Shown one piece after another: positions 1-64,000 of a stretch of 64,000 nt of DNA. Under the pieces are notes generated by a model. That model was not told where the DNA came from, ran no database searches, and was given only the letters and a program-made list of their open reading frames with translations. Position 1 is the first letter of the stretch. Each line of letters starts with the position of its first letter. The stretch is from a bacterium. Its GTDB lineage: Bacteria; Patescibacteriota; Minisyncoccia; JAUYLV01. The DNA lies in the NCBI GenBank assembly GCA_030649025.1, contig JAUSGO010000028.1, positions 1,074 to 65,073 of the forward strand, read 5' to 3'. The position numbers were made by a program, and so were the translations under genes.

Positions 1-14
1 GTAGCGTTTCCCTG

Positions 15-1205
15 GTGTCTAAAGAAAAATCGCAGTCCCGCGAACACGTTTTTGCGTTCATGAAGGCGCATCCCGTAAGAGTTGTGCCGGAAGAGCGTCA
101 TCACAGTTGGTCGGATCAAATTTTATTATTATTTTCATCGCACACACTGCTTAAACCTATGTCACTTATTCTTATTCTCACGCTGCTTTTGGGCGGAGGT
201 ACCTCATTTGCCGCAGAACGAGCGTTACCGGGAAGTCTTCTGTATCCCATAAAAGTGCATGTCAACGAGGAGGTCAGAGGTCTCGTTGCTTTTTCTGCCG
301 AGGGAGAAGCGGGCTGGGAAGTTCGCCGAGTTGAACGTCGTCTTGAAGAAGCCGAGGAGCTTGCACATAATGGGGATCTCATTGGGGAAGTTAAGTCGAA
401 TATAGAAACAAACTTCGAAAATCATGCCGACCGCGTAAATAAGCGCATTGCCGCATTCGAATCGCGCCTGGACCTTGAAGCGGCTGCCGATATAAGCTCC
501 GATTTTGAAACCTCTCTCCGGGCACACGAGCGGATACTTAAAAGACTCGCCGAAAACGAAGACGAAGAAGAGAGTAAAACCGGAATAATGGTCCTTGCAA
601 CCTCGGTCCGGGTAGAAATAGAAAATACATCAAGATCCCGAGGAAACGTTGAATTAAAGTTCTCCGAGAAAAAAGGCCCGCAAGTTGAAACTGCCGCCAA
701 CGGAGCCCTGCAAGCCGCCGTCAATAAAGTAGCCGAGGTTCGCCGGCTCATCCAGATTGTAAAGGATGCGTTGGGAGACCGGGCGACCGCACAGGCAGAA
801 GCACGCCTCCTCGTGGCAGAAAACGCTATCGCGGAAGGGAAGGTGAAACTTGTTGCAGAAGCGCATGGAGAGGCGTTCGCGCTATTCAAAAAAGCCCATC
901 GCATTGCCCAAGAAGCAAAACTGCTCATTGAGGCAAGGAGGGCTCTCCGGCTTGAAATTGAATTCAACGGAGGGGCGGGGACTGAAGACAAGGACGAGGA
1001 TGAAGACGAACAGGAAGTCAGGCACGAAGAAAAAAATGATGATGACGATAAAGCGGGCTCATCTACATCCTCTCAAAACGAACGCAAGAAAGAACAAGAG
1101 AAGACAGCCTACATTGACGCAAATGATGAAGATCTTATGGAAGCCAACGCGATATTGCTATCGGCAACTTCGGGAACAGAATTCAGCACGGAGCTTGAAT
1201 TTTAA
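15..1205 (+). CDS. hypothetical membrane-anchored protein with coiled-coil region and acidic (D/E-rich) C-terminal tail
   Basis: Complete 396-aa ORF; N-terminal hydrophobic segment (LILILTLLLGGGTSFAA), Ala/Glu-rich heptad-like middle, DEDEDE acidic tail; no recognisable catalytic motif. Confidence 0.5.
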   Translation: MSKEKSQSREHVFAFMKAHPVRVVPEERHHSWSDQILLLFSSHTLLKPMSLILILTLLLGGGTSFAAERALPGSLLYPIKVHVNEEVRGLVAFSAEGEAGWEVRRVERRLEEAEELAHNGDLIGEVKSNIETNFENHADRVNKRIAAFESRLDLEAAADISSDFETSLRAHERILKRLAENEDEEESKTGIMVLATSVRVEIENTSRSRGNVELKFSEKKGPQVETAANGALQAAVNKVAEVRRLIQIVKDALGDRATAQAEARLLVAENAIAEGKVKLVAEAHGEAFALFKKAHRIAQEAKLLIEARRALRLEIEFNGGAGTEDKDEDEDEQEVRHEEKNDDDDKAGSSTSSQNERKKEQEKTAYIDANDEDLMEANAILLSATSGTEFSTELEF

Positions 1206-1242
1206 ACTCTCATTGGTATCGCTTAATTGTTAGCGCATACAT

Positions 1243-1285
1243 GATCAAAACTCCCCCGCGTCAAGACGTGGGGGAGTTTTTTAAT
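1243..1285. terminator. bidirectional rho-independent terminator between convergent genes
   Basis: Hairpin actcccccgcg-tcaaga-cgtgggggagt followed by ttttttaatt; A-run on the other side. Confidence 0.5.
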
Positions 1286-1297
1286 TGTTTCATTCTG

Positions 1298-2449
1298 TTA
1301 TAGCACCTGAGGAATATAATCCAGGAACGCTTGTCCATTCAGCGAAGCAAGAAGGGAGAAGAAGGCCACAAGGATAAGTGCGCGGGCGATGAGGTCTTTA
1401 TGCTGAATATCTATGCGAATGAAGATATTCAGGATCGAAGCAAGAATAACAAAGGCAAGAAACGCCAGGAACGAGCTTTCAATCACGCGCTCGGAAGCCG
1501 TCATGAGGTTCACGACAAAAACAAGATGCCTCGGCGGCGCCTGTTTGATGACCTCCTGTTCGGCGGCAGTTCCTGCGACTGCACTTTCCGGCACAAAAGA
1601 AGCTGTCGGCGCTGTTTCTGCCTGAACCAGCGAAGCGGGTAACGGCGCCTCCTCCACCGCAACGGTCGCTACGTCGCTTGCTTCAGGAAATGGGGTTGCG
1701 GACGGAGTTGCTTGGGGAGTTTGCGAAGGAGAAGGCGCGGCACTCGGTAGTGGCGTTTTTATCGGAGACACCTTTGGCGAGACCACGGGAGTTGCCACGG
1801 GAACAGGAGCAGAGCTTTTGCCGAACATTTGCACAACCACAATAGAAGGTCTTTCGGGGTCTCCGGATGGAGCGGAGGCAACCGCGATGCCTATCTCCTG
1901 GTAGTTTCCGTTCAGAATATTCGCCCGGTGTAAGGGAGAAGCAAGCCAGGCTTCAACAACGGCACGACTATCCACAAAATCTTTTGCAAGATTCTCTCCG
2001 GCGTAGAGATACCGGTATCCTGCGTTTCGGAACCAGTACCAGGGACTTTTACCATCGGGGCTTTCGTGCGCGAAATAATTCTTCGCAACCATGTCCTGCG
2101 CCTTCTCTTGCGCGGCCTTTGCAAGCAGAGAATTTGTGTTGAGTTCGCCAAGCCCCTGGGCTTTGCGCGATTCGTTCGTAAGCGCCACCAGGGTTGCGCT
2201 GGTCACATCGGCAAAAAAGTACGCCCGTGGTAAAAACGTGAGAATGGAAATGACCCCGAGCTTCAATACCAAAGCAACCGCGATATAGGCTCCGAAAGAA
2301 TAACTCTCCAAGCTTCTCGGCCTGAAATGATTCTCGTCGCACGGGATGAAAAACAGCTTCAAATTATGGCTTATTTTAGACAAAAAATTCATAAAAGGAT
2401 ATCGAGTTTTATCTAACTCTATTATACATTCTAATAACTGATTTGTCAA
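1298..2449 (-). CDS. CAP/SCP (PR-1/YkwD-like) domain protein with Pro/Ala/Thr-rich linker and C-terminal membrane anchor
   Basis: Motifs typical of CAP superfamily: YFAHESPDGKSPWYW, GENLAKDF, AWLASPLHRANILNGNYQEIGIAV; long PVPVATPVVSPK...linker; hydrophobic C-terminal segments. Confidence 0.7.
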   Translation of the reverse strand: MTNQLLECIIELDKTRYPFMNFLSKISHNLKLFFIPCDENHFRPRSLESYSFGAYIAVALVLKLGVISILTFLPRAYFFADVTSATLVALTNESRKAQGLGELNTNSLLAKAAQEKAQDMVAKNYFAHESPDGKSPWYWFRNAGYRYLYAGENLAKDFVDSRAVVEAWLASPLHRANILNGNYQEIGIAVASAPSGDPERPSIVVVQMFGKSSAPVPVATPVVSPKVSPIKTPLPSAAPSPSQTPQATPSATPFPEASDVATVAVEEAPLPASLVQAETAPTASFVPESAVAGTAAEQEVIKQAPPRHLVFVVNLMTASERVIESSFLAFLAFVILASILNIFIRIDIQHKDLIARALILVAFFSLLASLNGQAFLDYIPQVL

Positions 2450-2458
2450 TATTACACA

Positions 2459-3103
2459 TCATTCTATAATCTGCTCCGCAACCACCACGAGACGCTGTTT
2501 TGTAGAGAAAAGCGGTGAGCAGGTGATGAGGGTAATGATGGATTTTTCCGATGGGGCGACGACCGAAAAATCGTTAGGTTCAATGATCTTTGTTTGGGCA
2601 ACTTTATATGTATAGACCTTCCCCTGCCAGCGAGCGGACAGCGTATCCCCCAGTTTCAACTTGTCCAAACTGTAAAACGTCGTGTTGTTCGGCGGTAGGT
2701 AGCGGAAGCGATGACCGAATACTACGGTGTTGGAACCCTTCTTTGGCGTAGACGTTCCGGGGTAGCGCCATGCGCCATACAGCAATGCGCCCGCATCTTT
2801 CCCTTCCACGATAGGCACCGACACGCCTATTTTTTCAATAAAAAGACGATTATCGTCTGCTGGCTTTGACCGCGGAGTCGGGGTCGGCGCGGGAACGGTT
2901 GAGTCAGAGCCCGTCGCGCCCGGCGCGATCTCTTCAAGGATGGCGTCTTTGGCAAGCAAGTCATCGGCATCCTCCACATATTCGGAAAGCTGTTTGGCAT
3001 CTGAAAAAAGTATCGGCACGAATGGAAAAAGCGCTCCCAAAAGAGCTATAAATATCAGGGTGCATCCTGCTCCTATAAGCGCAATGGACCGCTTTCTTAC
3101 CAT
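2459..3103 (-). CDS. sortase-family transpeptidase
   Basis: N-terminal TM anchor; conserved His (VVFGHRFRY), catalytic Cys in TLITC motif (ITLITCSP) and downstream Arg (KQRLVVVA) in sortase order. Confidence 0.75.
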   Translation of the reverse strand: MVRKRSIALIGAGCTLIFIALLGALFPFVPILFSDAKQLSEYVEDADDLLAKDAILEEIAPGATGSDSTVPAPTPTPRSKPADDNRLFIEKIGVSVPIVEGKDAGALLYGAWRYPGTSTPKKGSNTVVFGHRFRYLPPNNTTFYSLDKLKLGDTLSARWQGKVYTYKVAQTKIIEPNDFSVVAPSEKSIITLITCSPLFSTKQRLVVVAEQIIE

Positions 3104-3145
3104 GTGCGCATTATAACACGACGGGTCCGCGATTAACTATACAAA

Positions 3146-3176
3146 ACCCCGCCGGAAAGGCGGGGTTTTGATTTTG
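3146..3176. terminator. rho-independent terminator downstream of the surface-protein gene (minus strand)
   Basis: Hairpin aaaaccccgcc-ggaaa-ggcggggtttt flanked by T/A runs. Confidence 0.5.
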
Positions 3177-3193
3177 GTTTTTGCCGATGAGCG

Positions 3194-5050
3194 TTACACG
3201 CCTGTGTTGCCGAAAAATTTATTTGCAAGTTCCGGCGAGATGAAAAGCTCTTCAATGCGCGACGGCATGATGCGTGCGCCAAGCGTGATAAGCAGAAGCC
3301 CTGTTGCAGCAAGTGCTATCATGAACGAGAGATAGATGCGGTCGAACATGAGGAAGCCCGCCTGCGGAAGTTGCGTATCGGCTGCACCAAGCACCTGGCC
3401 TTCAGTAGAAGCGCCCGCAACGGTCGGCGTAGGCGTGGGAGCTGGCGTCGGGGTTGCGGTTGGTCCGCCGCCGCCTCCGTTGGTTACCGTAACATTTGCT
3501 TGCGCAAGAATGGCCGAGCTATAGAAGGAGCTGGTCACCTGGGCGTTTATGGGATAGGTCCCCGATGAGACGCCGCTGCCCACATTCATGTTGAAGTTGA
3601 ATGATTGCGAAGCGCTCGGAGCAAGAGAAGATATTGTGGGGAAGGTTTGGGAGCCGGAGCTGTCGGCCATTGCCATACGCACGAATGGCAGGACAAACGT
3701 CTTTGCGGTGCCGCCCTCCGGGAAGCTGAAGCCCGCAGGAAGCGTAACCGTAATTATCACGTTGCTGTCAGAAAGGTTTCCGGTATTGTTCACGGTCACC
3801 GTACCCTGGGACTGTCCTCCGGCATTCACCGTTGAAGGATTTGCCGAAAGCGAGAGATTGAGAATGACCGCACTACCGCCTCCTCCACCGCCGCCACAAT
3901 TCGACTGACAACCGGGAGTAGGCGTGGGTGTAGGTTCGGGGGTTGGGGTTGGCTCTGGAGTGGGTTCCGGAGTAGGTTCTGGGGTTGGCTCAGGCGTAGG
4001 AAGAGTATTTACTGAAATATCAACACCGTCGTTGTCGTTGCTGTTATTATTATCAAATTCTGTTGCATCTGCCGAAGCGGTATTGGTTATGGCTTGGCCA
4101 CCAGTTCCGCTGTTGACCGTAACGGTGATGGTTAGAGTTGCAAACACGGTGCTTGCCAGAGAACCCACCGTCCATATACCAGTAGCGCCGTTGTAGCTTC
4201 CCTGGCTGGCGCTTGAAGAAACGTACGTCACGCCGGTTGGCAAAATGTCGGTGACCACAACATTGGTGGAGTTGTCCGGACCACTGTTGGTGACTGTAAC
4301 GGTATACGTTATAGTTTGGCCCTCATCTGGCGTTGCGTCGTCAACCGTTTTGTCGGTTGCAAGATCCGAGATCGACTCATAACATTTGAGATAATCTTGG
4401 TTGTAATTGTTTGAATTTGCCGAGGTTGCGAAGAATTTTGCGGTGTTCAGTGAAATTCCTGACCCCGTAAGCTGGGCTTTGGGAATTGCCCAATCAACAA
4501 AGTATAGACCTCCACCCGCCGAAGTTGCCTGTGCGTGTGTTGAGGCCACATCGCTCCAAAGCAGAGTATCCGCCGGATCATTGAATATCGATGGGCTAAA
4601 GTCTACGGCAGTTACCGCGGGGCTATTCTGCCATATTTCAACCTTGTCATCCTTGCCGTTAAGAGCAAGGAGGTATTGGTAGGCGGGTAAAGTGGTTTGC
4701 ATCAAAACAACCCAGGAATGATTTTTCCAACCGCCTCCATTATCGATAGGATTGCCATTATCGATAGGATTGCCATTAACTCTCTCTCGGAAGTAAAAAT
4801 AACTTGCGTCTTCAGCAAAACCGACCGCAGGATTGCTGGTATCACCAATTAAATCTCTGTGGTCGGTTGGGGGCTCCGCAAGGTCAGTTGAACATTGCGC
4901 CGGCGACGTCCAAGATGTCGGCCAAATTGGAGCCGCTTGGGCCGCCAACGGCACCGACTGAAACACCATAGACATGGTGAAAACCGCCGTGTAGAACGCT
5001 ACGAACGGGCGGATAATCCTGGCCCTCTTTTTTGTCGTGAAATAGTACAT
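3194..5050 (-). CDS. cell-surface protein: signal peptide, DUF11-type conserved repeat domain, PEPT tandem linker, poly-Gly run, C-terminal LPQAG + hydrophobic segment (candidate sortase substrate)
   Basis: 618-aa ORF; TITYTVTVTNSGPDNSTNVVVTDILPTGVTYV (DUF11-like); (PEPT)n; GGGGGGG; C-terminus QLPQAGFLMF...hydrophobic...R. Confidence 0.7.
   Translation of the reverse strand: MYYFTTKKRARIIRPFVAFYTAVFTMSMVFQSVPLAAQAAPIWPTSWTSPAQCSTDLAEPPTDHRDLIGDTSNPAVGFAEDASYFYFRERVNGNPIDNGNPIDNGGGWKNHSWVVLMQTTLPAYQYLLALNGKDDKVEIWQNSPAVTAVDFSPSIFNDPADTLLWSDVASTHAQATSAGGGLYFVDWAIPKAQLTGSGISLNTAKFFATSANSNNYNQDYLKCYESISDLATDKTVDDATPDEGQTITYTVTVTNSGPDNSTNVVVTDILPTGVTYVSSSASQGSYNGATGIWTVGSLASTVFATLTITVTVNSGTGGQAITNTASADATEFDNNNSNDNDGVDISVNTLPTPEPTPEPTPEPTPEPTPTPEPTPTPTPGCQSNCGGGGGGGSAVILNLSLSANPSTVNAGGQSQGTVTVNNTGNLSDSNVIITVTLPAGFSFPEGGTAKTFVLPFVRMAMADSSGSQTFPTISSLAPSASQSFNFNMNVGSGVSSGTYPINAQVTSSFYSSAILAQANVTVTNGGGGGPTATPTPAPTPTPTVAGASTEGQVLGAADTQLPQAGFLMFDRIYLSFMIALAATGLLLITLGARIMPSRIEELFISPELANKFFGNTGV
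3903..4012. repeat. tandem 12-nt repeats encoding [10 protein letters not shown] linker
   Basis: Visible ggttc(t/c)gg(g/a)gt(t/a)gg periodicity; translation (minus) [24 protein letters not shown]. Confidence 0.7.
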
Positions 5051-5243
5051 ATATGTAAGGCTTTTTGCCTTAAATAATGATAATTTTAATTAAGGATTCA
5101 GTTTAGCATCGATATCAAATTCTGTCAAGTTCTCCAAAGGGAAAACGGTAAATACTGAATCAAGTCGTAAGCGCCTTAAAGTATATCACAGATAGCGTTT
5201 TTAACAGAAAAAGCCGTATGTGGAAAAGGAGTTGATGTCTCAT

Positions 5244-7019
5244 TTATGCCAAGCGGCCGGATTGGAAATGCCGACGGAAACGTCTTTCGCGAAATCTAAT
5301 GATGCTTACTTTCGCAAAAAGCCGGAACTCGGCACGCAAATTATACAGGCCAAGCTGTTTGGCTTTCAGCCATTCTTGAGCGCGAATGCGCATGACGGCT
5401 TTGTGGTACCGGTATTCTGCCGGTATTTCGTCAATGCGATACTTGCGGATAAAAAAGCTCGTGCGGGCCAAAAGTCTTTGCATGCGACTTCGCGCGTTGG
5501 CGACAAAAAGTCCCGCAAAAACCGCAAGCCCGGAAAACGCAACTCCCGCCGGAATTGCCGCAGCAGCAGTACCCGTGCTTATGTCAAAGACGCCAAGCAC
5601 TTGCGGAGTTGGATTGGTTTTTGGAGGATTTGGGATTGCCGCGGTTGACGCGCCAAGCACTTGCGGAGCAGGCACGCATGGAGCGGAAGAGATGCGAAGA
5701 ATGGATGTATCGGATGCGGGAGGGTAGGCATTGCCGAAAAGGAGAGACGCGGTGTTCACCAACGGAGCGGTGTCCGCGGTGAGGCCGGCGGGTATTACTA
5801 CGGAAAACGAAACCGTAAATGAAGAGCCCGGAGTAAGCAAAGGAAGCGCGAGCGAACCGTCTTCCATCGGGTCGGACGATGAGGCGCCATTCAGCATGGT
5901 TGAACCCGGAACGACAATAAGGGGAGACGGAAGAACATCTTGGAGTGTTACGCCGTTGAGGACGTTCGGATTTGCCTGGATGGCGGTGAGAAGGAATTCT
6001 ACGGTCTCGCCGGGAGAAGCCGCGACAACTTCTCCGTAATCAGCCTGATTGCAGGATATATTACGTAGAGCATTGCCAATTCTTGCCGGTGATGCAGTTC
6101 CCCCACCTCCTCCGCCTCCACCACCGCCCCCACCCCCACCTCCACCTCCTCCGCCAGGAGGCGGTGTTGGGGCTGGAGTAGATGTTGGCGTTGGAGTGGG
6201 CTCAGGAGTAGGCGTCGGTGACGGTGTCGGCGTTGGGGTCGGTGTAGGCGTCGGAGTAGGAGTCGGCGTGGGAGTAGGCTCCGGTGTAGGCGATGGAGTT
6301 GGAGACTCTGATGGAGTCGGGGTCGGAGTTGGGGATTCGCTCGGGGTTGGAGTCTGGGTTGGTGTAGGCGTGGGTGAAGGCGTGGGTGAAGGCGTCGGAG
6401 TAGGTGTCGGCTCTGGCGTTGGAGACTCGGACGGTGTTGGGGTAGGTGATGGAGTAGGTGATGGAGTAGGTGTGGGAGTAGGAGTAGGAGTAGGAGTAGG
6501 TTCGGGTGTAGGAGTCGGCGTGGGAGTAGGCTCCGGTGTAGGCGATGGAGTTGGAGACTCTGATGGAGTCGGGGTCGGAGTTGGCGAAGGCGTTGGTGTC
6601 GGGGTGATACCGCAGTTTTGTAGGTCTACTGCCTGGGGATTATGTAAAGAAAGGGTTGTCCCATCAATGGTCACGGTGCCGTCGCTTACGTCGTATATCG
6701 TTGCGCCATATGGCGGGTAATCCAGATAATGCGCAGTATCACCCGTGTGCTTGCTGAACAAAGCCGTGCGCACGGTGCCGTTTAGTCCGTAAGAAACGAA
6801 GCCGTAGTCTGATACGGAATCTGGCAGATGCACAACCACAAAGTGCACTTCAGCGGAGGTGCTTTCCCCGGTGCACTCAACGTGGCTCAAATTAAGCTGC
6901 ATTTCCCGCTCTGCCATTGCCGCAAAGAAAGAAACGAACGAAAACAGGACAACAAAGACGCCGGCCAATACGCGTCTTAAGAAGTTATTGTTTTTGTGAA
7001 AGCCTGTGAAGACATTCAT
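5244..7019 (-). CDS. cell-surface protein with very long Pro/Thr/Ser/Glu repeat linker, 19-residue poly-Gly tract, DUF11-like C-terminal domain and C-terminal hydrophobic anchor
   Basis: 591-aa ORF; signal/TM at N-terminus; [16 protein letters not shown]... repeats; G19; ...[24 protein letters not shown] hydrophobic anchor followed by an unusually long (about 80 aa) basic tail. Confidence 0.65.
6098..6600. repeat. low-complexity coding repeats (poly-Gly then PT/SP dipeptide repeats with a higher-order about 250-bp duplication)
   Basis: ccccc/cctcc runs 6098-6165; gg(a/c/t)gt(a/c/g)gg 6-nt periodicity; near-identical segment ggctccggtgtaggcgatggagttggagactctgatggagtcggggtcggagttgg at about 6279 and about 6530. 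Confidence 0.8.
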
Positions 7020-7054
7020 ATATGTAAGAAAAAAATTCTATGGGTTTTTTGGAA

Positions 7055-7972
7055 TTATTCAACGCGATCTGCCCGCACGGCTATCCTCTGCCAGTTCGTG
7101 CCCACCGGCCAGCAGGATACCAGAACAATACCCTCTCCGTCGAGACTTTGGAGAACGTCCTCCTTCGCATTTTTTGGATCTATGATAAAATGGTCACGCA
7201 CCCGGTAGTGCAGTATCTTGCCGGACATTTCTATGGCTATCGGATCTCCCGCCTTAAGTTTATCAAGCAGGGCGAAAACCGACCCATATTTTCCACGATA
7301 GGTCATTGGAGCTGAGCTGTGGCCCAAGAGGACCGATGTTCCACCGCTTCCGATCTCCGCGCTTCCCGGCCAGCGAATAACCCCCCCTCCCAGATCTTTG
7401 TTGATGGTTTTCAAATTAAAAGCAGTCTCCACAATGGGAGCGGAAACTCGTAAGCTCGGTATCCGTATACGCGGAGTTTTTGGAATTGCCGCGGCCTCAA
7501 TGAGTTTCTTTTCAACAGGAGACGTTTCGGAAGCGCCCAATGGGGCGGATGCATGGGAAGATAAGGCTGGCGGCACACTTTGAACCTCATAGTTTTCTCC
7601 TGCCGTAGCAAGACCCATCAACGATTCTTCAATATTCGCCGCAAGCGGCAGAAGTGTAGGTGTTTTTTTAATTTCAAATTCATCTCTGGACACCAGCGCG
7701 GTAAGTGCGGGCCAATTTTCGTGTAAATAATAGGAAGCGCGAGCGGCGTAAGAACGGCCCGAAGCGTAAAAGGATAGCGCCAACATCAAAAAGCCGGATG
7801 CCAAAAGGATCTTCAGAAAGTTTTTCCGGTTCATAAGCGAATGTTGATGCCGAGTCAATTCGTCGCTAATGATGCCGTCTCTAAGATAGATGCGGCGCGT
7901 TCCAAATTTAAAGACCGAGATTGCTGGGGTCATGCTATGTGGGGCTCTGATTTTATGACTATAATGGTACAA
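7055..7972 (-). CDS. second sortase-family protein (divergent)
   Basis: TM anchor (LKILLASGFLMLALSFYA), conserved His (VLLGHSSAP), Cys (VLVSCWP) and Arg (NWQRIAVRA) in sortase order; alternative start at 7834 (MNRKNFLKIL...). Confidence 0.6.
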   Translation of the reverse strand: MYHYSHKIRAPHSMTPAISVFKFGTRRIYLRDGIISDELTRHQHSLMNRKNFLKILLASGFLMLALSFYASGRSYAARASYYLHENWPALTALVSRDEFEIKKTPTLLPLAANIEESLMGLATAGENYEVQSVPPALSSHASAPLGASETSPVEKKLIEAAAIPKTPRIRIPSLRVSAPIVETAFNLKTINKDLGGGVIRWPGSAEIGSGGTSVLLGHSSAPMTYRGKYGSVFALLDKLKAGDPIAIEMSGKILHYRVRDHFIIDPKNAKEDVLQSLDGEGIVLVSCWPVGTNWQRIAVRADRVE

Positions 7973-8065
7973 GAGTCCGAAAGTACATTCTATAATAGTC
8001 TTAATTCTTTGTCAAGTTTCCTCGAGTAAACACATTATTCAACAGGATTGCAAAGTAATTAAAAC

Positions 8066-8094
8066 TTGACATTTTTTTATGAGCGTGTTAACAT
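8066..8094 (+). promoter_or_regulatory. sigma70-like promoter upstream of pilB
   Basis: TTGACA - 17 nt - TAACAT about 65 nt upstream of start codon. Confidence 0.4.
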
Positions 8095-8157
8095 GGCATT
8101 TCATCTCATTCGGTACCCAGGGGTGGCCGAAAATCTTGTAAAAACATCAAATTACAT

Positions 8158-9714
8158 ATGGAAAAGGTTCAGATAAAAATCAATAAATCCGCTTCCGTGT
8201 CCGGGAAGGATGCGGCACTCCCGAGCCTTCCTGCTAGCGCGAAGAACGTCGTTCCCAAAAAGGAAGTTTTGGAACTGATACCCGTGTCCTTGGTGAAAGA
8301 ATTCGGTGCGTTTGTTTTTGACGCGTCAGAAAAAGAAATAAAGATCGCCGCTCAAGATCCAAGCCAACCGGTCCTGCAAAAATTCGTGTTGGAACGCTTT
8401 GGAGAAAAAGCGAAATGGTTTGGCGCATCCGAAGAGGATGTCCAATTCATCATCAAGCATTATCCACGGGACTTCAAAGACGAAATTTCCCGGCTTACCG
8501 AAAATCCCAATGTTAACGGCAACATCGTGGAAATTGTCGACCGCATCATTGCTTACGCCATTGCCGAAAAAGCAAGCGATGTGCACATTGAGTCGATGCG
8601 CGGCCAGACCCTGGTGCGCTTCCGCGTGGACGGCTTGCTTCACAAAGTGCTTACCATGCCTCAAGACGTGCATCAAGCCATGATCGCGCGCTGTAAAATT
8701 CTGGCAAATTTGAAAATAGACGAATACCGCCGCCCGCAAGACGGCAGAATCGAGCTGGAAACTCCTCCCAATACTTCGCTACGCATTTCCATCGTACCTA
8801 CGCTTCATGGAGAAAAAATAGCCATGCGTATTCTGGACGACTCGAACAAAAATCTCTCGATGGAGAATCTCGGTTTCTCAAAAAGCCACCAAGAAATACT
8901 TTTACGCAACATTGAAAAGCCATTTGGCATGATGGTGACTTCAGGCCCCACGGGGTCGGGAAAAACCACAACGCTTTACGGCCTGTTGAGCCTTCTGCCG
9001 AAAGACGGCATAAACATCTCCACGCTCGAGGACCCCATTGAGTACGCTCTCGACGGCGTCAACCAGATCCAAATAAATCCCCGGGTGGACCTTACCTTCG
9101 CTTCCGGACTCAAGGCACTTCTGCGCCAAGACCCGGATATCATTATGGTAGGAGAGATCCGCGATTCGGAAACCGCGGTGATGGCGGCAAATGCCGCGCT
9201 CACGGGACATATGGTGCTTACCACGCTTCATACCAACGATGCGCCATCGGCCGTAACAAGGCTTCTAGAAATGAAGGTGGAGGATTTCGTGGTAAGTTCC
9301 ATCGTCAACCTGGTCATCGCGCAACGGCTCGTGCGGAAAATTTGCGAATCCTGCGCCGAAGAACGGAAACTCGACGAAATTCTTTTTAAAAAAATTACGG
9401 AGCGCGGAGATGTCAAAGAGGCCCTGGAAAGCATGGGGCAGAGCATGGACCAAATTCGCGAGCGTACATTCCGCGTCGGCAAGGGCTGCGATGCGTGCCT
9501 CGGAACGGGATATGTTGGACGCGCCGGAATTTTTGAATTACTGGAGCTTAATAAAACCATACACGACCTTATTCTGGAACACGCGCCATCGGAGCGCATC
9601 AAAGAGGTAGCAATAAAAGCAGGATTCAAAGACATGATTGCCGACGGCCTGGAGAAAGTTTTTTCTGGCGTGACCACGTTCGATGAAGTTCTGCGCACAA
9701 CCCGCAACGTGTAA
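8158..9714 (+). CDS. pilB: type IV pilus assembly ATPase PilB (GspE/PilB family)
   Basis: Walker A VTSGPTGSGKTTTLY, Asp box, Walker B/His box, tetracysteine motif CESC...CDAC; N-terminal GspE_N-like region. Confidence 0.9.
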   Translation: MEKVQIKINKSASVSGKDAALPSLPASAKNVVPKKEVLELIPVSLVKEFGAFVFDASEKEIKIAAQDPSQPVLQKFVLERFGEKAKWFGASEEDVQFIIKHYPRDFKDEISRLTENPNVNGNIVEIVDRIIAYAIAEKASDVHIESMRGQTLVRFRVDGLLHKVLTMPQDVHQAMIARCKILANLKIDEYRRPQDGRIELETPPNTSLRISIVPTLHGEKIAMRILDDSNKNLSMENLGFSKSHQEILLRNIEKPFGMMVTSGPTGSGKTTTLYGLLSLLPKDGINISTLEDPIEYALDGVNQIQINPRVDLTFASGLKALLRQDPDIIMVGEIRDSETAVMAANAALTGHMVLTTLHTNDAPSAVTRLLEMKVEDFVVSSIVNLVIAQRLVRKICESCAEERKLDEILFKKITERGDVKEALESMGQSMDQIRERTFRVGKGCDACLGTGYVGRAGIFELLELNKTIHDLILEHAPSERIKEVAIKAGFKDMIADGLEKVFSGVTTFDEVLRTTRNV

Positions 9715-9733
9715 TATTATTTTTTGAAACCAC

Positions 9734-10945
9734 ATGTCGTCTTTCGCATATAAAATCGTCACAAAGGAAAACAAGGTCCTTGAAGGAGAAGTGGATGCGC
9801 CGTCAAAAATAAAAGCCGAAGAAAAGTTCAGGCAGGAGGGTTCAACGGTGCTTTTCGTATCTCCGAAAAAAACATCCTTGTTCGCGAAAGAACTGTCCAT
9901 GCCCTCATTCGGTTTTCCCATCACCGAGCGCATATTTTTTTTCAGGAACCTTGCCACCATGCTCGGCGCAGGCCTTTCCTTGGCAGATGCCATGCGCGTA
10001 TTGGAAGAGCAGGCCAGAAGCAGCGGAGTCAAAAAAGCCATCGTAACGATCATCCATGACGTTGAGAACGGGAGACGGTTTTCGGACGCCATGCGGAAAT
10101 TCCCGAATTTTTTCTCGGATTTTCTTATTGAGGCGATACACGTGGGAGAACTCACGGGGCAGCTTGCCGATACGCTCGATCGCATATCCACGGACCTCGA
10201 GCACGACCACGATTTGCGTCGAAAGGTTCAGGGGGCCATGGCGTATCCATTGGTGGTGCTCACGGTTATGACGGGCGTAGTAATCACGCTTACGGGTTTT
10301 GTTCTGCCGAAGATTGCGGACCTTTTCAAGGAGCTCAATGCGCCGCTCCCAATGCCGACACGAATTCTTCTTGGGGGAAGCGGATTCATCCGCTCCAGTC
10401 CCTTTGCGGTTATAGGCGTCTTTGCGGCGCTGGCCGTAGGACTGTTCTTGCTCTGGAAAAATAAAAAGGGAAGATATTTCATCCATTATGCGTTTTTAAA
10501 AATCCCGGTCTTCGGCGACATGCTAAGGGAATTTAATTTGGCAAGATTTTTCAGGGCTCTTGAATCGCTTTTTGCAAGCGGCATTTCGCTCGTACGTTCC
10601 GTAGAAATCGCCAAAAAAATCCTTAAAAATGACGTATACCGGCAGGCTCTCGATGGCGCGCATCCCATTCTTATACACGGCGCGCCGCTTTCGGACGCGT
10701 TGAAGCTTCATCCGTTTCTTTTTCCTACGCAAACACGGCGCATTATAGAAGTCGGGGAACGCACGGGAAAGCTGGAGGAAATTTTCAGGCGTGTCACCTC
10801 GTATTACGAACGCGCCCTGCATCATAAAACCCAAATGCTCGCCTCGCTCATTGAACCGGTTCTTATTGTATTTATCGGCGTAGTCGTTGGGGGACTCGCG
10901 CTGTCTGTTTTTCTTCCCATTTACCAGGCAACGAGCGTGTTTTAA
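9734..10945 (+). CDS. pilC: type IV pilus inner-membrane platform protein PilC (GspF family)
   Basis: Two GspF-like repeats with conserved ...EVGE(R)TG(K)LEE... motifs and 3 TM blocks; immediately downstream of pilB. Confidence 0.85.
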   Translation: MSSFAYKIVTKENKVLEGEVDAPSKIKAEEKFRQEGSTVLFVSPKKTSLFAKELSMPSFGFPITERIFFFRNLATMLGAGLSLADAMRVLEEQARSSGVKKAIVTIIHDVENGRRFSDAMRKFPNFFSDFLIEAIHVGELTGQLADTLDRISTDLEHDHDLRRKVQGAMAYPLVVLTVMTGVVITLTGFVLPKIADLFKELNAPLPMPTRILLGGSGFIRSSPFAVIGVFAALAVGLFLLWKNKKGRYFIHYAFLKIPVFGDMLREFNLARFFRALESLFASGISLVRSVEIAKKILKNDVYRQALDGAHPILIHGAPLSDALKLHPFLFPTQTRRIIEVGERTGKLEEIFRRVTSYYERALHHKTQMLASLIEPVLIVFIGVVVGGLALSVFLPIYQATSVF

Positions 10946-10955
10946 GAATTTTGGC

Positions 10956-11417
10956 ATGGCCAGAACACATTTAAAAATTTTTACTCCGCAACGGGGATTC
11001 TCCCTTATTGAAACCCTCGTTGTTGTGGGCATTTTAAGCATCATCGCGGTTTTTGCGCTGGGATCGCTTCGCGGCGTGCGCTCGCGCGCGGCACTAAGCG
11101 ACGGACAAATACTCATTGTCCGGGCCCTGGAGGAAGCGCGCAACCGCGCCGTAACGGGCGCGGGAACATCGGACCATGGCGTCCACATCGAGCCGGGAAA
11201 GATAGAAACGTTCGAGGGCTCCGTATACATTCCCGGTAGCGGCGTAGAGTCATTTCTGCCTCCGGGTGTCTCGACAGACCAGGCAAATGCCATTGTGATA
11301 TTCAAAAGACTGGTTGGGCAATCAAGCGCAAACCCCACCATAATGCTTTCTAATGTTTCGGGCGCAACATCAACAGTTGCGGTAACATTGGACGGCGCGA
11401 TCATCCCTAGCTTATAG
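10956..11417 (+). CDS. prepilin-type N-terminal cleavage/methylation domain protein (pilin/pseudopilin)
   Basis: Class III signal: ...QRGFSLIETLVVVGILSIIAVFA; start chosen at ATG 10956 (ORF extends to 10887 overlapping pilC). Confidence 0.7.
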   Translation: MARTHLKIFTPQRGFSLIETLVVVGILSIIAVFALGSLRGVRSRAALSDGQILIVRALEEARNRAVTGAGTSDHGVHIEPGKIETFEGSVYIPGSGVESFLPPGVSTDQANAIVIFKRLVGQSSANPTIMLSNVSGATSTVAVTLDGAIIPSL

Positions 11418-11458
11418 CTGATAGCTTTTAGGGTTTAGACTCATCACGAAATCAATTC

Positions 11459-11983
11459 ATGAAATTTTCCAAACCTATTAGCTATAAGCTAAAAGCTAAA
11501 AGCTCCAAAGGCTTTGCGCTTGTGGAAGTTATTATCGGCATGGGTATTGCCGCATTTCTTCTCACCACATTCTCGTCAATTGCCCTGCAGAGTAAAAAGG
11601 TAAGCCGGGCAAATATGCGCAACTTTAAGGCAGCGCTGTATCTTCGCGAAGCTATAGAAGTAGCCAAAGACCTGGAACAGACGAACTGGGCAAGCTTTGC
11701 AAACCCGCTCTGCGTCTCGACGCCATATTGCCATCCGCAGGCGGCCGGAAGCACGTGGACCCTTGCCGGAGCAGAAGAGCTGCTCGACGATGGCATGTTT
11801 GCGCGGACTCTTTCCGTCTCGTCCGTATATCGAGATCCTGTAACAAACGCTATCGATCTTGCCGATCCGCCAACGGGCGCGCTTGACCCGAATACAAAAA
11901 AAGTGACGGCAGCGGTGAGGTGGGATACCGGGTATGTCGTGCGCACCGGAACGCTTGAGGCATATATATATAACATGCCATGA
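11459..11983 (+). CDS. prepilin-type pseudopilin
   Basis: KGFALVEVIIGMGIAAFLL class III signal peptide motif. Confidence 0.7.
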   Translation: MKFSKPISYKLKAKSSKGFALVEVIIGMGIAAFLLTTFSSIALQSKKVSRANMRNFKAALYLREAIEVAKDLEQTNWASFANPLCVSTPYCHPQAAGSTWTLAGAEELLDDGMFARTLSVSSVYRDPVTNAIDLADPPTGALDPNTKKVTAAVRWDTGYVVRTGTLEAYIYNMP

Positions 11984-12468
11984 CCCTACCCCTTAACACC
12001 AAACAGCAAAAAAATCCGCGCAAGCTTGGATTCCAGTCAGGGGTAACCCTGCTTGAAGTTATTCTTGTCCTGACTATCGGTGTGGCTGTTGCTACGATGG
12101 TGACGCTTGTTACGTCCGCGGGCCTTAAAAATATCCGATCTGCAAAACGCCTTGAGCGGCTTCATGCAAACGCCGTTTTCACCACAAATGCCCTCACCTA
12201 CTGGATAAAACAGGGGGATTTGCTCACCGTAACTTCCACGACCGCTTTGAGAATAATCCTTCCGGATTCTTCCATAAAATATATTGAGAAATCCAATAAT
12301 CGTGTTACACTGGACGGCAACGCCATAACCACCGATGATGCCCAAGTGACCAATCTTACCTTTGCGCGCTTTGGACGCTCGGTCCGCTTCGGACTTTCGC
12401 TCAAAGCCCGGAATGCCCCAGAGACGCTTTCCGTAACCTCTACCGTAGCTCAAAGAAATTCTTTTTAG
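11980..12468 (+). CDS. prepilin-type pseudopilin
   Basis: GVTLLEVILVLTIGVAVATMV motif after short basic leader; 4-nt overlap with upstream pilin gene. Confidence 0.65.
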   Translation: MTLPLNTKQQKNPRKLGFQSGVTLLEVILVLTIGVAVATMVTLVTSAGLKNIRSAKRLERLHANAVFTTNALTYWIKQGDLLTVTSTTALRIILPDSSIKYIEKSNNRVTLDGNAITTDDAQVTNLTFARFGRSVRFGLSLKARNAPETLSVTSTVAQRNSF

Positions 12469-12483
12469 CGCTTCATTATATAT

Positions 12484-13572
12484 ATGAGCAAGAAACTCAA
12501 ATTTTCAAACAGGAACCCCGAACGCGGAGTCATCACGCTCATGGCGGTGCTTGGCGTGGGCTTGTTTGCTCTGGGTGCCGCCCTCACCATGGCAACGGGG
12601 GTCCTTTCGGAACTTGCGACAAACCAGGACACTGTTGCGGGAGACCAGGTTTTTTATACAGGCGAATCAAATGCGGGAGAGGGAGCCTATCAATACCTCT
12701 CCACCTCGTCGTATGCAAGCGTCGCGCCGACTCTGCTCAACGACACCTCTACCGGCTCCGTTGTAATCGTTCCCTTGGCATGGCCGTATGTTCGGGCTAG
12801 GGGTCACGCCGGAAACGGCACAACGCGCCGCATCGTGTCGCGCATTATCACCGTTTTTCCCGAGGGACAGGCTTTTGACTACGCAGTATATTCTAATGAA
12901 GAAATGAATTTCGGCGGCAATGCTACCGTGAACGGCGATGTGTATGCAACCGACGAAATCGATTTTACGGGTGCGAGCGCCGAAGTGAACGGCAACGCGT
13001 TCTCACCGGGGGATGTTGAAACGGATAATGTAAACGGTTTCTCGGTTACCGGCGTTGATGTTATTGAGCCTCCACGTATTTTTATTGAGCCTTACCGAGA
13101 CATGGCCATAGCCGCAGGAACCCATTTCACAAGCACCCCTCTGGCAAGAAGCTTTCTTAATAACAATATAACGCACAATATTGCCGTAGTGGTTGAAGAT
13201 ATCCCAGAACTTAAACTCCAAAATTCTACCAGCTCCACGGGAAGCCTTGTTACGTTGCACGACCTGGAACTTACGGGCGGAACCTACACCGCCGCAGGTG
13301 GACGGCCCGCTATTATTGTCTATGGAAACCTAAAAATCGCTGGCGGCACCACCATAAACGGCATTGTGTATGTGGAGGGTTCAACTACGTTCGGTTCGGG
13401 AACAAATACCATAAATGGCTCGCTCATTTCTGTCGGGGGCGCGAGCGTGGACGTAACGGGCAATGCCGTAATAAACTTTGATCCACAGTACGTTGCGGAT
13501 TGGGACTTGCTGCCGGGACTTGATACCTCTACCACCTCAACGCCGGAAGTGATTTCATGGGGAGAAGAATAA
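12484..13572 (+). CDS. pilus-associated large minor-pilin-like / tip protein (hypothetical), membrane-anchored, G/T/N-rich beta-rich repeats
   Basis: N-terminal hydrophobic anchor after basic leader (ERGVITLMAVLGVGLFALGAAL); last gene of pilin operon; no enzymatic motifs. Confidence 0.45.
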   Translation: MSKKLKFSNRNPERGVITLMAVLGVGLFALGAALTMATGVLSELATNQDTVAGDQVFYTGESNAGEGAYQYLSTSSYASVAPTLLNDTSTGSVVIVPLAWPYVRARGHAGNGTTRRIVSRIITVFPEGQAFDYAVYSNEEMNFGGNATVNGDVYATDEIDFTGASAEVNGNAFSPGDVETDNVNGFSVTGVDVIEPPRIFIEPYRDMAIAAGTHFTSTPLARSFLNNNITHNIAVVVEDIPELKLQNSTSSTGSLVTLHDLELTGGTYTAAGGRPAIIVYGNLKIAGGTTINGIVYVEGSTTFGSGTNTINGSLISVGGASVDVTGNAVINFDPQYVADWDLLPGLDTSTTSTPEVISWGEE

Positions 13573-13593
13573 TTTTTCTTGCTTTCAAAAACG

Positions 13594-13620
13594 CCACGGC
13601 CTGCAAGGCCGTGGTTTTGT
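13594..13620 (+). terminator. rho-independent terminator of pilus operon
   Basis: ccacggcc-tgca-aggccgtgg followed by ttttg. Confidence 0.6.
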
Positions 13621-13864
13621 TTCAATAGGCAAGTGCGCAAATTACAAGAACCTATCAAAAAATTCTTGTTTTTCTGCAAGCCCACCTACTATTGTCTAAT
13701 TTACTCGCCTCGCTGAAGCTCCGGCGAAGCGGGCTCAAATTAGACAATAACAACTGAAACAAAATAAAAAGAGCCAAAGAACTGTACTGTGTTGCACGCC
13801 AAGAACAAACCATGGCATACTTTATCTGTGTTCTTTTGAAAATATACGTTGAAAGAGGAAATGA

Positions 13865-14230
13865 ATGAGCTATATATGGACTTTTTTCGGCACTGTATTT
13901 CTGCTACTCGGCATCGTCGGCGTGTTCCTTCCTCTGCTTCCCACAATACCGTTTCTTCTTCTTACGGCTTACTGCTGGGCACGAGGTTCGCCGAGACTTT
14001 ACAATTGGCTCATGCAGAATCGGTGGTTCGGCAGGTATATCCGCGAGTGGCGCGATGGCCGCGGCATCTCTGCAAGGTCTAAGGCGCTTGCAGTTGCGCT
14101 CATCGCCTTGAGCGTGGGGTATTCGGTGCTCTTGCCCAAACTGCATCTTGCAGTAAAACTGCTGCACGGAAGTTTTGTGGTGCTTGCGGGCATCTACATT
14201 CTCACCCGCCCCACCAGACACGATAAATAA
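13865..14230 (+). CDS. DUF454 (YbaN-like) inner membrane protein
   Basis: FLLLGIVGVFLPLLPTIPFLLLTAYCWARGSPRLYNWL... hallmark of YbaN/DUF454. Confidence 0.7.
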   Translation: MSYIWTFFGTVFLLLGIVGVFLPLLPTIPFLLLTAYCWARGSPRLYNWLMQNRWFGRYIREWRDGRGISARSKALAVALIALSVGYSVLLPKLHLAVKLLHGSFVVLAGIYILTRPTRHDK

Positions 14231-14324
14231 GAGCGACATCCGGTCCAAAGCACTACATCTCTTCGGCAGACTGTCCAAAGTCTGCCGCTTTTCTTTTTTG
14301 GGCCTTCTGGTATAGAATGCGCGT

Positions 14325-15278
14325 ATGCACGAAGGCAAGGCAAAAGGGTCGGAGCTCATCATTTTTGATGATGGAACGCTCTACCACATAGACATAGGAC
14401 GAAAGGACAACATTCCTCCAAATCTTTTTTTAGTGGGGGCCTCCGAGCGCGTGGACGCCATCTCGAAACATTTTGATGAGGTTTATTTTTCTCATCGCAA
14501 CAGCGCGCGGCCCGAGTTTTACGTCGTGTGCGGCATGTATAACGGCGTGCCCATGGCCGCCATGTCCATCGGCATCGGGTGCGACAATACCGAAATTGTT
14601 CTCAATGAGCTTCATGCGCTTTTCGAATACGACCATGTAAAAGACGCATGGGATATGCAAGACGCCAAAGTGAATATCATCCGAGTCGGCACCTGCGGCG
14701 CCTTTCAAGAGAAGATGCCCACCGGCTCCATTGCCATTTCCGAATACAGCTTGGGTTTAGACAATTTGGGAGCATATTACCCGACTCCACAAAAAGACAA
14801 AAAATGCGCGTCTATTGAGGAGAGTTTTTTGAGAACGCCGGTGGGCAAGGTGAGCACTCTTTCTTATTGTTCCCGGGCAACGCCGCACGTTGCCGAACTT
14901 CTCAAGAAAACAGCATATCGTCTCGGAGAACATGAAGACGCGATATATACGGGCATCACCACCTCCGCGCCTGGATTTTTCGGACCCGAGGGAAGAAGCA
15001 TCGGCAGGATTAAGACGACGCTGAACTCAAAAGAATTCCTGGATACCGTGCGGACTTTTGACAATGACGGAACGAGGATCATCAATACCGAAATGGAATC
15101 GAGCATTCTTTTCCGCATTGCTCACGAAATACTCGGCTACAATGTTGGAACGCTATGCCTGGTTGTCGATAACATTTTTACGAACGAGGTAATTTTAAGC
15201 GACGTTGCCAAAACGCGCATGGATGCATGTATTAAGATAGCGCTTGAGACAATGACCTCGCTTTCCAAAGAAGCTTAA
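14325..15278 (+). CDS. nucleoside phosphorylase family protein (PNP/UDP phosphorylase fold)
   Basis: NIIRVGTCGA (cf. IIRVGSCGA of DeoD), INTEMESSILFRIA (cf. GVEMEAA), LFLVGASERVDAISKHF (cf. LMPGDPLRA). Confidence 0.65.
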   Translation: MHEGKAKGSELIIFDDGTLYHIDIGRKDNIPPNLFLVGASERVDAISKHFDEVYFSHRNSARPEFYVVCGMYNGVPMAAMSIGIGCDNTEIVLNELHALFEYDHVKDAWDMQDAKVNIIRVGTCGAFQEKMPTGSIAISEYSLGLDNLGAYYPTPQKDKKCASIEESFLRTPVGKVSTLSYCSRATPHVAELLKKTAYRLGEHEDAIYTGITTSAPGFFGPEGRSIGRIKTTLNSKEFLDTVRTFDNDGTRIINTEMESSILFRIAHEILGYNVGTLCLVVDNIFTNEVILSDVAKTRMDACIKIALETMTSLSKEA

Positions 15279-15288
15279 AGATATTTTC

Positions 15289-16428
15289 ATGGAACCGCTC
15301 GCTTCAAAGATAAGGCCAAAAACCCTCAAAGAGTTCGTCGGTCAGGAACATCTGACGGGAAAGGGAAAGCCCCTCTACGTGGCGATACAAGAGCGCCATA
15401 TTTTTTCGTTCGTGCTGTGGGGCCCGCCCGGCGTGGGCAAGACCACGCTTGCACGCATCTACGCCAGCGCCATCAATGCGGAATTTTTCGACCTGTCCGC
15501 AGTGTCTGCGGGTAAGGACGAGATTCGCAAGATAGTGGAACGGGGAGGGCAGGAAGAGAAGCCGAGGGTGTTGTTTCTCGACGAGATACACCGTTTCAAC
15601 AAAGCCCAGCAGGATTTTCTTCTCCCATTTGTGGAGTCTGGAAAGTTGGTTCTTGTCGGCGCAACCACCGAGAATCCCAGTTTTGAGATCATCTCACCCC
15701 TTCTGTCGCGTCTGCGCGTCTTCGTGCTCAACGAACTTTCGGCATCGGAGATGTCGCGCATCATTGACCGGACAAAAATTTCGCTCAACGCCAAAGCGAA
15801 AGAATGGCTTATTGAAATGGCGAACGGGGACGCAAGAGCCGCCATCACGATGCTGGAAAATACCCAAAAACTCTACGGCAACATTACCGTAGAGACGCTG
15901 AAAGAAACTCTGCAGTCCAAATTTTTGCGGTACGATAAAAAGGGAGAGGAACATTACAACATCATCAGCGCTTACATTAAAAGCATGCGTGCCGGCAACG
16001 CCGATGCGGCATTGTACTATCTTGCGCGGATGGTGGAGGCGGGAGAAGACCCGAAATTCATTGCGCGCCGCATGGTGGTATTCGCTTCCGAAGACATCGG
16101 CCTTGCGCAGCCTACCGCCGTGGTAGTGGCAAACGAGGTGTTCCGCGCGGTTGAAACGATAGGGCTTCCGGAATGCGCCATTAATCTTGCACACGGCACC
16201 TGCTACATGGCGCTTTCCAAAAAAGACCGCGGGTCATATGACGCCTACAATGCGGCGCTCGAGGACGTGAAAAAATATGGGAACCTTCCCGTCCCCCTGA
16301 ATCTGCGGAACGCTCCCACAAAACTTATGAAGAATCTCGGCTACGGCAAGGGTTACGAGAAATATACCTCCAAGGATCTACTGCCGGAGAAACTGAAGGA
16401 GAAAAAATATCTTAAGGAAATAAAGTAG
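15289..16428 (+). CDS. rarA: replication-associated recombination protein A (RarA/MgsA AAA+ ATPase)
   Basis: Walker A LWGPPGVGKTTLARIYA, Walker B LFLDEIHRFNKAQQD, sensor motifs LVGATTENPSFEI. Confidence 0.8.
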   Translation: MEPLASKIRPKTLKEFVGQEHLTGKGKPLYVAIQERHIFSFVLWGPPGVGKTTLARIYASAINAEFFDLSAVSAGKDEIRKIVERGGQEEKPRVLFLDEIHRFNKAQQDFLLPFVESGKLVLVGATTENPSFEIISPLLSRLRVFVLNELSASEMSRIIDRTKISLNAKAKEWLIEMANGDARAAITMLENTQKLYGNITVETLKETLQSKFLRYDKKGEEHYNIISAYIKSMRAGNADAALYYLARMVEAGEDPKFIARRMVVFASEDIGLAQPTAVVVANEVFRAVETIGLPECAINLAHGTCYMALSKKDRGSYDAYNAALEDVKKYGNLPVPLNLRNAPTKLMKNLGYGKGYEKYTSKDLLPEKLKEKKYLKEIK

Positions 16429-16429
16429 T

Positions 16430-16990
16430 TTGCGGTTTGAACGATTCTTGGCTATGCTGGAGACAGTGGAACACTATCCGGACCTCAAAGCCAAATTGCG
16501 CCTAGTGAAAGATTTTCCCACTCCCGGAGTGGAGTTTTATGATATAACACCTCTTTTCGAAGACACCAAGGCCTTCCGAAAAGCCATCGACGCAATAGCG
16601 GGTTTTTATAAAGACCTAAGAGTCGACAAAGTGGTGGGAATTGACGCGCGAGGATTTTTGGTTGCAAGCCCCGTTGCCTACGTTCTTGGAGCCGGCCTTG
16701 CGCTGGTGCGGAAAAAGGGGAAACTTCCCTCTGAAATTATCCGCGAGCACCACGAGCTGGAATATGGAAAATCATCGCTCGAGATACATACGGACGCGAT
16801 AAAAAAAGGAGAGCGCGTGGTTATTGTTGATGATGTTCTGGCAACCGGCGGAACTGCGGGCGCGGCATTGCGCCTGGTGCAGAACCTCGGCGGTAATATC
16901 ATTGGACTTGATTTTCTGGTGGAGATCACGAAATTCGAGGGGAGAAAAAAATTTCCCGACCATACCATCCATTCACTAATTGTTTACTGA
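16430..16990 (+). CDS. apt: adenine phosphoribosyltransferase
   Basis: PRPP-binding motif VVIVDDVLATGGTAGAA; VVGIDARGF; typical length about 180 aa. Confidence 0.85.
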   Translation: MRFERFLAMLETVEHYPDLKAKLRLVKDFPTPGVEFYDITPLFEDTKAFRKAIDAIAGFYKDLRVDKVVGIDARGFLVASPVAYVLGAGLALVRKKGKLPSEIIREHHELEYGKSSLEIHTDAIKKGERVVIVDDVLATGGTAGAALRLVQNLGGNIIGLDFLVEITKFEGRKKFPDHTIHSLIVY

Positions 16991-16998
16991 AATTAAAA

Positions 16999-17385
16999 AT
17001 GAGCGGAAAACTCATCATTGGCATTGTGATCATGTCTACCCTGGGCATCGTGGGGCTTGCCGTTTGGCAACAGCAAAAGCGTCTTCCGGAGCTTGAGGCG
17101 CGCCGTCCCGCGCCGCCCGTGACGCCTCCGCCGGGGCTTTTGGGCAAAGACGGGAAAAATCAAAGCGGGCCGCTTGATTTTGCGGCACTTTTTGGCAACC
17201 TAAAGCCCGCAAAGCAAGAATGCTTCCGAGAAAAATTCGGCCAGGAACGACTTAACCAGATGCTCGCAAATCAGGCTTTTGTCCCGGCGCCCGAGGACAA
17301 CAGCATCATCGGCGAATGTTTGCTTGCCGGCGCTACGTTCCAGGAAAGTGCTCCGTCGACCACGACAGAATCGGCAGGACCGTAG
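16999..17385 (+). CDS. hypothetical small membrane-anchored protein
   Basis: N-terminal TM helix, Pro-rich segment; no motif. Confidence 0.4.
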   Translation: MSGKLIIGIVIMSTLGIVGLAVWQQQKRLPELEARRPAPPVTPPPGLLGKDGKNQSGPLDFAALFGNLKPAKQECFREKFGQERLNQMLANQAFVPAPEDNSIIGECLLAGATFQESAPSTTTESAGP

Positions 17386-17453
17386 GTTCTTTTTATAGTA
17401 CCCTCTTGAACCCGTGACAAGAAACTCTTTGTCTACACCTGGCGGATGAAACT

Positions 17454-17481
17454 TTGACAGAACGTCCAAAAAATATATACT
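17454..17481 (+). promoter_or_regulatory. sigma70-like promoter
   Basis: TTGACA - 16 nt - TATACT, followed by GGAGGTG RBS and TTG start. Confidence 0.4.
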
Positions 17482-17510
17482 GAATCAGGATCTTTTACAG
17501 GAGGTGTATA

Positions 17511-17855
17511 TTGAGTACCGACGTTCAAAAACAGTTCCATAAATTTCTTGGAGTCACTGGAACCATTGAAGGCGGCGACGATGTGCCTGTGCAATTAACC
17601 TCGCTTAGCTCGTCCTGGAATTGCATTACAGAACGTGCCGAGAAATTTGGCTGCAAGCCCGGAGAACAAGCTCTTCTTGTTGAATGGATACCGATGGGCA
17701 TGCAGTTTACCAAACCAGGACCGGAAGAGCTCCCGAAAGAAGCTGGTGTGGATAAAACAAAAATCCCTCCGCGAGACCAGTGGGTTGTGTTTCCACGCTC
17801 ATTTGGTGGTCTGCCGGTCTACTACCGTCGTGGACAAATGGCCTTTGCTCTTTAG
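17511..17855 (+). CDS. hypothetical protein (TTG start)
   Basis: ORF with RBS GGAGGTG 8 nt upstream, own promoter and terminator; no similarity recognised. Confidence 0.45.
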   Translation: MSTDVQKQFHKFLGVTGTIEGGDDVPVQLTSLSSSWNCITERAEKFGCKPGEQALLVEWIPMGMQFTKPGPEELPKEAGVDKTKIPPRDQWVVFPRSFGGLPVYYRRGQMAFAL

Positions 17856-17877
17856 CCTTTAGAACTGCATTTAATGA

Positions 17878-17911
17878 CTCGATGAAATCACGAGTCTTTT
17901 TCTTTTTTTAT
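17878..17911 (+). terminator. rho-independent terminator
   Basis: gactcg-atgaaatca-cgagtc followed by tttttctttttttatt. Confidence 0.6.
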
Positions 17912-17976
17912 TAAAGGCGCCAAAAGTGTAACGGTGACCTTGAACACCACGGCTCCTGTAAGGCCATGGCCTTCTT

Positions 17977-18726
17977 TTATTTCACCAACGAACTAATGAG
18001 TGCACCAATGCCATAAGAGGCTCCGGCAGCAATAAGGCCGATAACGAGCATTTCCAAGCCGCTTTTAAGCCAGCCTTGTTTGGTGAGAAGTGTCCGCAGG
18101 GAACCTACAAAAAATAAGGTCGTGGCAGTTGAAGCAACGGAGATCCAGAAATCATGGCCGCCTGCGCCAAAGAGCACAAATGGGATGAGCGGAAGAGTTC
18201 CCGCAACGATAAACGCGACAAAAGTCACAACGCCATGAGACCATGGCGTCTCTTCGTTCCCGGTTATCACGCCATGCTCTCCTATCATCATTTCGTCTAC
18301 CCAGCGCTTTTTGTTGCCCGTGATGATCTCCACCGCACGCTCAAGCTCCACGCCAGAAAACCCCTTGGCCTGATACATATTACGAACCTCTTCCCGCTCT
18401 TCCTGCGGGAAGAGTTGTATTTCCATCTCTTCGCGCGCACGCTGACGCGCCTCGAAATCACGCTGCGACTTCATGCCAAGGTAGCTCGACATCCCCATAG
18501 AGATGCCATCGGCAATGACGTTGGCAAATCCGAGAATAACCACGATCTCCCGTGAAAGCGAGGCTCCTGCAACGCCGGCAACTATCGCAAATGTCGTGAT
18601 AATGCCGTCGTTGACGCCATAAATTGCATCGCGCAAATATCCCCCGCTCGTGGAGGAGTTTTCGTGACGCATATGTTTTTGCTGGATTTCATTCACCCCG
18701 TTAGATGTGCTAGATAATTCTTGCAT
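17977..18726 (-). CDS. VIT1/CCC1-family (vacuolar iron transporter-like) membrane protein
   Basis: LRDAIYGVNDGIITTFAIVAGVAGA... N-terminal and GIS(M/L)G.SSYLG motif; two hydrophobic halves separated by an E/R-rich loop. Confidence 0.75.
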   Translation of the reverse strand: MQELSSTSNGVNEIQQKHMRHENSSTSGGYLRDAIYGVNDGIITTFAIVAGVAGASLSREIVVILGFANVIADGISMGMSSYLGMKSQRDFEARQRAREEMEIQLFPQEEREEVRNMYQAKGFSGVELERAVEIITGNKKRWVDEMMIGEHGVITGNEETPWSHGVVTFVAFIVAGTLPLIPFVLFGAGGHDFWISVASTATTLFFVGSLRTLLTKQGWLKSGLEMLVIGLIAAGASYGIGALISSLVK

Positions 18727-18796
18727 AATTGTAATTATGTACTTCCCGCCAAGATATCCCAGTTTTAGAAAAGCAGTAGAAGATATCTAACGGGGT

Positions 18797-19042
18797 TCAT
18801 GTATGTTTATCTTTACGCCGTCTCTCATCTGCCACCATCCAAAATCCCCGCATTCTGTTAGCCTTAGATCCTGAAGCGTAATTGTACTTGTCGGTATAAA
18901 TATCGATGCCAAGATTGTCATGGAAAAACTCCGCGAAAGTTCTATCAGAAAAGTTCAAGACGTAACCTGTCATCTGAAAGAGCTTTTCTAGTATTTGTTT
19001 GTCATTTGTTTTTAGGGAGGACGTAGCTCTTTTGACTGGCAA
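18797..19042 (-). CDS. hypothetical small protein (AT-rich, possible horizontally acquired)
   Basis: 81-aa ORF 13 nt downstream of 19056..19601 gene; local GC visibly lower than flanks. Confidence 0.4.
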   Translation of the reverse strand: MPVKRATSSLKTNDKQILEKLFQMTGYVLNFSDRTFAEFFHDNLGIDIYTDKYNYASGSKANRMRGFWMVADERRRKDKHT

Positions 19043-19055
19043 ATAATCTCAGGGA

Positions 19056-19601
19056 TTAGAGTTTAGTTGCCTCAGACTGCTTCATACGCACTTTCTCGGT
19101 CATTTCCCGCGGGCTTACATATCCAAGGGCATCCACATCGGGATTGTAGAGTTCAACCATATCTAGATCGGGCCGTTCGAATACCCGCGTGCCCCTTACG
19201 ATCTTTCCGTCTTGTAACGACTTTTTGAACTCTTGATACTTACCTTCTTCAAGAACGAAATCAACATCGCCGACATGAGATCGATACGGATCTGGTTTGC
19301 GGATATAAAGATGTGTATAGGTAGTTTCTGGTATATCCGTGCGAACCGGAATGACTATTGGATTGTGGAGACGAAAATATTTTTGGTTAAGATTGTCGGA
19401 TTCTTCGGTTAATTGCTTACGAATCTCGATCAAAGATTTGTACTCGTCGTCATAATGGCAGAACACCCCCATATTTCCAGCGACAGGAAGGTATTTACCA
19501 AACGATTGTTTGCACAGCTCAAAACAAGCAAAATGTATATGCTCTATAGCCTTCAATAACTCTGCTTCGTTCTGAATTGGACTAAATCGATATAGTTTCA
19601 T
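19056..19601 (-). CDS. hypothetical protein (AT-rich islet)
   Basis: 181-aa ORF; no recognised motif. Confidence 0.45.
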   Translation of the reverse strand: MKLYRFSPIQNEAELLKAIEHIHFACFELCKQSFGKYLPVAGNMGVFCHYDDEYKSLIEIRKQLTEESDNLNQKYFRLHNPIVIPVRTDIPETTYTHLYIRKPDPYRSHVGDVDFVLEEGKYQEFKKSLQDGKIVRGTRVFERPDLDMVELYNPDVDALGYVSPREMTEKVRMKQSEATKL

Positions 19602-19824
19602 AATTTGATCGCAACTTGTCGAAATAGCCTTATTCTACTTCGGTTCAAAGTTGTCAATCTGGCGGGGACAATGTCTGGAAGTTTGAACCAAAAACATGGC
19701 TCAAATTCAAGGATCTTGATAAAATCATACGCGAACTGCGGGCGATGTTCAAGCAACACCCTCAGTGGTTTGAGGTGCCTAAGCAAAAATCTGACAAAGG
19801 TAAGAATGTGGTTGAATACTCTAT

Positions 19825-21165
19825 TTAGTTAAAGCTCGGATCTTTCTTGAATGCCTTTTGGAGTATGAGTAGTGAGAACAGAACAACGGGCAAAGAGAGA
19901 ATTGCATTTTGAGGGTTGAGTTGATTTGCAAAGAACAAAACAACAATACTCAAAAATCCTAAAACCAAACTCCAAAATACTGCGCGTTGTTTCAGTTTCC
20001 AATAGAGTGATCCAAAAACTACTGGAAATAATGCAAGGTTCAAACTTGCGAGAGAAAAACCAAGAGCTAAAATGTTTTGGTAGAAAATAGCGACGAGAGC
20101 ACCAAGAAGAATGAAAACCACCATGAAAAAGCGAGTAAGCTTTTTCATGGATTCATCGGTATATTTTGCGGAGTAGTTTTTGAGGTCGCGTGTAAAAATG
20201 GAAGAGACAACGAAAGTAACAGTATCCGAAGATGAAAGAGCAACCGCGTAAAGCAAAACCATACCAAACTCCTTTAGTCCGAAAGGAAGCAAATGCGAGA
20301 AACCCGCAACTAAAGCGTCTTCGGGGACAATGTTCGGGAAAAATTGTTTTGTAGCAAGGCCCACAATACTAATTACAACCCCAAGAACTAAAAGTATAAT
20401 AACAGAATAATTTAATCCTCGTTTCAAATTCCTTTCGTCTTTAGTTGCAAAAATTCTTTGCCACAGATCTGGAGCAACCATAATTCCAAAGCCTGCAAGA
20501 ATAAGAAAGCCGATGATGTTGCCAGCTCCAAGTGTTCCGAGATAAAATTCCGAAATTGGAATATGAGTTTTCCCAAGAAAGAAAATCCCAACTGTTAAAG
20601 TCATTATGAACATGATTATCAATTGGAAAAAGTCTGTACGAATTACCGCTTTGAAACCAGCAAGTAAAAGATATGTCAAAACTATCAGTCCACCAATTAC
20701 AACAGCGAGAAAATATGGTATTGGAAAAATGGCCGCTAAAACTTTTCCACTAATTATCAAATTTACCACGAGCAATAAGAAAAACTGAAGTACCAAAAAA
20801 AACGAAAACATAAGGCCATTTTTCTTCCCTAAAATTCTGAAAAAATATTCAGGCATTGAATACACTTTCAGTTCGTCGGCTTTTTGTTTGATTCTTCCAG
20901 CATATTTTTTCAGTAGTAAAAATCCCAAAGCTAAGCCAACAAAAAGCCAAATGGCAGAAAAACCATATTGGTAAATATATGCCAGATAAATTGCCAAAAC
21001 TGAGCCGTCAAAAAAACCTGCGCTCATTGTTGCGGCGACTTGAACGCCTTGAACCTTGCGCTCGGCAATCATAAAATCGTCCTCACTTTCTTTTTTTGAA
21101 GAAACGATACCTATAATCACAACGATTGCTATGTATATAAGAAAAAATATGATCGATAGTGCCAT
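19825..21165 (-). CDS. sodium:solute symporter family (SSS) transporter
   Basis: About 12 TM segments; N-terminal ...AERKVQGVQVAATMSAGFFDGSVLAIYLAYIYQYG... resembles SSF signature; AT-rich. Confidence 0.7.
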   Translation of the reverse strand: MALSIIFFLIYIAIVVIIGIVSSKKESEDDFMIAERKVQGVQVAATMSAGFFDGSVLAIYLAYIYQYGFSAIWLFVGLALGFLLLKKYAGRIKQKADELKVYSMPEYFFRILGKKNGLMFSFFLVLQFFLLLVVNLIISGKVLAAIFPIPYFLAVVIGGLIVLTYLLLAGFKAVIRTDFFQLIIMFIMTLTVGIFFLGKTHIPISEFYLGTLGAGNIIGFLILAGFGIMVAPDLWQRIFATKDERNLKRGLNYSVIILLVLGVVISIVGLATKQFFPNIVPEDALVAGFSHLLPFGLKEFGMVLLYAVALSSSDTVTFVVSSIFTRDLKNYSAKYTDESMKKLTRFFMVVFILLGALVAIFYQNILALGFSLASLNLALFPVVFGSLYWKLKQRAVFWSLVLGFLSIVVLFFANQLNPQNAILSLPVVLFSLLILQKAFKKDPSFN

Positions 21166-21220
21166 AAGTATATTTTAGCTCAAAAAACCCTTATTTTTCT
21201 TGGGTTCTAACTCGGACTTC

Positions 21221-21330
21221 TGGCGGAGGAGGGAGGATTCGAACCTCTTGTTCCTGGGTAGCCAATTATTTTCGAGAAACAAGGAAGCTACCCGCAATAT
21301 GCTTCACTGAAGCATATTGCCCCCTTGCGA
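21221..21330 (-). other. orphan tRNA 3' portion (T-arm GAGG-TTCGAAT-CCTCC, acceptor 3' strand, encoded CCA) fused to structured element copy A; tRNA-Ser-like paralog remnant
   Basis: Reverse complement reads ...GGGTAGC[24-nt loop]GCTACCCAGGAACAAGAGGTTCGAATCCTCCCTCCTCCGCCA; no complementary 5' acceptor strand (GGAGGAG) within 150 nt; the 7-bp stem GGGTAGC/GCTACCC echoes the variable-arm stem AGGGTA/TACCCT of the neighbouring tRNA-Ser. Confidence 0.5.
21253..21330 (-). repeat. tRNA-associated two-hairpin structured element, copy A
   Basis: 12-bp perfect hairpin GCAATATGCTTC-AGT-GAAGCATATTGC plus 7-bp stem GGGTAGC/GCTACCC closing 24-nt loop containing GTTTCTCGAAAATAA; ends CCAGG. Confidence 0.6.
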
Positions 21331-21398
21331 GGACTCTGGTTTTTTCCCGATTTGTCCAAATTTGAAAAAATTTGGCAACAAATCGCAATCCCGTCTCA

Positions 21399-21489
21399 TG
21401 GCGGAGGGGGTGGGATTCGAACCCACGAGGGTATTGCTACCCTGACGGTTTTCAAGACCGTTGCCTTCGACCACTCAGCCACCCCTCCG
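21399..21489 (-). tRNA. tRNA-Ser(UGA), type II with long variable arm, CCA encoded
   Basis: GGAGGGG-TG-GCT-GAGTGGTCGAA-GGC-A-ACGGT-CTTGAAA-ACCGT-[CAGGGTAGCAATACCCTC]-GTGGG-TTCGAAT-CCCAC-CCCCTCC-G-CCA. Confidence 0.85.
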
Positions 21490-21520
21490 CCATAGTACGG
21501 GACAAGACTGACTCGCTCTT

Positions 21521-21600
21521 CCTGGGCAGCCAATCATCTTTAAGAAACAAGGAAACTTGCCCGCAAAATCTGAAGACATTCAGATTTTGCCCACTCCTCC
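21521..21600 (-). repeat. tRNA-associated two-hairpin structured element, copy A' (immediately 5' of tRNA-Ser)
   Basis: 12-bp hairpin GCAAAATCTGAA-TGTC-TTCAGATTTTGC (different sequence, perfect pairing = covariation vs copy A) plus stem GGGCA/TGCCC closing loop with GTTTCTTAAAGATGATT. Confidence 0.6.
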
Positions 21601-21808
21601 CAATGAAATATAAAGAAAGCCGAACTTGTTTTATTCTACTACTACTCGGCCATTAAAAAAAGAGTTTCCGGAACCCGCAGTCCATGTTGAGTAATTTGCT
21701 CATAATCGCATATAAGGGGCTTTGTGAGGCAATCTCATAAGACAAAGGATGTTAAGTCATAAAAAAACTCGCGGAGTGTTTCCGCGAGAAAATCCCTCTA
21801 AGCATTAT

Positions 21809-22390
21809 CTAGCCCGCTACCCAGATAAGGCCATTGATTTTCCATTGCTTGCCGACTTTTTTGAATATAAAGAAAATCGGCTCTCTAGACACGTGCCCCA
21901 AGAGTGCCATGGCAGCGTAGACGGCAGCCCCCTGATCATCCTCAGAAAGATGTATCCGGACTTCTTTAGCGGCATCTGCGAGCATCTTGGGTTGTATGCG
22001 CTCCACGATGTTTTTCGGATCCGTGGGCAGTTGAGCGTACTCTGCCGATCGAGGATCGCCGTGTCCAAGTGCATTTACCTCTCCGTGATCTTTGAAGAGC
22101 CACATGACAAGCGTTTTCCGTAGCCATTCATCGGTGTTCAGCGCTTCGCTGTCCGTGAGTTCAAACATCCTTCTTGTGCCGGATATAAACGACTCGTCTT
22201 GTTCAAAAAACCCGATGGCTTTATCGATATCCTGTTCAATGAGCCAGACGTGCAAAAATCCATTGAAAGCCTCGGCTACCTCTCGCTGTTCTTTGGCCGA
22301 CTTATCCCCGGCGGGGCTTGCGGCCGCCTGCCCAAATGGGCCCGCCGCAAAAAATAGAGCCGCTACTGCAAAAACCACAAATTGCTTCAT
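21809..22390 (-). CDS. hypothetical secreted protein
   Basis: Signal peptide MKQFVVFAVAALFFAAGPFGQAAA; no motif. Confidence 0.5.
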   Translation of the reverse strand: MKQFVVFAVAALFFAAGPFGQAAASPAGDKSAKEQREVAEAFNGFLHVWLIEQDIDKAIGFFEQDESFISGTRRMFELTDSEALNTDEWLRKTLVMWLFKDHGEVNALGHGDPRSAEYAQLPTDPKNIVERIQPKMLADAAKEVRIHLSEDDQGAAVYAAMALLGHVSREPIFFIFKKVGKQWKINGLIWVAG

Positions 22391-22482
22391 GCTTCTTCCT
22401 CCCTGTCAAAAAACATTATCTTTGTGCCATTCTAGTCAAAATTGCTATTGTCGTCAAGAGCCGAATATCTTATTGTGTAAGC

Positions 22483-23553
22483 ATGGGAGGCAAGGTTTTT
22501 TTCGGAATAGCCATTCTTATTGCGCTCATCTGCGGGGCTTCTTTCTTCGTGTTCTGGCAGACGTCTATTCCCGGCAGTTCGGGCGGCAATACCCAAAAAA
22601 GCATCACCACAACAGATGACGAGAAGACGGCTTCGAAAACCCAGGAACGCGTTAAGCTTTTTCCGCTTTTGCGTGCCGCGCTTATCGACCCCGTAACAAA
22701 AGGTTTGCCACCGAGAATCGCGGGAGAAGCCGGCCATCTGAATACACCCTTCAACCTGCTTATCGCTGGCGTTCCGGGAAAAGGAAATCCCGCACCGAAT
22801 CTTACCGACACTATCATGGTTATTCACATAGACCCCGGGCAAAAGATGGTATATTTATTTTCGCTTCCGCGCGATCTTCTCGTGCGGGCTCCGGATGCGT
22901 CATACTATACGCGGCTCAACGGGCTCTATGAGCGGGGCGGCATCACCTCGCTTTATCTGAAAGCAGAAGATGTTACGGGTCTTGAGATAAGCCGGTATAT
23001 TATTGTTGACCTGGAGGCTGTGAGCGAAATTGTTGATGCGCTCGGCGGAGTTAACGTGTATGTGGAGAAGGATATTTATGACCCGCGTTTCCCGGGCAAC
23101 GGGTTTTCCTACGAAACTTTTTCACTTAAAGCCGGGTGGCGATTTCTGGACGGCATTGCCTCAACCCGCTATATTCGCACCCGGAACGATATGGATGACG
23201 ATTTCGGAAGAATGCGCCGCCAACAGCTTTTTGGCGAGGCCCTGAAACAGAAGATCTCGGGACTATCGTTCGTGTGGGATATGCCAACATTCCTCAAGGT
23301 CTTAGATTCGGTCAGCACTCACGTAAAAACCAATTTGAACGCCGACGAACTTTTGTGGCTGTTCGATTTTGGGAAAAAGCTCCCGCAGGACAAGATCGTC
23401 ATCGCCCCGCTTGATGCCGATGCCAAGAAAAATCTTTTTACCACCGGAGATTTTTGGTTCGGAGAAGCTCGCGCGTCCATTGTGGAACCCCTTGAAGGGA
23501 TTGAACAGTACGAGGCTATTAGGGAATACGTGCAACGAGTGTTACCATACTGA
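22483..23553 (+). CDS. LytR-CpsA-Psr (LCP) family cell-envelope polymer transferase
   Basis: TM anchor then LIAGVPGKG...TDTIMVIHIDP...LFSLPRDLLV...TRLNGLY, RYI(I)VDLEAV..ALGGVNVYV, R..MDDDFGRM.RQQ motifs; start chosen at ATG 22483. Confidence 0.75.
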   Translation: MGGKVFFGIAILIALICGASFFVFWQTSIPGSSGGNTQKSITTTDDEKTASKTQERVKLFPLLRAALIDPVTKGLPPRIAGEAGHLNTPFNLLIAGVPGKGNPAPNLTDTIMVIHIDPGQKMVYLFSLPRDLLVRAPDASYYTRLNGLYERGGITSLYLKAEDVTGLEISRYIIVDLEAVSEIVDALGGVNVYVEKDIYDPRFPGNGFSYETFSLKAGWRFLDGIASTRYIRTRNDMDDDFGRMRRQQLFGEALKQKISGLSFVWDMPTFLKVLDSVSTHVKTNLNADELLWLFDFGKKLPQDKIVIAPLDADAKKNLFTTGDFWFGEARASIVEPLEGIEQYEAIREYVQRVLPY

Positions 23554-23556
23554 CAC

Positions 23557-24141
23557 ATGACGCAGAATGAAAAACACCATCTTCTTATAGTCGGCCTGGG
23601 AAATCCCGACAAAGCATATGAAGAAACGCCACATAACTTGGGACGCTTTTGTGTTTCGCGGTATGCGGAGGCTTTGGGATTCTCCGATTTTACGGCGGAG
23701 AAAAAATTTAACGCGCTTGTATCCAGCGGCCTTTTGCACGAACAGCGGATCATGGCCCAGCTTCCCGAGACATTCATGAACAACTCGGGCCAAGCTGTAT
23801 TGGCGATATCGCATTTTTACAATATTTCCCCTACGCATATATGGATCGTGCACGACGACATCGACCTGCCTCTTGGAAGCGTGCGTGTCGCATTCGGCGG
23901 AGGATCCGCCGGGCATCATGGCGTGGAATCGATTTCCCAAAAGCTCGGTGAAGCGCATTTCTGGAGATTTCGCATTGGCATCGCTCCGGAAAAAGCTCTG
24001 GAGATACCCCTCGATGCGTATGTGCTTAAGAAGGGCGTCATCGACGCCAAAGCAACGGAAAATATTATTTCAAGAACGGCTTATTTGCTCACGCTTGCTC
24101 TTGAAAAAGGAATAGAAGAAGCGCAAAAACAATCGGATTGA
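23557..24141 (+). CDS. pth: peptidyl-tRNA hydrolase
   Basis: LIVGLGNP...Y..T.HN.G motif, HNGV-like HHGVESI segment; about 190 aa. Confidence 0.85.
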   Translation: MTQNEKHHLLIVGLGNPDKAYEETPHNLGRFCVSRYAEALGFSDFTAEKKFNALVSSGLLHEQRIMAQLPETFMNNSGQAVLAISHFYNISPTHIWIVHDDIDLPLGSVRVAFGGGSAGHHGVESISQKLGEAHFWRFRIGIAPEKALEIPLDAYVLKKGVIDAKATENIISRTAYLLTLALEKGIEEAQKQSD

Positions 24142-24231
24142 TGCAAAACAGATGGCTTGACATAGCGTTTTTTATTTGGTAACATTTCCTTAAGACATAC
24201 GACACGCCGCCCGTTACCTTCGGGCGAGATT

Positions 24232-26343
24232 GTGTTATTCCTGATCAGAATGAGCGTGGAGAAGAAAAATAAGACAAAAACCGAAAAATCTCTTTTCATT
24301 ATTGGATTGCGGCCGCTCGGACACCGAGTTGGAGATCTTTCATTGGAGGAAGCCCGGGGAATGCCTCGGAAAGATTCTGTTGCTAAAATTGCCGCATCCG
24401 AAAAGATAACCGTAAACTGGCTTCGTGAACACGAAGGAGACGTTGTGCGGGCCGTGAACGCCAATCCTTTTTGGCACAAGAATCTCTGTGCCGTAGAAAC
24501 CGGCCAGGTTCTTAATTTGTCCGATTTTTTGCGCACATTGGAAAGCCTTGCATATGAAAAAGCGCAAACCATCGCGCGACCGGGCGAATACGCCCACCGG
24601 GGAGGGAACGTGGAACTCTGGCCCATAAACCGCGGCTCTCGCTATCACATAGAGTTCTATGGAAACAGCATTGAATCCATAGAATCATTGAGTGAAAAAC
24701 GATATCGGGACAAGGAGCACATGCAGCTTTTTTCTCGGCGCTTCGGTAGCGAACTCATTGATGCGCTGCGCCCCGGTGACTTCGTGGTCCATTTTGATCA
24801 TGGCATAGGAGTATTTCTTGAGAAAAAGGAGATTGCCGGACGCGAAACGGGACGCGCCCAGACCTATTATGTCTTAGAGTACGCAAAGGGCGATCGCCTC
24901 ATGGTCCCGGAGAGCAAGAAAGAGAAGCTCTCGCTTTATGTGGGTCTTAAAACTCCCGAGGTGCACAGGCTCGGAAGCAGCGCCTGGTCAAAAACGCGGC
25001 GAATGGTAAGGGCAAGCGCTCTGATATTCGCCAAGGAATTGCTGCAGCTTTACGCTCACCGGGAACTGGAAAAAGGCTATGCGTTCGGGCCGGACGACGC
25101 CCACCAAAAAGAATTTGAAGAATCCTGTTCTTTCGAAGAAACCCTGGACCAGCGCGTCGCAACAGACCAAATAAAAGCCGACATGGAGGGCGGCCGGCCC
25201 ATGGAGCGCCTGCTTGCCGGGGATGTCGGTTTTGGGAAGACCGAGGTTGCCATGCGCGCCGCTTTCAAGGCGGTAATGGCAGGAAAGCAGGTTGCCCTGC
25301 TTGCTCCGACCACCGTGCTTGCCTACCAACATTTCCGGACATTCAGCGACCGCATGAAGTCGTACCCCGTGCGCATCGCATTGCTCTCGCGTTTAAAACT
25401 CTATGAAACGGCACGCGAGACGGAGGGGGAGGTTTTGCAACATATTAAAAACGGGAGTATCGATATCATCATTGGCACGCACCGTCTTCTGTCCAAAGAC
25501 GTGCGTTTTAAGGATCTGGGACTGCTCATCATCGACGAAGAGCAAAAATTCGGGGTCAAGCAAAAAGAAAAACTCAAGACGCTCAAGACGAACCTCGACG
25601 TACTGCTTATTTCGGCAACCCCCATTCCGCGAACGCTCAATTTGGCCTTGGCCGGACTGCGGGAAATGTCTATTATTTCAACGCCTCCCCCCGGCCGCAT
25701 GCCGATCCAAACACTCGTTCTTCCGGACAGCGACGAGATGATTCGCAAGGCACTCTTGGACGAACTGCATCGGGACGGACAAGTATATGTGCTATGGAAT
25801 CGGGTGGAAACAATGGCGCTTGCGAGAAAGAAGATCGTCGAGCTTGCTCCACGAAATGCAAAAATCGAAGTGGCACACGGGAAGATGGGCGAGATCGCGC
25901 TTATTGAGATCATGGAAAAATTCCGCGACCGCAAAATAGATATTCTGGTGGCAACGACCATTATTGAAAACGGCCTTGATTTTGAAAACGTCAATACGCT
26001 TGTGGTGATGAATGCCACGCGCCTGGGCCTTGCGCAAACCTACCAATTGCGCGGCCGCATTGGGAGAGGAGACAGACAGGCCTACGCGTATTTTTTCTAT
26101 CCTTCCTCAAACTCGGGAAAGGCCGAGCTTTCCGAAAATGCGAAAATGCGCCTAGAGGCGCTTGAGGAATTCGCGGAACTTGGCAGCGGCTATCGCGTGG
26201 CCTTACGGGACCTGGAAATACGCGGCGCAGGCAACATGCTTGGCAGGGAGCAATCAGGAAACATCTACCGCGTCGGATTGAATCTGTATCTTTCCATGCT
26301 TGCTGAAGCCGTAGAAGAACTTCGAGGAAAAGAAAAAAAATAA
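24232..26343 (+). CDS. mfd: transcription-repair coupling factor Mfd-like helicase, N-terminally truncated form (no UvrB-homology domains)
   Basis: CarD/TRCF RNAP-interacting segment (HFDHGIGVF...LEYAKGDRLMVP), DEAD/SF2 motif I LLAGDVGFGKTEVAMRA, DEEQ, helicase C and TRCF C-terminal region; only 703 aa. Confidence 0.75.
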   Translation: MLFLIRMSVEKKNKTKTEKSLFIIGLRPLGHRVGDLSLEEARGMPRKDSVAKIAASEKITVNWLREHEGDVVRAVNANPFWHKNLCAVETGQVLNLSDFLRTLESLAYEKAQTIARPGEYAHRGGNVELWPINRGSRYHIEFYGNSIESIESLSEKRYRDKEHMQLFSRRFGSELIDALRPGDFVVHFDHGIGVFLEKKEIAGRETGRAQTYYVLEYAKGDRLMVPESKKEKLSLYVGLKTPEVHRLGSSAWSKTRRMVRASALIFAKELLQLYAHRELEKGYAFGPDDAHQKEFEESCSFEETLDQRVATDQIKADMEGGRPMERLLAGDVGFGKTEVAMRAAFKAVMAGKQVALLAPTTVLAYQHFRTFSDRMKSYPVRIALLSRLKLYETARETEGEVLQHIKNGSIDIIIGTHRLLSKDVRFKDLGLLIIDEEQKFGVKQKEKLKTLKTNLDVLLISATPIPRTLNLALAGLREMSIISTPPPGRMPIQTLVLPDSDEMIRKALLDELHRDGQVYVLWNRVETMALARKKIVELAPRNAKIEVAHGKMGEIALIEIMEKFRDRKIDILVATTIIENGLDFENVNTLVVMNATRLGLAQTYQLRGRIGRGDRQAYAYFFYPSSNSGKAELSENAKMRLEALEEFAELGSGYRVALRDLEIRGAGNMLGREQSGNIYRVGLNLYLSMLAEAVEELRGKEKK

Positions 26344-26407
26344 ACGAGAAAGAAAAAAGCCGGGAAGTATTTCCGGCAGTTTTTGCATGAAGGCAAAAGA
26401 AGCAACC

Positions 26408-27055
26408 TCACTTTGGGGGTGCGAGAGGCTTCTCGATACCCGTCTCGAATGACTTGTTGACCGTGGCAGTGCTAATCGGCTCAGCCATTTTTTCCAAGGC
26501 GTCCACCGCGTAGTAGTCCGTGCTGCCGACGCGGAAATGAAGATCGCGGCTTGGGTAGATGCCGCTTAAGATCCACGCCCGGACGATCCCCTCTTTGCGC
26601 CAGTAGTTGTATGCCTGTGCTTTTTCAATGCGCAGATTCTGCTTGTTCCGAATCGCTTCACGGCCGGCGCTGATAGTCGGCAAGATCTTATCGTAAATAT
26701 TGAGCGGAGTTGTATCGGGATACGCTTCGGACACGGCCTGCAGAAGCGCCGTCCCCTGGTTCGGGTTGTCGCCGTACCGCCCCTCGATGGCGTTCCGAAT
26801 AATGGCATCCATCTTCTCCGACTTCAGATTGCCAAGACCGGTTTGTTCGTAGAATGTCAGTTCATACGTCGCGCGTTCCGAAACCTCTACGCGAACGATC
26901 TTGTTCAGGTCTGTCTCCCACGCAAGCGCGGCGTTTCGAACGCTCACGGCATAGCTGTATAAGCTTATGGCCGCAACGCCCACCGTAAAAGCAATCGCCA
27001 GGATCAGAAACAAACCCTTCACCACCCCGGCTTCCGAATGAAATCTGTTCTTCAT
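26408..27055 (-). CDS. hypothetical membrane-anchored protein, weak LemA-like
   Basis: N-terminal TM then YSYAVSVRNAALAWETDL resembling LemA N..L..N....AW pattern; weak. Confidence 0.35.
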   Translation of the reverse strand: MKNRFHSEAGVVKGLFLILAIAFTVGVAAISLYSYAVSVRNAALAWETDLNKIVRVEVSERATYELTFYEQTGLGNLKSEKMDAIIRNAIEGRYGDNPNQGTALLQAVSEAYPDTTPLNIYDKILPTISAGREAIRNKQNLRIEKAQAYNYWRKEGIVRAWILSGIYPSRDLHFRVGSTDYYAVDALEKMAEPISTATVNKSFETGIEKPLAPPK

Positions 27056-27122
27056 GAATTTTCCCCCTTCTTTTTTTGTTGATTGGTTGAGTTTCCTGGC
27101 GGATCTATCTTCGCCGCCAGCG

Positions 27123-28523
27123 TTACGTCCTCTCGGACGGATCATGGTGCGTAGCCGCCCACAGCCAGGCCCCGCAGCATATAAATAGTGTAAAGATGAA
27201 AATTGTCCACATCTGGCCGGTACTTGGCCGGATTTCGTTCTTCAAGTAAAGAAACCCACCCTGTCCGTCGTCACCCGACATGCTTACCCGCTTGAACTTC
27301 GTTGCCGGATTATCCGCTCCCCAAAGCACGCGCTGGATTGGGCCATATGCGCCGTCGGGTGGATAGTGAATGCCCTTGGCGTCTTTGCGGCTTGCTGGCG
27401 GACCTAAAAGCGTCGCGGCAGTAAGCGGCAGACCTTTAAGGCCATCACGCATCATCACAATAAACTTCTCATTTCCCAGCGGCATCCCGGTAAACGCCCT
27501 GCTCCAGGATACCGTCGCGCCATCAGCGGTGCCGACAAGAACGACAATGCCGTTTTTGGACAATGCGTCACTGCCATAAATACTTTTGTCCTGCCAGTGG
27601 GCTTTGAGCGCGAACACGTAGCGATCCGGATTTCTGGAGACCGCCTCGTCTTTAACGACAACCAGGTGCAGGTCTCCTTGCATTTGACTTCCGAGGTTCG
27701 CGTTCAGATATTCCAGCGCTTCCTGCCACGCGCGGCCGTCTTGCGGAAGCCAGCCAACGAAATAAACTTTGTCGGCGCGATAGAACGACTGAACGGTTCT
27801 GAACAGCATCGGTAAAAGCTTGCGCGACTGATAATCAAGGATATCGCCGGAAGATTCTTTCATCAGCGTATGCTCCGATGCCAAGATGTAGTTGACGTAG
27901 CTTCTCCGCGCAGTGACCGGACCGGGTCTATTTGCTTCGCAGCGGGCGCGCACCGCAACCCAGAACGGGGGCTCTCCCGTTCCGGCGCTCGAAATAACGT
28001 TCTGGGGAATAGGGGTTCCTGCGCGCCATTGGTGCGCTTGCGGGTTTTCTGGAAAAACATTCGTCGCAATAGTATAGCGCCCCAGCGTCGTATCCGCGTA
28101 AAAGTTATATTCGCGGTCCACATAGGGGCAGGAATGATAGCGGGTTTCCGGGCGGTAACAGGTGCTGCATGACGTATATCCGTTTTTGTCTGTCGTGCAC
28201 ATGCAATCATATGCCACCATCACGATATACGGATCGCAGTCGTACTCGTACCGGCATGGGCCGTCGCGAGTGCACTCTACATACTCCTTGACCGCGGCAA
28301 CTTCCCAGCCGTTCCAGTACTCCATAAACTTCAACTTGCTGTCTCTGGCCATCGTCCATCCCACCCAAGCAACCAATACGGCGGCTATGGGCGAGACAGC
28401 CATGCCGATGGCGTATTCGCGCCACGTAATGCGTGCCTCACGGTTTTGAGCTTCCAAAATCCATTTGATAAGAAGGCCCGCCAAGGCGGTAATCATGATC
28501 GTTGCCAAAATCAATGTCACCAT
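27123..28523 (-). CDS. hypothetical membrane protein with Cys-rich extracytoplasmic domain (TM at both ends)
   Basis: 466-aa ORF; N- and C-terminal hydrophobic helices; 12+ Cys clustered in first 150 aa (CTRDGPCRYEYDCDPY...CMCTTDKNGYTSCSTCY). Confidence 0.5.
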   Translation of the reverse strand: MVTLILATIMITALAGLLIKWILEAQNREARITWREYAIGMAVSPIAAVLVAWVGWTMARDSKLKFMEYWNGWEVAAVKEYVECTRDGPCRYEYDCDPYIVMVAYDCMCTTDKNGYTSCSTCYRPETRYHSCPYVDREYNFYADTTLGRYTIATNVFPENPQAHQWRAGTPIPQNVISSAGTGEPPFWVAVRARCEANRPGPVTARRSYVNYILASEHTLMKESSGDILDYQSRKLLPMLFRTVQSFYRADKVYFVGWLPQDGRAWQEALEYLNANLGSQMQGDLHLVVVKDEAVSRNPDRYVFALKAHWQDKSIYGSDALSKNGIVVLVGTADGATVSWSRAFTGMPLGNEKFIVMMRDGLKGLPLTAATLLGPPASRKDAKGIHYPPDGAYGPIQRVLWGADNPATKFKRVSMSGDDGQGGFLYLKNEIRPSTGQMWTIFIFTLFICCGAWLWAATHHDPSERT

Positions 28524-28891
28524 CTTTATGTGCTCCTTTTGGGGTTTTCAAAGAAACTTGCCACAGAAAGGTAAATGTAGCACAAACGAAAATCTATGTC
28601 AAACACAATATGCCACACATTTCTAAAATTTCAACCTCGAAAAAAAATATTTTCTTGGCATATATAGGCCAATATTTGGATTCTGAGGGACAAGATTTTT
28701 CAAAACCCTCCCACTGAAAAAACAAAGCGATATACCACACTAATCCCTTAAAAATAAAGGTCATTAAATCCTTTGTTTCCTGTATTCGCTCGGAAATGCA
28801 AAAGCAAACTTTTGTATTTCACTCGACCCGCTTGGAAAGAAGCTTATAGTGCGGGATACTGGATGTATATCCTTAGGCTTCAAGGAGATAT

Positions 28892-30085
28892 GTGCTCCTC
28901 GACCGGATCCGTCGGTTAGCGGACGCGTGGGAGGTTTTTCTTATGTTAAGGCCATATCAGCACACTATCGGTATTGACGCCCGAATGCTTGGAGCGGAAC
29001 AGACGGGCATCGGAAAATATATTGCACGGCTTTGCGAATATCTACCGCCGCTCATGAGCGACACACGGTTCGTTCTCTTTTTGCGCGAACCGGAGTATTC
29101 GAATTTTAAGAGCGCCCATCCTAACGTGGTAAAACGAAGGGCGGAGGCGCATTGGTACGGCTACAAAGAACAACTCATCCTGCCCATTGGATTCCTTCTG
29201 GCGCGCCCGGACCTTATGCATTTTCCCCATTTCAACGTTCCGATGCTCTATCCGGGAAAGTTTATCGTAACAATCCACGACCTCACGCCCCATACGTTTT
29301 CGGGTCCTGCGGCGCATTCATGGTGGAGAAAGTCGATGTTTCGACTTGTTTTCTCCGGCGCCCTCGAACGATCAGAGCGCATCATTGCCGTATCGCAATA
29401 TACCAAAAAAGATATTATTGAACGCTTTAGGACGGTGCCTGAAAAAATAGGAGTAATATACGAAGGCGTGGACGAGCGATTCAAAAAAAAAGTACCGAGA
29501 ATGCAGAGTCTGGAATTTCTGAAAAAAACGTACGGCATCGCAAAACCTTTCTTGCTCTATGTCGGCGTATGGCGTGAGCATAAAAATTTGGCAGGACTTA
29601 TTGAGGCATATGCCCTGATGCTGAAAAAATACCATGCAGATTTTGATCTGGTGCTTTGCGGAAAGGAACACTCCTCGTATCCCGATGCGCGCCGAGCTTG
29701 GGAGCGCCTCGGCCTTGAGGACCGCGTAAAGCGTCCGGGCTTCATTCCAGAAAAGGAGCTTGAGCATTTTTATCGGGCGGCTTCGCTCACCGTGGTTCCT
29801 TCATTCGCCGAAGGATTCGGATTCACGGGACTTGAGTCGCTTGCGTGCCAAACACCGGTTGCCGCTTCTCAAACAACATCCTTGCCGGAAATTCTCAAAG
29901 ATGCTGCGGTATATTTTGACCCCCATAACTCCGAAAACATGGCGGAGGTCATGCATCGCATACTTGTAAACAAAGAAGAACAAAAAATATGCCTTGAAAA
30001 AGTTCCCGATCTTATGGAGCAATATCGATGGGAGACCATGGCCGAAAAAACCGCTAAGTATTACCGGAGCATTCTCGAACACTGA
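28892..30085 (+). CDS. glycosyltransferase family 4 (GT-B, RfaG-like)
   Basis: GIDARMLG N-terminus, C-terminal EGFGFTGLESLACQTPVAAS (E-x7-E motif region); alternative start at 28943. Confidence 0.75.
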   Translation: MLLDRIRRLADAWEVFLMLRPYQHTIGIDARMLGAEQTGIGKYIARLCEYLPPLMSDTRFVLFLREPEYSNFKSAHPNVVKRRAEAHWYGYKEQLILPIGFLLARPDLMHFPHFNVPMLYPGKFIVTIHDLTPHTFSGPAAHSWWRKSMFRLVFSGALERSERIIAVSQYTKKDIIERFRTVPEKIGVIYEGVDERFKKKVPRMQSLEFLKKTYGIAKPFLLYVGVWREHKNLAGLIEAYALMLKKYHADFDLVLCGKEHSSYPDARRAWERLGLEDRVKRPGFIPEKELEHFYRAASLTVVPSFAEGFGFTGLESLACQTPVAASQTTSLPEILKDAAVYFDPHNSENMAEVMHRILVNKEEQKICLEKVPDLMEQYRWETMAEKTAKYYRSILEH

Positions 30086-30396
30086 TAGCGTTGCGCTCCG
30101 TGCCCTCCGCTTGTCTTTCGATATGAAACGCCTCGGGACGTCCTCCACTGCATTATGGGTGCTGCACAATCCCTGAAGTCCATAGAACACAAGGAGGGAT
30201 TGCTTGCCGCAGGTCGCCGTTACCAGTTCGATAGAACACATGGAGCTTGCCCCTGCGGGAATACGCAGGGACTGCGGTGCCGTTACTAATTTTATAGAAC
30301 ATATGGAGCGGCGCCTTGTTGCAATTTGCGTAAAATTGGCGTACGGTGGTTTTAACGATTTCTTTCTTTGAAACTCAAATACTCAGGAGGCCTGTC

Positions 30397-32349
30397 ATGA
30401 AACGAACGAAAAGTACGTTTTTGCTTTTTTTTGCTTTATTGCTTGGTTTTTTGGCGTTTCTGCCATCGGATGGATTTGCAAAAAGACCCCAGATTCTGGC
30501 ACTTGCCGATCTTAAGCCCGGCGCCAATGCCATCGGATTCTCCGTATTCAAGGAAAATAAGATAGAACCATTTAATGTCTTGCTCGGCAATACATTTAAC
30601 AATGTGGGCATGACATATATTTACGCCAGGATATCCGGCGGACCCATGGAAACGCAACTTGAGCAAATGGGGGCCATTGCGGGCATGAGCGGAAGTCCCG
30701 TGTTCATAGATTGCACAACCTATGAAGAGTGCGTGGACCACGGCGTGCTTGTCGGCGCGATAAGTCTCGGAATAAGCAAAATTCCGCTCGGCGGCATGAA
30801 TTCGGGAATAACGCCGGCAGAAAAAATGCTAGGCTCTTCATCCGGGGGTTTTGATGCCGTCAACAGCCTCTTTGCATCTACCAATCTACCTCAAGGCATG
30901 TCCTACCCCATTCTCACGACCGCACCTCCGGGTCTATCAGAAAATCTGCAAACAAAAGGCATTACCGCGGCTTCTCCCAGCAGTGAAAAAACATCTGAAT
31001 TTGAAACTGACGCGCAAGCCAAGCTCAAGCCCGGCTCCATGATTTCCGTGTATCTTGCAAGCGGAGACATACCCATTGCCGTATCGGGAACTGTCACATG
31101 GGTTGATGAAAATCGCATCTATGCCTTCGGACATCATCTTTTCGGCAAAGGCATTGCCCGTTATCCCTTTGCTCAGATCAGCGTAAGCGCCACGATCCAA
31201 AATCCCCTCGAGCCGTATAAATCTCCGGGAAGGATTCTGGGCAACCGGGGCGTCATCACGCTTGACGGAGCAACAGAAATTTCCGGTATCATTGGCGAGA
31301 ATATGCAGGGCATTCCGTTTCGAGCGACATTGCAAATAAACGCCAAAAATTTTGCGCTGGACGAGAATGTAACACCGAATACCCCCTACACCGATACGTT
31401 TCTGACGCAACTACCGGCGTTCTGGATAAGCCGGATAGCCGGTGACGCAAAAAATCTTTCGCTTAAGTATCAGGTACGGCTCGTCCTCCAAGGACAACCG
31501 GAAATACTTATCAGGAACACCGTCGGAGCGGCATTCAAACAAAATCCGGTTGAAAAGCTAACTGCCGCGCTCGCTGGAGTAATCGGACAGCTGACTGCAA
31601 GCGGGTTTCCTTTCGCTCTCGAATCTTTGAAGCTTGACACGGAATTGCTCACGGATTCGACGCTTTGGCAGAAAGAGAGGGTTTTTCTTTCCAAAGCCGA
31701 GGCGCTTCCCGGCGAAACCGTAATACTATCCATTGTTCTGCGAAAATTCCAGGACGATGGCGTGTTCCGCAAAATTGATGTTCCAATTGCCATTCCGGCG
31801 GACATTCTTTCCCGAAAACTCCTCACGCCCTTTGCGTCGATCGGAATTCTAGTTCAGAGCAAATCGCAATTCACGAAAAAGATCCCGAATTATAGACCTC
31901 CGCGGGAGCTTACAGAAGTGATCGCGCAAATCAATGAAAACGGATTATATCGGCCCGATGCGGCGTATGTGCAAATAATCCTCCCTCCCAGGATCGAGGG
32001 CGTTCCCGTGCCGCAAAACTATGAAGCGCTTGAGAAAAGGGGGACGCGTGCATCCGATGGCCAAAAAGAGAAACGAAAAAAAGCTTCCCAGGCACAAAAG
32101 AAAGAACAGCCACCGCCCCAATCCTCCGAACCTCAAAAAACAGTACAGGGATGGCAGGTAATCGATTCCTCCGTAATTCCGCAGGAGGCCGGCTTGAACG
32201 GAAAACCGGAAGTCATTCTGTATATTCTCCCGCCGCTTTACGGCGTTCTGGATCTTTCGGAGGAACTGGAGCTTGTGGTGAAGACTCCGCCTCCTCCAGT
32301 GACAGAACAGGAACCCCCGAAAAAAAAGAAGCGCTTTTGGCTCTTCTGA
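30397..32349 (+). CDS. secreted peptidase S55 (SpoIVB-like serine peptidase) domain protein with long C-terminal extension
   Basis: Signal peptide; GMSGSPVF...GVLVGAISLG and GTVTWVDENRIYAFGHHL resemble SpoIVB catalytic Ser/His regions; start at ATG 30397 with AGGAGG RBS. Confidence 0.6.
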   Translation: MKRTKSTFLLFFALLLGFLAFLPSDGFAKRPQILALADLKPGANAIGFSVFKENKIEPFNVLLGNTFNNVGMTYIYARISGGPMETQLEQMGAIAGMSGSPVFIDCTTYEECVDHGVLVGAISLGISKIPLGGMNSGITPAEKMLGSSSGGFDAVNSLFASTNLPQGMSYPILTTAPPGLSENLQTKGITAASPSSEKTSEFETDAQAKLKPGSMISVYLASGDIPIAVSGTVTWVDENRIYAFGHHLFGKGIARYPFAQISVSATIQNPLEPYKSPGRILGNRGVITLDGATEISGIIGENMQGIPFRATLQINAKNFALDENVTPNTPYTDTFLTQLPAFWISRIAGDAKNLSLKYQVRLVLQGQPEILIRNTVGAAFKQNPVEKLTAALAGVIGQLTASGFPFALESLKLDTELLTDSTLWQKERVFLSKAEALPGETVILSIVLRKFQDDGVFRKIDVPIAIPADILSRKLLTPFASIGILVQSKSQFTKKIPNYRPPRELTEVIAQINENGLYRPDAAYVQIILPPRIEGVPVPQNYEALEKRGTRASDGQKEKRKKASQAQKKEQPPPQSSEPQKTVQGWQVIDSSVIPQEAGLNGKPEVILYILPPLYGVLDLSEELELVVKTPPPPVTEQEPPKKKKRFWLF

Positions 32350-32355
32350 AATACT

Positions 32356-32383
32356 GCGCCGCAAACCCTGCGGCGCTTTTTTA
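32356..32383 (+). terminator. rho-independent terminator
   Basis: gcgccgc-aaaccct-gcggcgc followed by ttttttaatt. Confidence 0.65.
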
Positions 32384-32400
32384 ATTGTCCGTATTATTGA

Positions 32401-32485
32401 CCCCGCTAGAAGTCGCGGACGCGTTTAACGCGTAAGAAACAAAATTTTTTTCATGAAGCGAGTCCGCGTCCTACTTCTAACGGGG
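32401..32485. promoter_or_regulatory. about 22-bp imperfect inverted repeat (CCCCGCTAGAAGTCGCGGACGCG / CGCGTCCTACTTCTAACGGGG) abutting a -35-like TTGACG upstream of comEC
   Basis: Arms at 32401-32423 and 32459-32485; TTGACG 32486-32491; TATAGT 32511-32516 (19-nt spacer, weak). Confidence 0.35.
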
Positions 32486-32540
32486 TTGACGCAGAAGTCC
32501 CAAATCATGTTATAGTGCCACATTACCCCCATAATCTGCT

Positions 32541-34067
32541 ATGCATCCATCGCGTATATTCTTTTATAGCTGTTCTGCGTTCGGCGTGGGCATATGCGTC
32601 TCGGCTATCTTTCGCATTCCGGAGAGCATGACCCTGGGCATGCTGGGCATTGCGACGGCATCACTGGCCGTGGCCGTTCTGACAAAAGTGCGTATTAAAT
32701 ATCTTGTGCCGGCGCTTGGCATTATAGCTTTTGCTCTCGGTATTATTCGGTTAGGAGACGTCGAGCAGCGGTGGGAACATGAGCGCAATGAATTTCTTCT
32801 TGCCGCACAAAACCTGTCCCGAGTATTCCCGAGGGAGGCGCCGTCAGGCATAACTGCAACCGTCGCGTCGCGCGAGAGGCTCGAGAATTCTACTCGATAC
32901 GAACTCGAACGCATTTCTCTGGAAGATCGCTCCCGGACTCGTTGGCTTCTTACGTATACAGGATATGAAATATTCGACCCCGGAGACCGCATCCTTCTGC
33001 AACGGCCGCACTTCGATACCTCAACGACGAGCGAAGCTTTTTTGAAGCGCGACGGCATTGCCGGCGCCGTGAGGTTCCCTGAAAAAATCGTTCCGCTCGG
33101 AAGTTCCTGTCCTACGTTTTTGGCGAATGCCTCATGCGCCCGCTATAGAGCTTCCGAGCAACTCTCCCATCTGAAAGAATCTTTTGAAAAAAATCTCCGT
33201 CTTGCGCTTCCCGTACCGCATGCCGCGCTCGCGGCCGGACTTTTGCTGGGCACGCGCAGCGCTCTGTCGCAGGAAATGAAGGACGATTTCAGGCGCACGG
33301 GAATGAGCCACATTGTCGCAGTTTCCGGCTACAACATCACTATTCTTATCCTTGCCATTGCCACCCTGATGGGATTTTTTATGTTGCCCAGATCCTTAAC
33401 ATTCTGGGCCGTCACACTGTTCATTATACTTTTTACGCTTCTCACCGGAGCCGGAGCGTCGGTGGTGCGCGCAGCCCTCATGGGATTCTTGCTTATTCTT
33501 GCGCAAAAAGAATCACGCATGTATTCGGCAAGGATTGCCCTTTCTTCCGCCGGGGCTCTCATGCTTTTTCAAAACCCGATGCTTTTGCGATACGATCTGG
33601 GCTTCGTGCTTTCGTTCCTGGCAACCGCAGGACTTTTGGTGCTTTATCCGCTTCTTGAAGAGCGAGCGCGCGAAAATAAGAAACTCTCCGGCATTAAGGA
33701 TGTCGCACTGCAATCCGTCTCCGCACAGTTATTTGTCTTACCTGTCATCATCATTACATTCGGTTCTATTTCTTTCGTATTTCTCATCTCTAACGTTGCC
33801 GTTCTCCCATTCATTCCCCCCACGATGTTTTTCAGCTTCCTTGCCGGTATCGCGGGGTTTTTCGGCGAGCATATCGGAAACATCGTTGCGTTTCCCGCAT
33901 ACATTCTGCTTGATTACGAGATTATCATCGTTGCCACGTTTTCAAAAATTCCTCACGCATCTCTTGCTCTGGCGTCCGCTTCTTTGCGGTATGCCGCAGG
34001 ACTTGCCTCCACCATAGGAGCTGCCTTGCTTGTATGGAAACTGAAAAAACTTCGTGAAACTTTTTAA
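32541..34067 (+). CDS. comEC: ComEC/Rec2 DNA-uptake channel (DUF4131 + competence domain), without C-terminal MBL domain
   Basis: Multi-TM; competence motif RRTGMSHIVAVSGYNITILI; about 10 predicted TM helices. Confidence 0.75.
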   Translation: MHPSRIFFYSCSAFGVGICVSAIFRIPESMTLGMLGIATASLAVAVLTKVRIKYLVPALGIIAFALGIIRLGDVEQRWEHERNEFLLAAQNLSRVFPREAPSGITATVASRERLENSTRYELERISLEDRSRTRWLLTYTGYEIFDPGDRILLQRPHFDTSTTSEAFLKRDGIAGAVRFPEKIVPLGSSCPTFLANASCARYRASEQLSHLKESFEKNLRLALPVPHAALAAGLLLGTRSALSQEMKDDFRRTGMSHIVAVSGYNITILILAIATLMGFFMLPRSLTFWAVTLFIILFTLLTGAGASVVRAALMGFLLILAQKESRMYSARIALSSAGALMLFQNPMLLRYDLGFVLSFLATAGLLVLYPLLEERARENKKLSGIKDVALQSVSAQLFVLPVIIITFGSISFVFLISNVAVLPFIPPTMFFSFLAGIAGFFGEHIGNIVAFPAYILLDYEIIIVATFSKIPHASLALASASLRYAAGLASTIGAALLVWKLKKLRETF

Positions 34068-35001
34068 TGTTCGTGCAATATTTATGTATCGCCTCTTCAG
34101 AAAACATCGCTTTCTTCTTGTATTCATCCTTTTTCTTGGGGTTGTGCTTTTGTGGAAGACGGACGCTCTCGTCGGTTCTCCAGGCCTTCGTGTCCACTTC
34201 TTTGATGTTGGCCAGGGAGACGCGGAATTTTTTGAAACCCCGGGGGGCAAGCAGGTGCTTATCGACGGCGGGCCGCGGCAAGACGTGATACGGCGTCTTG
34301 CCCAGACCATGCCGTTCTGGGACCATTCAATAGATCTTGTCATCCTCACCCATCCTCAGCTTGACCATCTTTCCGGCCTTGTTCCCGTTCTGGAGCGTTA
34401 CCACGTGGGAAGCATCATGCTCAATGCCGCTTCGTACAAGCTTGATGCATATGCGGCGCTTTTGAACGTTGTTGGGCAAAAAAACATTCCCGTTGTTTTG
34501 GCACGCGCGGGTGAAAAAATAACGTTCGATAGCGGCATCACCGCCAAAATTCTTTCTCCGAAAGAAATCGTTGCGGAGGAGTTGTTCAAGGAAATAAACG
34601 AATCATCCATCATCGTGCGCCTTGATTACGGAAAGACGTCTTTTTTATTCACCGGGGACGCTGGATTTCCCACGGAAGAAGATCTTGTTTCCCGAGATGC
34701 CTTTCTTGATGTGGATGTGCTGAAAGTGGGACACCATGGCTCAAAATACGCCTCAGGAGAGACGTTCTTGCGGGCGGTATCGCCACGCGTTGCCGTCATT
34801 GAAGTTGGCGCAAAAAATACCTACGGCCACCCAACTCCGGAAACACTCTCGCGCCTTGCCGCAATCGGCGCTACAATATTTCGAACCGATAAAGACGCCA
34901 CCGTAACGCTTGAAACGGACGGAAAAACGGTATCACGGCTCTTTGCGAAAGACTACGGCATCTTCCGTTCCGTAAAGTCGCAAACGCTTTTTGAGGAATA
35001 G
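34054..35001 (+). CDS. membrane-anchored metallo-beta-lactamase-fold hydrolase (ComEC C-terminal-type nuclease domain) encoded as a separate ORF
   Basis: N-terminal TM; FFDVGQGDAEF, LILTHPQLDHLSGL (HxHxDH), VGHHGSK motifs; overlaps comEC stop by 14 nt. Confidence 0.7.
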   Translation: MKLFNVRAIFMYRLFRKHRFLLVFILFLGVVLLWKTDALVGSPGLRVHFFDVGQGDAEFFETPGGKQVLIDGGPRQDVIRRLAQTMPFWDHSIDLVILTHPQLDHLSGLVPVLERYHVGSIMLNAASYKLDAYAALLNVVGQKNIPVVLARAGEKITFDSGITAKILSPKEIVAEELFKEINESSIIVRLDYGKTSFLFTGDAGFPTEEDLVSRDAFLDVDVLKVGHHGSKYASGETFLRAVSPRVAVIEVGAKNTYGHPTPETLSRLAAIGATIFRTDKDATVTLETDGKTVSRLFAKDYGIFRSVKSQTLFEE

Positions 35002-35013
35002 GAGCAAGGCAGT

Positions 35014-37227
35014 CTATTCTCCGTGCACGCGCCCCCCGGATCTCTTAAGTCTTTCCCTAATAGCGGGATGGCGTGCAAGATCTGGATCTTCTGCACAAAC
35101 CTTCCTGGCATCTTCCCGGACTCTTTCAATGAGCACCGGATCTTGCAGGGCCTCCATGGCGATATCGGGCATGCCGGACTGCGCCTCGCCCATGAATTCT
35201 CCCGGTCCGCGCAATTCAAGATCGATCTGTGCAAGCTCAAATCCGTTTTTTGCGCCAACAAGCGCCCGGAGGCGGCTTTGGGTCTCTGCCCCTGAAGAAT
35301 CCGAAAAAAGCAGACAATATGATTTATGTTCGCCCCTTCCTACTCTTCCGCGAAACTGATGGAGGGTCGCAAGCCCAAACCGGTCAGCTCCTTCAATTGC
35401 CATAACGGTCGCATTAGGAACATCTATGCCAACCTCGATAACGGAAGTAGAGACCAGGATATCGGTCTGGCCTTCGGTAAATTTCTTCATGACGCTTTCT
35501 TTTTCTTTCGATTTAAGCTTTCCGTGCAGCATGGCTACGCTGAGGTCTGGAAATACGATTTTTGACAGTTTTTCGTATTCTTCTTTCACCGCCTTCACGT
35601 CGTTCCATACCAATTTCCTCCTATCTTTTTCCGCGCTTATCTGCGCTGGGCCCATCCCGCGCTGATCCGCATTATTCGAAAGCTCTATTCGAGGACAAAT
35701 AACAAATGCTTGCCGCCCCTCTTTGATCTCCGAACGGATGAACGCGTATGCTTCATTGCGATGCGCGGGAGCTACGAGGCGCGTCTCGATGGGCTTGCGA
35801 TCGGAAGGCATTTCGGTGATGCGCGAGATGTCCAAATCCCCGTATACCGCAAGAGCCAGTGTTCGAGGTATCGGCGTTGCGGACATGGAAAGAAAATGCG
35901 GCGCTTGTGCATCGCCAGACTTTTTGAGGATATTCGAACGCTGGTCAACGCCGAAGCGATGTTGCTCATCCACGATGGCAAGGGCCACGTCTTTGCAAAG
36001 CATCTCCGGCGAAAGAAGCGCATGAGTTCCAATTGCAACGTGCACGCCTCCTTCTTTGAGCAGTGCCCGAAACGTCTTTTTTGCGATCTTCTTCTCGGAC
36101 GCATGCGATGCAATAAGCGCATAAGGAGAAGAGGTGACGAATCCTATGGTAATACCGTGCGGCCCAAGAATTTTTTTTGCGCTTGCAAAATGCTGGCGCG
36201 CAAGAACCTCGGTCGGTGCCATAATAATGGCCTGATGTCCGGCTTTTATCACCTCCAGCACCGCAAGGAATGCGACGATGGTTTTGCCGCTTCCTACGTC
36301 ACCCTCAAGAAGTCTTTGCATGGGATAGGGATGCGCAATGTCTTGCAAAATCTGCCAGGCAGCCCTGCGCTGGCCATCCGTGAGATTGAAAGGAAGCTTG
36401 TCTACGAATGTTTTAATGAGAGATTGGTCAAAGGGGATCGCGTGAGCCCGTATGCGCTCTCGCCCTTTTTGTTCCATGATAAATCGCGTCTGGAGCAAAA
36501 AAAGTTCTTCGAATTGAAAACGCCTACGCGCTTCTTTGGCATCTTTTGATGTTTCAGGGAAATGGATAGAGCGCACTGCCCGTTCGGGGGGTAAAAATTT
36601 TTCACGTAAAAGAACTTCGTGCGGAAATATTTCACGAAGACTCGAGGCGGTATCGAGATACCGGTGCACAAGCATGCGGATCCATCGGGAAGTCAGCCCC
36701 TTTGTTTCCCGATATACCGGCACAAGCCGCCGGGTATGCAAAGAGCTCTCCTGGCCGGTACCGATTATTTCGTATGCGGGATTTGCAAAGTAGATACCGC
36801 GCTTTCCATCATACACTTTTCCGGCAAGCGCAATTTTTGTTCCTTTTTTGAACATCCGCGCAAGATAGAGCTGGTTGAACCATACCACGCGGACCGACCC
36901 GGAAGCATCGTCTACGACGGCTTCCAAAAGCTGCGTTCCGCGATTCCATGCTCTGATGATTTTTACATCTTTTACATACCCCTCCACAGCAACAACCTCG
37001 CCCGCGCGCAAGTCTCGTGTGGCCAAGACCCGCGAGAAATCGTCATATCGATATGGGAAGTAATGCAAAAGATCCTCGACGCTGTGCAGGCCGAGGACGT
37101 TCAATTTCCTGGTTAGCGCCTGATTTTTTACAAAGGCCGCCACAGTTTGGTATGATATGATTAGAACAACGGTAGGATAAGCGCTGCCACCATCGAGATA
37201 GATACGACAACAACCGCTGCACCCCAA
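35014..37227 (-). CDS. recG: ATP-dependent DNA helicase RecG
   Basis: Wedge/OB N-terminus, motif I RLLEGDVGSGKTIVAFLA, DEQHRFGV, helicase C motifs and TRG-like region. Confidence 0.85.
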   Translation of the reverse strand: MGCSGCCRIYLDGGSAYPTVVLIISYQTVAAFVKNQALTRKLNVLGLHSVEDLLHYFPYRYDDFSRVLATRDLRAGEVVAVEGYVKDVKIIRAWNRGTQLLEAVVDDASGSVRVVWFNQLYLARMFKKGTKIALAGKVYDGKRGIYFANPAYEIIGTGQESSLHTRRLVPVYRETKGLTSRWIRMLVHRYLDTASSLREIFPHEVLLREKFLPPERAVRSIHFPETSKDAKEARRRFQFEELFLLQTRFIMEQKGRERIRAHAIPFDQSLIKTFVDKLPFNLTDGQRRAAWQILQDIAHPYPMQRLLEGDVGSGKTIVAFLAVLEVIKAGHQAIIMAPTEVLARQHFASAKKILGPHGITIGFVTSSPYALIASHASEKKIAKKTFRALLKEGGVHVAIGTHALLSPEMLCKDVALAIVDEQHRFGVDQRSNILKKSGDAQAPHFLSMSATPIPRTLALAVYGDLDISRITEMPSDRKPIETRLVAPAHRNEAYAFIRSEIKEGRQAFVICPRIELSNNADQRGMGPAQISAEKDRRKLVWNDVKAVKEEYEKLSKIVFPDLSVAMLHGKLKSKEKESVMKKFTEGQTDILVSTSVIEVGIDVPNATVMAIEGADRFGLATLHQFRGRVGRGEHKSYCLLFSDSSGAETQSRLRALVGAKNGFELAQIDLELRGPGEFMGEAQSGMPDIAMEALQDPVLIERVREDARKVCAEDPDLARHPAIRERLKRSGGRVHGE

Positions 37228-37423
37228 ATGAATTTGATGATTTGTTTTTTTCGTCTCATATCATAATTAGTATAGTGGAAAGGCCCTCTGAACACAATAT
37301 GCCCGGTGCGATAATTTCGACCGCCCTCCGGACATACTTTTAAAGAAAATCTTAGCCATGGCTAAGGCGTTTGATTTTTAATTGCATCGCGAGCTTTAAG
37401 GCGTTGAAATTGTAGCGCCATGT

Positions 37424-37816
37424 ATGGCCATCCTCCGTTCAAAAATAACCATCGTAGTTGCATCGGGTTTCACCATTATGTTTGGCGCTCTTGGCGCAAG
37501 GGCATTCATGCAGGAGCGCGCATTACGGCGGGACATTGCCAAGCTTGAGTCGGGCATCGCGAAGGCCGAAGAAAAAAACAAAGAACTTGTACATTTGGTT
37601 GAATATTTTTCCAAACCCGAACAACTTGAAAAAGAAGCGAAGGTCCGGCTTAACCTTAAAAGGCCCGACGAAGAAGTGCTGGCGCTCTCATCCGAACCCC
37701 CATATATTCCAAGCGCTTCCGGCAATCCGAGCATGAGCGTGCAAACCACGACATTCCCCTTCTCGCAAATTGTAGATTTTTTTAAATCCTTTTTCACCTA
37801 TTCGCTTAAGGAATAA
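37424..37816 (+). CDS. septum formation initiator family protein (FtsB/DivIC-like)
   Basis: Single N-terminal TM followed by coiled coil (LRRDIAKLESGIAKAEEKNKEL) as in FtsB/DivIC. Confidence 0.55.
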   Translation: MAILRSKITIVVASGFTIMFGALGARAFMQERALRRDIAKLESGIAKAEEKNKELVHLVEYFSKPEQLEKEAKVRLNLKRPDEEVLALSSEPPYIPSASGNPSMSVQTTTFPFSQIVDFFKSFFTYSLKE

Positions 37817-37820
37817 TTTT

Positions 37821-37891
37821 GCGGGCGTAGTATAGTGGTAGTACGTGACCTTCCCAAGGTCAAAGTGTGGGTTCGATTCCCATCGCCCGCT
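37821..37891 (+). tRNA. tRNA-Gly(CCC), CCA not encoded
   Basis: GCGGGCG-TA-GTAT-AGTGGTA-GTAC-G-TGACC-TTCCCAA-GGTCA-AAGT-GTGGG-TTCGATT-CCCAT-CGCCCGC-T. Confidence 0.85.
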
Positions 37892-37912
37892 CATGCGAGG
37901 TTAGTGGAGTGG

Positions 37913-38032
37913 GCTGAATGCTCCAGTGGAGCATTCAGCGGGAGACTGCGGTGTTTCGGAAAAATAAAAGTCTCCCAGGAAGTACGATTGCTTCCCAAGC
38001 AATAAGCACGAGTCCGATTCTCGTATCCCGCT
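37913..38032 (+). other. chimeric tRNA-Gly(CCC)-like paralog: structured element copy D replaces the 5' third; anticodon arm, T-arm and acceptor 3' strand retained with compensatory substitutions
   Basis: GGCTGAATGCTCC-AGTG-GAGCATTCAGC / GGGAGAC[23-nt loop with GTTTCGGAAAAATAA]GTCTCCC / AGGAA / GTAC-G-ATTGC-TTCCCAA-GCAAT-AAGC-ACGAG-TCCGATT-CTCGT-ATCCCGC-T; stems differ from true tRNA-Gly but remain paired. Confidence 0.5.
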
Positions 38033-38045
38033 CACGTTGAGAAGA

Positions 38046-38068
38046 CCGCACTGTTGTGCGGTTTTCTT
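38046..38068 (+). terminator. rho-independent terminator
   Basis: ccgcac-tgtt-gtgcgg followed by ttttctt. Confidence 0.55.
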
Positions 38069-38143
38069 GTTGAGGAGCGCGGAGAAGTAAATCGTTCCCG
38101 ATGGATATTTGCATAATGACGAAAATTATGGTATGCTTTAAAC

Positions 38144-40291
38144 ATGGAAATAAACGATCAGGCAAGCGTATACTTCGCCCGCACTAACTTTCGCGGGGAA
38201 GACAGGATTTTCGGCATTAAGACCAAAGACCGCAGACAGCACATGTACGTGGTCGGCAAGACCGGCTGCGGCAAGTCGGTCATGCTTAAAAACATCGCCG
38301 TGCAGGATATTCAGAACGGCTCGGGTATTGCCGTGGTAGACCCGCATGGGGAACTCGTAGAAGAAATCCTTGCCTCCATACCCCCGCATCGTATCAACGA
38401 TGTGATTTATTTTAACCCAGCCGATGCCGAATTCCCCATTGGCTTTAACGTGCTGGAGGTTCCGGACCCGAAATACAAACATGTGGTCGCTTCGGATCTC
38501 ATGGGGATCTTCACGAAAATTTGGGCAAACGTCTGGTCGGCGCGCATGGAGTACATCATGCAAAACTGCATAATGGCCTTACTCGATACGCCCGGAACCA
38601 CCCTGCTTGGCATTCCGCGGCTTTTGGTTGACCGGGAATACCGCACGAAGATCATTGCAAACATCAAGGATCCTGTAGTGAGGGCATTCTGGACGCAGGA
38701 GTATGAGAATTATACCGACCGTTTGCGCTCGGAAGCCATCGTGCCCATCCAGAACAAAGTAGGCCAGTTCCTGAACACCTCCATGGTGCGCAATATCATG
38801 GGCCAGCCCAAAAGCGGTTTTAATGTGCAGGATGTTATGAATTCTGGAAAGATTCTCTTGGTGAACGTCTCAAAGGGACGGATTGGCGAAGATAATTCGG
38901 CATTGCTTGGCGCCATGATGATCACAAAATTACAGCTTGGCGCCATGGAAAGAGTCCGCGTTGCCGAGAAGGATCGCAAGGATTTTTATCTCTATGTTGA
39001 CGAGTTCCAGAACTTCGCGACGGATTCATTCGCTTCGGTGCTTTCGGAAGCCAGAAAATACCGACTCAATCTTGTCATTGCGCATCAATACATCGGACAG
39101 CTGGTTACCGAGCAGTCCACCAAGGTGCGGGATGCCGTATTCGGCAACGCCGGGACCATCATTACATTCCGGGTAGGAGCGGTTGATGCAGAATTTCTGG
39201 AAACAGAGTTTACTCCGGAATTCCTGCCGGAAGACCTGGTGAATCTCCCCAATTATCATATTTACACGAAACTCATGGTTGACGGCGTCACTTCTAGGCC
39301 ATTCTCCGCAACAACGCTCCCCCCCATACCGGTGGAAGAATCTGATCAAACGGTAGAAAAGATCATTAAAATATCGCGCGAGCGTTATTCTCTGCCCCGC
39401 AAAGAGGTTGAGGAGCGCATTATGCGGTGGAGCGGCATGGATTTTTCGGAAACCGAAAGCACTCCGGAAGATGAGTTTGTTTTCGGACCGAAAACTGCCG
39501 CTTCCGGACAAAGGGGAGCGTCTGACGCTCGGCAATCTGGATCTTTTTTAAACAGAAAAAACGATAAGGCTCCGAGCGTTCCTTTGCAGCTTTTCAACGC
39601 CGTATGTGCGCGATGTAAAAAACAGACCGAAGTGAATTTTCAGCCCGATGGCAGACGGCCGGTGTATTGCAAGCTATGCCTGCCCATAATCCGCTCGGAG
39701 GAGGTGAAAAAACTAAAATCCGAAACATTCGCAAGTTCCGTAGCAGAAAAACCGGCATCTCAACGAAATGTTGTCGGGGCATATGGCACGCCCCGGCCCA
39801 CCCCGCCAAATCTCCAGCAAAGCGAGCCGGCTCCCCTGCCCGCAAGGCGTCGCCCCGGCCCTGGCGCGGATTTTCCAACCGTTCGGCCAACCTCTTTTAA
39901 GGTTGCGCCCGCCGTCCCAACTAACATCGTGGATCTTTCAATCCCAAATAAAATTCAACAAGAGAAGTCAGGAATTCTCAAAGAAGTCGGGACCGGGCCG
40001 AAGGTCGGGATAAAAGCTATTTCCCTCAAGGATGCCCTTCAAATGGACGGACTGACATTTTCCGGTAAAAGACTGAAGCGAAAAGAAGTGGATCTTACGG
40101 CTTTGCGCGAAGCGCTGGGTGCATCGTTAGAATCGCGCGAGCTTCCCGATGCGCCAACTTCACCAGAACCTTACCTCGCCCCGCAGCAAGGCAGACGGGG
40201 CGAGCCGAAACATGAAACGGGCTCCGTGCCACAACACAAAGGCGCCCCACTCCGTCCGGGCCAGATTGTGACGCTTAGAGCAGAGGAGTAG
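38144..40291 (+). CDS. VirD4/TraG/TraD-like (DUF87/AAA-like) P-loop ATPase with C-terminal CxxC-x17-CxxC zinc ribbon and Pro-rich disordered tail
   Basis: Walker A VVGKTGCGKSV, VVDPHGEL, Walker B FYLYVDEFQNF, LVIAHQYIGQL (TraD/TrwB-like AHQ motif); zinc ribbon CARCKKQ...CKLC; low-complexity tail. Confidence 0.55.
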   Translation: MEINDQASVYFARTNFRGEDRIFGIKTKDRRQHMYVVGKTGCGKSVMLKNIAVQDIQNGSGIAVVDPHGELVEEILASIPPHRINDVIYFNPADAEFPIGFNVLEVPDPKYKHVVASDLMGIFTKIWANVWSARMEYIMQNCIMALLDTPGTTLLGIPRLLVDREYRTKIIANIKDPVVRAFWTQEYENYTDRLRSEAIVPIQNKVGQFLNTSMVRNIMGQPKSGFNVQDVMNSGKILLVNVSKGRIGEDNSALLGAMMITKLQLGAMERVRVAEKDRKDFYLYVDEFQNFATDSFASVLSEARKYRLNLVIAHQYIGQLVTEQSTKVRDAVFGNAGTIITFRVGAVDAEFLETEFTPEFLPEDLVNLPNYHIYTKLMVDGVTSRPFSATTLPPIPVEESDQTVEKIIKISRERYSLPRKEVEERIMRWSGMDFSETESTPEDEFVFGPKTAASGQRGASDARQSGSFLNRKNDKAPSVPLQLFNAVCARCKKQTEVNFQPDGRRPVYCKLCLPIIRSEEVKKLKSETFASSVAEKPASQRNVVGAYGTPRPTPPNLQQSEPAPLPARRRPGPGADFPTVRPTSFKVAPAVPTNIVDLSIPNKIQQEKSGILKEVGTGPKVGIKAISLKDALQMDGLTFSGKRLKRKEVDLTALREALGASLESRELPDAPTSPEPYLAPQQGRRGEPKHETGSVPQHKGAPLRPGQIVTLRAEE

Positions 40292-40416
40292 CACGTACGC
40301 CCCATAGCTAGACATCCGAAGACATTCGGATGTTTTGTTTTTTTGACTTTTTCTAGATAGCCGGCTATGATACGCCGTTGGTTCATTGAAATTATTCTTG
40401 ATAGAAGGGGGTAGTA

Positions 40417-41772
40417 ATGGTGACAAAAAGACCAATCCTCGAGATTCCCGGTCCAAAAGCCCGGGAAGTCATTGAACGACAGAAAAAGTACACGGCAACA
40501 ACAACGGTGGATTCTCCTTTGGTAGCGAAGCGTGGAAATGGAGTTTGGCTTACAACTGTCGACGATCAATTGGTGCTGGACGGAACAAGTGGCGTTGGCG
40601 TCTCCGGTCTTGGTTACGGAAATGTCGGACTGATACGCGCGGTCATTGATGAGCTCATGAATCGCATTCCACAGTTTATCGCGAATGATTTTCCTGGGGA
40701 GACGCCTTCACTGCTTGCCGAGAAGCTCTCAACGTTCGTTCATGTGATAAAACCGTCCGGAGGCGTTGCAAAAACCTGTTTCGCGAATGATGGCACCGGC
40801 GCAAATGAAACGGCAGTGAAACTCCTCTTACATACCCAGCCGGGTAAAAATGTCTTTCTCGCATTCGTCGGCGCATTCCATGGACGCACCGGCTTCTCGC
40901 TTCCGCTCATGGGAAGCAAATCTATTCATACGCGGGATTTTCCGAAAGCCTATACGGTGCTCCATGTGCCATTCCCCGAACAGGGAAAGAGTTCCTGGTA
41001 TGGAAACCGGGCTATTGAATGGGAGCGCTGCATTGATGCGTTCATAGAGCGGGAATACTTCGGCAGCGTGGTTGACCCAAAGAAAATCGCCGGCATATTC
41101 CTCGAGATAGTGCAGGGCGAGGGAGGAATCCGCCCCATATCGCCCGAAGGTTTGTGGCGCATAATAAAGCTCTCCAGAAAATATGACATTCCCATCGTGG
41201 TTGACGAGGTCCAGACGGGCTTCGGGAGAACGGGGAAGCTTTTCGCCTTCGAGCGTTATGATTTTGAGCCACATGTGGTCACCATGGCAAAGAGCTTCAC
41301 CCAACTGGTCCCGGGGGGCGCTACGGTATTCGGAGAGCAGTATGATTTCAAGGAAGAGGGGGTTCATTCGGGAACATTCCAGGGAAATGCCATGGCGTGC
41401 CGGGCGGCACTGCAAGTCATCGCGGCGTTTGAAGACGGAAGCCTTCTTGCGCATGTAAACGAAATGTCGGGAGTTTTGAAAGATCTTGCGGACCGTTTTG
41501 CTTCATACGCCGAAAGAAAACTGCATGGCGCCGTCCGCGACGTGCGAGGACTCGGGCTTATGTATGGAATCGAGTTCGGTGATGCGAAATTTCGTGACGA
41601 AGTTTTGCATCGCTCTCTTATTCGCGGCCTCAACCTTATCGGTGCCGGCCACAAAGAGAAGAACCCGACGATCCGTCTTTTGCCGCCGCTTATCATTCGG
41701 AAGGCGGAACTAAAGGAAATGTTCGAAATCCTTCACGAAGCTTTCGATGCCACGGTAGATCTTATAAGATGA
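40417..41772 (+). CDS. class III pyridoxal-phosphate-dependent aminotransferase (acetylornithine/GABA aminotransferase family)
   Basis: VVDEVQTGFGRTGKLFAFE, PLP-lysine context MAKSFTQLVPGGA. Confidence 0.75.
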   Translation: MVTKRPILEIPGPKAREVIERQKKYTATTTVDSPLVAKRGNGVWLTTVDDQLVLDGTSGVGVSGLGYGNVGLIRAVIDELMNRIPQFIANDFPGETPSLLAEKLSTFVHVIKPSGGVAKTCFANDGTGANETAVKLLLHTQPGKNVFLAFVGAFHGRTGFSLPLMGSKSIHTRDFPKAYTVLHVPFPEQGKSSWYGNRAIEWERCIDAFIEREYFGSVVDPKKIAGIFLEIVQGEGGIRPISPEGLWRIIKLSRKYDIPIVVDEVQTGFGRTGKLFAFERYDFEPHVVTMAKSFTQLVPGGATVFGEQYDFKEEGVHSGTFQGNAMACRAALQVIAAFEDGSLLAHVNEMSGVLKDLADRFASYAERKLHGAVRDVRGLGLMYGIEFGDAKFRDEVLHRSLIRGLNLIGAGHKEKNPTIRLLPPLIIRKAELKEMFEILHEAFDATVDLIR

Positions 41773-41834
41773 TTGTTTTTACGAAAAACGCCGCAGAGAA
41801 TGCGGCGCTTCTTTTTTGCAAGTTTTACTATTAT

Positions 41835-42404
41835 TTATGCTTTTTCAACCCGTTCCACATATTCTTTTAAGGCGGTGTTCACACGAATAATGTCACCCTC
41901 TTCAATAAAGAGCGGCGCCTGTACAGTAAATCCTGTTTCCAATTTCACTGCTTTGGTCCCGCCTTGCGCGGTATTCCCCCGAATGGAGGGCGGAGCCTCT
42001 ATGACCCTGAGGTCCATTTTAGGAGGAAGTTCGATATTCAAAATTTCTTCCCCGAAACGGATAGCATCTGCCTCACCGTTCGGTCTAAGGAACGAGGTTG
42101 TGTCGCCGAGTTGCTCTTGGCTGAAGGTGATGCGATTTTTTGGATTCCCCTTCTCATGGAATGTAAATTGTCCCCGGTGGCCGAACAGAAATACCACCTT
42201 CATGCGGTTGATATCGGCCTCCTCAAAAACTTCGCCTTGCTGGAAATTCTGTTCAAAAACCTGTCCTGTTTTGAGGTTCCGGATCTTTGTCTGCATAACA
42301 GGCCTTCTCTGTTGCATTTTTAGGTGATTTGACCAAAGCACCACATGCGGGTCCCCGCCGTAGACGAATAATGCCCCCGATTTGAGATCGTTTGTTCCGA
42401 GCAT
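41835..42404 (-). CDS. efp: elongation factor P
   Basis: About 189 aa; KSGALFVYGGDPHVV...KMQQRRPVMQTKIRNLKTG (EF-P KOW domain), OB domains. Confidence 0.85.
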   Translation of the reverse strand: MLGTNDLKSGALFVYGGDPHVVLWSNHLKMQQRRPVMQTKIRNLKTGQVFEQNFQQGEVFEEADINRMKVVFLFGHRGQFTFHEKGNPKNRITFSQEQLGDTTSFLRPNGEADAIRFGEEILNIELPPKMDLRVIEAPPSIRGNTAQGGTKAVKLETGFTVQAPLFIEEGDIIRVNTALKEYVERVEKA

Positions 42405-42616
42405 AGAAGAAAATTACACCCCACCTATTGTATCCGAACTTCCGTTTTTGGCAATACCGTTGGGCAGACAACCGAAGCGTCCATCGTCGCACGGCCAAGA
42501 TTTTCTGTCTTCGCTGATGGCTAGGCATATTGCGAGCTGGGGATAGTAATGCCTATCCAAAAAGCTCGCGGCGTGCTATACTATAAACATGGTTCGTTAT
42601 CATTAAGAATACGTTT

Positions 42617-42730
42617 ATGGATGTCCAACAACAGGAATTCAACGCAACTCCTGTACTTATCAACCTAGGACTCTTTTTGATTATGGCAACCTATATGGCT
42701 GCCGCCCTAGGTTTCGTGCTTGCGCGCTAG
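42617..42730 (+). CDS. small hydrophobic peptide (37 aa) with own promoter-like and terminator signals; not in ORF track
   Basis: MDVQQQEFNATPVLINLGLFLIMATYMAAALGFVLAR; upstream TATACT; downstream hairpin gccgctc-ccatga-gagcggc + T-run. Confidence 0.3.
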   Translation: MDVQQQEFNATPVLINLGLFLIMATYMAAALGFVLAR

Positions 42731-42755
42731 GCGCCGAGCACTAAAAAAATCGAGC

Positions 42756-42790
42756 GCCGCTCCCATGAGAGCGGCCTCTTTTTTATTTCA
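42756..42790 (+). terminator. rho-independent terminator after small peptide ORF
   Basis: gccgctc-ccatga-gagcggc followed by ctcttttttattt. Confidence 0.5.
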
Positions 42791-42829
42791 TCTCTAGGCT
42801 TGCTCAATAAGACTCACTACGGCCAGTCA

Positions 42830-43246
42830 TCAATTTTTCAATACTTCTTCAATTCTTAATTTAATTGCCCCTACTACCTCTGCCGGAGCAGAAAAGCCAT
42901 GGTCAGTTTTGTAGTTATGGCCGTACAGCCCGTCCTCGAAAAAGATTCCTTCAAACTCTTTCGGTTTGGCATAACGCGGAATGAAGTGTCCATGTAAATG
43001 CCTTGTCTCGTTACCAAGGAAGGCATAGTTCAGCCAATCCGGCTGAAATGCTTTTTGAATTGCGCCCCCGAGTTCTCTTAGAACAACGAACAGCTCTCGC
43101 TGTTCTTCTGGAGTTGCGTCGGCCAAATCCAAAGCATCCTCTCGGTTACACCAGACGACACAACGCCCAAGATAGCTTTGATTCTGATGAAGGAAAATTG
43201 ACCAGTATGTATAGTCCTTAATTTTATATTTTGAAAAATCTTCCAT
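42830..43246 (-). CDS. HIT (histidine triad) family hydrolase
   Basis: HLHGHFIPR histidine-triad motif near C-terminus; about 138 aa. Confidence 0.7.
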   Translation of the reverse strand: MEDFSKYKIKDYTYWSIFLHQNQSYLGRCVVWCNREDALDLADATPEEQRELFVVLRELGGAIQKAFQPDWLNYAFLGNETRHLHGHFIPRYAKPKEFEGIFFEDGLYGHNYKTDHGFSAPAEVVGAIKLRIEEVLKN

Positions 43247-43444
43247 AGATTATGGTAAATATGCGTAGTTTGTTATGGATTGGTGCGGCGGGAGAGAGCG
43301 CTTGTCCTGAGCTCGTCGAAGAGATGTTTGAACGATGCTCGCTCCAGTCATTTTCTCTGACGGAGCAGCTCCCCATTCACTCGTAATGGTTTAATGGCTT
43401 GGAATCGCCCGAACCAGAGAAGCGCTATGTAAAACAAAAACGAA

Positions 43445-43930
43445 CTATTTAGCGCCCGCCTGACGATTCCTATTCCAGCCCCAGTCGTCCCAGTATTTTG
43501 AAATTAAAGACCTCCCCTCTTTACTATCCAAAATAAAATAAACAGCGGCGTCATCTTGTTTTTCGCCTTGCGAAAATGCGCGGAATTCCAAACTCCTCGG
43601 GCTTTCTTTCGATACGTGTGTAATGCCTAGCTGTTTCGCACGCTTAACGGTTTTATCCACGAGCTTGTCAACCACAAAATAAGGAAGCACCCCGACAGGC
43701 GGAAGCTCTAACTTTCTTGATTCTATCCATAAACCCATGACTTCTTTTAGTTTTTCCGGTGTTTCTGCATTATGTCGATCAACCGCCTCCTGCAGGGTTT
43801 GCGGCATTTTGTCCGACCGCTTCTTTTTGCCAGAAGACTCGTCTGGCAACCCGGCCCCAGCCGTTCTTTCCAATTCTTCCCTTAATTCTTCGGGGAGGTG
43901 CTTCGCCCAAGGTGAGAATTCTTCTTTCAT
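43445..43930 (-). CDS. hypothetical protein
   Basis: 161-aa ORF, charged, no motif. Confidence 0.4.
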   Translation of the reverse strand: MKEEFSPWAKHLPEELREELERTAGAGLPDESSGKKKRSDKMPQTLQEAVDRHNAETPEKLKEVMGLWIESRKLELPPVGVLPYFVVDKLVDKTVKRAKQLGITHVSKESPRSLEFRAFSQGEKQDDAAVYFILDSKEGRSLISKYWDDWGWNRNRQAGAK

Positions 43931-44132
43931 GTTTATTGATAGTTATGTTCTTGTACGCACGCTAAAAATCAGACTATAACTACTAGATTGCCTCACTAAA
44001 ATCAATTGTTGGTGCAGTATTCTTGAATTAGTCCGAACGCATTTTTCCGAAAAAATCCCCTCGAGAAAATTCGGAACGGTGGCGGAGCTGCGCCGCTGAC
44101 AATTTCAAGTTTTTCTTTGGCGGCAAATTATT

Positions 44133-44573
44133 TTAAAGGATGAAAAAAACTAAAAGCAAAAAGCTTGTAAAAATAAGTTCCTGTATCGAAAAATACTTTA
44201 TTATGGGCTTCCGCAGATTAATTTTGTTGATTGGAAAAAGTGGAAAAAGATCTGCATTATTGAGAGCATCTAAAACTAAATGGGCTAGATACGCAAAGCC
44301 AAATATTAAACCAATCCCTTTATCTAATATGAGAACTAGTATGGAAATAGCCGCCCATGAGAATACGTTGTGTAAAAAACGATGGTCACCCCTGGGATCG
44401 CGTCGCTCCATCATGGCAACTGCCAGTTTTTTGGGTTTGAATAAAATTCCATGTTTGAAATATGATATTACATGGTCCAAATCAATTGCCATTGAACCAA
44501 TTAGTGAAGCTGGATAATTACCCGTTAGCTTACCTATAATTAGACCCGCAATGAAGTGTGTTGGTAATAGCAT
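44133..44573 (-). CDS. DUF457/YdjM-like membrane-bound metal-dependent hydrolase family protein (AT-rich gene)
   Basis: MLLPTHFIAGLIIGKL...AIDLDHV...LHNVFSWAA pattern of YdjM family; GC clearly lower than neighbours. Confidence 0.55.
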   Translation of the reverse strand: MLLPTHFIAGLIIGKLTGNYPASLIGSMAIDLDHVISYFKHGILFKPKKLAVAMMERRDPRGDHRFLHNVFSWAAISILVLILDKGIGLIFGFAYLAHLVLDALNNADLFPLFPINKINLRKPIIKYFSIQELIFTSFLLLVFFIL

Positions 44574-44753
44574 ACGTGTTAATTATCTCAAAAATAAAAT
44601 GATTAAAAAATTTTCTTCCCCCAAATCGGGAAACCGTGAATTCGTTTTTACCCCCAAAATTGAATACAAATTAGTCGCCAAGCAAGGCGAACCTTTCAAA
44701 CTTACAATTTCCTTTTTGGTGCCGCGGGAGAGAGTCGAACTCTCATGAGGTTA

Positions 44754-44831
44754 TCCTGGGCGGATTATTATTTTTCAGAAACATCGTAGCCGCCCGCGAC
44801 ATCTGAAATCGTTCAGATGTCGCCCCTCGCA
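44754..44831 (-). repeat. tRNA-associated two-hairpin structured element, copy B
   Basis: 12-bp hairpin GCGACATCTGAA-CGAT-TTCAGATGTCGC; stem GGGCGG/CCGCCC closing 26-nt loop with GTTTCTGAAAAATAATAAT. Confidence 0.6.
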
Positions 44832-44862
44832 GCATTTTGAGTGCTGTGCGTCTGCCATTTTC

Positions 44863-44929
44863 TCCTGGGCGACCGACCATTTTCAAGAAGCATTGTAGTC
44901 GCCCGCGAAATGGTCTCCCAGACCATTTC
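44863..44929 (-). repeat. tRNA-associated two-hairpin structured element, copy C
   Basis: 10-bp hairpin GAAATGGTCT-GGG-AGACCATTTC; stem GGGCGAC/GTCGCCC closing 24-nt loop with GCTTCTTGAAAATGG. Confidence 0.55.
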
Positions 44930-44950
44930 TCCCACCTTGGCGCACCCAAT

Positions 44951-45031
44951 GTGCCCGGGAGAGGAGTCGAACCTCCATGCCTTGCGGCACACGATTTTGA
45001 GTCGTGCGTGTCTGCCATTCCACCACCCGGG
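44951..45031 (-). tRNA. tRNA-Leu(CAA), type II, CCA not encoded
   Basis: GCCCGGG-TG-GTG-GAATGGCAGA-CAC-G-CACGA-CTCAAAA-TCGTG-[TGCCGCAAGGCAT]-GGAGG-TTCGACT-CCTCT-CCCGGGC-A. Confidence 0.8.
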
Positions 45032-45111
45032 CGCTCAAACAGATACGTTTATTCTACTGAATTTTTTCGTATTGTCAAAGCGTGGTTTTCTTGTTACACT
45101 GGGTGAGTCGT

Positions 45112-45969
45112 ATGCCAAAAATCATATCAATGGTAAATCAAAAAGGGGGCGTCGGGAAAACGACGTCCTGCGTGAATCTTTCGGCATACCTTGCGGCGCT
45201 TGGCAAGCGAGTTCTTATTGTTGATATTGATCCGCAGGCGAACGCTTCAAGCGGCATCGGCATACGCCACGAATCGCTTGAAGCGCATATGTACCACGTA
45301 CTCATCGGCGAAGCGCATCCGGAAGGCGTCATACGGCACACGTCGCTTTTTTCTTGCGACCTCCTGCCATCGGCTCCGGATCTTGCCGGAGCGGCCATCG
45401 AGTTGGTTTCGATGCCCAATCGCGAATTCAAGTTACATGAAGCCCTCAAAAATATCGTTACCCCCTATGATTACATTCTCATTGATTCCCCCCCCTCGCT
45501 CGGTCTTCTTACGGTAAACGGCCTTGTCGCCGCAGACGAGATCATCATTCCGGTACAATGCGAATACTATGCCCTGGAAGGACTTGGACAACTGCTTAAA
45601 ACCGTTGAGCTTGTGCGCGAACACCTTGAAAAAGATATTAAAGTCATGGGTGTTCTGCTCACCATGTATGATCGCAGAAATCGCCTTGCGCGTCTCGTAG
45701 AAAAAGAGGTTCGGCGCAATTTCCCGGGGTATGTTTTCGATACGGTCATTCCGCGCAACGTGGAGCTGGCGGAGGCGCCGAGTTTCGGTAAAACCATCTT
45801 GCAGTATGAGCCCGCAAGCCGCGGCGCGCGCTCGTATCGCCAGCTGGCGGAGGAATTTTTGAGAATTGATGTTGCGCCATCCCCTTCGCCCGAAACGGTG
45901 AAAGTCTCCGAAATCCCCGTTGAAGCTGGGCGCGAAATACAACCTCCGGCTACTCATCTAATGATTTAA
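45112..45969 (+). CDS. parA: chromosome partitioning ATPase ParA/Soj
   Basis: Deviant Walker A NQKGGVGKTTSCVNLSAYLA, DIDPQANAS; start at ATG 45112 (ORF begins at GTG 45082). Confidence 0.85.
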   Translation: MPKIISMVNQKGGVGKTTSCVNLSAYLAALGKRVLIVDIDPQANASSGIGIRHESLEAHMYHVLIGEAHPEGVIRHTSLFSCDLLPSAPDLAGAAIELVSMPNREFKLHEALKNIVTPYDYILIDSPPSLGLLTVNGLVAADEIIIPVQCEYYALEGLGQLLKTVELVREHLEKDIKVMGVLLTMYDRRNRLARLVEKEVRRNFPGYVFDTVIPRNVELAEAPSFGKTILQYEPASRGARSYRQLAEEFLRIDVAPSPSPETVKVSEIPVEAGREIQPPATHLMI

Positions 45970-45978
45970 TGCACATCG

Positions 45979-47004
45979 ATGAATAAATCAATTCTTGGAA
46001 GGGGGCTTTCGTCCCTCATTCCACAAAAAAATACGGGTGCCGCTTCTCCAAACAAGGAAAACGAGAAAACGGAACAACCAAAAAATGAGGCTCCGGGCGT
46101 TCCAAAAGCCGACGGACGAATTGCGGAAAAAGCTCTTTCGGCGTCCTTTGGACGCTCCGGTACAATAGATTCAAAAATAAAAACAGCCGATGAAAGCGTA
46201 TTTTATATAGAAGTGGAGAAAATACACCCGAACTCCCAACAACCCAGGCGCGATTTTGACGAAGAATCGCTTAAGGACCTTGCCGAATCCATCCGAAGAC
46301 ACGGCATCATACAGCCGCTCATAGTTACCAAACACGAACACCAGACGCCGCGAGGGCAGGAAGTATTTTATGAACTTGTCGCAGGAGAACGAAGGCTTCG
46401 CGCGTCCAAACTCTCCGGCCTCAGACATGTACCGGTCATCATTCGCGGGGTTACCGAGGAACAGCAAAAGCTCGAGGTAGCCCTTGTGGAGAATCTGCAA
46501 CGGCACGACCTGGGAGCGCTGGAAGAAGCACGCGCCTTTCGAAAACTTATGGACACGTTCGGTCTCACGCAACAGGAGGTGTCGCTGCGCGTGGGTAAAT
46601 CGCGACCCTCCGTTGCCAACGCAATGCGGCTTTTGGACCTTCCTCAAGAGATGCAGAAAGGTCTTTCGGAAGGAAAAATAACCGAAGGGCACGCACGGGC
46701 ATTATTGGGGCTGAAAGATGTAATGCATCAACTATCATTATATAAAGATGTTGTGGAGAAGAACTTGAGCGTGCGAGAGGTTGAGGACGTGGTGCGCGAG
46801 GAGGCGGTAAAAGTCGGGACTCGAAAAGCAAAAGAACCGCGCGTACCAGACCCGGAAGTGCGCGAATTCCAAACAAAGCTTGCCGATGCCTTAGGCACGC
46901 GAGTACACGTGAAAGGGAAAGTGAGCCGCGGAAAGATTGTGGTGGAATTCTATAGCCGCGAGGAACTGCAAAATATCATCGGGAAGATAGCCGGAGAAAA
47001 ATAA
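45979..47004 (+). CDS. parB: ParB/Spo0J chromosome partitioning protein
   Basis: ParB box GIIQPLIV...GERRLRA, HTH region LTQQEVSLRVGKSRPSVANAMRLLDLP. Confidence 0.85.
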   Translation: MNKSILGRGLSSLIPQKNTGAASPNKENEKTEQPKNEAPGVPKADGRIAEKALSASFGRSGTIDSKIKTADESVFYIEVEKIHPNSQQPRRDFDEESLKDLAESIRRHGIIQPLIVTKHEHQTPRGQEVFYELVAGERRLRASKLSGLRHVPVIIRGVTEEQQKLEVALVENLQRHDLGALEEARAFRKLMDTFGLTQQEVSLRVGKSRPSVANAMRLLDLPQEMQKGLSEGKITEGHARALLGLKDVMHQLSLYKDVVEKNLSVREVEDVVREEAVKVGTRKAKEPRVPDPEVREFQTKLADALGTRVHVKGKVSRGKIVVEFYSREELQNIIGKIAGEK

Positions 47005-47130
47005 GCTTTTTTCTACCTCATAGCTGTCGGTGCCAATAATACGCTATAGCGCATTATTGGCACCGTACGCTTCGCGCGCAATAAAACTTCAGAAAAAGAA
47101 AATGCCTTCTTACAAAGAAGGCATTTGCGG

Positions 47131-47337
47131 TCATCCGGACAATACAACGTCCGTTATGTCATTTTCGGAAACATTCTCGTACCCCGCAGGTAATTCGACG
47201 ATCTCGCCATCAAATATCGTAACGCGCCTCATCGCACGGCCATCCTGCAGGCTGATGTCAACGATCTGATACCCCATGCCGGATTCCGGCATCCTCACAA
47301 GCTTATCTCTCCACTTCCCTTTTAATATGAGCTCCAA
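47131..47337 (-). CDS. hypothetical small protein
   Basis: 68-aa ORF between parB and rel; no motif. Confidence 0.3.
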   Translation of the reverse strand: MELILKGKWRDKLVRMPESGMGYQIVDISLQDGRAMRRVTIFDGEIVELPAGYENVSENDITDVVLSG

Positions 47338-47403
47338 TTTCGACCTCCTTTCCGAATTTCATTCTAAAGTCTGGCACATTTTCTGATGCGTCTCAACAAT
47401 ATA

Positions 47404-49482
47404 TTAAACGCGCTCAACGGAAAACACGTTCTTGACCGACCTAATATCGCCGATAAGTTCCGTCAACTCATCCATGCTCCGCACCTCCACCGTCACAATC
47501 TGCACCCCCTCGCCGTCAGGCGTATCGTAGGCGGTAAGAGACAAAATATTGAAGCCGGATTTCGAAATAGTTTCGCTTACGTCTCTTAACAGGCCAACGC
47601 GGGTTTGTCCACGCACCTTGATGGTCGCCGGATGCAGAGCAAGCGCATCTTTCTGCCAGGAGACGGGTATATGCCGTGGGGCTTTCGCTTTTTTTAGATT
47701 CGCGCAGGCCGCCTTGTGAATGGTGATGCCGCCCTGCACCGTCGTGTATCCTTCGATCGCTTCGCCGGGCAATGGAGAACAGCATTTGGCAAGACGCGTC
47801 AGAACCCCATGCATTCCTTTTACAACAACTCCTATGCCATCTGGAGAAGAAGTCGGCTTTTTCTCCTTTGACTGCGCCGCCATCTCTTCGGGCATCAATT
47901 CAATCTTTTCAGCACGTTCCTCTTCTTGATCTATTACATCGCGTCTCTTGATCCACGCGGTAATTTTCTTTCTTGCTTCGGATGTTTTTATGAAAAACAG
48001 CCAGTCGCGGCTTGGCTGGGGGTCTTTGCGCGTCATAATTTCCACAAGCATGCCGCTCTCCAGCGCCTGAGAAAGGGGAATGATGCGCCCATCCGCTTTG
48101 GCTCCTGCGCAGCGGTGTCCGATCTCCGAATGTATAGCATATGCAAAATCAACAGCGGTCGCGCCGACCGGCAGGTCAATGATATCGCCTCTCGGGGTGA
48201 ATACGAAAATCCGCCTTTTAAGGAACTCAAGCTTCAGCGCATCCACGAATTCTTTAGACCCCTTGGCGGCTTTCTGCCATTCTTGAAGCTGATCGATCCA
48301 TTTAAGTTTGCTTCCGAGTCCTGCGTTGAGAACTTTTTTGGATGTCCTTTTTTCTCCCTGGCGTTTTTTATAATGCCAATGGGCGGCAATGCCGTATTCG
48401 GCCTCCTCGTGCATTGCGGGCGTACGGATCTGAAACTCGGTAATGCGCCCGTCCACACAGAATACCGTGGTATGCAAACTTTGGTATCCGCTGCCTTTGG
48501 GAAGCGCAATGTAATCCTTGATGCGTCCCGGGAGCGGCGTGAAATGTTTATGCAATACTCCCAGCGCCCGATAGCATTCTTCGACGCTTTTTACAATAAT
48601 ACGAAGCGCCACCAAATCGTGAACCTTTCCCAGGTCCATATCGTGTGCAAGCAGTTTTTGGTAGAGAGACCAGTAATGCTTCGGGCGCGCGTGCAGTTCC
48701 AGGGGCACAAGATCGTCGGCGGCAAGATGTTCTTTTATAATAGGAACTACTTTTTCTGCATACGCCTCGCGCTCCGCATAAACCTTATCTATCCTCTGTA
48801 GGAGCCATTCATATTCCTTCGGATGCAGATGCGGGAAGGCGAGGTCCTCCAGTTGCCCCTTCCATTCACCCATGCCCAGACGACTCGCGAGCGGCGCATA
48901 AATATCCATGGTCTCCTGCGCGACTCTTTGGCATTTTTCGGTCGTACACGTGCGCAGCGTTTGCATGTTATGAAGCCTGTCGGCAAGCTTGATGAGCGCT
49001 ACACGGATGTCCTGGGCAGTTGCAAGAAACATTTTCCGCAAAGTTTCGGTGCGCGCCGCACTACCCCCGGTGGGAATTTTTTCGAGCTTGGTGACGCCTT
49101 CCACAAAAAAAGCGACTTCTTCTCCGAAGATTTCTCGGATCTCATCAATCGTGACGGGAGTGTCTTCCGCAACATCATGCAAAAGTCCCGCTACAACCGT
49201 CGAGGTATCCATGCCCACATCGGCAAGCAATGAGGCAACCGCCGTCGGATGCGTAATGTAAGGCTCGCCGCTATCGCGCTTCTGGCTTTGGTGGGCTCTT
49301 GCGGCAACGTCATACGCGCGCTCAATCGTTTCCGCGTCAAGATGCGGATTTTTTTTTATAACAACAATGAGTTGATCCTTGGTCATACCAAATACTAGAG
49401 CCCAATGCAAGAACGCATGCCCCCACCGGGCTTCAATGATGAGAAGCGAAGCGACGAAACCCCGTGCTACGCCGCAGGGCAT
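47404..49482 (-). CDS. rel: bifunctional (p)ppGpp synthetase/hydrolase RelA/SpoT homologue
   Basis: HD hydrolase domain (HDVAEDT), synthetase domain, TGS and ACT domains in canonical order. Confidence 0.85.
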   Translation of the reverse strand: MPCGVARGFVASLLIIEARWGHAFLHWALVFGMTKDQLIVVIKKNPHLDAETIERAYDVAARAHQSQKRDSGEPYITHPTAVASLLADVGMDTSTVVAGLLHDVAEDTPVTIDEIREIFGEEVAFFVEGVTKLEKIPTGGSAARTETLRKMFLATAQDIRVALIKLADRLHNMQTLRTCTTEKCQRVAQETMDIYAPLASRLGMGEWKGQLEDLAFPHLHPKEYEWLLQRIDKVYAEREAYAEKVVPIIKEHLAADDLVPLELHARPKHYWSLYQKLLAHDMDLGKVHDLVALRIIVKSVEECYRALGVLHKHFTPLPGRIKDYIALPKGSGYQSLHTTVFCVDGRITEFQIRTPAMHEEAEYGIAAHWHYKKRQGEKRTSKKVLNAGLGSKLKWIDQLQEWQKAAKGSKEFVDALKLEFLKRRIFVFTPRGDIIDLPVGATAVDFAYAIHSEIGHRCAGAKADGRIIPLSQALESGMLVEIMTRKDPQPSRDWLFFIKTSEARKKITAWIKRRDVIDQEEERAEKIELMPEEMAAQSKEKKPTSSPDGIGVVVKGMHGVLTRLAKCCSPLPGEAIEGYTTVQGGITIHKAACANLKKAKAPRHIPVSWQKDALALHPATIKVRGQTRVGLLRDVSETISKSGFNILSLTAYDTPDGEGVQIVTVEVRSMDELTELIGDIRSVKNVFSVERV

Positions 49483-49588
49483 GGCGCAAAGTTCTGGTGC
49501 CGAACACGCCTTTCTCTTCTACTGTATCCCCGATGGGGACACGTTGACAAGTATGGCGTTTATCATATAATGAGCGCTCGGATGTTTT

Positions 49589-50053
49589 TTGAAAATCTTA
49601 TTATCGTCTTGTCATCGGAACGGAGGGACAATGCTCTACATTATTTTTGCGGCAATCGCGCTTGGAGCGGCGTCCCGGTTTTTATGGCTGCAATATCACA
49701 GAAAGCCCGGAGACGCATTCCACGCCAAACGCGGAATTACCATAACCCTACTTGCCACCGCCGCGCTCTTCTCTATTGAATACGCGCTGTGGAACAACAT
49801 TGTGATACTTTTCAAGTATCTGCCGCTTCTTGTGCTGCATTTGTTTTTTGCCATTCCAACGCTCATCGCACTTGGCGTCATTACGGCAACCGGTATTGCA
49901 ACCTATCGCACAACGTTCCGTACAAAACGCGAAGAACATGACCGGCCCCTGCCCGCGCGCACGCATCGGTTTCTTGCAAAATACTTTTGGTATGCGTGGA
50001 TTGCAACAATCACCACCGGCCTTATGTTTTTCGTCGCCTCTATCCGCTCATAG
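49589..50053 (+). CDS. hypothetical polytopic membrane protein (DUF420-like)
   Basis: 4 predicted TM helices; probable start at MLYIIF (about 49631). Confidence 0.45.
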   Translation: MKILLSSCHRNGGTMLYIIFAAIALGAASRFLWLQYHRKPGDAFHAKRGITITLLATAALFSIEYALWNNIVILFKYLPLLVLHLFFAIPTLIALGVITATGIATYRTTFRTKREEHDRPLPARTHRFLAKYFWYAWIATITTGLMFFVASIRS

Positions 50054-50116
50054 CTCCTTTTTCCGGGGGCTTTTTGTATTTCGTCACTACGCTTGCGTTT
50101 TTCCTAAAAATGCGCC

Positions 50117-51082
50117 ATGATAATTCTTCCGTTGTTTGACAATTTTGCAGGCAAACAGGGGCAAAAGAAGGGAGACGAGATGATGCGTGCCCTATTGATA
50201 GAACTTTCGAGAAATAAATGGATAGCCCGCCGGGTCACGAAAAATGGATGGGCTTGCCGTATGGCGCGCAGATTCGTTGCGGGCGAGACCCTCGAGGATG
50301 CTATTGGGACGGCAAGACGTCTCAATTCCGAAGGACTTGCCGTGAGCCTCGACTACCTCGGGGAGCACGCGCAAGGTCGCGAGGCCGCCCATTGCGCTGG
50401 ACTTACCTATCTCCGGATTCTTGAGCGCATCGCAAATGAGGGGCTTGACGCGAACATTTCCGTAAAACTCACCCAGCTTGGACTCGAGGTGAACGACGAT
50501 CTGTGCGAAGAGCTTATCACCTCGCTCTGTGTCCATCTGCGTGATTCTTCCCAAATAGTGCGCGTCGACATGGAGGGTTCCGCTTACACCCAGCGAACGA
50601 TTAATGTCGTAAAAAATGTTCTACAGAGAATGCCATCAATCGGTATCGTCATCCAGGCGTATCTGTACCGCAGCGAGCACGACATTGAAGAACTTTTAAA
50701 GCGCGGCTGCCGGATACGGCTTTGTAAGGGCGCGTACCGGGAGAAGCCGAATATCGCGTTTCCCAAAAAACGAGATGTGGATGCAAATTTTTTGAAACTT
50801 ATGAAAACGCTTCTTGCAAGCGGCGTCTATCATGGCATCGCCACGCACGATGAAAACATGATCGAGGCGACAAAAGACTTTGTTGAGACACGCGGAATCA
50901 AAAAAGATGCATTCGAGTTCCAGATGCTCTACGGTATTCGAGGAGATATTCAAAAAAAACTAGTGCACGACGGCTATCGCGTACGCGCATACGTTCCCTA
51001 CGGAACGGAGTGGTTTCCGTACTTCATGCGGCGGCTGGCCGAACGCCCCGCGAATCTTTTCTTTCTTCTCCGCAATCTCTAA
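50117..51082 (+). CDS. proline dehydrogenase (PutA-type PRODH domain only)
   Basis: PRODH beta8-alpha8 barrel motifs: VSLDYLGEH, ISVKLTQLG, VRVDMEGSAYTQ, IVIQAYLYRSEHDI, RIRLCKGAY; probable true start about 50180. Confidence 0.6.
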   Translation: MIILPLFDNFAGKQGQKKGDEMMRALLIELSRNKWIARRVTKNGWACRMARRFVAGETLEDAIGTARRLNSEGLAVSLDYLGEHAQGREAAHCAGLTYLRILERIANEGLDANISVKLTQLGLEVNDDLCEELITSLCVHLRDSSQIVRVDMEGSAYTQRTINVVKNVLQRMPSIGIVIQAYLYRSEHDIEELLKRGCRIRLCKGAYREKPNIAFPKKRDVDANFLKLMKTLLASGVYHGIATHDENMIEATKDFVETRGIKKDAFEFQMLYGIRGDIQKKLVHDGYRVRAYVPYGTEWFPYFMRRLAERPANLFFLLRNL

Positions 51083-51308
51083 ATAACTGACGGGCCATAA
51101 ACCCTCATCTCGGCGTACCCATGCGCCGATTTTTATTTATTCCGCAAAAAACCGATACTATGGGCATCGGTGCCCGCCCCACCCTTGACGAACAATCCCC
51201 AACGGGGCTTGAACATCCCTGGGCTTTACTTGTTATGCAGGATTATGCTAGAGTGCAGATGTTATTTTCCAAGTGAATACTCAGAAAAAATCGTAAAGGA
51301 GGGTCTCC

Positions 51309-53387
51309 ATGAAAAACGAAATCCCGAACGACATTAACGGACTTTTGGAACATGACCGAAGCGAACAGGGAAAGAAGGTCTTTCGCGGAACTTGCCGCGA
51401 ATACCTGGATATTGTGCGGGCTAATCCTGGGATCGTGCGACTTGCCCACGCTACCGTCTACGATCACGTTATCATGGCGGCCGGCGTAACCACCGTCGAC
51501 GTTGAAAAGGACCCGCGCCTGCGTCGGCTTTACAGCGCGGAAACCTTGCGGGAACTTAATTTTTTCAAAGATAAATTTTTCGGAATTCGCGATACGGTGG
51601 ATGCTATCGGACGCTACTTCCAGGGAGCCAAAAATCGTGGCGAGGAGTCTCGACAGATCCTCTACTTCGTGGGGCCCGTCGGATCTGGAAAAACTTCTTT
51701 GGTTGAAGAATTAAAGAAGGGTATGGAGAGTGCGCCGCCCGTCTATGCCGTCAAGGATTGTCCGCAGCAAGACGCCCCGCTCCTTCTTATCCCCAAGCAC
51801 CTGAGAAAAAAGATGGAGGGGCTGCTCGGCGTGAGAATTGAGGGAGATATTTGTCCCGTCTGCCGCTATCGCCTCACCGAAACCGACAAGATCGAACGGC
51901 TAACCAAGGATTGTTTCGCGAACGAGAAGTGTCTCATCGACAACGACAAGAAAAAAGGAGTCGACTGGCCGGCGTTCTGGAAAATGTATCATCAAGAGTT
52001 CGATTATCGTGACGAGGCGGGGAATGTGCTTTGGGAAAAGTATCCCGTGGAAATGGTTTCCTTCTCCATCCGTGCTCGGCGCGGTATCGCTTCGGTCCCG
52101 CCGACCGACCCGAATAATCAGGATACCAGCGTCATTTTCGGCGATATCGATATTTCCAAGATCGACCGATATCCGGAAGATCATCCGCTGGTATTGCGTC
52201 TGAACGGCGCCTGTAACCGCGGAAACCGTGGCATTGTGGAATTCATCGAGATCTTTAAGAACCCGCCGGAGTTTTTACATCCGGTCATTACCGCTACGCA
52301 GGAGAAGGCCATTCCTTCGCCGGGCAAAACCGCAATGATCTATTTTGACGGCGTTATCATCGCCCACTCCAACGAACCCGACTATAACAAGTTCATTTCC
52401 GACAATTCCAACGTCGCCATCCAAAATCGCGTCTACCCCATCCGCGTTCCTTATGCGATCGAAATTTCCGAGGAGACCGCGATATACGAGAAGTATCTGA
52501 AAAGCACCGATTTCAAAGGAAGCGTCGCGCCACACACTCTGGAGGTCGCGGCGATGTTTTCGGTGCTGACGCGTTTGAAGCCGTCGCAGAAGTGCGATCT
52601 CTTGACAAAGTTGTATCTGTATGACGGCCGCGCAGTCATCGAGAAGGGACAGGCCAAGCGCATTGATATTTCGGAATTGAAAGAGGAAGCAACGAACGAG
52701 GGCATGTCTGGCATTTCCACGCGCACCATCTTCAAAGCCATCGATTATGCCATCTCCATGAGCGATCATGATTGCATCAATCCGCTTACTATCCGCGAGG
52801 CTATCATGGAAATGCTCAAAAAAGAGCACCTTGCCGATGATATGCGTATGCGATACGTGGAAGAAATTCTGCGCGGGATCGTACACAAGGAATATCTGAA
52901 GATCCTGGAAAAAGAAATCACTCGCGCCTACGTGCATGCATACGAGGATCGTGCCGAAACATTCTTCCAGAATTACTGGGATAACGTAGCGGCCTGGTGC
53001 CTTCACAAAAAGGTCAAGGACCGCGCTACCAAGGAAGAGCGCGATCCGGATATCGCCAGCATGTCGGCAGTCGAGGGGCAGCTTGGCCTTTCCGGAGGAG
53101 CTACCGAAGGATTCCGGCACGATTTCATTGCCTACGCGCAGGAAGTACTTCGCGGAGGAGGAAAGCTTTCATACAAGAGCTATGAGCCGCTTAAGGAAGC
53201 CATTGAGGGCGTGCTTACCGCATCTCTCCGCAAGGAAGCCCGTATTATTACCGGGGCAACCGCGCGCGACGATGAACAGGGTAAGCGGTACGACGCCATG
53301 ATCGAACGTATGCGAACAATCGGATACCATCCGCACTGCTCGGAAGTGATTCTCCGATATGCGTACAATAACGTCTGGAAAGACTAA
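51309..53387 (+). CDS. prkA: PrkA-family serine protein kinase (YeaG-like, AAA+ N-domain)
   Basis: ILYFVGPVGSGKTSLVEELKKGME...YAVKDCP...ICPVCRYRL typical of PrkA/YeaG. Confidence 0.8.
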   Translation: MKNEIPNDINGLLEHDRSEQGKKVFRGTCREYLDIVRANPGIVRLAHATVYDHVIMAAGVTTVDVEKDPRLRRLYSAETLRELNFFKDKFFGIRDTVDAIGRYFQGAKNRGEESRQILYFVGPVGSGKTSLVEELKKGMESAPPVYAVKDCPQQDAPLLLIPKHLRKKMEGLLGVRIEGDICPVCRYRLTETDKIERLTKDCFANEKCLIDNDKKKGVDWPAFWKMYHQEFDYRDEAGNVLWEKYPVEMVSFSIRARRGIASVPPTDPNNQDTSVIFGDIDISKIDRYPEDHPLVLRLNGACNRGNRGIVEFIEIFKNPPEFLHPVITATQEKAIPSPGKTAMIYFDGVIIAHSNEPDYNKFISDNSNVAIQNRVYPIRVPYAIEISEETAIYEKYLKSTDFKGSVAPHTLEVAAMFSVLTRLKPSQKCDLLTKLYLYDGRAVIEKGQAKRIDISELKEEATNEGMSGISTRTIFKAIDYAISMSDHDCINPLTIREAIMEMLKKEHLADDMRMRYVEEILRGIVHKEYLKILEKEITRAYVHAYEDRAETFFQNYWDNVAAWCLHKKVKDRATKEERDPDIASMSAVEGQLGLSGGATEGFRHDFIAYAQEVLRGGGKLSYKSYEPLKEAIEGVLTASLRKEARIITGATARDDEQGKRYDAMIERMRTIGYHPHCSEVILRYAYNNVWKD

Positions 53388-53592
53388 TCTTTCCTGAAGT
53401 TCGGAGCCAAGACCGCTTGGCTCTTTTTTATTTCCAAGCGATCGGGCAGCGCATAATAATCTCCGTTTTGACGTCTAGAGAGCGCAGGAGCCCGAGAGCT
53501 TAATTTCCTTTATTTTTCCGTCCGCCGTTGACGGCGGGCAGGAAATCCCCTACCCTTAATAGGATATTGTTCATTGCCAATTTAAGACAAGT

Positions 53593-54816
53593 TTGACAGG
53601 AGGCCATATGGCTATATTCCGAGATTCTTCCAGAGAAAGCGACCGGGGCGCAGAAGACCGCGCCAGGCACCGAGAGCTCGTACGAGAATCGGTTCAGGAA
53701 AACATCGGGGATATCATCGGGGAAGAAGATATCATCGGCGTATCCGGAAATAAGAAAATCAGAGTTCCCATCCGTGGTATCAAGGAGTACCGTTTCGTTT
53801 ACGGAGAAAACGGTGGGGGCGTTGGCGAGGGCAAAGAAGGCATGGAGCCCGGTGACACCTTCTCTAAGCAAGGAGGGAAGGGCCGTATGCCGGGACCCGG
53901 CGGAGACGATCCCGGCGAGGAAATATATGAGACCGAGATCTTTCTCGACGAGCTTCTTGATATTGCCTTCGAGGACCTCATGTTGCCGGAAGAAGCGAAA
54001 AAGAGGCTTCGGGAGATCGAAGTAGAACAGCATGCCAAACGCTATGGCTACCGAAAGGCCGGACCCCCGCCGCGCCGATCAAAAAAGCGCACAGCGAGAG
54101 AACGGCTGAAGCGCAAGAAGGCAACCGAACGCGCAACGCTGGAACGGGCAGAAGACCAAGCCTTGTCTCCCGCCACACCCCTGGACGGCCAGGAAGAACA
54201 TTTTCCCTTCCACAATCAGGACCTTCGGTATCACTACGTAAAGAAAACGAAGCGCCGTGAATCGAACGCCGTGGTGTTTTGCGTCATGGATGTTTCCGGT
54301 TCCATGGATATTACCAAAAAATATCTTGCGCGCATGTTCTACTTCCTGCTCTATCGATTCCTAAAAACGAAATACGCGCGAGTAGAAGTGGTGTTCATCG
54401 TACACCACACCGTGGCCCGGGAAGCCACCGAACAGGAATTCTTCCACCACGTGGAATCCGGCGGCACCCATATTTCCAGCGGCGCCATAAAGGCGCTTGA
54501 GATCGTCGATGAGCGCTTTGACCCCACGGTATGGAATATTCACTACTTCCACTGCTCCGATGGCGAAAATTTCGAGCATGATAACCCGGCAGCGATCAAA
54601 GCGTTTCGCCAGCTGACCGATATTGCCAATCTCGTTGGCTATGGAGAGATCAAGCCGGAAACGGGATTTGACTGGGGAAGCATCACGCCAATCCTTGAAA
54701 AAGAAATTCGCGCGGATAACTTTGCCGTAGTAAAAATCCGAGATCGGAAAGATCTCTGGAAGGCATTCAAAGAACTTCTCTCCAAGGAGCAGCTGGATCG
54801 GAGGAAAACATCATGA
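53593..54816 (+). CDS. YeaH/DUF444 (UPF0229) family protein with vWA-like domain
   Basis: N-terminal R..L...V.ENIGDIIGEEDIIG...KIRVPIRGIKEYRFVYGENGGGVGEG; vWA-like MDVSGSM; conserved partner of PrkA. Confidence 0.75.
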   Translation: MTGGHMAIFRDSSRESDRGAEDRARHRELVRESVQENIGDIIGEEDIIGVSGNKKIRVPIRGIKEYRFVYGENGGGVGEGKEGMEPGDTFSKQGGKGRMPGPGGDDPGEEIYETEIFLDELLDIAFEDLMLPEEAKKRLREIEVEQHAKRYGYRKAGPPPRRSKKRTARERLKRKKATERATLERAEDQALSPATPLDGQEEHFPFHNQDLRYHYVKKTKRRESNAVVFCVMDVSGSMDITKKYLARMFYFLLYRFLKTKYARVEVVFIVHHTVAREATEQEFFHHVESGGTHISSGAIKALEIVDERFDPTVWNIHYFHCSDGENFEHDNPAAIKAFRQLTDIANLVGYGEIKPETGFDWGSITPILEKEIRADNFAVVKIRDRKDLWKAFKELLSKEQLDRRKTS

Positions 54817-56318
54817 CCGACTGGACCATAAAAGACTTGGAACGTTATGAAGAGGCCATTTCCAAGATCGCCAAAGAAGAGGGGCTGAACTGCTTTGAAC
54901 AGGAGTACGAGATATGCGACCATGCGGAGATGATCGGCTATATGGCCTACAACGGTATGCCCGCCCACTACCCGCACTGGTCTTTTGGGAAATCATTCGA
55001 GCGCAGTGAGACTCTGTACCGCTACGGCGTGCAGGGCCTGCCCTACGAGATGGTGATCAACGCCGACCCATCTCTTGCCTACCTCATGCGCTCCAATTCT
55101 CTTGCATTGCACATTGTGACCATAGCGCATGCGGGATGTGGTCATAATGATTTCTTCAAGAATAATCGATGCTTCAGGCACACCCGACCCGAGTATACGA
55201 TGCAGCGCTTCAAGACACATGCGGACCGGGTGCGCGAATACACCAAAGACCCAAGCATCGGACGCCGACGCGTAGAGCAGGTGCTGACCGCGGCGCACGC
55301 CTTATCGCTGCATCGGAGGCGAAACATTGAAGCGCCGCGCCTGAATCAAGCCGAACAGCGCAAACGACTATTTGAATCTGCTCAGCCGCGAAAAGACGAG
55401 TGGACCGACATCCACTCTCGGCCCGACTATAAGACCCCGGATCTATCACGTGTCCCGCTTGAGCCGGAGGAGGACATCCTGCTTTTTATCAGGGACTTTA
55501 ATCCGTCCCTTGAATCTTGGGAAAAAGACTTGCTTACTATCGTTGCCGAGGAATCCGATTACTTCTGGCCGCAGATAGAAACCAAGATCATGAACGAAGG
55601 GTGGGCAACCTACTGGCACTATAAGATTCTGAACAGCCTGAAACTTCCTCCAGAATTGCACCTGGAATTCCTTAAACTGCACAATCAGGTTATCGCGCCG
55701 CACATCGGCTCAATCAATCCCTATCGTCTGGGATTTGAGCTTTTCAAGGATATTTACCGGCGGTGGGAGAATCCCACGCCGGAAGAGAAGGAGAAATATG
55801 GTCTGTCCGGCGGCGAGGGAAAATCGAAAATATTTTCCGTGCGCGCAGCCGAGCGCGATATTTCCTTTCTGCATCAGTATCTGACGGAGGAGTTCCTACG
55901 CCGCTTCTTTTTCGTCGAGTACGCCGAAGATGAAGAAGAAATTATGATCACCGACACGGTGGATGAGCATAACTGGCAAGATTTTCGCGGCCAGATCGTG
56001 CAAAACACTGGATCAAACTCCATTCCCGATATTCGGGTATACGACAGTAACTTCAAAAACGCCCAAACGCTACTTGCCCTGCACTGCTTTGACGGGCGCG
56101 AGCTCCACCCCGAATACGCCGCCCATACGCTGCGTCACTTTCAGACGCTTTGGCGCAGGCGGGTACATCTTTTAACCTGGAATCTCCGGGAAAAAGCATG
56201 CTGGCTCTACACCACGGATCCGTCCGATAAGATAACCCAGCATAAACATTGCGAATCTCCCGATTGCCCATTGCGAAAATGGCTGAAAGAGCGTGGGCAG
56301 GAGCACTTGATATTGTAG
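54813..56318 (+). CDS. SpoVR family protein (YcgB-like)
   Basis: AHYPHWSFGKSFERSETLYRYG...YEMVINADP...HAGCGHNDFFKNN; 4-nt overlap with upstream gene. Confidence 0.8.
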   Translation: MTDWTIKDLERYEEAISKIAKEEGLNCFEQEYEICDHAEMIGYMAYNGMPAHYPHWSFGKSFERSETLYRYGVQGLPYEMVINADPSLAYLMRSNSLALHIVTIAHAGCGHNDFFKNNRCFRHTRPEYTMQRFKTHADRVREYTKDPSIGRRRVEQVLTAAHALSLHRRRNIEAPRLNQAEQRKRLFESAQPRKDEWTDIHSRPDYKTPDLSRVPLEPEEDILLFIRDFNPSLESWEKDLLTIVAEESDYFWPQIETKIMNEGWATYWHYKILNSLKLPPELHLEFLKLHNQVIAPHIGSINPYRLGFELFKDIYRRWENPTPEEKEKYGLSGGEGKSKIFSVRAAERDISFLHQYLTEEFLRRFFFVEYAEDEEEIMITDTVDEHNWQDFRGQIVQNTGSNSIPDIRVYDSNFKNAQTLLALHCFDGRELHPEYAAHTLRHFQTLWRRRVHLLTWNLREKACWLYTTDPSDKITQHKHCESPDCPLRKWLKERGQEHLIL

Positions 56319-56332
56319 TGCGCTTGCTTCGA

Positions 56333-56357
56333 GCCCGGAATCGTCCGGGCTTTTTTA
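56333..56357 (+). terminator. rho-independent terminator of prkA-yeaH-spoVR operon
   Basis: gcccgga-atcg-tccgggc followed by ttttttatt. Confidence 0.6.
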
Positions 56358-56659
56358 TTGCTTCGTCTCCGACGGTGTCGTCGGAGCAACGAACAATAAA
56401 CCCCGCACCAATTCTTTGCAATGACTTTTGCACAACAAGAAGAGAATAGCAGACGATACCGAGGAATCTGGTTATAGCCGCTACGCGCGTATATGTCGGA
56501 ATTTGGCGTGGGGTCTTTTCCAAAATGACATCCTCCCCGGACTCCGCTTCGCTGCGTCCGGGGTTTCCTGGTAAAGAAAAAACGGGCGTCTCGGCGCCCG
56601 TATAGTGTTCGTCCCGTTAGAAGTAGTCCCGCTAAACGGGACGCGACTTTTAGCGGGGT

Positions 56660-57268
56660 TCATAAATCCGTGATGATGATTTTTTTGAGATCTTCCGCAA
56701 TCTCCGGAAGAAGCATGATGCTGTGTTCCTCAAACCACTGGCGGCTTTGTTCATTGTCACGCGCAAGATGTTTCCGGCACATCCGAAGAACCTCGTCAAT
56801 GTTGGCTCTCCAAAGATAACTCGCACGGATCTCGGCAAGCACCGAAACGTACGGCGCAAGATCCGAACCAAATACTCGAAAGACGGAATAATTCATGTCG
56901 CTCATCGGCACTCGTTCGGCCAAAAGTGCGTATGCTCGCTCTCCAACATCAACATAAAATTTCACGCCAAGTTGCGAATGCCGCACAAGATACGGTCCGA
57001 GAAATCCCGCGGCAAGAAGCGATGCATCTGCAATACCGCGAATGTTCTCGGTCTCTGCAAGAGGTTTTCTCCGAAAGACATATTCTCTTAGCTTGATGAG
57101 TAGTCCCTCCTTGGCAATCTTTGTTTGATGGTCCGGAGAAAATTGCTCAAGAAGCTCGGCAAGATACCGTTCGATTTTCGGATCTTCCTTGAGGCCCAAT
57201 TGGTGCCACGTCCGGTCAACCGCCTCCAAAAAGAACCTAAAAGACCTTGTAGCTCCCTCAATGTGCAT
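56660..57268 (-). CDS. hypothetical protein
   Basis: 202-aa ORF, convergent with spoVR; no motif. Confidence 0.45.
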   Translation of the reverse strand: MHIEGATRSFRFFLEAVDRTWHQLGLKEDPKIERYLAELLEQFSPDHQTKIAKEGLLIKLREYVFRRKPLAETENIRGIADASLLAAGFLGPYLVRHSQLGVKFYVDVGERAYALLAERVPMSDMNYSVFRVFGSDLAPYVSVLAEIRASYLWRANIDEVLRMCRKHLARDNEQSRQWFEEHSIMLLPEIAEDLKKIIITDL

Positions 57269-57410
57269 CTTCGGTCTCCTTTTGTGTCAATGTACGCACT
57301 CAACTATTTTACCATACCGCTTACCGGAAAACTTTGCAATTTTGACAGTTGTTCCGGTGCTTGGTATGTTTCGTCTGTTACCTTGAAAATCCGTATAAGA
57401 GGAGTTCTCG

Positions 57411-58673
57411 ATGCAAACAAGAGATCCATTGAAGTTCAGGAAAGCTTCACTCTCCAATGGTATTACGGCATACCTCAACCTTGCATTGCCAATCAATGGC
57501 GTATTGCTGGGCATGGTATTTCCGGCGGGAAGCCGAGACGACGAGATGGGCAAAGAAGGTTGCGCGCACTTTACGGAGCATATGCTATTCAAGGGCACGA
57601 GGCGCTTCCATGACAAGGTTGCAATTGCCGCACCCATCGAGCGCTGCGGAGGCCACGTGGAAGCCTGCACCATGGCTGAGAAAATGATATTTGGGGCAAG
57701 GGTGCTATCTGAAGATATTGAAACCGCGGCAATCGCCCTTAACGACCTTACGGTCCACGCGCTCAACCGTCAAAAAGACTTTGTAAAAGAGCGGGGAGTC
57801 ATCTCCAAAGAATGGAAGGAGTACTTCTCTGACGCGGATGCCTATGCCGTAAAGCTGCTTCACGGCCACCTCTTTAAAAATCATCCGCTTGCCCACTCGA
57901 TCATCGGAGAAAAAAAGACCATCAGGGCGCTCACGGTTGCCGACATCCGTAATTTTTATGACCGCTTCATCCGCACAGGACCCTTTACGCTTTTTGCTAT
58001 CGGCGGGGCAAACACTTCACAAGTTATGCGCACTCTTGAAAAAGTTTTCGGCAAGCGGCGAGTTGCGCCTACTCTCCGAAAACCGTCTGCGCTATCTGCG
58101 GTGGCTCCTGCGCGCATCAAAGTCAACGATATGCCCTATCCACAGACTTTCGTCTTGCTTGGAACTCGCATGTTCCCCGCAAGAGACCGGAAGCGCAGTG
58201 TGGCCATGGATGTCCTTACCATTATGCTACAGGATGGCATATCTTCCCCCTTATTCATGGCCCTGCGTGAACCAAAAAGGGGAGCGGGACTTGCGTACAG
58301 CTTTAATTTCTCCTGTTGCGGTCATACGGAGGCAAGCCTTGCCGCCTTCGGCGTGATGACAAGCTATAAAGATGTCAATCGCGTCACACGGGTATTCCAC
58401 GAAACCCTCGCAAAGGTCGTAACAGATGCCTCCAGATTCAAGGAGGTTAAAACTGCCATTGTAAAGAGCGGACAGCTCGAAGAATGGGAAGCGGGCGAAA
58501 TACTTGATGCCGCATCATATGCCGTTGTCGAATGCGGTGAAGACCCCCGCCCCACAAGCGCATACTTCGATGATGTATCGCGGGTTACCATGGAAGATGT
58601 AGCGTTTTTAGCGAATGAGTATTTGATGCCGGAACATTTTACCACCGTTGTGGTAAGGGGGTCGGTCACATGA
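57411..58673 (+). CDS. M16 family zinc peptidase (pitrilysin/insulinase-like)
   Basis: Inverted zinc motif HFTEHMLFKGT...; two M16 half-domains. Confidence 0.75.
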   Translation: MQTRDPLKFRKASLSNGITAYLNLALPINGVLLGMVFPAGSRDDEMGKEGCAHFTEHMLFKGTRRFHDKVAIAAPIERCGGHVEACTMAEKMIFGARVLSEDIETAAIALNDLTVHALNRQKDFVKERGVISKEWKEYFSDADAYAVKLLHGHLFKNHPLAHSIIGEKKTIRALTVADIRNFYDRFIRTGPFTLFAIGGANTSQVMRTLEKVFGKRRVAPTLRKPSALSAVAPARIKVNDMPYPQTFVLLGTRMFPARDRKRSVAMDVLTIMLQDGISSPLFMALREPKRGAGLAYSFNFSCCGHTEASLAAFGVMTSYKDVNRVTRVFHETLAKVVTDASRFKEVKTAIVKSGQLEEWEAGEILDAASYAVVECGEDPRPTSAYFDDVSRVTMEDVAFLANEYLMPEHFTTVVVRGSVT

Positions 58674-58700
58674 GCGAATTTCCGGAGAAAGGAGGAGTGT

Positions 58701-59132
58701 ATGCATCGCGACACGATTGAAGAGGAAAAAATTTCCCACGCACTTGATTTCGCAAGTTGGTACTTTACGCTTTTTGTCGATATCCTGAGTGCCGATGTTT
58801 ACACGATACAATATCGGAATCTGAAAAAGTCTCGGGTGGTCGCTGACAGAGTATGCGTGGGACAAACCGTTTTCGACACCCATGCCATTCTCATAGACCG
58901 CAGAAGGGGCGACGCAACCAGAACCCTCGTCCATGAACTCTGCCATGTGGTGCTAGAGCCTCTCGTTGAAGATTTTCATGAACTTATTACAGAGAATCGC
59001 GTGACCTACCTTGAAACCCTCTTATGGGAAGCATTTAGCGACCGGCAAAAAAGAGTTTTGCGCGCCTTTCTTCCCCTCGGACGCAGAAAATCAGAGATCA
59101 AAATAAGAAAGAAAAAGTCCAAGCGAGCCTAG
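58701..59132 (+). CDS. small HExxH-motif protein (putative zincin-like metallopeptidase, SprT/DUF45-like)
   Basis: TLVHELCHVVLEP; 143 aa; immediately downstream of M16 peptidase. Confidence 0.4.
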   Translation: MHRDTIEEEKISHALDFASWYFTLFVDILSADVYTIQYRNLKKSRVVADRVCVGQTVFDTHAILIDRRRGDATRTLVHELCHVVLEPLVEDFHELITENRVTYLETLLWEAFSDRQKRVLRAFLPLGRRKSEIKIRKKKSKRA

Positions 59133-59178
59133 ATCACCTGCTCGCTTTTTTGTTTGAAAATGCGTATAATGATGACTG

Positions 59179-60753
59179 ATGCATATTGAGATAAAAGATC
59201 GGCTGTATCTTCGCATCGGCAAAGCATCAGACGTTCAAAACCCGCGCGAGCGGGTGTTTTACCGAATTTTAGAGATGCTTCCCGGCGTGCTTGCGTGGGG
59301 AACTCTTTTGGGGGCCGTTCTTGCCTCTTGGTTTTGGCCGATGGGTGCGGCGATCTTTATTATTCTCTTCGACGTTTACTGGCTTTTAAAAACAATATTT
59401 TTTTCTCTACATCTCGTTTCCGCTTATCGAAGAATGAAAGAGAATCTTGCGACGGACTGGATGCAAAAACTCCACGTTCTGCGGCTTCCTTCATCGCGCC
59501 TACCAAGCCTTGGGGCATGGCGCGACGTATACCATCTTGTTATCCTCCCCTTTTATGATGAACCGGCGGAGCTTATCCGCTCATCCCTGGAGGCCCTGAG
59601 AACCTCCCGCTATCCTCTTGAAAGACTCATTGTGGTGCTTGCATCCGAGAATCGCGCGGGAGAGCTCGGCAAAAACATTGCCGTCCTTATGGAGCAGGAA
59701 TTTGGAAAATCATTTTTTAAGTTTCTCATCACCGTGCATCCGGCAAACATCGCGGGAGAAATCGCCGGCAAGGGCTCAAATGAGGCCTGGGCGGGCAGAG
59801 AAGCACAAAAACTCATTGATGCACTACGCATTCCCCACGAACACGTGCTCGTCTCGGTGTTTGATAGCGACACGAGAGCGCATCCGGGATACTTTGGCTG
59901 TCTTACCTGGAACTTTCTTACGGCCCAAAATCCCCTGCGTTCAAGTTATCAGCCGGTGCCGGTATTCACGAACAACATCTGGGAGGCGCCTTTTTTCTCG
60001 CGCGTGGTTGCTTCCAGCTCAACATTCTGGCACATGATGAAACAGGAGAACGAAGAACGCCTAACGACATTTTCTTCTCATGCCATGAGCTTTGCGGCTA
60101 TTGTGAAGATGGATTTTTGGCAAACGAATATTGTTTCGGAGGATTCGCGCGTGTTTTGGCAGGCACTGCTTGCTTTTGACGGTGATTATAGAGTCGTTCC
60201 GCTGCATTATCCGGTTGCAATGGACGCATGTCTTGCGCACACGCTTTGGCAGACCGCGCGCAACCAATACAAACAGCAACGGCGCTGGGGATGGGGCATA
60301 GAAAATGTACCGTACACGCTATTCGGGTTTTGGAAGAATCCTGCAATTGCCCTGCGGAAAAAAATCCGCTACGCGTTTATGCAGATCGAGGGATTTTGGT
60401 CGTGGAGCACGAACGCGATACTCCTTTTTGTTCTCGGCTGGCTTCCTCTGGCGCTCGGCGGCGAAGTATTCAATCGCACCGTGCTTTCCTATAACTTGCC
60501 ACTCATTGCCCGCACGCTCATGTCGCTCGCGCTTGTGGGCATGTTCGTGTCTACCGCAATAAGCTTGCTGCTTCTGCCCAGACGCCCCGAGCGCTACGGA
60601 AAGAAAAAAACCGCTGCAATGGTCTTGCAATGGCTCTTCCTTCCGATCTCTGTTATGGTTCTGGGTGCCTTTCCGGGACTTGAAGCGCAAACACGCCTCA
60701 TGCTTGGCCGTTATATGGGATTTTGGGTAACAGAGAAGGCGCGCAAGGCCTAG
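59179..60753 (+). CDS. processive family-2 glycosyltransferase (cellulose/chitin/hyaluronan-synthase-like) membrane protein
   Basis: DSD (VFDSDTRAHPGYF) and QQRRW (QxxRW) motifs; TM helices at N-terminus and C-terminal half. Confidence 0.7.
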   Translation: MHIEIKDRLYLRIGKASDVQNPRERVFYRILEMLPGVLAWGTLLGAVLASWFWPMGAAIFIILFDVYWLLKTIFFSLHLVSAYRRMKENLATDWMQKLHVLRLPSSRLPSLGAWRDVYHLVILPFYDEPAELIRSSLEALRTSRYPLERLIVVLASENRAGELGKNIAVLMEQEFGKSFFKFLITVHPANIAGEIAGKGSNEAWAGREAQKLIDALRIPHEHVLVSVFDSDTRAHPGYFGCLTWNFLTAQNPLRSSYQPVPVFTNNIWEAPFFSRVVASSSTFWHMMKQENEERLTTFSSHAMSFAAIVKMDFWQTNIVSEDSRVFWQALLAFDGDYRVVPLHYPVAMDACLAHTLWQTARNQYKQQRRWGWGIENVPYTLFGFWKNPAIALRKKIRYAFMQIEGFWSWSTNAILLFVLGWLPLALGGEVFNRTVLSYNLPLIARTLMSLALVGMFVSTAISLLLLPRRPERYGKKKTAAMVLQWLFLPISVMVLGAFPGLEAQTRLMLGRYMGFWVTEKARKA

Positions 60754-60760
60754 AATCATT

Positions 60761-61414
60761 TTATTCACCGTTGAGGGTAAGCGTGGATAAAATTTGATTA
60801 TAGCGATCAACTGCCGACTGAAAAAGCTTTTCTCCCTCCACGTTGAGTCCGACCTCGTAGACGCCGCTCGTTATTTTTAGATAGCGATGCAGTCCCATAT
60901 AGTTGATCTGACGGTTGTCCTCGCGCGCCTCCCAAAAAATTCTATCGTTCACCTGAACATACCGCATGCCCGAAACGACGCCGCTGTTTGCCGTGATATT
61001 TTCCTGCTCGTCCTTCCAGAACTCTTCCATAGAGGCATAGGGCTCTCTGCCCAGAGGTATTTTTTTTCTTGTGAGCGTAATAAGGGATTGCTTCCCTTCG
61101 GTCTCGTCGCGTGAGAGCGTCAGTATCGCAAAATCAGATTCCGCCTGTCCGCGAAGCGACACGCTCTCCGGATATTTCACAGAGAATCCTAGCTTTTCAT
61201 TTAGGTATTCCTTCCACCCATCGGTGTTTACTTTCACTAAAATGCGTTCCTGCGGCGCATCCGACCCCGGGGACGCTGAAGGACCGGGGAAAGATCCTCC
61301 CGTTCTTTTGAAATACTGCTGGAGCAAAACTCCAAAAATAAGTATGGCTATCGCCGCAAGCCATGCCTTTTTCGCATTTGAAAATAAGTTGAGTCCGGAT
61401 TGGATTTCTGACAT
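60761..61414 (-). CDS. hypothetical membrane-anchored secreted protein
   Basis: N-terminal TM (AWLAAIAILIFGVLL) then soluble domain. Confidence 0.45.
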   Translation of the reverse strand: MSEIQSGLNLFSNAKKAWLAAIAILIFGVLLQQYFKRTGGSFPGPSASPGSDAPQERILVKVNTDGWKEYLNEKLGFSVKYPESVSLRGQAESDFAILTLSRDETEGKQSLITLTRKKIPLGREPYASMEEFWKDEQENITANSGVVSGMRYVQVNDRIFWEAREDNRQINYMGLHRYLKITSGVYEVGLNVEGEKLFQSAVDRYNQILSTLTLNGE

Positions 61415-61596
61415 GGGTTGATTGTGCTGGCCGTATGCCGCCTCTAAAGACTCTGCCCATTTGCAGCCCCGGCAGAAGATGGGAATTGATTGCGCCCGGT
61501 CTTTTTGGGTGCGCTCGGCCGATAAGTTGCGTCGGCATTTTATTCTTAAAAGATTCTAATGCGGCAGCCCATTCTTGTCCAGCCCCCATACAAATC

Positions 61597-62133
61597 TTAT
61601 AGATCACGGATCTCCCACATATGAGTAACGATGTTCTTGACAAAAGTGATGTTCTGCGCGCGATAAACATATAATACCTCATCCGAGCTTATATTTTTCT
61701 TTTCCCACAAAGACGGGATTTTCGAGAGCTCCTCGTGCATGGCCGCAAGTCCTCCGCCAGCCTTGATCTGCCGAAGACTTTCCTCCCAACCTTGCCGGCG
61801 CGGAATCACGAAATACCTGCTCGCAAGCTCTGTATCGCCGCTCTTAAGCGCCTCAAGAAACATCACAAATGTTTCTTCGGGGGTAGGGCCGCCCTGCGCA
61901 CCGTTTTCCGCAAGCTCCGCGCCGCTTGCCCCCGCTCCGACGGAAATAGATTTTTCGTTTTCTCCCCCCGCGGGCTGCTGCTCAACGCGATACTCTCTTT
62001 TCACCACAAGCACGATAAGCACAAGTATCCCCAGAGAACCGAATACAAGAATATGGAATGTGTTATGCCAGCGAGTGAGCATGTTTCTTATTATACGATA
62101 AGATGGGATGCTCTGCGATATTATATTAAACAA
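61597..62133 (-). CDS. hypothetical membrane-anchored protein
   Basis: N-terminal TM (FHILVFGSLGILVLIVLVV); no motif. Confidence 0.45.
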   Translation of the reverse strand: MFNIISQSIPSYRIIRNMLTRWHNTFHILVFGSLGILVLIVLVVKREYRVEQQPAGGENEKSISVGAGASGAELAENGAQGGPTPEETFVMFLEALKSGDTELASRYFVIPRRQGWEESLRQIKAGGGLAAMHEELSKIPSLWEKKNISSDEVLYVYRAQNITFVKNIVTHMWEIRDL

Positions 62134-62182
62134 AATGACGAGTGTTAATTTTTTAGCTTACTTTAGCCATTTTTCTTGCTAT

Positions 62183-62211
62183 TGACAAAAGGTTGTTTAA
62201 CATGGTAGAAT
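62183..62211 (+). promoter_or_regulatory. sigma70-like promoter
   Basis: TTGACA - 17 nt - TAGAAT, about 45 nt upstream of GGAGG RBS and start of 62258 gene. Confidence 0.45.
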
Positions 62212-62257
62212 TTAAACACTGGTTCTTCACAAAAATGTCTAGACAAGGAGGAATGGC

Positions 62258-62902
62258 ATGCCGAAATCAACGTCGGTTGAACTGGCAGACACCCGCGGTT
62301 TCGGTCCACAGGTGTGGGCCAAGCTCGGGGGTGTGAACGTCCCCGACTCACACGGATGCAGGGGTGGGGCTTTCGCTTCTTACATCGGATGCGAGGATGC
62401 TCGCGAAGACGAGGAAGTCGCGCGTGGCCTTGACCCTCTCCGACCGGGCTTTGTGCCCATGGAGGAGTTCGGGGAACACGAGAGCCTGTATTTTGAGAGT
62501 GCGGAGGAAAAGTGGAAGAAGGAGGATTGTTCCACAATCCGCATTCAGGGGGCTGCAAGCGCGGCAATCGCAAACGCCGCCCTGAAGTATCCCGAACTTC
62601 TGCCCACTATTTATGAACAGGCGGCGGAATTCGGGGGCAACGGGCAACGGCAAAACGAGATCCTCGCCCTCCTGGTCGAGGTAACGCGGAAAATCGTCGT
62701 TCAGAAAGGGGCGAGGGCTGTTATCCGAATCCTCTCCACCACATCCTTCGGCGAGCGGGAAATGTGCTATACCGCCCTCGAGCGGTTTGCCGGGCAGGAA
62801 CTCGCCCGGCAGAGACATCCCCGTAACGGAAAGTTGGAGCGGGGGTTTGCCTGCGGTATCATGTCGGCGCTCGGCGTCGACATGCGCCACATACTACGCT
62901 AA
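62258..62902 (+). CDS. hypothetical protein
   Basis: 214-aa ORF with RBS caaggagg; no motif. Confidence 0.45.
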   Translation: MPKSTSVELADTRGFGPQVWAKLGGVNVPDSHGCRGGAFASYIGCEDAREDEEVARGLDPLRPGFVPMEEFGEHESLYFESAEEKWKKEDCSTIRIQGAASAAIANAALKYPELLPTIYEQAAEFGGNGQRQNEILALLVEVTRKIVVQKGARAVIRILSTTSFGEREMCYTALERFAGQELARQRHPRNGKLERGFACGIMSALGVDMRHILR

Positions 62903-63009
62903 AACCAAGGGAATCAACTCAACGGAGGCTCGCAACGCGAGCCTCCGTGAACTTTTTATAGCATGGTTTTTGTCCCGATTCCTTCTGGTTTTTCGCGGTT
63001 TATGATAAA

Positions 63010-64000
63010 ATGGAAAGAATGGCGGATAAGCAGCATATCGAAAAATCGTATACGGAAGAAGGCCGGGATACCGGGTCGTTTTTCGTGCGTACCATGAAAA
63101 AAGACATTGAACGCCTGAGGCAGGGATTGCCGATTCACGAAAATACCGTGACCGGCAAAGTTCTGCCGCCGCAGCGATACGATACGCCGCAAAAACTTGC
63201 CACAACCGTGCAGGCGCATAGTCCCGTTGAACAGCCACCGAAAGAATCCGCCACGACCATCCCGGGAGTTGAGGCGGCAAGACCCCAAATAAACCCTGCC
63301 CCACAAGAAGAAGTGCGTGCCGCATCGCGCCAAATTCCGCCCATATCTCAAAGACCATTTCCATTGCAGGCGCCACCGTGGCAAGAGCGTCCGATAGAAA
63401 CCATACAGCCCCAAGCGCGCCCCGCACAGCCCCAAGTTCCCCGAACGGGAAAGATGGAGATAGAAAAAACCCAAGCGATAGAACCGGCCCTTACGCTATT
63501 CCAACGCATATTCCCTACACGAAAACGCCTCGCCGTAGTTCTTTGTGTCACGCTGGCGCTGTTGACGCTGGGGATATATGCTCTTTTTGCCTATTTTGGA
63601 AAGCCCCTTCCGGGAACACGCTTTGTATTCTCCGACCCGACGCCCACGCCATTCTCCGTAAAAACGCCTTCTCCATCCCCGACAACTCCAGAGGTTGTAA
63701 TAACGCCCACCTCAATATCAACGCCGACTCCTTCTCCATCTCCAGGGCCCCTGGCGCGCACTCCACATCTCCCTATAAGCCGCCTTGCGCTGGTCGATCT
63801 TCCGGAAAGTGCGACAAAGCTAGACCTTGCAGAACAGCTCACCGGCTTTGCAAATATCAGCCAAAATCCGGGAGACTTCACGCAAGTCATTGTCCGCCAC
63901 GAATCAACCGAGACGCCCTTCGGAGCAAGTGAGTTGTTTCAATTCTTTGGCATCTCTGCGCCCGAAGGGTTTTTCGGCGAGCTTTCCCAAGACATTACGC
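63010..64000 (+). CDS. hypothetical membrane-anchored protein with Pro-rich N-terminus, single TM and PT/SP-rich linker; 3' partial (runs off window); not in ORF track
   Basis: ATG 63010, open frame to window end (330 aa); TM LAVVLCVTLALLTLGIYALFAYF then TPTPFSVKTPSPSPTTPEVVITPTSISTPTPSPSPGP, matching the linker style of other surface proteins here. Confidence 0.5.
   Translation, partial: MERMADKQHIEKSYTEEGRDTGSFFVRTMKKDIERLRQGLPIHENTVTGKVLPPQRYDTPQKLATTVQAHSPVEQPPKESATTIPGVEAARPQINPAPQEEVRAASRQIPPISQRPFPLQAPPWQERPIETIQPQARPAQPQVPRTGKMEIEKTQAIEPALTLFQRIFPTRKRLAVVLCVTLALLTLGIYALFAYFGKPLPGTRFVFSDPTPTPFSVKTPSPSPTTPEVVITPTSISTPTPSPSPGPLARTPHLPISRLALVDLPESATKLDLAEQLTGFANISQNPGDFTQVIVRHESTETPFGASELFQFFGISAPEGFFGELSQDIT

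Follow-up and report, generated by a model that had tools for sequence, protein, structure and literature searches.

Within the window, the whole 64,000-nucleotide stretch of a Patescibacteriota contig that we analyzed, five genes lie on the minus strand in the order srt2, P2, P3, srt1 and a CAP-domain membrane protein gene, and all five (5/5) are present at the coordinates given below. The two sortase genes, srt1 (2459-3103) and srt2 (7055-7972), bracket two surface proteins, P3 (618 aa, 3194-5050) and P2 (591 aa, 5244-7019), as a preliminary description of this DNA had proposed, and the cysteine contexts named there, TLITC and LVSCWP, are both present. The gap between srt2 and P2 is 35 nt. 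The srt2 open reading frame runs from a TTG at 7972; a start at the ATG at 7834 (MNRKNF...) is more likely. A consensus scan placed a promoter-like site ahead of srt2 (8015-7987). A GC-rich 12-bp hairpin (3142-3170), seen by consensus scan only, lies between the P3 stop codon and the srt1 start, and may act as a partial terminator, setting the ratio of substrate to enzyme.

Both enzymes scored above the cut-offs of the general sortase models: srt1 gave 99.1 bits (2e-28) and srt2 72.6 bits (3.2e-20) with Pfam Sortase (PF04203, cut-off 26.6), and 88.5 and 45.0 bits, respectively, with TIGR01076 (cut-off 39.35). Neither reached any class A-F cut-off of the NCBIfam NF0337xx models, which are set at 140-166 bits; the best score in each case was with class C (82.1 bits for srt1 and 55.0 bits for srt2, against 160). 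The srt1 product is identical to NCBI MDO8558293.1, which is named 'class D sortase [bacterium]', a name that the class D models do not support (74.3 against 165 and 77.1 against 140). We found 92 srt1 homologs, and all of those with an organism name are Patescibacteria.

Each enzyme carries a membrane anchor (3005-3085 in srt1, 7757-7819 in srt2) and a catalytic triad. In srt1 this comprises H131 in GHRF (2705-2716), C195 in TLITCSP (2513-2533) and R204 in KQRLVV (2483-2500), and in srt2 H218 in LGHSS (7313-7327, motif LLGHSS), C287 in LVSCWP (7106-7123) and R296 in WQRIAV (7076-7093), in ORF numbering. These residues align with the triad of class C structures, and the His, Cys and Arg are invariant in a 46-sequence sortase alignment. 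In an AF2 model of srt2 the catalytic domain has block-mean pLDDT values of ~75-98, while the linker (model residues 55-120) is predicted to be disordered. A Foldseek search with this model gave 138 PDB matches at E<=1e-3 (best E=1.5e-12); 50 of 50 among the matches listed are sortases, and the best sortase superpositions have an rmsd of 2.2-3 A over ~145 residues. The srt1 fold was assessed through sequence alignment only. Both proteins are true sortase-fold proteins with a triad known from alignment, and the preliminary assignment as sortases was borne out by the profile searches as well as by the fold of the srt2 model and the aligned triads of both enzymes. We refer to srt1 as a clade-1 sortase and to srt2 as a clade-2 'SCWP' sortase; the srt2-clade signature, GHSS...SCWP[VI]xT, appears in srt2 itself as LGHSS and LVSCWPVGT.

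P3, the predicted substrate of srt1, matches DUF11 in two stretches (6.3e-41), with scores of 139.7 bits in Pfam and 80.7 bits with TIGR01451, both above cut-off. Its signal peptide (4934-5050) is followed by a conserved N-terminal beta-sandwich domain (4361-4933), a CLIPPER/DUF11 domain (4007-4360), a PT linker with a Gly run (3872-4006), a second Ig-like (DUF11/NEW3-like) domain (3479-3871), a Gly/PT linker (3422-3478) and the sorting signal (3194-3394). An AF2 model of P3 had a pLDDT of 70.5 and no significant PDB neighbor. By eye, the K in DKTV, the D in VTDILP and the N in ITNTA lie at the places expected for an isopeptide triad.

P2, the predicted substrate of srt2, has a signal peptide (6912-7019) and then an orphan N-terminal domain, a PT-rich linker (6153-6608), a run of 19 Gly (6099-6155) and a CLIPPER/DUF11-like domain (about 5685-6080). 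The claim that both surface proteins share DUF11 domains is clear for P3 and holds in part for P2, which passes the TIGR01451 cut-off (27.0 bits against 24) but falls under that of Pfam (19.7 against 24.6). The PT linkers and poly-Gly runs reported earlier do occur in both proteins, those of P3 having 7 and 5 G. A word-index search returned no homologs of P2, its N-terminal domain included; an exhaustive HMMER search with its C-terminal half returned 466 matches to the CLIPPER-like domain at E<=1e-3, and precomputed CLIPPER/DUF11 matches were present in all four (4/4) of the relatives that we looked up for context.

The fifth gene, also on the minus strand, encodes a CAP/YkwD-domain membrane protein (1298-2449, annotated here over 1301-2392; CAP 70.6 bits, 2.7e-19) with an N-terminal helix (2231-2287), the CAP domain (1820-2185), the PAT-rich linker noted in the preliminary description (1556-1816) and two C-terminal helices (1418-1477 and 1340-1381); its co-orientation downstream of the other genes also stood up. 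CAP proteins adjoin CPR sortases in L040, L049, L051, L052 and L129, and the C-terminal tail of the window protein recurs in L051, L052 and L129. A CAP gene lies within 5 kb in 9/91 distinct sortase loci, and a role of this protein in the sortase system is possible.

P3 and P2 both have a hydrophobic leader, ending AQA or AMA, and the tripartite C-terminal layout of motif, helix and positively charged tail, the tail being unusually long in both. A regular-expression search found no LP.TG in either protein, as had been proposed. Even at E<=10, the anchor models TIGR01167 and PF00746 matched neither the P2 and P3 tails nor the related ones, namely two x[VI]xTG tails (see below) and the LPATG tail of an srt1-clade locus. 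A control LPATG tail of the Microgenomates/CPR type was detected (23.2 bits against 15.9 and 28.7 against 20).

The P3 signal consists of VLGA (3383-3394, VLG from residue 553), LPQAG (3356-3370, residues 561-565, then FLMFDR), a membrane helix (3275-3337, residues 572-592) and a conserved tail of 26 residues that starts RIMPSR (RIMPSRIEELFISPELANKFF..., 3194-3274 including the stop codon), a layout summarized as VLGA-x4-LPQAG-FxxxDR-TM-RxxPxR plus the conserved tail. This C-terminal module of ~65 residues adjoins srt1-clade sortases at six other loci, where the motif reads LPATG (L034), LPEAG (L035 and L036), LPTTG (L040), LPNTG (twice, L041) and LPETS (L043). P0089 carries the same type of tail with LPDTG and was compared for its tail only. 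The clade-1 sample of nine tails thus holds five LPxTG, three LPxAG (the window and its two nearest relatives) and one LPETS, and eight of the nine adjoin srt1-clade sortases. For every one of the closest srt1 relatives (47-66% identity), the protein encoded upstream carries the P3-type extended tail. Proteins that share the P3 N-terminal domain have LPRTG, LPQTG or LPATG in the corresponding place at their C-terminal end, and a sortase gene directly follows theirs. Because homologous tails near srt1-clade sortases carry LPxTG, LPxAG or LPETS, we read LPQAG, on this sequence comparison, as a sub-lineage variant of LPxTG with one residue changed.

The P2 signal is different. Two VLG motifs (5652-5660 and 5592-5600, residues 454 and 474) precede DISTG (5571-5585, residues 479-483), the predicted recognition motif, whose ISTG ends one residue ahead of the membrane helix (5499-5567, residues 485-507); a basic cytoplasmic tail of 84 residues follows, counted from a 17-residue hydrophobic window (5244-5498 including the stop codon, beginning NARSR). 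The PQVLG segment is duplicated in this C-terminal region. The preliminary description had proposed a single motif, '[LI]P(Q/A)(A/G)G', for both proteins; instead we found two signals, which pair with different sortase clades. For P2 that proposal corresponds to IPAGV (residues 489-493), which lies inside the hydrophobic segment, six residues downstream of DISTG, and is not conserved in relatives. By chance, ~2/16 other open reading frames of the window have a TG no more than 18 residues away from a hydrophobic stretch at the C-terminus, so that the P2 motif counts only through its conservation in the family.

We therefore turn to the best 150 of the 466 P2 relatives (cluster representatives), of which 98 have a C-terminal helix. 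In 88/98 of these a TG lies within 16 residues ahead of the helix, and 54 of the 88 have x[VI]xTG just ahead of it, followed by a long basic tail; ISTG itself occurs in P0284 and P0311. We defined the x[VI]xTG class here, independently of curated models, as [VI]-x-T-G within ~8 residues of a C-terminal helix, a tail of at least 16 residues and a neighboring sortase with GHSS...[ST]C[WY]P[VI][GN]T. P2 belongs to it by its ISTG, its 84-residue tail and its neighbor srt2, and is atypical in having I in place of the commoner V, a D at position -4 and the longest tail. Tails in this class have a median of 30 residues, against 12 in LPxTG relatives, and that of P2 aligns with a long-tail subclass, 'VLG..V.TG-TM-R.RE.KLL...YFK.K....LRFKK.Y'. 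These sequence patterns make (D)ISTG, a member of the widespread x[VI]xTG class, the most likely motif of P2. A cytoplasmic tail that is both long and conserved is unexpected if the segment is only to be removed, and these proteins may stay membrane-anchored or have a further function.

Tail type is linked to sortase clade. We found x[VI]xTG in 11/13 neighbors of clade-2 sortases and in 1/29 neighbors of sortases of the other clades (Fisher p = 2e-7), with the modest clade-2 sample comprising 11 distinct adjacent pairs and the clades assigned by signature regular expressions, not by phylogeny. The pairing appeared from both directions: every locus fetched by sortase similarity (L046, L047, L049, L050) and every locus fetched by substrate similarity (L125, L126, L128, L129) has x[VI]xTG proteins beside srt2-clade sortases, which show 35-58% identity. 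One locus, L128, has a single sortase and four x[VI]xTG proteins. Sortases of the Microgenomates TCWPP type adjoin (L/Q)PxTG proteins, giving at least three sortase clades, each with a distinct cognate tail. At other CPR sortase loci the upstream VLG element also forms part of genuine LPxTG tails. By sequence, both window signals are common to broad groups of CPR-type sequences and not private to the source genome. The suggestion of a lineage-specific motif thus survives in the sense of a lineage-typical signal outside the curated LPXTG models, and not in the sense of one peculiar to this genome.

Sortase-substrate adjacency and both tail types were seen again in dozens of independent metagenomic loci, so the arrangement in the window is not chance. 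We think it fairly likely that the locus holds two adjacent but independent sortase-substrate modules with different signals, and not one system with a shared motif; we hold with the same assurance that one module is P3 followed by srt1 and the other srt2 followed by P2, with adhesin-like proteins fixed to the cell surface. Each module is probably transcribed, on the minus strand, from a promoter of its own. In one pair the tag seems to be a proline-free "(V/I)xTG", a form that curated database models do not describe. The order and domains of the genes, the conservation of the triad, the fold and the statistical association between tail type and sortase clade are direct observations, while adjacency and the pattern in relatives suggest which enzyme would act on P2 and which on P3.

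In the mechanism that we propose, P3 would be a secreted protein resembling a fibrillar adhesin, with a beta-sandwich head, CLIPPER/DUF11 stalk domains and PT/Gly linkers, and its signal would be recognized by the adjacent membrane-anchored cysteine transpeptidase srt1. P2, with its orphan head, long PT linker, poly-Gly run and one CLIPPER-like domain, would be recognized by srt2 through VLG-x3-ISTG-TM and the long basic tail. By analogy with characterized sortases, each precursor would be exported by Sec and kept in the membrane by its C-terminal helix and basic tail; the catalytic Cys would attack the bond ahead of Gly (A564|G565 in P3, T482|G483 in P2), an amine of a wall precursor would resolve the acyl-enzyme, and the adhesin would be covalently displayed on a monoderm envelope.

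The locus could instead be a sortase-assembled pilus island in which one or both sortases polymerize P2 and P3 into a covalent fiber, the motif Thr or Ala being joined to a Lys of the next subunit, and do more than anchor monomers. Both enzymes find their best matches, in sequence and in structure, among the pilin-polymerizing class C sortases, and CLIPPER/DUF11, a CnaA-like domain of the isopeptide type, is typical of pilins and fibrillar adhesins (PMC12617251). P3 gave a weak score of 24.4 bits with TIGR04226, the model of an isopeptide-forming fimbrial domain with a cut-off of 30, and the locus with one sortase and four x[VI]xTG proteins resembles a pilus operon. The class C scores of 55 and 82 bits are, however, far under 160. 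By eye neither enzyme has a DP(W/F/Y) lid motif ahead of the catalytic domain, the srt2 linker being predicted as disordered, and neither P2 nor P3 has a YPKN-type pilin motif. Both enzymes end right after the Arg strand, and the C-terminal membrane helix is absent. The signals of P2 and P3 differ and match different sortase clades, and relatives usually have a single substrate per clade (L034, L047, L125). We regard polymerization as unlikely.

We judge it equally unlikely that P2 and the x[VI]xTG class are permanent type I membrane proteins, with the TG a conserved juxtamembrane feature and the tail serving in, for example, signaling or docking. In favor are the length of the tails (median 30 residues, 84 in P2), their sequence conservation, the lack of L-P in the motif and the finding that SrtB did not cleave the nearest precedent, NVQTG of C. 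difficile CbpA, in vitro (PMC4155245); against this stand the placement of T-G just ahead of the helix in 88/98 helix-bearing relatives (best 150 of 466), the tight and specific linkage to one sortase clade sampled from both sides, and the VLG element that the class has in common with true LPxTG tails. That P2 and P3 are LPxTG proteins in decay, or assembly errors, without a dedicated specificity, as the missing close P2 homologs in the word-index search and the duplicated PQVLG might hint, is very improbable and already contradicted by the conservation data: both reading frames are intact and long, LPxTG occurs in no alternative frame, an independent assembly (Logan contig L001) has an identical P3 tail, the two nearest relatives also have LPxAG, and 54 cluster representatives have x[VI]xTG.

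Like the canonical sortase A/LPXTG system, the two proposed modules combine N-terminally membrane-anchored Cys transpeptidases, which have a His-Cys-Arg triad, with substrates that start with a signal peptide and carry a motif, a hydrophobic helix and a basic tail at the C-terminus. In S. aureus and S. uberis, LPxAG is accepted as an occasional form of LPxTG (PMC3436756, PMC2657157). The window differs from that system in the conserved FxxxDR insert ahead of the P3 helix and the ~25-residue conserved tail behind it, in a P2 signal without L and P and with an 84-residue tail, and in the failure of TIGR01167/PF00746 to detect either tail and of the enzymes to reach any class A-F threshold. Class C pilin sortases are the best matches (8t28, 2xwg, 6bwe), and their pilus islands likewise cluster enzyme genes with surface proteins of Ig-like, isopeptide-type domains; the low class score, the missing lid motif and C-terminal anchor helix and the two different substrate signals set the window apart. 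Fibrillar adhesins with CLIPPER/DUF11 domains share the head, CLIPPER stalk and sorting signal with P3 and, more weakly, with P2 (PMC12617251), and many DUF11 domains lack the isopeptide bond (PMC12617251). The window proteins differ from them in having two DUF11-type stretches (P3) or one (P2) in place of long tandem arrays, with long PT and poly-Gly spacers replacing the repeat stalk.

According to the description of fam000526 by Meheust et al. 2019 (PMC6744442), over half of the CPR genomes, and almost all of those of Microgenomates, encode sortases, and the TCWPP clade beside giant VLGAST.LPATG proteins fits that picture. The description treats these sortases as one family and leaves their signals undescribed; compared with it on that level, we resolve at least three clades with cognate tails. 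Class E structures are strong fold matches to srt2, yet the class E scores are 27.9 and 77.1 against 160. In class E (LAxTG) and C. difficile SrtB ((S/P)PxTG, with NVQTG proposed), positions 1-2 vary and T-G is kept (PMC4155245, PMC5118464), and NVQTG is formally x-V-x-T-G, as a single contested case (PMC4155245). Here, in contrast, x[VI]xTG predominates within a large protein class that has a sortase clade to itself and a tail that is long and conserved.

Five co-oriented genes on the minus strand (window 1298-7972) make up the cassette. These encode a sortase, srt2 (7055-7972, Pfam Sortase 72.6 bits), two surface proteins, P2 (5244-7019, 591 aa) and P3 (3194-5050, 618 aa), a second sortase, srt1 (2459-3103, 214 aa, Pfam Sortase 99.1 bits), and a protein with a CAP domain match in Pfam/NCBIfam (1298-2449). 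The domain matches confirm the preliminary description of two sortases flanking two surface proteins beside a CAP gene. P2 and P3 have hydrophobic N-terminal leaders and, as had been claimed, PT-rich linkers, poly-Gly runs and no LPxTG (no LP.TG in either protein). The DUF11 domain, now named CLIPPER, is strong in P3 (139.7 bits, two stretches) and weak in P2 (Pfam 19.7 bits, below the cut-off; TIGR01451 27 bits against 24). Consensus matches place promoter-like sites upstream of srt2, P3 and the CAP gene, and a consensus scan found a 12-bp, GC-rich, palindromic hairpin (CAAAACCCCGCC...GGCGGGGTTTTG, 3142-3170) between the P3 stop codon and the srt1 start that could attenuate read-through into srt1. 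Together these sites are compatible with separate transcription units.

Divergent from the cassette is a type IV pilus or type II secretion-like operon (8158-13572, plus strand) that encodes a GspE/PilB ATPase, a PilC/GspF platform protein and several prepilin-like ORFs; the two surface-appendage systems thus share the intergenic region 7973-8157, and both strands of this region carry promoter-like sites. Elsewhere the window holds ordinary chromosomal genes, among them Mfd, ComEC, RecG, RelA/SpoT and PrkA, and an Rfam scan of the window returned three tRNAs and nothing else. A search of the 64-kb window for further sortase substrates yielded just two ORFs with a TG before a helix, at chance level (17977-18726 and 27123-28523). 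The latter, on the minus strand, encodes a Cys-rich membrane protein of 466 aa that matches no Pfam family and whose C-terminus (...IRPSTG-QMWTIFIFTLFICCGAWLWAA-THHDPSERT) has an xPxTG-like layout; the likeness to a sortase signal is probably chance because the protein also has two N-terminal helices.

Both enzymes can be aligned over their full length with solved class C sortases and conserve the catalytic His, Cys and Arg (GHRF, TLITCSP and QRLVV in srt1; LGHSS, LVSCWP and QRIAV in srt2), residues that do not vary when srt2 and srt1 are aligned with 44 homologues. The AlphaFold model of srt2 consists of an N-terminal membrane helix, a disordered linker of ~65 residues and a catalytic domain with block-mean pLDDT of ~75-98. 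This domain matches sortase structures (E=1.5e-12, ~2.2-3 A), class C first and class E next. Loss of the catalytic triad, which would have spoken against the preliminary description, is seen neither in the sequence of either enzyme nor in the modelled sortase fold of srt2. Neither enzyme comes near any NCBIfam class A-F cut-off (best scores 82 bits for srt1 and 55 bits for srt2, against 160), and the class C lid motif and C-terminal helix are absent from both. Srt1 and srt2 share only 31% identity. The srt1 protein is identical to GenBank MDO8558293.1, and its named homologues are Patescibacteria (Yanofskybacteria, Terrybacteria and "Patescibacteria group").

In P3, the N-terminal beta-sandwich domain is conserved; a CLIPPER domain, a further Ig-like domain and the tail GQVLGAADTQLPQAGFLMFDRIYLSFMIALAATGLLLITLGARIMPSRIEELFISPELANKFFGNTGV follow it. 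The N-terminal domain has no significant structural neighbour among PDB folds and no Pfam or NCBIfam match, and a PDB sequence search with the CLIPPER domain for an isopeptide triad returned no usable alignment. The closest relatives of P3 are in Gottesmanbacteria and Chisholmbacteria MAGs. Together with the named homologues of srt1, they make it likely that the window stems from CPR/Patescibacteria. When the N-terminal domain (a query alignment of five sequences) was scanned against a collection of species-representative genomes, which does not include the window's own genome, the best match was 61% identical. Proteins sharing this domain have LPRTG, LPQTG or LPATG in place of LPQAG, a VLGA-like element just before the motif and a sortase gene downstream. 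One such sortase, beside an LPRTG-ended relative on a contig binned as 'Acidobacteriaceae' (L002:13253-13837), has Ser in the catalytic Cys position (TLQTSYPLGT); a Ser-sortase, a paralogue without activity and a sequencing error are all conceivable. Residues 40-230 of P3 (window 4361-4933) also form the head of Bacillaceae proteins that are 1900-3100 aa long (Rossellomorea, Fictibacillus, Halobacillus, Sutcliffiella and others; L007-L033), at 29-36% identity and without sortase-type tails.

We examined the genomic neighbourhoods of the closest srt1 homologues (47-66% identical). In every neighbourhood fetched, an upstream protein carries the same tail module of ~65 residues as P3. Its order is VLGA, a spacer of 2-4 residues, LPx[T/A][G/S], F/M-x-x-x-D-[RK], a helix whose ...TG... 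core is conserved, ..LP.[KR] and a short tail that is likewise conserved. Among the nine tails counted with this module, those beside srt1-clade sortases read LPATG (L034), LPTTG (L040), LPNTG (twice, L041), LPEAG (L035 and L036) and LPETS (L043), and a homologue known from its protein alone, not by neighbourhood, reads LPDTG (P0089). LPxAG is limited to three cases, P3 and its two nearest relatives, and LPQAG is therefore a sub-lineage variant of LPxTG inside a distinctive extended signal. LPxAG is already known from staphylococci and streptococci (PMC3436756, PMC2657157). Genes for PMT-family protein O-mannosyltransferases adjoin two srt1-clade sortases (L035:2779-5384, with a GT2 gene beside it, and L038:1290-3179); the corresponding neighbour in a third locus (L036:3325-4899) runs off the contig and received no Pfam assignment. 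These neighbours hint at possible O-glycosylation of the PT-rich linkers in the substrates.

The head of P2 is an orphan. It is followed by a PT linker of ~150 residues, 19 glycines, a single CLIPPER-like domain and a tail that ends with ~79 further, mostly basic, residues. A frameshift concealing an LPxTG in P2 was ruled out by three-frame translation. A word-index homologue search with P2 minus its linker gave no match, and we replaced it by an exhaustive HMMER search with residues 308-591, which gave 466 hits. Among the best 150 cluster representatives of these hits, 98 have a C-terminal helix, and 88 of the 98 have a TG no more than 16 residues before it. The motif classes in these 150 are x[VI]xTG (54), LPxTG (10), xAxTG (8) and xPxTG (7), and two of the relatives have ISTG exactly as in P2. 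The tail after the helix window has a median of 30 residues in the x[VI]xTG class versus 12 in LPxTG proteins, and the P2 tail aligns with a long-tail subclass of x[VI]xTG proteins. The segment IPAGV, previously proposed as the P2 motif, sits within the helix, and the relatives show no equivalent of it.

The class of tail follows the clade of the neighbouring sortase. Scanning metagenomes with srt2 and two sortases from Microgenomates gave 80 loci, and most of their sortases have TCWPP. Upstream of the TCWPP sortases lie giant proteins with the C-terminus VLGAST.LPATGAN.W-helix-RRKY, or proteins ending QPDTG or QPPTG. The closest relatives of srt2 (42-58% identity) have the signature GHSSAYPWYKGKYGSVFALL...SCWPVGT, and their neighbours end QVATG, TVPTG, AVNTG or QVPTG, then a helix and a conserved tail of ~30 residues. 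Four x[VI]xTG proteins were then chosen by substrate alone, and in 4/4 the neighbour was an srt2-clade sortase: an ISTG protein is followed by a sortase with LVTCWPIGT (L125), four x[VI]xTG proteins occur with one sortase (L128), CAP, sortase and VKTG protein follow in that order (L129), and a partial upstream ORF at the contig edge carries LISCWPINT (L126). Over all loci, with clades set by signature regular expressions, x[VI]xTG occurs in 11 of the 13 motif-bearing neighbours of srt2-like (clade 2) sortases versus 1 of 29 for the srt1-like and Microgenomates-type clades (Fisher p = 2e-7).

In each of the three CPR signal classes (LPATG, LPx[TA]G and x[VI]xTG), the tripeptide VLG(A) precedes the sortase motif by 3-10 residues. 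It lies at 3383-3394 in P3 and at 5652-5660 and 5592-5600 in P2, and it recurs in many other loci. An exact VLG within 14 residues before the motif is found in 17/54 x[VI]xTG representatives, against ~0.004 expected per protein; the element may extend the recognition signal or act as a linker. In Microgenomates-type operons, a conserved middle ORF of ~320 aa lies between the giant LPATG protein and the sortase (L065, L070, L079, L080, L085, L091, L093, L115, L118 and L120). Its product has repeated (V/I)LG(E/Q) elements, a C-terminal helix with a KK tail and no LPxTG-like motif.

The immediate neighbours of CPR sortases from different clades repeatedly include a CAP/YkwD-domain membrane protein, often across a gap of just 6-25 nt (window 1298-2449, minus strand; L129:2025-2987; L051:1098-2426; L052:507-1820; L049:4394-5275; L040:5612-6526). 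From the N-terminus, the protein has a helix, the CAP domain, a linker rich in Pro, Ala and Thr, and a pair of C-terminal helices; its tail (...HQxKDLI...F(L/I)..IP) is conserved. A CAP gene occurs within 5 kb of the sortase in 9/91 distinct loci, with many contigs too short to show whether one is present. A possible role of the protein is that of an accessory factor in CPR sortase systems.

CPR bacteria are thought to live attached to host cells, and to our knowledge little has been reported about how their surfaces are decorated. The single-cassette reading with one shared [LI]P(Q/A)(A/G)G-like motif holds for the sortases with their triad and the missing LPxTG; IPAGV falls, and two clade-matched signals take the place of the one. 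The best-supported reading, which we consider probable, is that two orthogonal sortase-tag pairs covalently display two adhesin-like proteins on a monoderm envelope. P3 would be cleaved at A564|G565, presumably by srt1, and P2 at T482|G483, presumably by srt2, each for attachment to a putative acceptor. That one or both sortases instead polymerise a pilus seems unlikely to us, and we give as little weight to permanent membrane anchoring of the x[VI]xTG class. Simple cleavage leaves the long, conserved cytoplasmic tails unexplained. A wider reading, which we hold tentatively and at somewhat under an even chance, is that the srt2 clade is a distinct sortase class largely confined to CPR, whose motif has lost the Leu-Pro of LPxTG and is now (V/I)-x-T-G. 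The complete signal around this motif would also comprise VLG on the upstream side, the helix and a cytoplasmic tail of 30-85 residues, basic and conserved. This tail would act in its own right, for instance in targeting or in control of the sorting reaction, and the recurrent CAP membrane protein could be an accessory factor. If so, a single cassette carries two mutually orthogonal sortase-tag pairs.

Sortases are described as widespread in CPR (PMC6744442), and a limited literature search returned no description of CPR sorting signals. TIGR01167 and PF00746 detect the Microgenomates LPATG tail but not the tails of P2 and P3, two x[VI]xTG tails or the clade-1 LPATG tail. The results point to sorting signals that are typical of CPR and escape current predictors, and one of these signals lacks the Leu-Pro of LPxTG. 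If the pairing holds, a large share of CPR surface proteins has been overlooked by standard LPXTG-based predictors, and two added tail models would improve surface-proteome annotation throughout CPR. The cassette would also be a natural case of co-resident sortases with non-overlapping motifs, which bears on the evolution of sortase specificity, and such enzymes could yield orthogonal tags for protein ligation. The Pam pili of CPR, set aside on their description as a counterpart of P2 and P3, assemble by donor-strand exchange with no sortase (bioRxiv 10.64898/2026.03.03.709456). The nearest precedent for the proline-less x-V-x-TG motif of the P2 class is the NVQTG of C. difficile CbpA, a proposed motif that SrtB failed to cleave in vitro (PMC4155245). 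The cassette extends a well-understood mechanism and is not a new kind of machinery.

Follow-up and report, generated by a model that had tools for sequence, protein, structure and literature searches.

Two-hairpin inserts of about 70 nt in tRNA-like genes and in comEC of a Patescibacteria lineage

Bacterial tRNA genes have been described as strikingly uniform, with self-splicing anticodon-adjacent introns as the sole notable exception (PMC4033280; PMC13011429). What are the two structured elements that accompany a tRNA-Ser(UGA) gene in the stretch of Patescibacteria DNA analysed here (64 kb in length, hereafter the window), and how are they related to the tRNA-like pieces around them? An earlier reading of this DNA (the sequence-only reading) had claimed two elements of about 75 nt and of one architecture at the serine locus, and three more copies at tRNA-Gly and tRNA-Leu. 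All of them were found, two at the serine locus, one at the glycine locus and two at the leucine locus (Table 1), so that the window holds five copies, each on the same strand as the adjoining tRNA. The letter E is used below as the working name of this family of two-hairpin inserts, which have a size of about 66-70 nt.

Every copy begins with a perfect hairpin of 10-12 bp and a loop of 3-4 nt (P2), directly followed by a GGG.../...CCC stem of 5-7 bp that closes a loop of about 24 nt (P3), and then by AGGA. Identity between copies is 62-78% in pairwise comparison, within-genome pairs included. The motifs at the junctions (GG / GC..GC / GGG..CCC / AGGA) are conserved, with the GGG/CCC of P3 present in every copy; the P3 loop is variable and differs between genomes. 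The hairpin stems had been read as perfectly paired and wholly different in sequence, of which the first part stands and the second does not, as the P2 stems are diverged versions of each other, several of them sharing GC-AAT--CT-C.

The claim that the stems covary is borne out by the alignment of eight copies. Pairing at stem positions reached 98.0%, compared with 74% in shuffles, both sides had changed in 13 of the 19 stem pairs, and 35 compensatory cells were counted, compared with 9.5 in shuffles. None of 500 shuffles matched the observed covariation on any measure, and sliding the partner strand along reduced the pairing to 30-46%. Wobble pairs (G-U or U-G) occupied only 2 of 151 cells. 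The proposed covariance-model search gave a similar picture: copies held out of model building (E_Leu_V, E_SerB and a copy in the comEC gene of a relative) were recovered with 57-63 bits and E-values of about 1e-12 to 1e-13, and the model detected three copies in relatives, the comEC copy among them, which brings the total to eight copies in four genomes. By comparison, 706 kb of viral DNA contained no match at E<=0.1, and 121 kb of other CPR loci contained none at E<=1, the control DNA amounting together to about 1 Mb. A scan of the window with Rfam (Rfam 15) reported only three tRNAs at the gathering score, and permissive scans added matches at chance level. E is thus a real structured element whose stems are held paired. 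The probability that these are chance hairpins, or the product of a simple recent local duplication without shared constraint, is negligible; such an origin would account for two copies lying within 400 nt of each other and for nothing more, and it is refuted by the compensatory changes and by the matches to held-out copies, besides the spread over several genomes and the empty control DNA.

Table 1. Positions in the window of the E copies, the tRNA genes and the parts of the interrupted tRNA-like genes
Feature	Position	Strand	Evidence
E_SerA	21250-21322	-	covariance-model match 92.1 bits; fold; sequence
E_SerB	21518-21592	-	covariance-model match 57.1 bits, E 3e-12; copy outside the model-building set; fold
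E_Gly	37911-37982	+	covariance-model match 80.8 bits
E_Leu_D	44861-44933	-	covariance-model match 85.1 bits
E_Leu_V	44752-44825	-	covariance-model match 60.6 bits; copy outside the model-building set
Working tRNA-Ser(UGA)	21399-21488	-	ARAGORN; Rfam tRNA 59.5 bits
Outer Ser-like gene: 5' acceptor strand GGAGGAG + T8-G9-G10	21591-21600	-	7-bp complement of 21225-21231
Outer Ser-like gene: GTCCC + GTACTAT, anticodon-stem-like 5' half + 7-nt loop	21492-21503	-	read in sequence
Outer Ser-like gene: GGGAT, 3' half of the anticodon-stem-like helix, downstream of the inner tRNA-Ser	21388-21392	-	sequence; fold; reconstruction
AT-rich hairpin block (8+8 bp), another insert of the outer gene	21348-21385	-	sequence; fold
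CCTC-GCAA-GGGG, small variable-arm-like hairpin directly 5' of E_SerA	21321-21332	-	sequence; fold
Outer Ser-like gene: T arm AGAGG-TTCGAAT-CCTCC, acceptor CTCCTCC, discriminator G, CCA	21221-21248	-	sequence; fold; reconstruction
Working tRNA-Gly(CCC)	37821-37892	+	ARAGORN; Rfam
tRNA-Gly(CCC)-like gene with E_Gly in the D loop after G18-G19	37895-38033	+	ARAGORN after E deletion
Working tRNA-Leu(CAA)	44951-45032	-	ARAGORN; Rfam
tRNA-Leu(CAA)-like gene with two E copies	44717-44941	-	ARAGORN after deletion of both

At the serine locus, the piece with the T arm and CCA end had been taken for an orphan without a 5' partner, which has to be given up: GGAGGAG at 21594-21600 is the perfect complement of CTCCTCC at 21225-21231, and the minimum-free-energy fold of the entire locus pairs these two strands. 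GGAGGAG is found only 7 times on that strand of the 64 kb, and the order GGAGGAG, TG-G, E_SerB is the layout also of the tRNA-Leu-like gene. The working tRNA-Ser(UGA) is nested between the two halves of an outer tRNA-Ser-like gene, where it follows the GTACTAT loop. E_SerB occupies the linker between the acceptor and D arms of this outer gene, 5' of the working tRNA-Ser, and E_SerA occupies its variable region, directly 5' of its T arm. The sequence, the fold of the whole locus and the reconstruction support the suggestion that one copy here is located inside the variable arm of a tRNA-Ser paralog, and the likeness of the GGGTA/TACCC of this copy to the variable arm of the true tRNA-Ser comes down to two bases beyond the GGG/CCC of every copy. 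The outer gene is broken by two E copies, by the AT-rich hairpin block (which has a homolog with compensatory changes in the relative L023, at about 9860-9915) and by the working tRNA-Ser(UGA), and ARAGORN calls a tRNA-Ser(act) on it only after four hand-chosen deletions.

The glycine and leucine loci each contain a working tRNA and, beside it, an interrupted tRNA-like gene. Deletion of E_Gly in silico left a 72-nt tRNA-Gly(ccc), and deletion of both leucine copies (E_Leu_D after G10, E_Leu_V in the variable-arm loop) left an 88-nt tRNA-Leu(caa), each called by ARAGORN at the default threshold; with E left in place, ARAGORN called no interrupted host tRNA. The E-deleted genes form full cloverleaves with the anticodons of the neighbouring tRNAs, and their stems are well paired yet wholly unlike those of the neighbours. 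A third such locus was found in the relative L021, in which a tRNA-Thr(CGT) is followed, 2 nt on, by its own sequence repeated almost unchanged starting at position 8, with E after G18-G19. E is an insert, because its deletion yields tRNAs recognized by ARAGORN and because the threonine copy is interrupted by it. At the glycine, leucine and threonine loci, the E-bearing copy and its intact neighbour have the same anticodon, and the insertion sites in tRNA-like genes comprise the D loop, the acceptor/D linker and the variable region. A strong sigma-70-type promoter lies upstream of the working tRNA-Leu(CAA) (45051-45078).

The host copies look dispensable because of several defects: the glycine-like copy shows an A-C mismatch in the acceptor stem and C55 in the T loop, the leucine-like copy has two acceptor mismatches, the threonine copy is without its own 5' acceptor strand, the serine gene is broken four times, and the glycine-locus copy of L023 has decayed, with the anticodon arm, the pairing of the T stem and most of the P3 loop gone. 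That last copy retains a hairpin with the same AGT loop and a different stem sequence. The interrupted tRNA copies are thus probably redundant or decaying genes and not a processing system. With regard to the 3' ends, CCA is encoded in the threonine and leucine copies and not in their neighbours, the reverse is seen at the L023 glycine locus, and neither gene of the window glycine locus encodes it; an origin of the copies as retro-copies was rejected on account of this inconsistent pattern.

The comparison with relatives, which the sequence-only reading had proposed for presence or absence of the element, was informative at comEC. In L023, whose RecG is 81% identical to that of the window, comEC carries the 63-bit E copy on the sense strand, in frame and without stop codons, within a segment of 99 nt (33 codons) that is absent from the window ortholog. 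E has thus been gained or lost between relatives; comEC is the single presence/absence case, and the boundaries of the segment take in about 25 nt besides E. The estimated chance that a random insert is both in frame and stop-free is p ~0.07. A second insert in the L023 comEC (51 nt or 17 codons, palindromic and in frame) is unrelated to E and recurs at 95% identity in the window at 56613-56649, in an intergenic position, and therefore small palindromic inserts are active in this lineage. Of the options offered by the sequence-only reading, a mobile structured insertion is favoured by the tRNAs restored on deletion and by a comEC site that has the insert in L023 and lacks it in the window.

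Taken together, E is probably a non-autonomous mobile palindromic element, similar to Rickettsia palindromic elements or miniature inverted-repeat elements (MITEs). Having no gene of its own, it would not be able to move alone, and it would land in a single orientation immediately 3' of GG, in a Patescibacteria lineage close to Sungbacteria. The surviving copies would mark places where an insert does little harm, namely spare tRNA-like genes beside or around a working tRNA and, once in a relative, a loop of ComEC. The hairpins may serve as cis-acting signals of the element itself and, by analogy with hairpin-dependent transposons, an enzyme whose gene lies elsewhere would most likely recognize them in folded single-stranded DNA. 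All eight copies detected by the model come after (T/G)GG, a motif of only 2-3 nt, and the near-absence of wobble pairs gives the stems a DNA-like character, which counts for a mobile DNA element. At the borders, the only inverted repeats are GGG...CCC (3-4 nt), with GG on both sides, which are too short to judge, and neither clear terminal inverted repeats beyond these nor a clear target-site duplication was seen. Among the best 25 of the 47 Pfam families of the 58 window ORFs there was no transposase, the Y1 (HUH) type included, and no integrase or reverse transcriptase. Several observations weigh against a mobile element: near-perfect stems at such low identity fit long-term structural selection better than a recent selfish burst, paired stems unlike those of the neighbours are unexpected in old pseudogenes, every copy with a known host gene is in sense orientation, which also fits a role at the RNA level, and gain or loss is seen at comEC alone.

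The known systems close to E include the Rickettsia palindromic elements (RPEs); they are said to have been described by Ogata et al. in 2000 and 2002, and reportedly measure 100-150 nt. Like them, as far as a likeness by description goes, E is a short gene-less palindromic repeat of a reduced-genome bacterium that occurs in frame and stop-free in a protein gene, is absent from the ortholog and is also present in non-protein-coding DNA. Unlike them, E is about 70 nt long, belongs to another phylum and lies mostly in tRNA-like genes at defined loop positions, and its copies are highly diverged yet perfectly paired in their stems. E also resembles MITEs, derivatives of IS200/IS605 (PATEs) and REP elements in being small, multi-copy, non-autonomous and built of hairpins. 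It would share with the IS200/IS605 type the absence of long terminal inverted repeats, insertion in a single orientation next to a short motif (GG) and practically Watson-Crick-only stems, as expected of folded DNA; hairpins lie at both ends of E. On the other hand, hairpins recognized by a transposase are normally conserved, whereas those of E vary by copy, and no partner transposase was present among the 25 best of 47 Pfam families. Like MITEs, E is short and non-coding, with five copies in 64 kb and presence or absence at comEC; its copies are far less alike than those of typical MITE bursts and do not indicate recent amplification.

Another possibility, held with distinctly lower confidence, is that E acts at the RNA level, as a functional module or an intervening sequence, and that the E-bearing tRNA-like genes are transcribed along with the normal tRNA. 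E might then be kept as a self-contained expansion at tolerated positions, or excised, or it might itself be the useful part, for which the tRNA body would provide no more than stability and processing. This would agree with the strong compensatory change at only 62-78% identity, with conserved junction motifs around a varying P3 loop, and with the position of all copies in sense orientation, each between a tRNA promoter and a terminator-like hairpin. Exact removal of E gives good cloverleaves with the anticodon of the neighbour, the glycine- and leucine-like genes hold paired stems of their own, and the hairpin with the AGT loop persists in the decayed L023 copy in spite of its other stem sequence. 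The comEC copy argues in the opposite direction, being in frame and stop-free as if translated and not removed (with the chance estimate given above), as do the defects, truncation or decay of several host tRNA-like genes, the scarcity of wobble pairs and a P3 loop that is not conserved across genomes. A more specific proposal, which we regard as somewhat less likely still, is that bacterial tRNAs contain E as an intervening sequence at the RNA level. As a compact two-hairpin module it would invade exposed tRNA positions (the D loop, the acceptor/D linker and the variable loop), and it would then either persist in working tRNA-like RNAs as an expansion segment or be removed by a bacterial pathway not known so far. 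If true, E would represent in bacteria what the non-canonical tRNA introns are in archaea, or else the tRNA would act as a natural scaffold for a functional small RNA.

Such archaeal introns, recognized by a bulge-helix-bulge, have spread between tRNA genes in Thermoproteales (PMC4033280). Like them, E is a set of short, related inserts that occupy several positions other than the anticodon in different tRNA genes, sometimes two per gene, whose exact removal restores the tRNA (glycine and leucine). Unlike them, E is bacterial, its hosts are redundant copies beside intact genes, and one copy lies in frame in an ORF. We know of no splicing endonuclease in this organism, in contrast to the hosts of archaeal introns. 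Inspection of folds and sequences at the borders of E revealed neither the two 3-nt bulges nor the 4-bp helix of the archaeal type: on the 5' side the P2 stem reaches right up to the border, on the 3' side 3-4 unpaired nt separate P3 from the border, and no 4-bp helix joins E with the flanking tRNA sequence. Group I introns have been reported from Patescibacteria tRNA genes as self-splicing ribozymes in the anticodon loop at 35/36 or 37/38 (PMC13011429), with a catalytic core of about 100 nt and about 10 helices (PMC4033280 for the size). E shares with these the phylum and the effect of hiding tRNA genes from standard finders; unlike them, it consists of two helices in about 70 nt, below the size of the core, lies outside the anticodon loop and has no Rfam intron match even at E<=10. 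The earlier option of a tRNA intron or processing module is accordingly not supported, in view of no bulge-helix-bulge, no group I core, an in-frame copy in comEC and defective or decaying hosts, and the option of tRNA-derived small RNAs is not supported either.

Other identities were also rejected. Two-piece or permuted tmRNA and tRNA-Sec were reported neither by ARAGORN nor by Rfam. Only 3 of 8 copies could form a pseudoknot between TTCCT of the P3 loop and the AGGAA tail, the copies have no C/D-box or hammerhead-like motif in common, and an outward promoter within E was seen in one copy only. The P2 arms, considered as guides, have no other match in the window with 1 mismatch allowed.

It is also conceivable, and in our view improbable, that site-specific integration of gene cassettes at tRNA 3' ends left the tRNA-like pieces and hairpins behind as scars, with E as part of the recombination sites. 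Integrase attachment sites at tRNA 3' ends are said to have been described by Williams in 2002, and the serine locus resembles them in having partial tRNA duplicates adjacent to horizontally moved DNA. Window 19656-21230, which contains a sodium:solute symporter gene, has about 90% DNA identity to contigs of other CPR lineages, and the boundary of this cassette falls in the 3' acceptor strand and CCA of the Ser-like gene. In those other lineages the cassette is flanked by direct repeats of about 190 bp whose terminal sequence resembles a tRNA 3' end, and L023 repeats 17 nt of the tRNA-Gly 3' end downstream. However, E is found within the bodies of tRNAs (D loop, linker and variable loop) and not at cassette borders, it also occurs inside comEC, and the cassette is without E in other genomes. 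Moreover, the glycine- and leucine-like genes are complete tRNAs and not 3' fragments, no cargo separates the working tRNA from its copy, and the best 25 of 47 Pfam families in the window ORFs include no integrase.

Searches for further copies yielded few loci. A strict sequence pattern, tied to the P3 loop of this genome, gave 13 matches in GTDB species genomes, all by chance and with no upstream hairpin, and one real locus in JGI metagenomes (L016/L017). A looser pattern gave only chance matches in viral contigs, all rejected by the covariance model. Synteny walks from homologs of the TrwB-like protein, DivIC and the symporter led to the two informative relatives, L021 and L023, and the other loci that they reached had no E. 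Literature searches revealed no report of inserts of this kind in the tRNA genes of CPR bacteria. With E, a new repeat family is added to the Patescibacteria, a little-studied group, of which this lineage departs from the uniformity of bacterial tRNA genes in several respects: structured inserts of about 70 nt occur at three other positions of tRNA-like genes beside intact genes, a working tRNA is nested in a broken tRNA-like gene, and a protein gene tolerates this insert in its reading frame. E offers a test case for whether the conservation of repeat stems comes from the needs of the element itself or from host RNA function. In practical terms, E-bearing genes are missed by standard tRNA finders, and assemblies break at them. 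A Logan contig ends inside the tRNA-Gly locus, and L023 has a run of N within the hairpin.

Element E, a two-hairpin sequence of about 70 nt, occurs in five copies in the window, all of which lie at three tRNA loci (none elsewhere in the window) and are read on the strand of the adjoining tRNA. Judging from the names on homologs of window proteins, the host belongs to the Patescibacteria (CPR) near Sungbacteria, and the gene content of the window is that of an ordinary chromosome (RecG, DivIC, ParA/ParB, RelA/SpoT, ComEC, and type IV pilus). Three tRNAs were detected.

Copies of element E and detected tRNAs in the window
Feature	Position	Strand	Locus	Method
E copy SerB	21518-21592	-	tRNA-Ser	
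E copy SerA	21250-21322	-	tRNA-Ser	
E copy Gly_D	37911-37982	+	tRNA-Gly	
E copy Leu_D	44861-44933	-	tRNA-Leu	
E copy Leu_V	44752-44825	-	tRNA-Leu	
tRNA-Ser(UGA)	21399-21488	-		ARAGORN + Rfam
tRNA-Gly(CCC)	37821-37892	+		ARAGORN + Rfam
tRNA-Leu(CAA)	44951-45032	-		ARAGORN + Rfam

From 5' to 3', E consists of GG, the P2 hairpin, the P3 stem-loop, and AGGA. P2 is a perfect hairpin of 10-12 bp with GC at its start and end and frequently an AGT loop; P3 abuts it without a spacer and has a stem of GGG+4 paired with 4+CCC and a loop of ~24 nt containing a weak TGTTT/AAATA hairpin. A covariance model trained on five copies recovered the two window copies outside the training (57 and 61 bits) as well as a new copy in a relative (63 bits). 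It gave zero matches at an E-value <=0.1 in viral contigs totaling 706 kb, which had been chosen beforehand by a loose pattern, and at <=1 in other CPR loci totaling 121 kb. In an eight-copy alignment, 98% of stem cells were paired vs 74% in shuffles, 13 of the 19 stem pairs had changed on both sides, and 35 compensatory cells were observed vs 9.5 in shuffles, with none of 500 shuffles matching the observed value. Pairing fell to 30-46% when the partner strand was slid, and wobble pairs occupied two cells only. The two stems are kept Watson-Crick paired, at a copy identity of 62-78% that is alike within one genome and across genomes. Based on the covariance-model and shuffle results, the paralogous elements with covarying stems that had been noticed in the sequence-only reading therefore stand; chance hairpins or simple recent duplication were excluded by the left-out-copy matches and the compensatory-change test.

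E has inserted into tRNA-like genes. The stretch 3' of tRNA-Gly has arms of its own (acceptor, D, anticodon with TTCCCAA, and T), and the one 3' of tRNA-Leu has a T arm, an anticodon loop reading CTCAAAA, and ACCA at its end. When E was deleted in silico (first P2 base through CCCAGG), ARAGORN at its default threshold called a 72-nt tRNA-Gly(ccc) at 37895-38033 and an 88-nt tRNA-Leu(caa) at 44717-44941, neither of which was called with E left in place. In the Gly-like gene, E lies in the D loop directly after G18-G19; in the Leu-like gene, Leu_D follows G10 and Leu_V lies inside the variable-arm loop. At every site, E is preceded by (T/G)GG. Defects were found in both genes (an A-C acceptor mismatch and C55 in the T loop of the Gly-like gene, and two acceptor mismatches in the Leu-like gene), and their stems are wholly unlike those of the adjoining working tRNAs in sequence, with pairing nonetheless retained.

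Comparison with relatives covered ~20 kb per relative. In L023, a contig whose RecG is 81% identical to that of the window and which shares the RecG-DivIC-tRNA-Gly order, a copy of E (2897-2970, 63 bits) lies on the sense strand inside comEC. Protein and DNA alignments with the window ortholog (71% identical) revealed an extra 99-nt, 33-codon segment containing E, in frame, stop-free, and missing from the window comEC. A second, unrelated insert in the same gene (~2697-2747), which is 51 nt long, palindromic, in frame, and also absent from the window comEC, matches an intergenic window site (56613-56649) with 95% identity over 37 nt. This lineage thus has no fewer than two families of small palindromic inserts that are gained or lost and can be tolerated by proteins. 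Rickettsia palindromic elements (RPE) are described as behaving in the same way. E works much as RPE or MITE do, but is set apart by its tRNA-loop sites, low identity among copies, and strict structural conservation. Upstream of the L023 comEC, an ~80-nt block (2380-2460) with two GC-rich hairpins (CTGACCCGC-GGA-GCGGGTCAG and CCAGGGC-TTG-CCCTGG; flanks GGTTAATACCCC / GGGGTTTAATACCC) may be a third small palindromic element, with no further copy among the loci compared.

At the L023 Gly locus, a hairpin with an AGT loop and GGAAG are retained 3' of tRNA-Gly, and P3 is much shortened. The anticodon arm and T-stem pairing are gone, and therefore the host tRNA-like gene is not conserved; the final 17 nt of this copy are identical to the 3' end of L023's own tRNA-Gly. 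A 10-N run lies within its P2 hairpin (8673-8682), and a Logan contig with an identical DivIC gene (SRR13727527) stops 44 nt past DivIC, inside the tRNA-Gly locus; assemblies fail at such loci. In L021, a JGI contig with a TrwB-like protein 63% identical to that of the window, tRNA-Thr(CGT) is followed after 2 nt by a near-identical copy spanning position 8 to the 3' end, without its own 5' acceptor strand, in which E follows G18-G19 and T20 is changed to A as in the window Gly copy. The sequence 3' of this copy (AAGTAGCC...) repeats the junction between both copies (AAGTAGCT...), which is consistent with an ordinary microhomology-mediated tandem duplication. Another metagenome contig (L016/L017) contains a single E copy after a CCCCTCC-TTTCAAA-GGAGGGG hairpin, and deletion of E yielded a SeC(tca)-like tRNA call solely at a relaxed ARAGORN threshold. 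In L017 (4440-4560, minus strand; soil or peat metagenome), the sequence holding E is weakly tRNA-like; its anticodon stem measures 6-7 bp and closes a TTTCAAA loop (anticodon UCA). On the opposite strand, a long ORF of low complexity can be read through the region around it, beside sufS/sufU.

At the Ser locus, the piece at 21221-21248 (T arm, CTCCTCC, G, CCA) had been regarded as an orphan lacking a 5' acceptor partner, which proved incorrect: CTCCTCC has a perfect 7-nt partner, GGAGGAG, at 21594-21600. As that strand has 7 occurrences of this 7-mer per 64 kb, the presence of GGAGGAG at exactly that position is unlikely to be due to chance. It is followed by TG-G and E_SerB, matching the layout of the Leu-like gene (GCCAAGG-TG-G-E), and both ends of the Ser-like gene are paired in the minimum-free-energy fold of the entire 381-nt stretch. 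The interior begins with GTCCC-GTACTAT, followed in turn by the working tRNA-Ser(UGA), which has a short leader and a short trailer; a GGGAT pairing with the GTCCC ahead of the inner tRNA; an AT-rich block forming a hairpin of 8+8 bp; a small hairpin, CCTC-GCAA-GGGG; and E_SerA before the T arm. When four parts were deleted (the two E copies, the hairpin block, and the inner tRNA together with its flanking sequence), a 95-nt class II tRNA-Ser(act) was called by ARAGORN at default threshold; because these deletions were hand-chosen, the evidence for a tRNA-like gene is weaker here than at Gly and Leu. From the partner, the locus fold, and the reconstruction, the "orphan" is therefore the 3' terminus of a tRNA-Ser-like gene that is interrupted several times and encloses the real tRNA-Ser. 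The AT-rich block (CGGGATTGCG-hairpin-CGGGAAAA; 21340-21395, minus strand) has a homolog with compensatory stem changes in L023 (~9860-9915, minus strand), which follows a GTCCC...GGGAT helix enclosing just a 23-nt hairpin and no tRNA; two adjoining E-like hairpins lie upstream (~10020-10075).

A sodium:solute symporter gene (19825-21165) lies within a 1.6-kb segment (19656-21230) that begins inside the acceptor/CCA end of the Ser-like gene, is ~90% DNA-identical to contigs of other CPR lineages, and elsewhere has ~190-bp direct-repeat flanks ending tRNA-3'-end-like. The segment has the appearance of a cassette that was exchanged recently and inserted at the CCA end of the Ser-like gene, and these features show the locus to be a hot spot for incoming DNA. 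The tRNA-like pieces and E might be read as leftovers of such integration; however, E is found inside tRNA bodies and in comEC, and the cassette occurs without E in other genomes, and this reading does not explain E. The symporter protein is 96-97% identical to Nomurabacteria, Vogelbacteria, and other CPR genes and ~80% to DPANN archaeal genes, and the direct repeats around the cassette were located in contig L025 at 3781-3967 and 5341-5527.

Bacterial tRNA genes are uniform save for self-splicing introns beside the anticodon (PMC4033280), and a survey of Patescibacteria tRNA introns reported group I introns in the anticodon loop (PMC13011429). No description of inserts like E was found in the literature, and no Rfam 15 family matches E. 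E is an insert whose presence differs between relatives, always after GG and in one orientation. Its absence from the window comEC and the Gly and Leu tRNA calls restored by deletion favor the earlier suggestion of a mobile structured insertion, and E is probably a non-autonomous mobile element with its own cis-signal hairpins, surviving at harmless sites. These hairpins would be signals of E itself, probably recognized in the form of folded single-stranded DNA by an enzyme whose gene lies elsewhere, and the visible copies would be those that landed harmlessly in redundant tRNA copies or a protein loop. E has almost no wobble pairs, no long terminal repeats, and an oriented insertion beside a short motif, recalling IS200/IS605-type derivatives. 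On the other hand, the stems are near-perfect even though the copies are old and have diverged to about the same degree; the families listed for the window included no transposase; there is a single filled/empty site pair; all copies are in sense orientation; and the Gly-like and Leu-like hosts fold better than expected of old pseudogenes. The same points leave some room for an RNA-level role, which we consider rather unlikely; E would then be retained as an expansion segment, excised as an intervening sequence, or carried as a small RNA on a tRNA scaffold. With regard to splicing, the comEC copy is in frame (p ~0.07 by chance, by our estimate), the bulge-helix-bulge motif is absent, and E is far below group I core size (PMC4033280), all of which argue against the tRNA intron or processing module also proposed at first. 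Elsewhere in the window, a 38-nt near-perfect palindrome (CGGTGCCAATAATACGCTATAGCGCATTATTGGCACCG; 47028-47065) between convergent parB and relA/spoT may serve as a bidirectional terminator or bind a protein.

Follow-up and report, generated by a model that had tools for sequence, protein, structure and literature searches.

The window that we analysed, that is to say the whole stretch of 64,000 nucleotides, contains beside a canonical tRNA-Gly(CCC) gene a segment (37895-38032, hereafter Gly') which we identify with high confidence as a complete second tRNA-Gly(CCC) gene, the D-loop of which is split by a 67-nt member of a two-hairpin family. We conclude that this insertion, which we call element E, belongs to a previously undescribed repeat family, almost confined to spare tRNA gene copies in this lineage of ultra-small Patescibacteria.

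The tRNA-Gly locus and its interrupted twin

The canonical tRNA-Gly gene begins 4 nt past the stop codon of a DivIC-like gene and does not encode its CCA end. The 20 nt that separate it from the first hairpin of E (P1) consist of CAT followed by GCGAGGT-TA-GTGG-AGTGG, the latter being the 5' part of Gly' (Table 1). E is inserted in the D-loop of this twin, between G19 and A20/21. It starts with P1 (37913-37939), a perfect 12-bp hairpin with an AGT loop in the MFE fold, which is abutted by P2 (37940-37976), a stem-loop of 8 bp formed by GGGAGACT/AGTCTCCC whose 21-nt A/U-rich loop contains GTTTCGGAAAAATAA; an unpaired AGG (37977-37979) follows on the 3' side of P2. The 3' part of Gly' then reads AA, the D-stem strand GTAC, G26, the anticodon arm ATTGC-TTCCCAA-GCAAT, AAGC, the T arm ACGAG-TCCGATT-CTCGT, the acceptor strand ATCCCGC and the discriminator T, the CCA again not being encoded.

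Table 1. Features of the tRNA-Gly, tRNA-Leu and tRNA-Ser loci in the window (R1, covariance model described in the text).
Feature	Position	Strand	Evidence and remarks
Canonical tRNA-Gly(CCC)	37821-37891/2	+	ARAGORN; Rfam RF00005 68.8 bits; 4/4 stems paired
Gly' 5' part	37895-37912	+	Acceptor strand GCGAGGT, U8A9, D-stem strand GTGG, D-loop AGTGG; read from sequence
Element E, Gly copy (67 nt)	37913-37979	+	MFE fold; R1 75.8 bits; pattern match
Gly' 3' part	37980-38032	+	Rfam tRNA local match 37981-38024; ARAGORN on E-less construct; stem bookkeeping
Intrinsic terminator, AGAAGACCGCAC-UGUU-GUGCGGUUUUCUU + U tract	38040-38071	+	Fold -21.7 kcal/mol, z -5.3
E copy Leu_E1	44864-44931	-	R1 82.8 bits; follows GCCAAGG-TG-G (44941-44932) of the tRNA-Leu(CAA) twin
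E copy Leu_E2	44755-44823	-	R1 66.8-72.5 bits; in the variable-arm loop of the Leu twin
tRNA-Leu(CAA) twin Leu'	44717-44941	-	Exons 44941-44932, 44863-44824, 44754-44717; CCA encoded
E copy Ser_dn	21253-21320	-	R1 85.7 bits; followed by T arm, acceptor strand CTCCTCC, G, CCA (21252-21221)
E copy Ser_up	21521-21590	-	R1 67.5 bits; preceded by GGAGGAG-TG-G (21600-21591)

As it is found in the genome, with E in place, Gly' gives no ARAGORN call, and its 3' part obtains with the Rfam tRNA model 21.6 bits (E = 0.05 in a 501-nt search), the gathering score being 29. The in silico deletion of 37913-37979 results in the call of a 72-nt tRNA-Gly(CCC) starting at 37895 at the default threshold, and this call is robust to shifts of a few nucleotides of either border. 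Gly' begins only 3 nt beyond tRNA-Gly and one intrinsic terminator closes the whole unit, from which we infer that tRNA-Gly and Gly' are presumably co-transcribed. This terminator, with which the terminator portion of an Rfam leader model could be aligned and which is absent from the list of a simple terminator scan, has an ortholog in the related contig L011, where it follows a tRNA remnant. The 138-nt Gly' unit itself folds at -59.3 kcal/mol (z -6.2 versus shuffles).

These results bear out the original prediction in so far as it described a canonical tRNA-Gly(CCC) followed by a second tRNA-Gly(CCC)-like unit, with a 3' part carrying the CCC anticodon loop (the sequence that it gave is present to 38032) and a terminator hairpin at the end of the unit. 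It had further supposed that the 5' third of the twin was replaced by the element; this is refuted by the presence of the twin's own 5' third and by the tRNA-Gly(CCC) call on the E-less construct. The option of a tRNA carrying a large 5' insertion, which it had also put forward, was essentially correct as regards the insertion, the site being in fact the D-loop of a full-length gene. As for the structure of the element, the 12-bp hairpin stands, while the second stem has 8 bp and a 21-nt loop instead of the announced 7 bp and 23-nt loop.

The comparison of Gly' with the canonical gene concerns 21 stem pairs, of which nine are the same, eight are changed on both sides and still paired (the compensatory changes announced for the stems are therefore real), two are changed on one side and still paired, and two, A4.C69 and G13.G22, are broken. 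The unpaired positions are identical in 26 cases out of 29. In the T-loop, TCCGATT, a C stands in place of U at position 55, so that Gly' has neither the U54-U55-C56 T-loop nor the fully paired acceptor stem of a functional tRNA, in addition to its G13.G22 mismatch. It had been argued that the stems of a decaying pseudogene would not stay paired. The pairing is there, and the argument is weaker than it looks, because the canonical gene and Gly', all the stems of which differ, are identical at 48 of 71 positions only, whereas the canonical gene and the syntenic tRNA-Gly of L011 share 54 of 71; Gly' need not therefore descend from its neighbour. Judged from these alignments, it would represent an old or foreign tRNA-Gly lineage rather than a decayed copy of the gene beside it, and its stems can owe their pairing to descent from another functional tRNA-Gly lineage or to renewal through gene conversion. 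Gene conversion between tRNA and twin is evident in the related contigs L007 and L015, a process that can preserve stem pairing even where the twin itself is not under selection. In L011, the twin at the orthologous Gly locus has shrunk to a degenerate two-hairpin element and, after it, a 16-nt sequence that repeats the tRNA 3' end exactly, downstream of the intact gene.

Three other ideas on the origin of the twins were tried and rejected. The canonical gene and the twin were taken as reciprocal chimeras of a tRNA from the host and one from an element; once swapped, their acceptor strands pair at 5/7 and 4/7 positions, as against 7/7 and 6/7 in the observed arrangement. The GCGGG at the P1/P2 junction, considered as the missing acceptor strand, pairs 6/7 in Gly' and in the tRNA-Thr twin of L007 and fails in the tRNA-Ser twin, and the idea is unnecessary because the true 5' part of Gly' was found. 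An origin by reverse transcription, looked for through an encoded CCA, proved uninformative, the CCA being present in Leu' of the window and absent from Leu' of L015 and from Gly'.

The element E family

The pattern GCGGG-N9-10-TGYTTC-NNRAA-N11-12-CCCAGGA has five matches in the window against 0.00 expected, which upholds the earlier view of the element as a repeated structured copy; the three tRNA loci account for all of them, always on the tRNA-sense strand. Leu_E1 and Leu_E2 interrupt the twin Leu', situated 10 nt downstream of the canonical tRNA-Leu(CAA) (44952-45032); once both are removed, ARAGORN calls a tRNA-Leu(caa) at its default threshold and at stricter ones. Ser_up and Ser_dn flank the canonical tRNA-Ser(TGA) (21399-21488), and the GGAGGAG strand ahead of the former (within 21600-21591) pairs 7/7 with the acceptor strand in 21221-21252, thereby enclosing the whole locus. 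A search for a hidden tRNA-Ser(TGA) around the canonical tRNA-Ser, conducted on 96,696 brute-force constructs, returned inconsistent and spurious calls only. Every interrupted twin was missed by ARAGORN and Rfam as used on the unedited window.

Five further copies of E were found in four related Patescibacteria contigs, in the neighbourhoods of homologous proteins. In L007, E follows the GG in the D-loop of a tRNA-Thr(CGT) twin (Thr'), in which only the insert and the acceptor strand depart from the canonical neighbour, the 5' acceptor strand being absent. Two copies belong to a tandem array of tRNA-Leu(CAA) twins in L015, the locus being syntenic with the Leu locus of the window. One copy lies upstream of tRNA-Thr(TGT) in L017, and one lies within the comEC reading frame of L011 (R1, 78 bits), the latter being the sole exception to the tRNA context of the family (9/10 copies). 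In the E-positive genomes, eight of the nine tRNAs seen adjoin E, or an E-like two-hairpin element, together with a duplicate, whole or partial, of the tRNA in question. These twins may be full (Gly', Leu'), devoid of the 5' acceptor strand (L007 Thr'), or reduced to 16-20 nt of the 3' end, as in L011 and in L017, where a 17-20-nt repeat of the tRNA-Tyr 3' end lies downstream of the intact gene.

The ten copies are non-coding, measure 60-71 nt and fold individually into the same P1+P2 shape without exception. The covariance model R1, built from them, gives 54-86 bits to the ten copies and at most 19 bits to everything else in about 228 kb, for part of which, namely the window, L007, L011, L015 and L017, the searches were also made with the filters off. 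In the R1 alignment, 16 of the 19 pairs of E have changes on both sides, and 80% of the alignment cells are paired versus 61% in shuffles, none of 500 shuffles reaching the observed values; the paired cells drop to 28-56% in slid controls. The figure for P1 alone, 71%, is low only because the alignment does not bring hairpins with loops of 3 nt and of 4 nt into register. When each sequence is folded singly, P1 has 11-12 bp in nine copies out of ten; in the L017 copy, it contains an internal bulge and has about 9 bp. The P1 sequences of copies from the same genome are almost unrelated, yet always paired: such copies are old and divergent, which is unusual for a recently active MITE (miniature inverted-repeat transposable element), and selection on the folded RNA could be the cause.

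The junctions are constant in the ten copies, with xGG (mostly GTGG) before P1 and AGG at the element end. The ends themselves (GC... and ...CCCAGG) form no terminal inverted repeats. Only GG is common to both junctions, and since this is indistinguishable from a 2-bp crossover site it does not amount to a target-site duplication.

No further E copies turned up around those TrwB and ParB homologues whose gene order is not conserved (L006, L012-L014, L016, L018-L023). Pattern scans of genome and metagenome contig collections yielded chance matches only, with no hairpin and no tRNA nearby, the exact patterns employed there having relied on genome-specific features (the P2 loop) or on one P1 subtype. 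A pattern scan of viral contigs returned nothing, and BLAST against phage and plasmid collections gave no match. At the gathering score, Rfam recognised no family besides tRNA in the window, and in a scan of 37700-38200 with E values up to 10 the element matched no family. Our literature searches retrieved no published description of an E-like element.

Mobile DNA, processed tRNA or tRNA-shaped RNA

Two observations on orthologous sites lead us to consider that E behaves as a small mobile DNA. The first is an empty site in L015: the variable arm of the Leu twin is uninterrupted there (GAGG-GCAA-CCTC), as against GAGGG-[69 nt]-ATAACCTC in the window, and the empty site matching that of Leu_E2 reads GAGGGCAACCTC. 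The second is a filled site in L011, the ComEC of which (71% identical to that of the window) contains a 33-residue in-frame insertion, with no stop codon, that includes a copy of E absent from the comEC of the window. The constant GG at the junctions of every copy is a further indication of movement. E is multi-copy, short, non-coding and present or absent at orthologous sites, all of which are features of MITEs and palindromic repeats.

The explanation that we prefer, to which we assign a probability only a little short of an even chance, is that E is a small mobile DNA of MITE/RPE-like character (RPE, Rickettsia palindromic element), persisting in redundant, co-transcribed tRNA twins. The family would consist of small gene-less, non-coding insertions found almost only in twins beside working tRNAs; they would move at the DNA level by the action of a transposase supplied in trans. 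Gly' would be a tolerated landing place and not a tRNA used in translation, as C55, A4.C69 and G13.G22 indicate, and its paired stems would come from a functional tRNA-Gly lineage or would be kept by gene conversion. The existence of twins in all states of completeness is what is expected of dispensable DNA.

The Leu locus counts against this explanation. Between the window and L015, the ParB proteins of which are 60% identical, Leu' is identical at 28 of 28 nt of its T arm and 3' acceptor strand and throughout its 5' piece GCCAAGGTGG, and the anticodon stem differs by two pairs, both fully compensated; the canonical tRNA-Leu genes, on the other hand, differ at about 22 of 85 positions by manual count. 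The identity of the twin beside diverged canonical genes points to a constraint on Leu' or to its transfer. Furthermore, a neutral landing pad leaves unexplained the origin of so many tRNA duplicates in small genomes.

Some features of the family also sit uneasily with mobile DNA, namely the lack of a transposase and of terminal inverted repeats and the single copy in ten outside a tRNA context. No transposase (Y1, serine or other) was found among the ORFs scanned in the 64-kb window and at the loci of the relatives, and Pfam scans of unannotated ORFs near the E loci disclosed neither a transposase nor an RNA-processing enzyme.

Should E be mere mobile DNA, it would still be an undescribed element with a striking preference for tRNA copies, and a source of hidden tRNA paralogs, invisible to annotation, in Patescibacteria genomes. 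How does a very small genome acquire a duplicate beside nearly every tRNA?

A first alternative makes E a small intervening sequence of bacterial tRNA, excised from the precursor by host enzymes. The ends would be re-ligated in the intron version (for example by an endonuclease and an RtcB-type ligase) and left open in the other, as happens with the intervening sequences of rRNA, and Gly' and Leu' would be working isodecoders. We consider it improbable. It accounts for the invariable sense orientation of E and for its location at single-stranded tRNA sites (after G19 of the D-loop, in the 8-10 linker, in the variable loop), for the recovery of detectable tRNAs upon its removal, and for the fact that the twins share the anticodon, the discriminator base and the first three acceptor pairs with the cognate tRNA. 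The greater conservation of the Leu' exons than of canonical tRNA-Leu between the window and L015, again by manual count, would agree with it, and the abutting P1 and P2 could, on the predicted fold, stack into a rod of about 20 bp offering a plausible handle to a double-strand-specific RNase. Patescibacteria are, moreover, rich in introns and rRNA insertions (PMC13011429).

With its 60-71 nt, E nevertheless falls short of the size of a self-splicing intron of group I or II, which has a catalytic core and runs to at least a few hundred nucleotides, and an identity of this kind was rejected for the 67-nt Gly copy, no ribozyme or intron family having been matched in the Rfam scans; hammerhead, twister, pistol, hatchet and HDV-like ribozymes were all absent from a cmscan of 37700-38200 with E values up to 10. 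An archaeal-type tRNA intron was likewise discarded on inspection of the sequence and folds, since no bulge-helix-bulge can be drawn at either junction with P1 or P2 as inner helix, for want of a 4-bp central helix. The twins have imperfectly paired acceptor stems, and this defect is itself conserved (5/7 in Leu' of both the window and L015), Thr' of L007 has no 5' acceptor strand, and Gly' has C55. In addition, the comEC copy is a multiple of three, free of stops and read through, as befits an element that is not removed from RNA, and it is hard to see what purpose another isodecoder next to every tRNA would serve.

According to a second alternative, which is likewise improbable in our judgement, the twin and E together would form a functional ncRNA, a tRNA-shaped scaffold with an extra two-hairpin domain produced from the same transcript as the tRNA. 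It would act as a mimic of the cognate tRNA, for instance as a decoy, a sensor, a processing platform or a protein-binding handle. Such a role would be in keeping with the strong structural covariation in E, with a 138-nt Gly' unit that folds far better than its shuffles, with the likely co-transcription of Gly' given its 3-nt distance from tRNA-Gly and its own terminator, with the conservation of its loops, with the complete identity of the Leu' T arm and acceptor strand in distant relatives and with the near-systematic pairing of tRNAs and twins. It is opposed by the great unevenness of the twins, which may be complete or truncated, enclose the tRNA in nested fashion (Ser locus) or comprise no more than 16 nt (Gly locus of L011), and by the position and number of E, which vary among orthologous twins, one copy even residing in a protein gene. 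No protein gene associated with the twins or with E was found.

Taken jointly, these two alternatives have an appreciable probability, though one that lies below even. The stronger proposal, that E defines a class of protein-processed tRNA intervening sequences or that the E-twins are systematic tRNA-shaped regulatory RNAs beside almost every tRNA, is unlikely. In either form of this proposal, selection on RNA would maintain both the tRNA body and its hairpin domain. If E is removed from RNA, or if the twin is a functional RNA, we would be dealing with the first small non-self-splicing tRNA intervening sequence, or the first tRNA-mimic family, in bacteria.

Integration at tRNA 3' ends leaving repeats is well established, and the relatives exhibit this classical signature elsewhere (the tRNA-Gly repeat of L011 and the tRNA-Tyr repeat of L017). 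It is nonetheless very improbable that Gly' is an att scar, left by an element that integrated in tRNA-Gly and was then mostly deleted, with E as the remnant of an arm: Gly and Gly' differ in all stems and are not repeats of one another, they lie 3 nt apart, Gly' is full length, its 5' end included, neither an integrase nor any other gene of such an element adjoins it (the TrwB-like ATPase downstream is encoded by a gene conserved in Patescibacteria, which has homologues by the thousand), and E occurs twice in one twin and once in comEC. The structured remnant of integration envisaged originally finds no support here in its classical form.

Comparison with known systems

The non-canonical tRNA introns of archaea are characterised by bulge-helix-bulge motifs at the splice sites (3-nt bulges on opposite strands, with a 4-bp helix between them), may be several in one gene, and have undergone transposition in Thermoproteales. 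E resembles them in that short related inserts occupy more than one position (D-loop, variable region) of different tRNA genes, a single gene harbouring as many as two. It differs from them by its bacterial host, of Patescibacteria/Parcubacteria type (RecG, ComEC, DivIC, ParB, Mfd), by the absence of a bulge-helix-bulge and by the intact intron-less copy that always adjoins the interrupted one.

The intervening sequences (IVS) of rRNA are removed by RNase III without ligation. They recall E as extra stem-loops, sporadic in surface loops of a stable RNA and common in the phylum, and an example was seen in L023; they are known from rRNA and not from tRNA. Group I introns typically exceed 200 nt. 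Those of Patescibacteria tRNA genes are self-splicing and lie almost entirely in the anticodon loop (PMC13011429). E shares with them the phylum and the interruption of tRNA genes (PMC13011429); they reside in otherwise single-copy genes, whereas E, with its 60-71 nt, sits within a second copy, in its D-loop or its variable loop.

On the side of mobile DNA, the ends of IS607-family elements carry subterminal direct repeats as binding sites for the serine transposase TnpA. The family inserts at (G)GG, has GG at its termini and makes no long target duplication (PMC6188088). The xGG before P1 and the AGG end of all E copies are reminiscent of it, a resemblance that we take as a lead only, given that E has about 67 nt and that no tnpA or tnpB was found nearby. 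With MITEs and RPEs, E has in common that it is short (60-150 nt for the type), multi-copy, hairpin-forming, gene-less and present or absent between relatives. In-frame palindromic insertions in protein genes characterise RPEs (PMC10969869), and the copy within comEC of L011 is likewise in frame. E is unlike both in its two different side-by-side hairpins, its lack of terminal inverted repeats, its strict sense orientation, the placement of 9/10 copies in tRNA gene copies, and same-genome copies that are old and differ by compensatory changes. The parallels with RPEs and IS607 are resemblances rather than memberships.

A putative common transcript and tandem twins at tRNA-Leu(CAA)

The sigma-70-like promoter of the tRNA-Leu(CAA) gene in the window is a good one, and a similar TTGACA box is also present at the orthologous position in the contigs L015 and L017 of relatives, which supports a single transcript that would cover the tRNA and its twin, the second gene copy interrupted by the two-hairpin element E. 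In L015, at least two such interrupted twins follow the canonical tRNA-Leu, the second being cut by the contig end; the P1 hairpin of this second twin is identical at 24 of 27 positions to that of Leu_E1, the E copy in the tRNA-Leu(CAA) twin of the window.

Element E in comEC and next to nested tRNAs, and a type II arrangement possibly related to it

A copy of E that is recognised by R1, the covariance model of E, lies within the comEC gene of L011 in frame and gives its product 33 extra residues (ATKEVGVNPPVEDFADKYDASKELALVQESIRT) compared with the ComEC of the window (32541-34067). The window tRNA-Ser(TGA) and the L017 tRNA-Thr(TGT) share their flanks: on the 5' side lie E and AAGAGC...TTGTCCCGT-N5-6, on the 3' side N4-ACGG(G/A)A. 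These flanks place each intact tRNA at the tip of a stem of 6-8 bp, which is itself enclosed in a larger frame that resembles a tRNA.

In a second arrangement, which we call type II, the tRNA is followed by a terminator-like hairpin, a stretch resembling the 5' side of a T stem, two hairpins and a repeat of the tRNA 3' end. This terminal repeat is an exact copy of 16-20 nt, including the CCA in L017. The R1 model did not detect the two-hairpin arrangement in L011 and L017, and type II may represent either a divergent form of E lodged in the T-loop of a twin that has decayed, or the scar of an attachment site.

Features of the window and of contigs of relatives
Feature	Contig	Positions	Strand	Remarks
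sigma-70-like promoter	window	45033-45100	-	TTGACA, 17 nt, TAGAAT; directly upstream of tRNA-Leu(CAA)
E-interrupted tRNA-Leu(CAA) twins	L015	1-260	-	tandem, after canonical tRNA-Leu
E copy	L011	2899-2967	+	inside ORF 2550-4226 (comEC); R1 78 bits
nested tRNA-Ser(TGA)	window	21399-21520	-	
nested tRNA-Thr(TGT)	L017	1740-1860	+	
type II	L011	8600-8736		tRNA-Gly
type II	L017	2566-2709		tRNA-Tyr
23S rRNA gene	L023	15210-18191	+	insertion of about 900 nt, 16550-17460
two large ORFs	window	3194-7019	-	618 and 591 aa
RelA/SpoT	window	47404-49482		
PrkA-DUF444-SpoVR operon	window	51309-56318		

Other genes of the window and of L023

The insertion in the 23S rRNA gene of L023 is closed by a long inverted repeat and contains two tRNAs predicted by ARAGORN, Val-TAC (17235-17310) and Ser-GCT (17332-17408). 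In the window, the repeat scan (families D1-D3) showed that the two large ORFs consist mostly of G-rich repeats with a 12/18-nt periodicity. RelA/SpoT and the PrkA-DUF444-SpoVR operon together form a stress-signalling gene set (47404-56318) that, to our knowledge, is not usual in very small Patescibacteria genomes.
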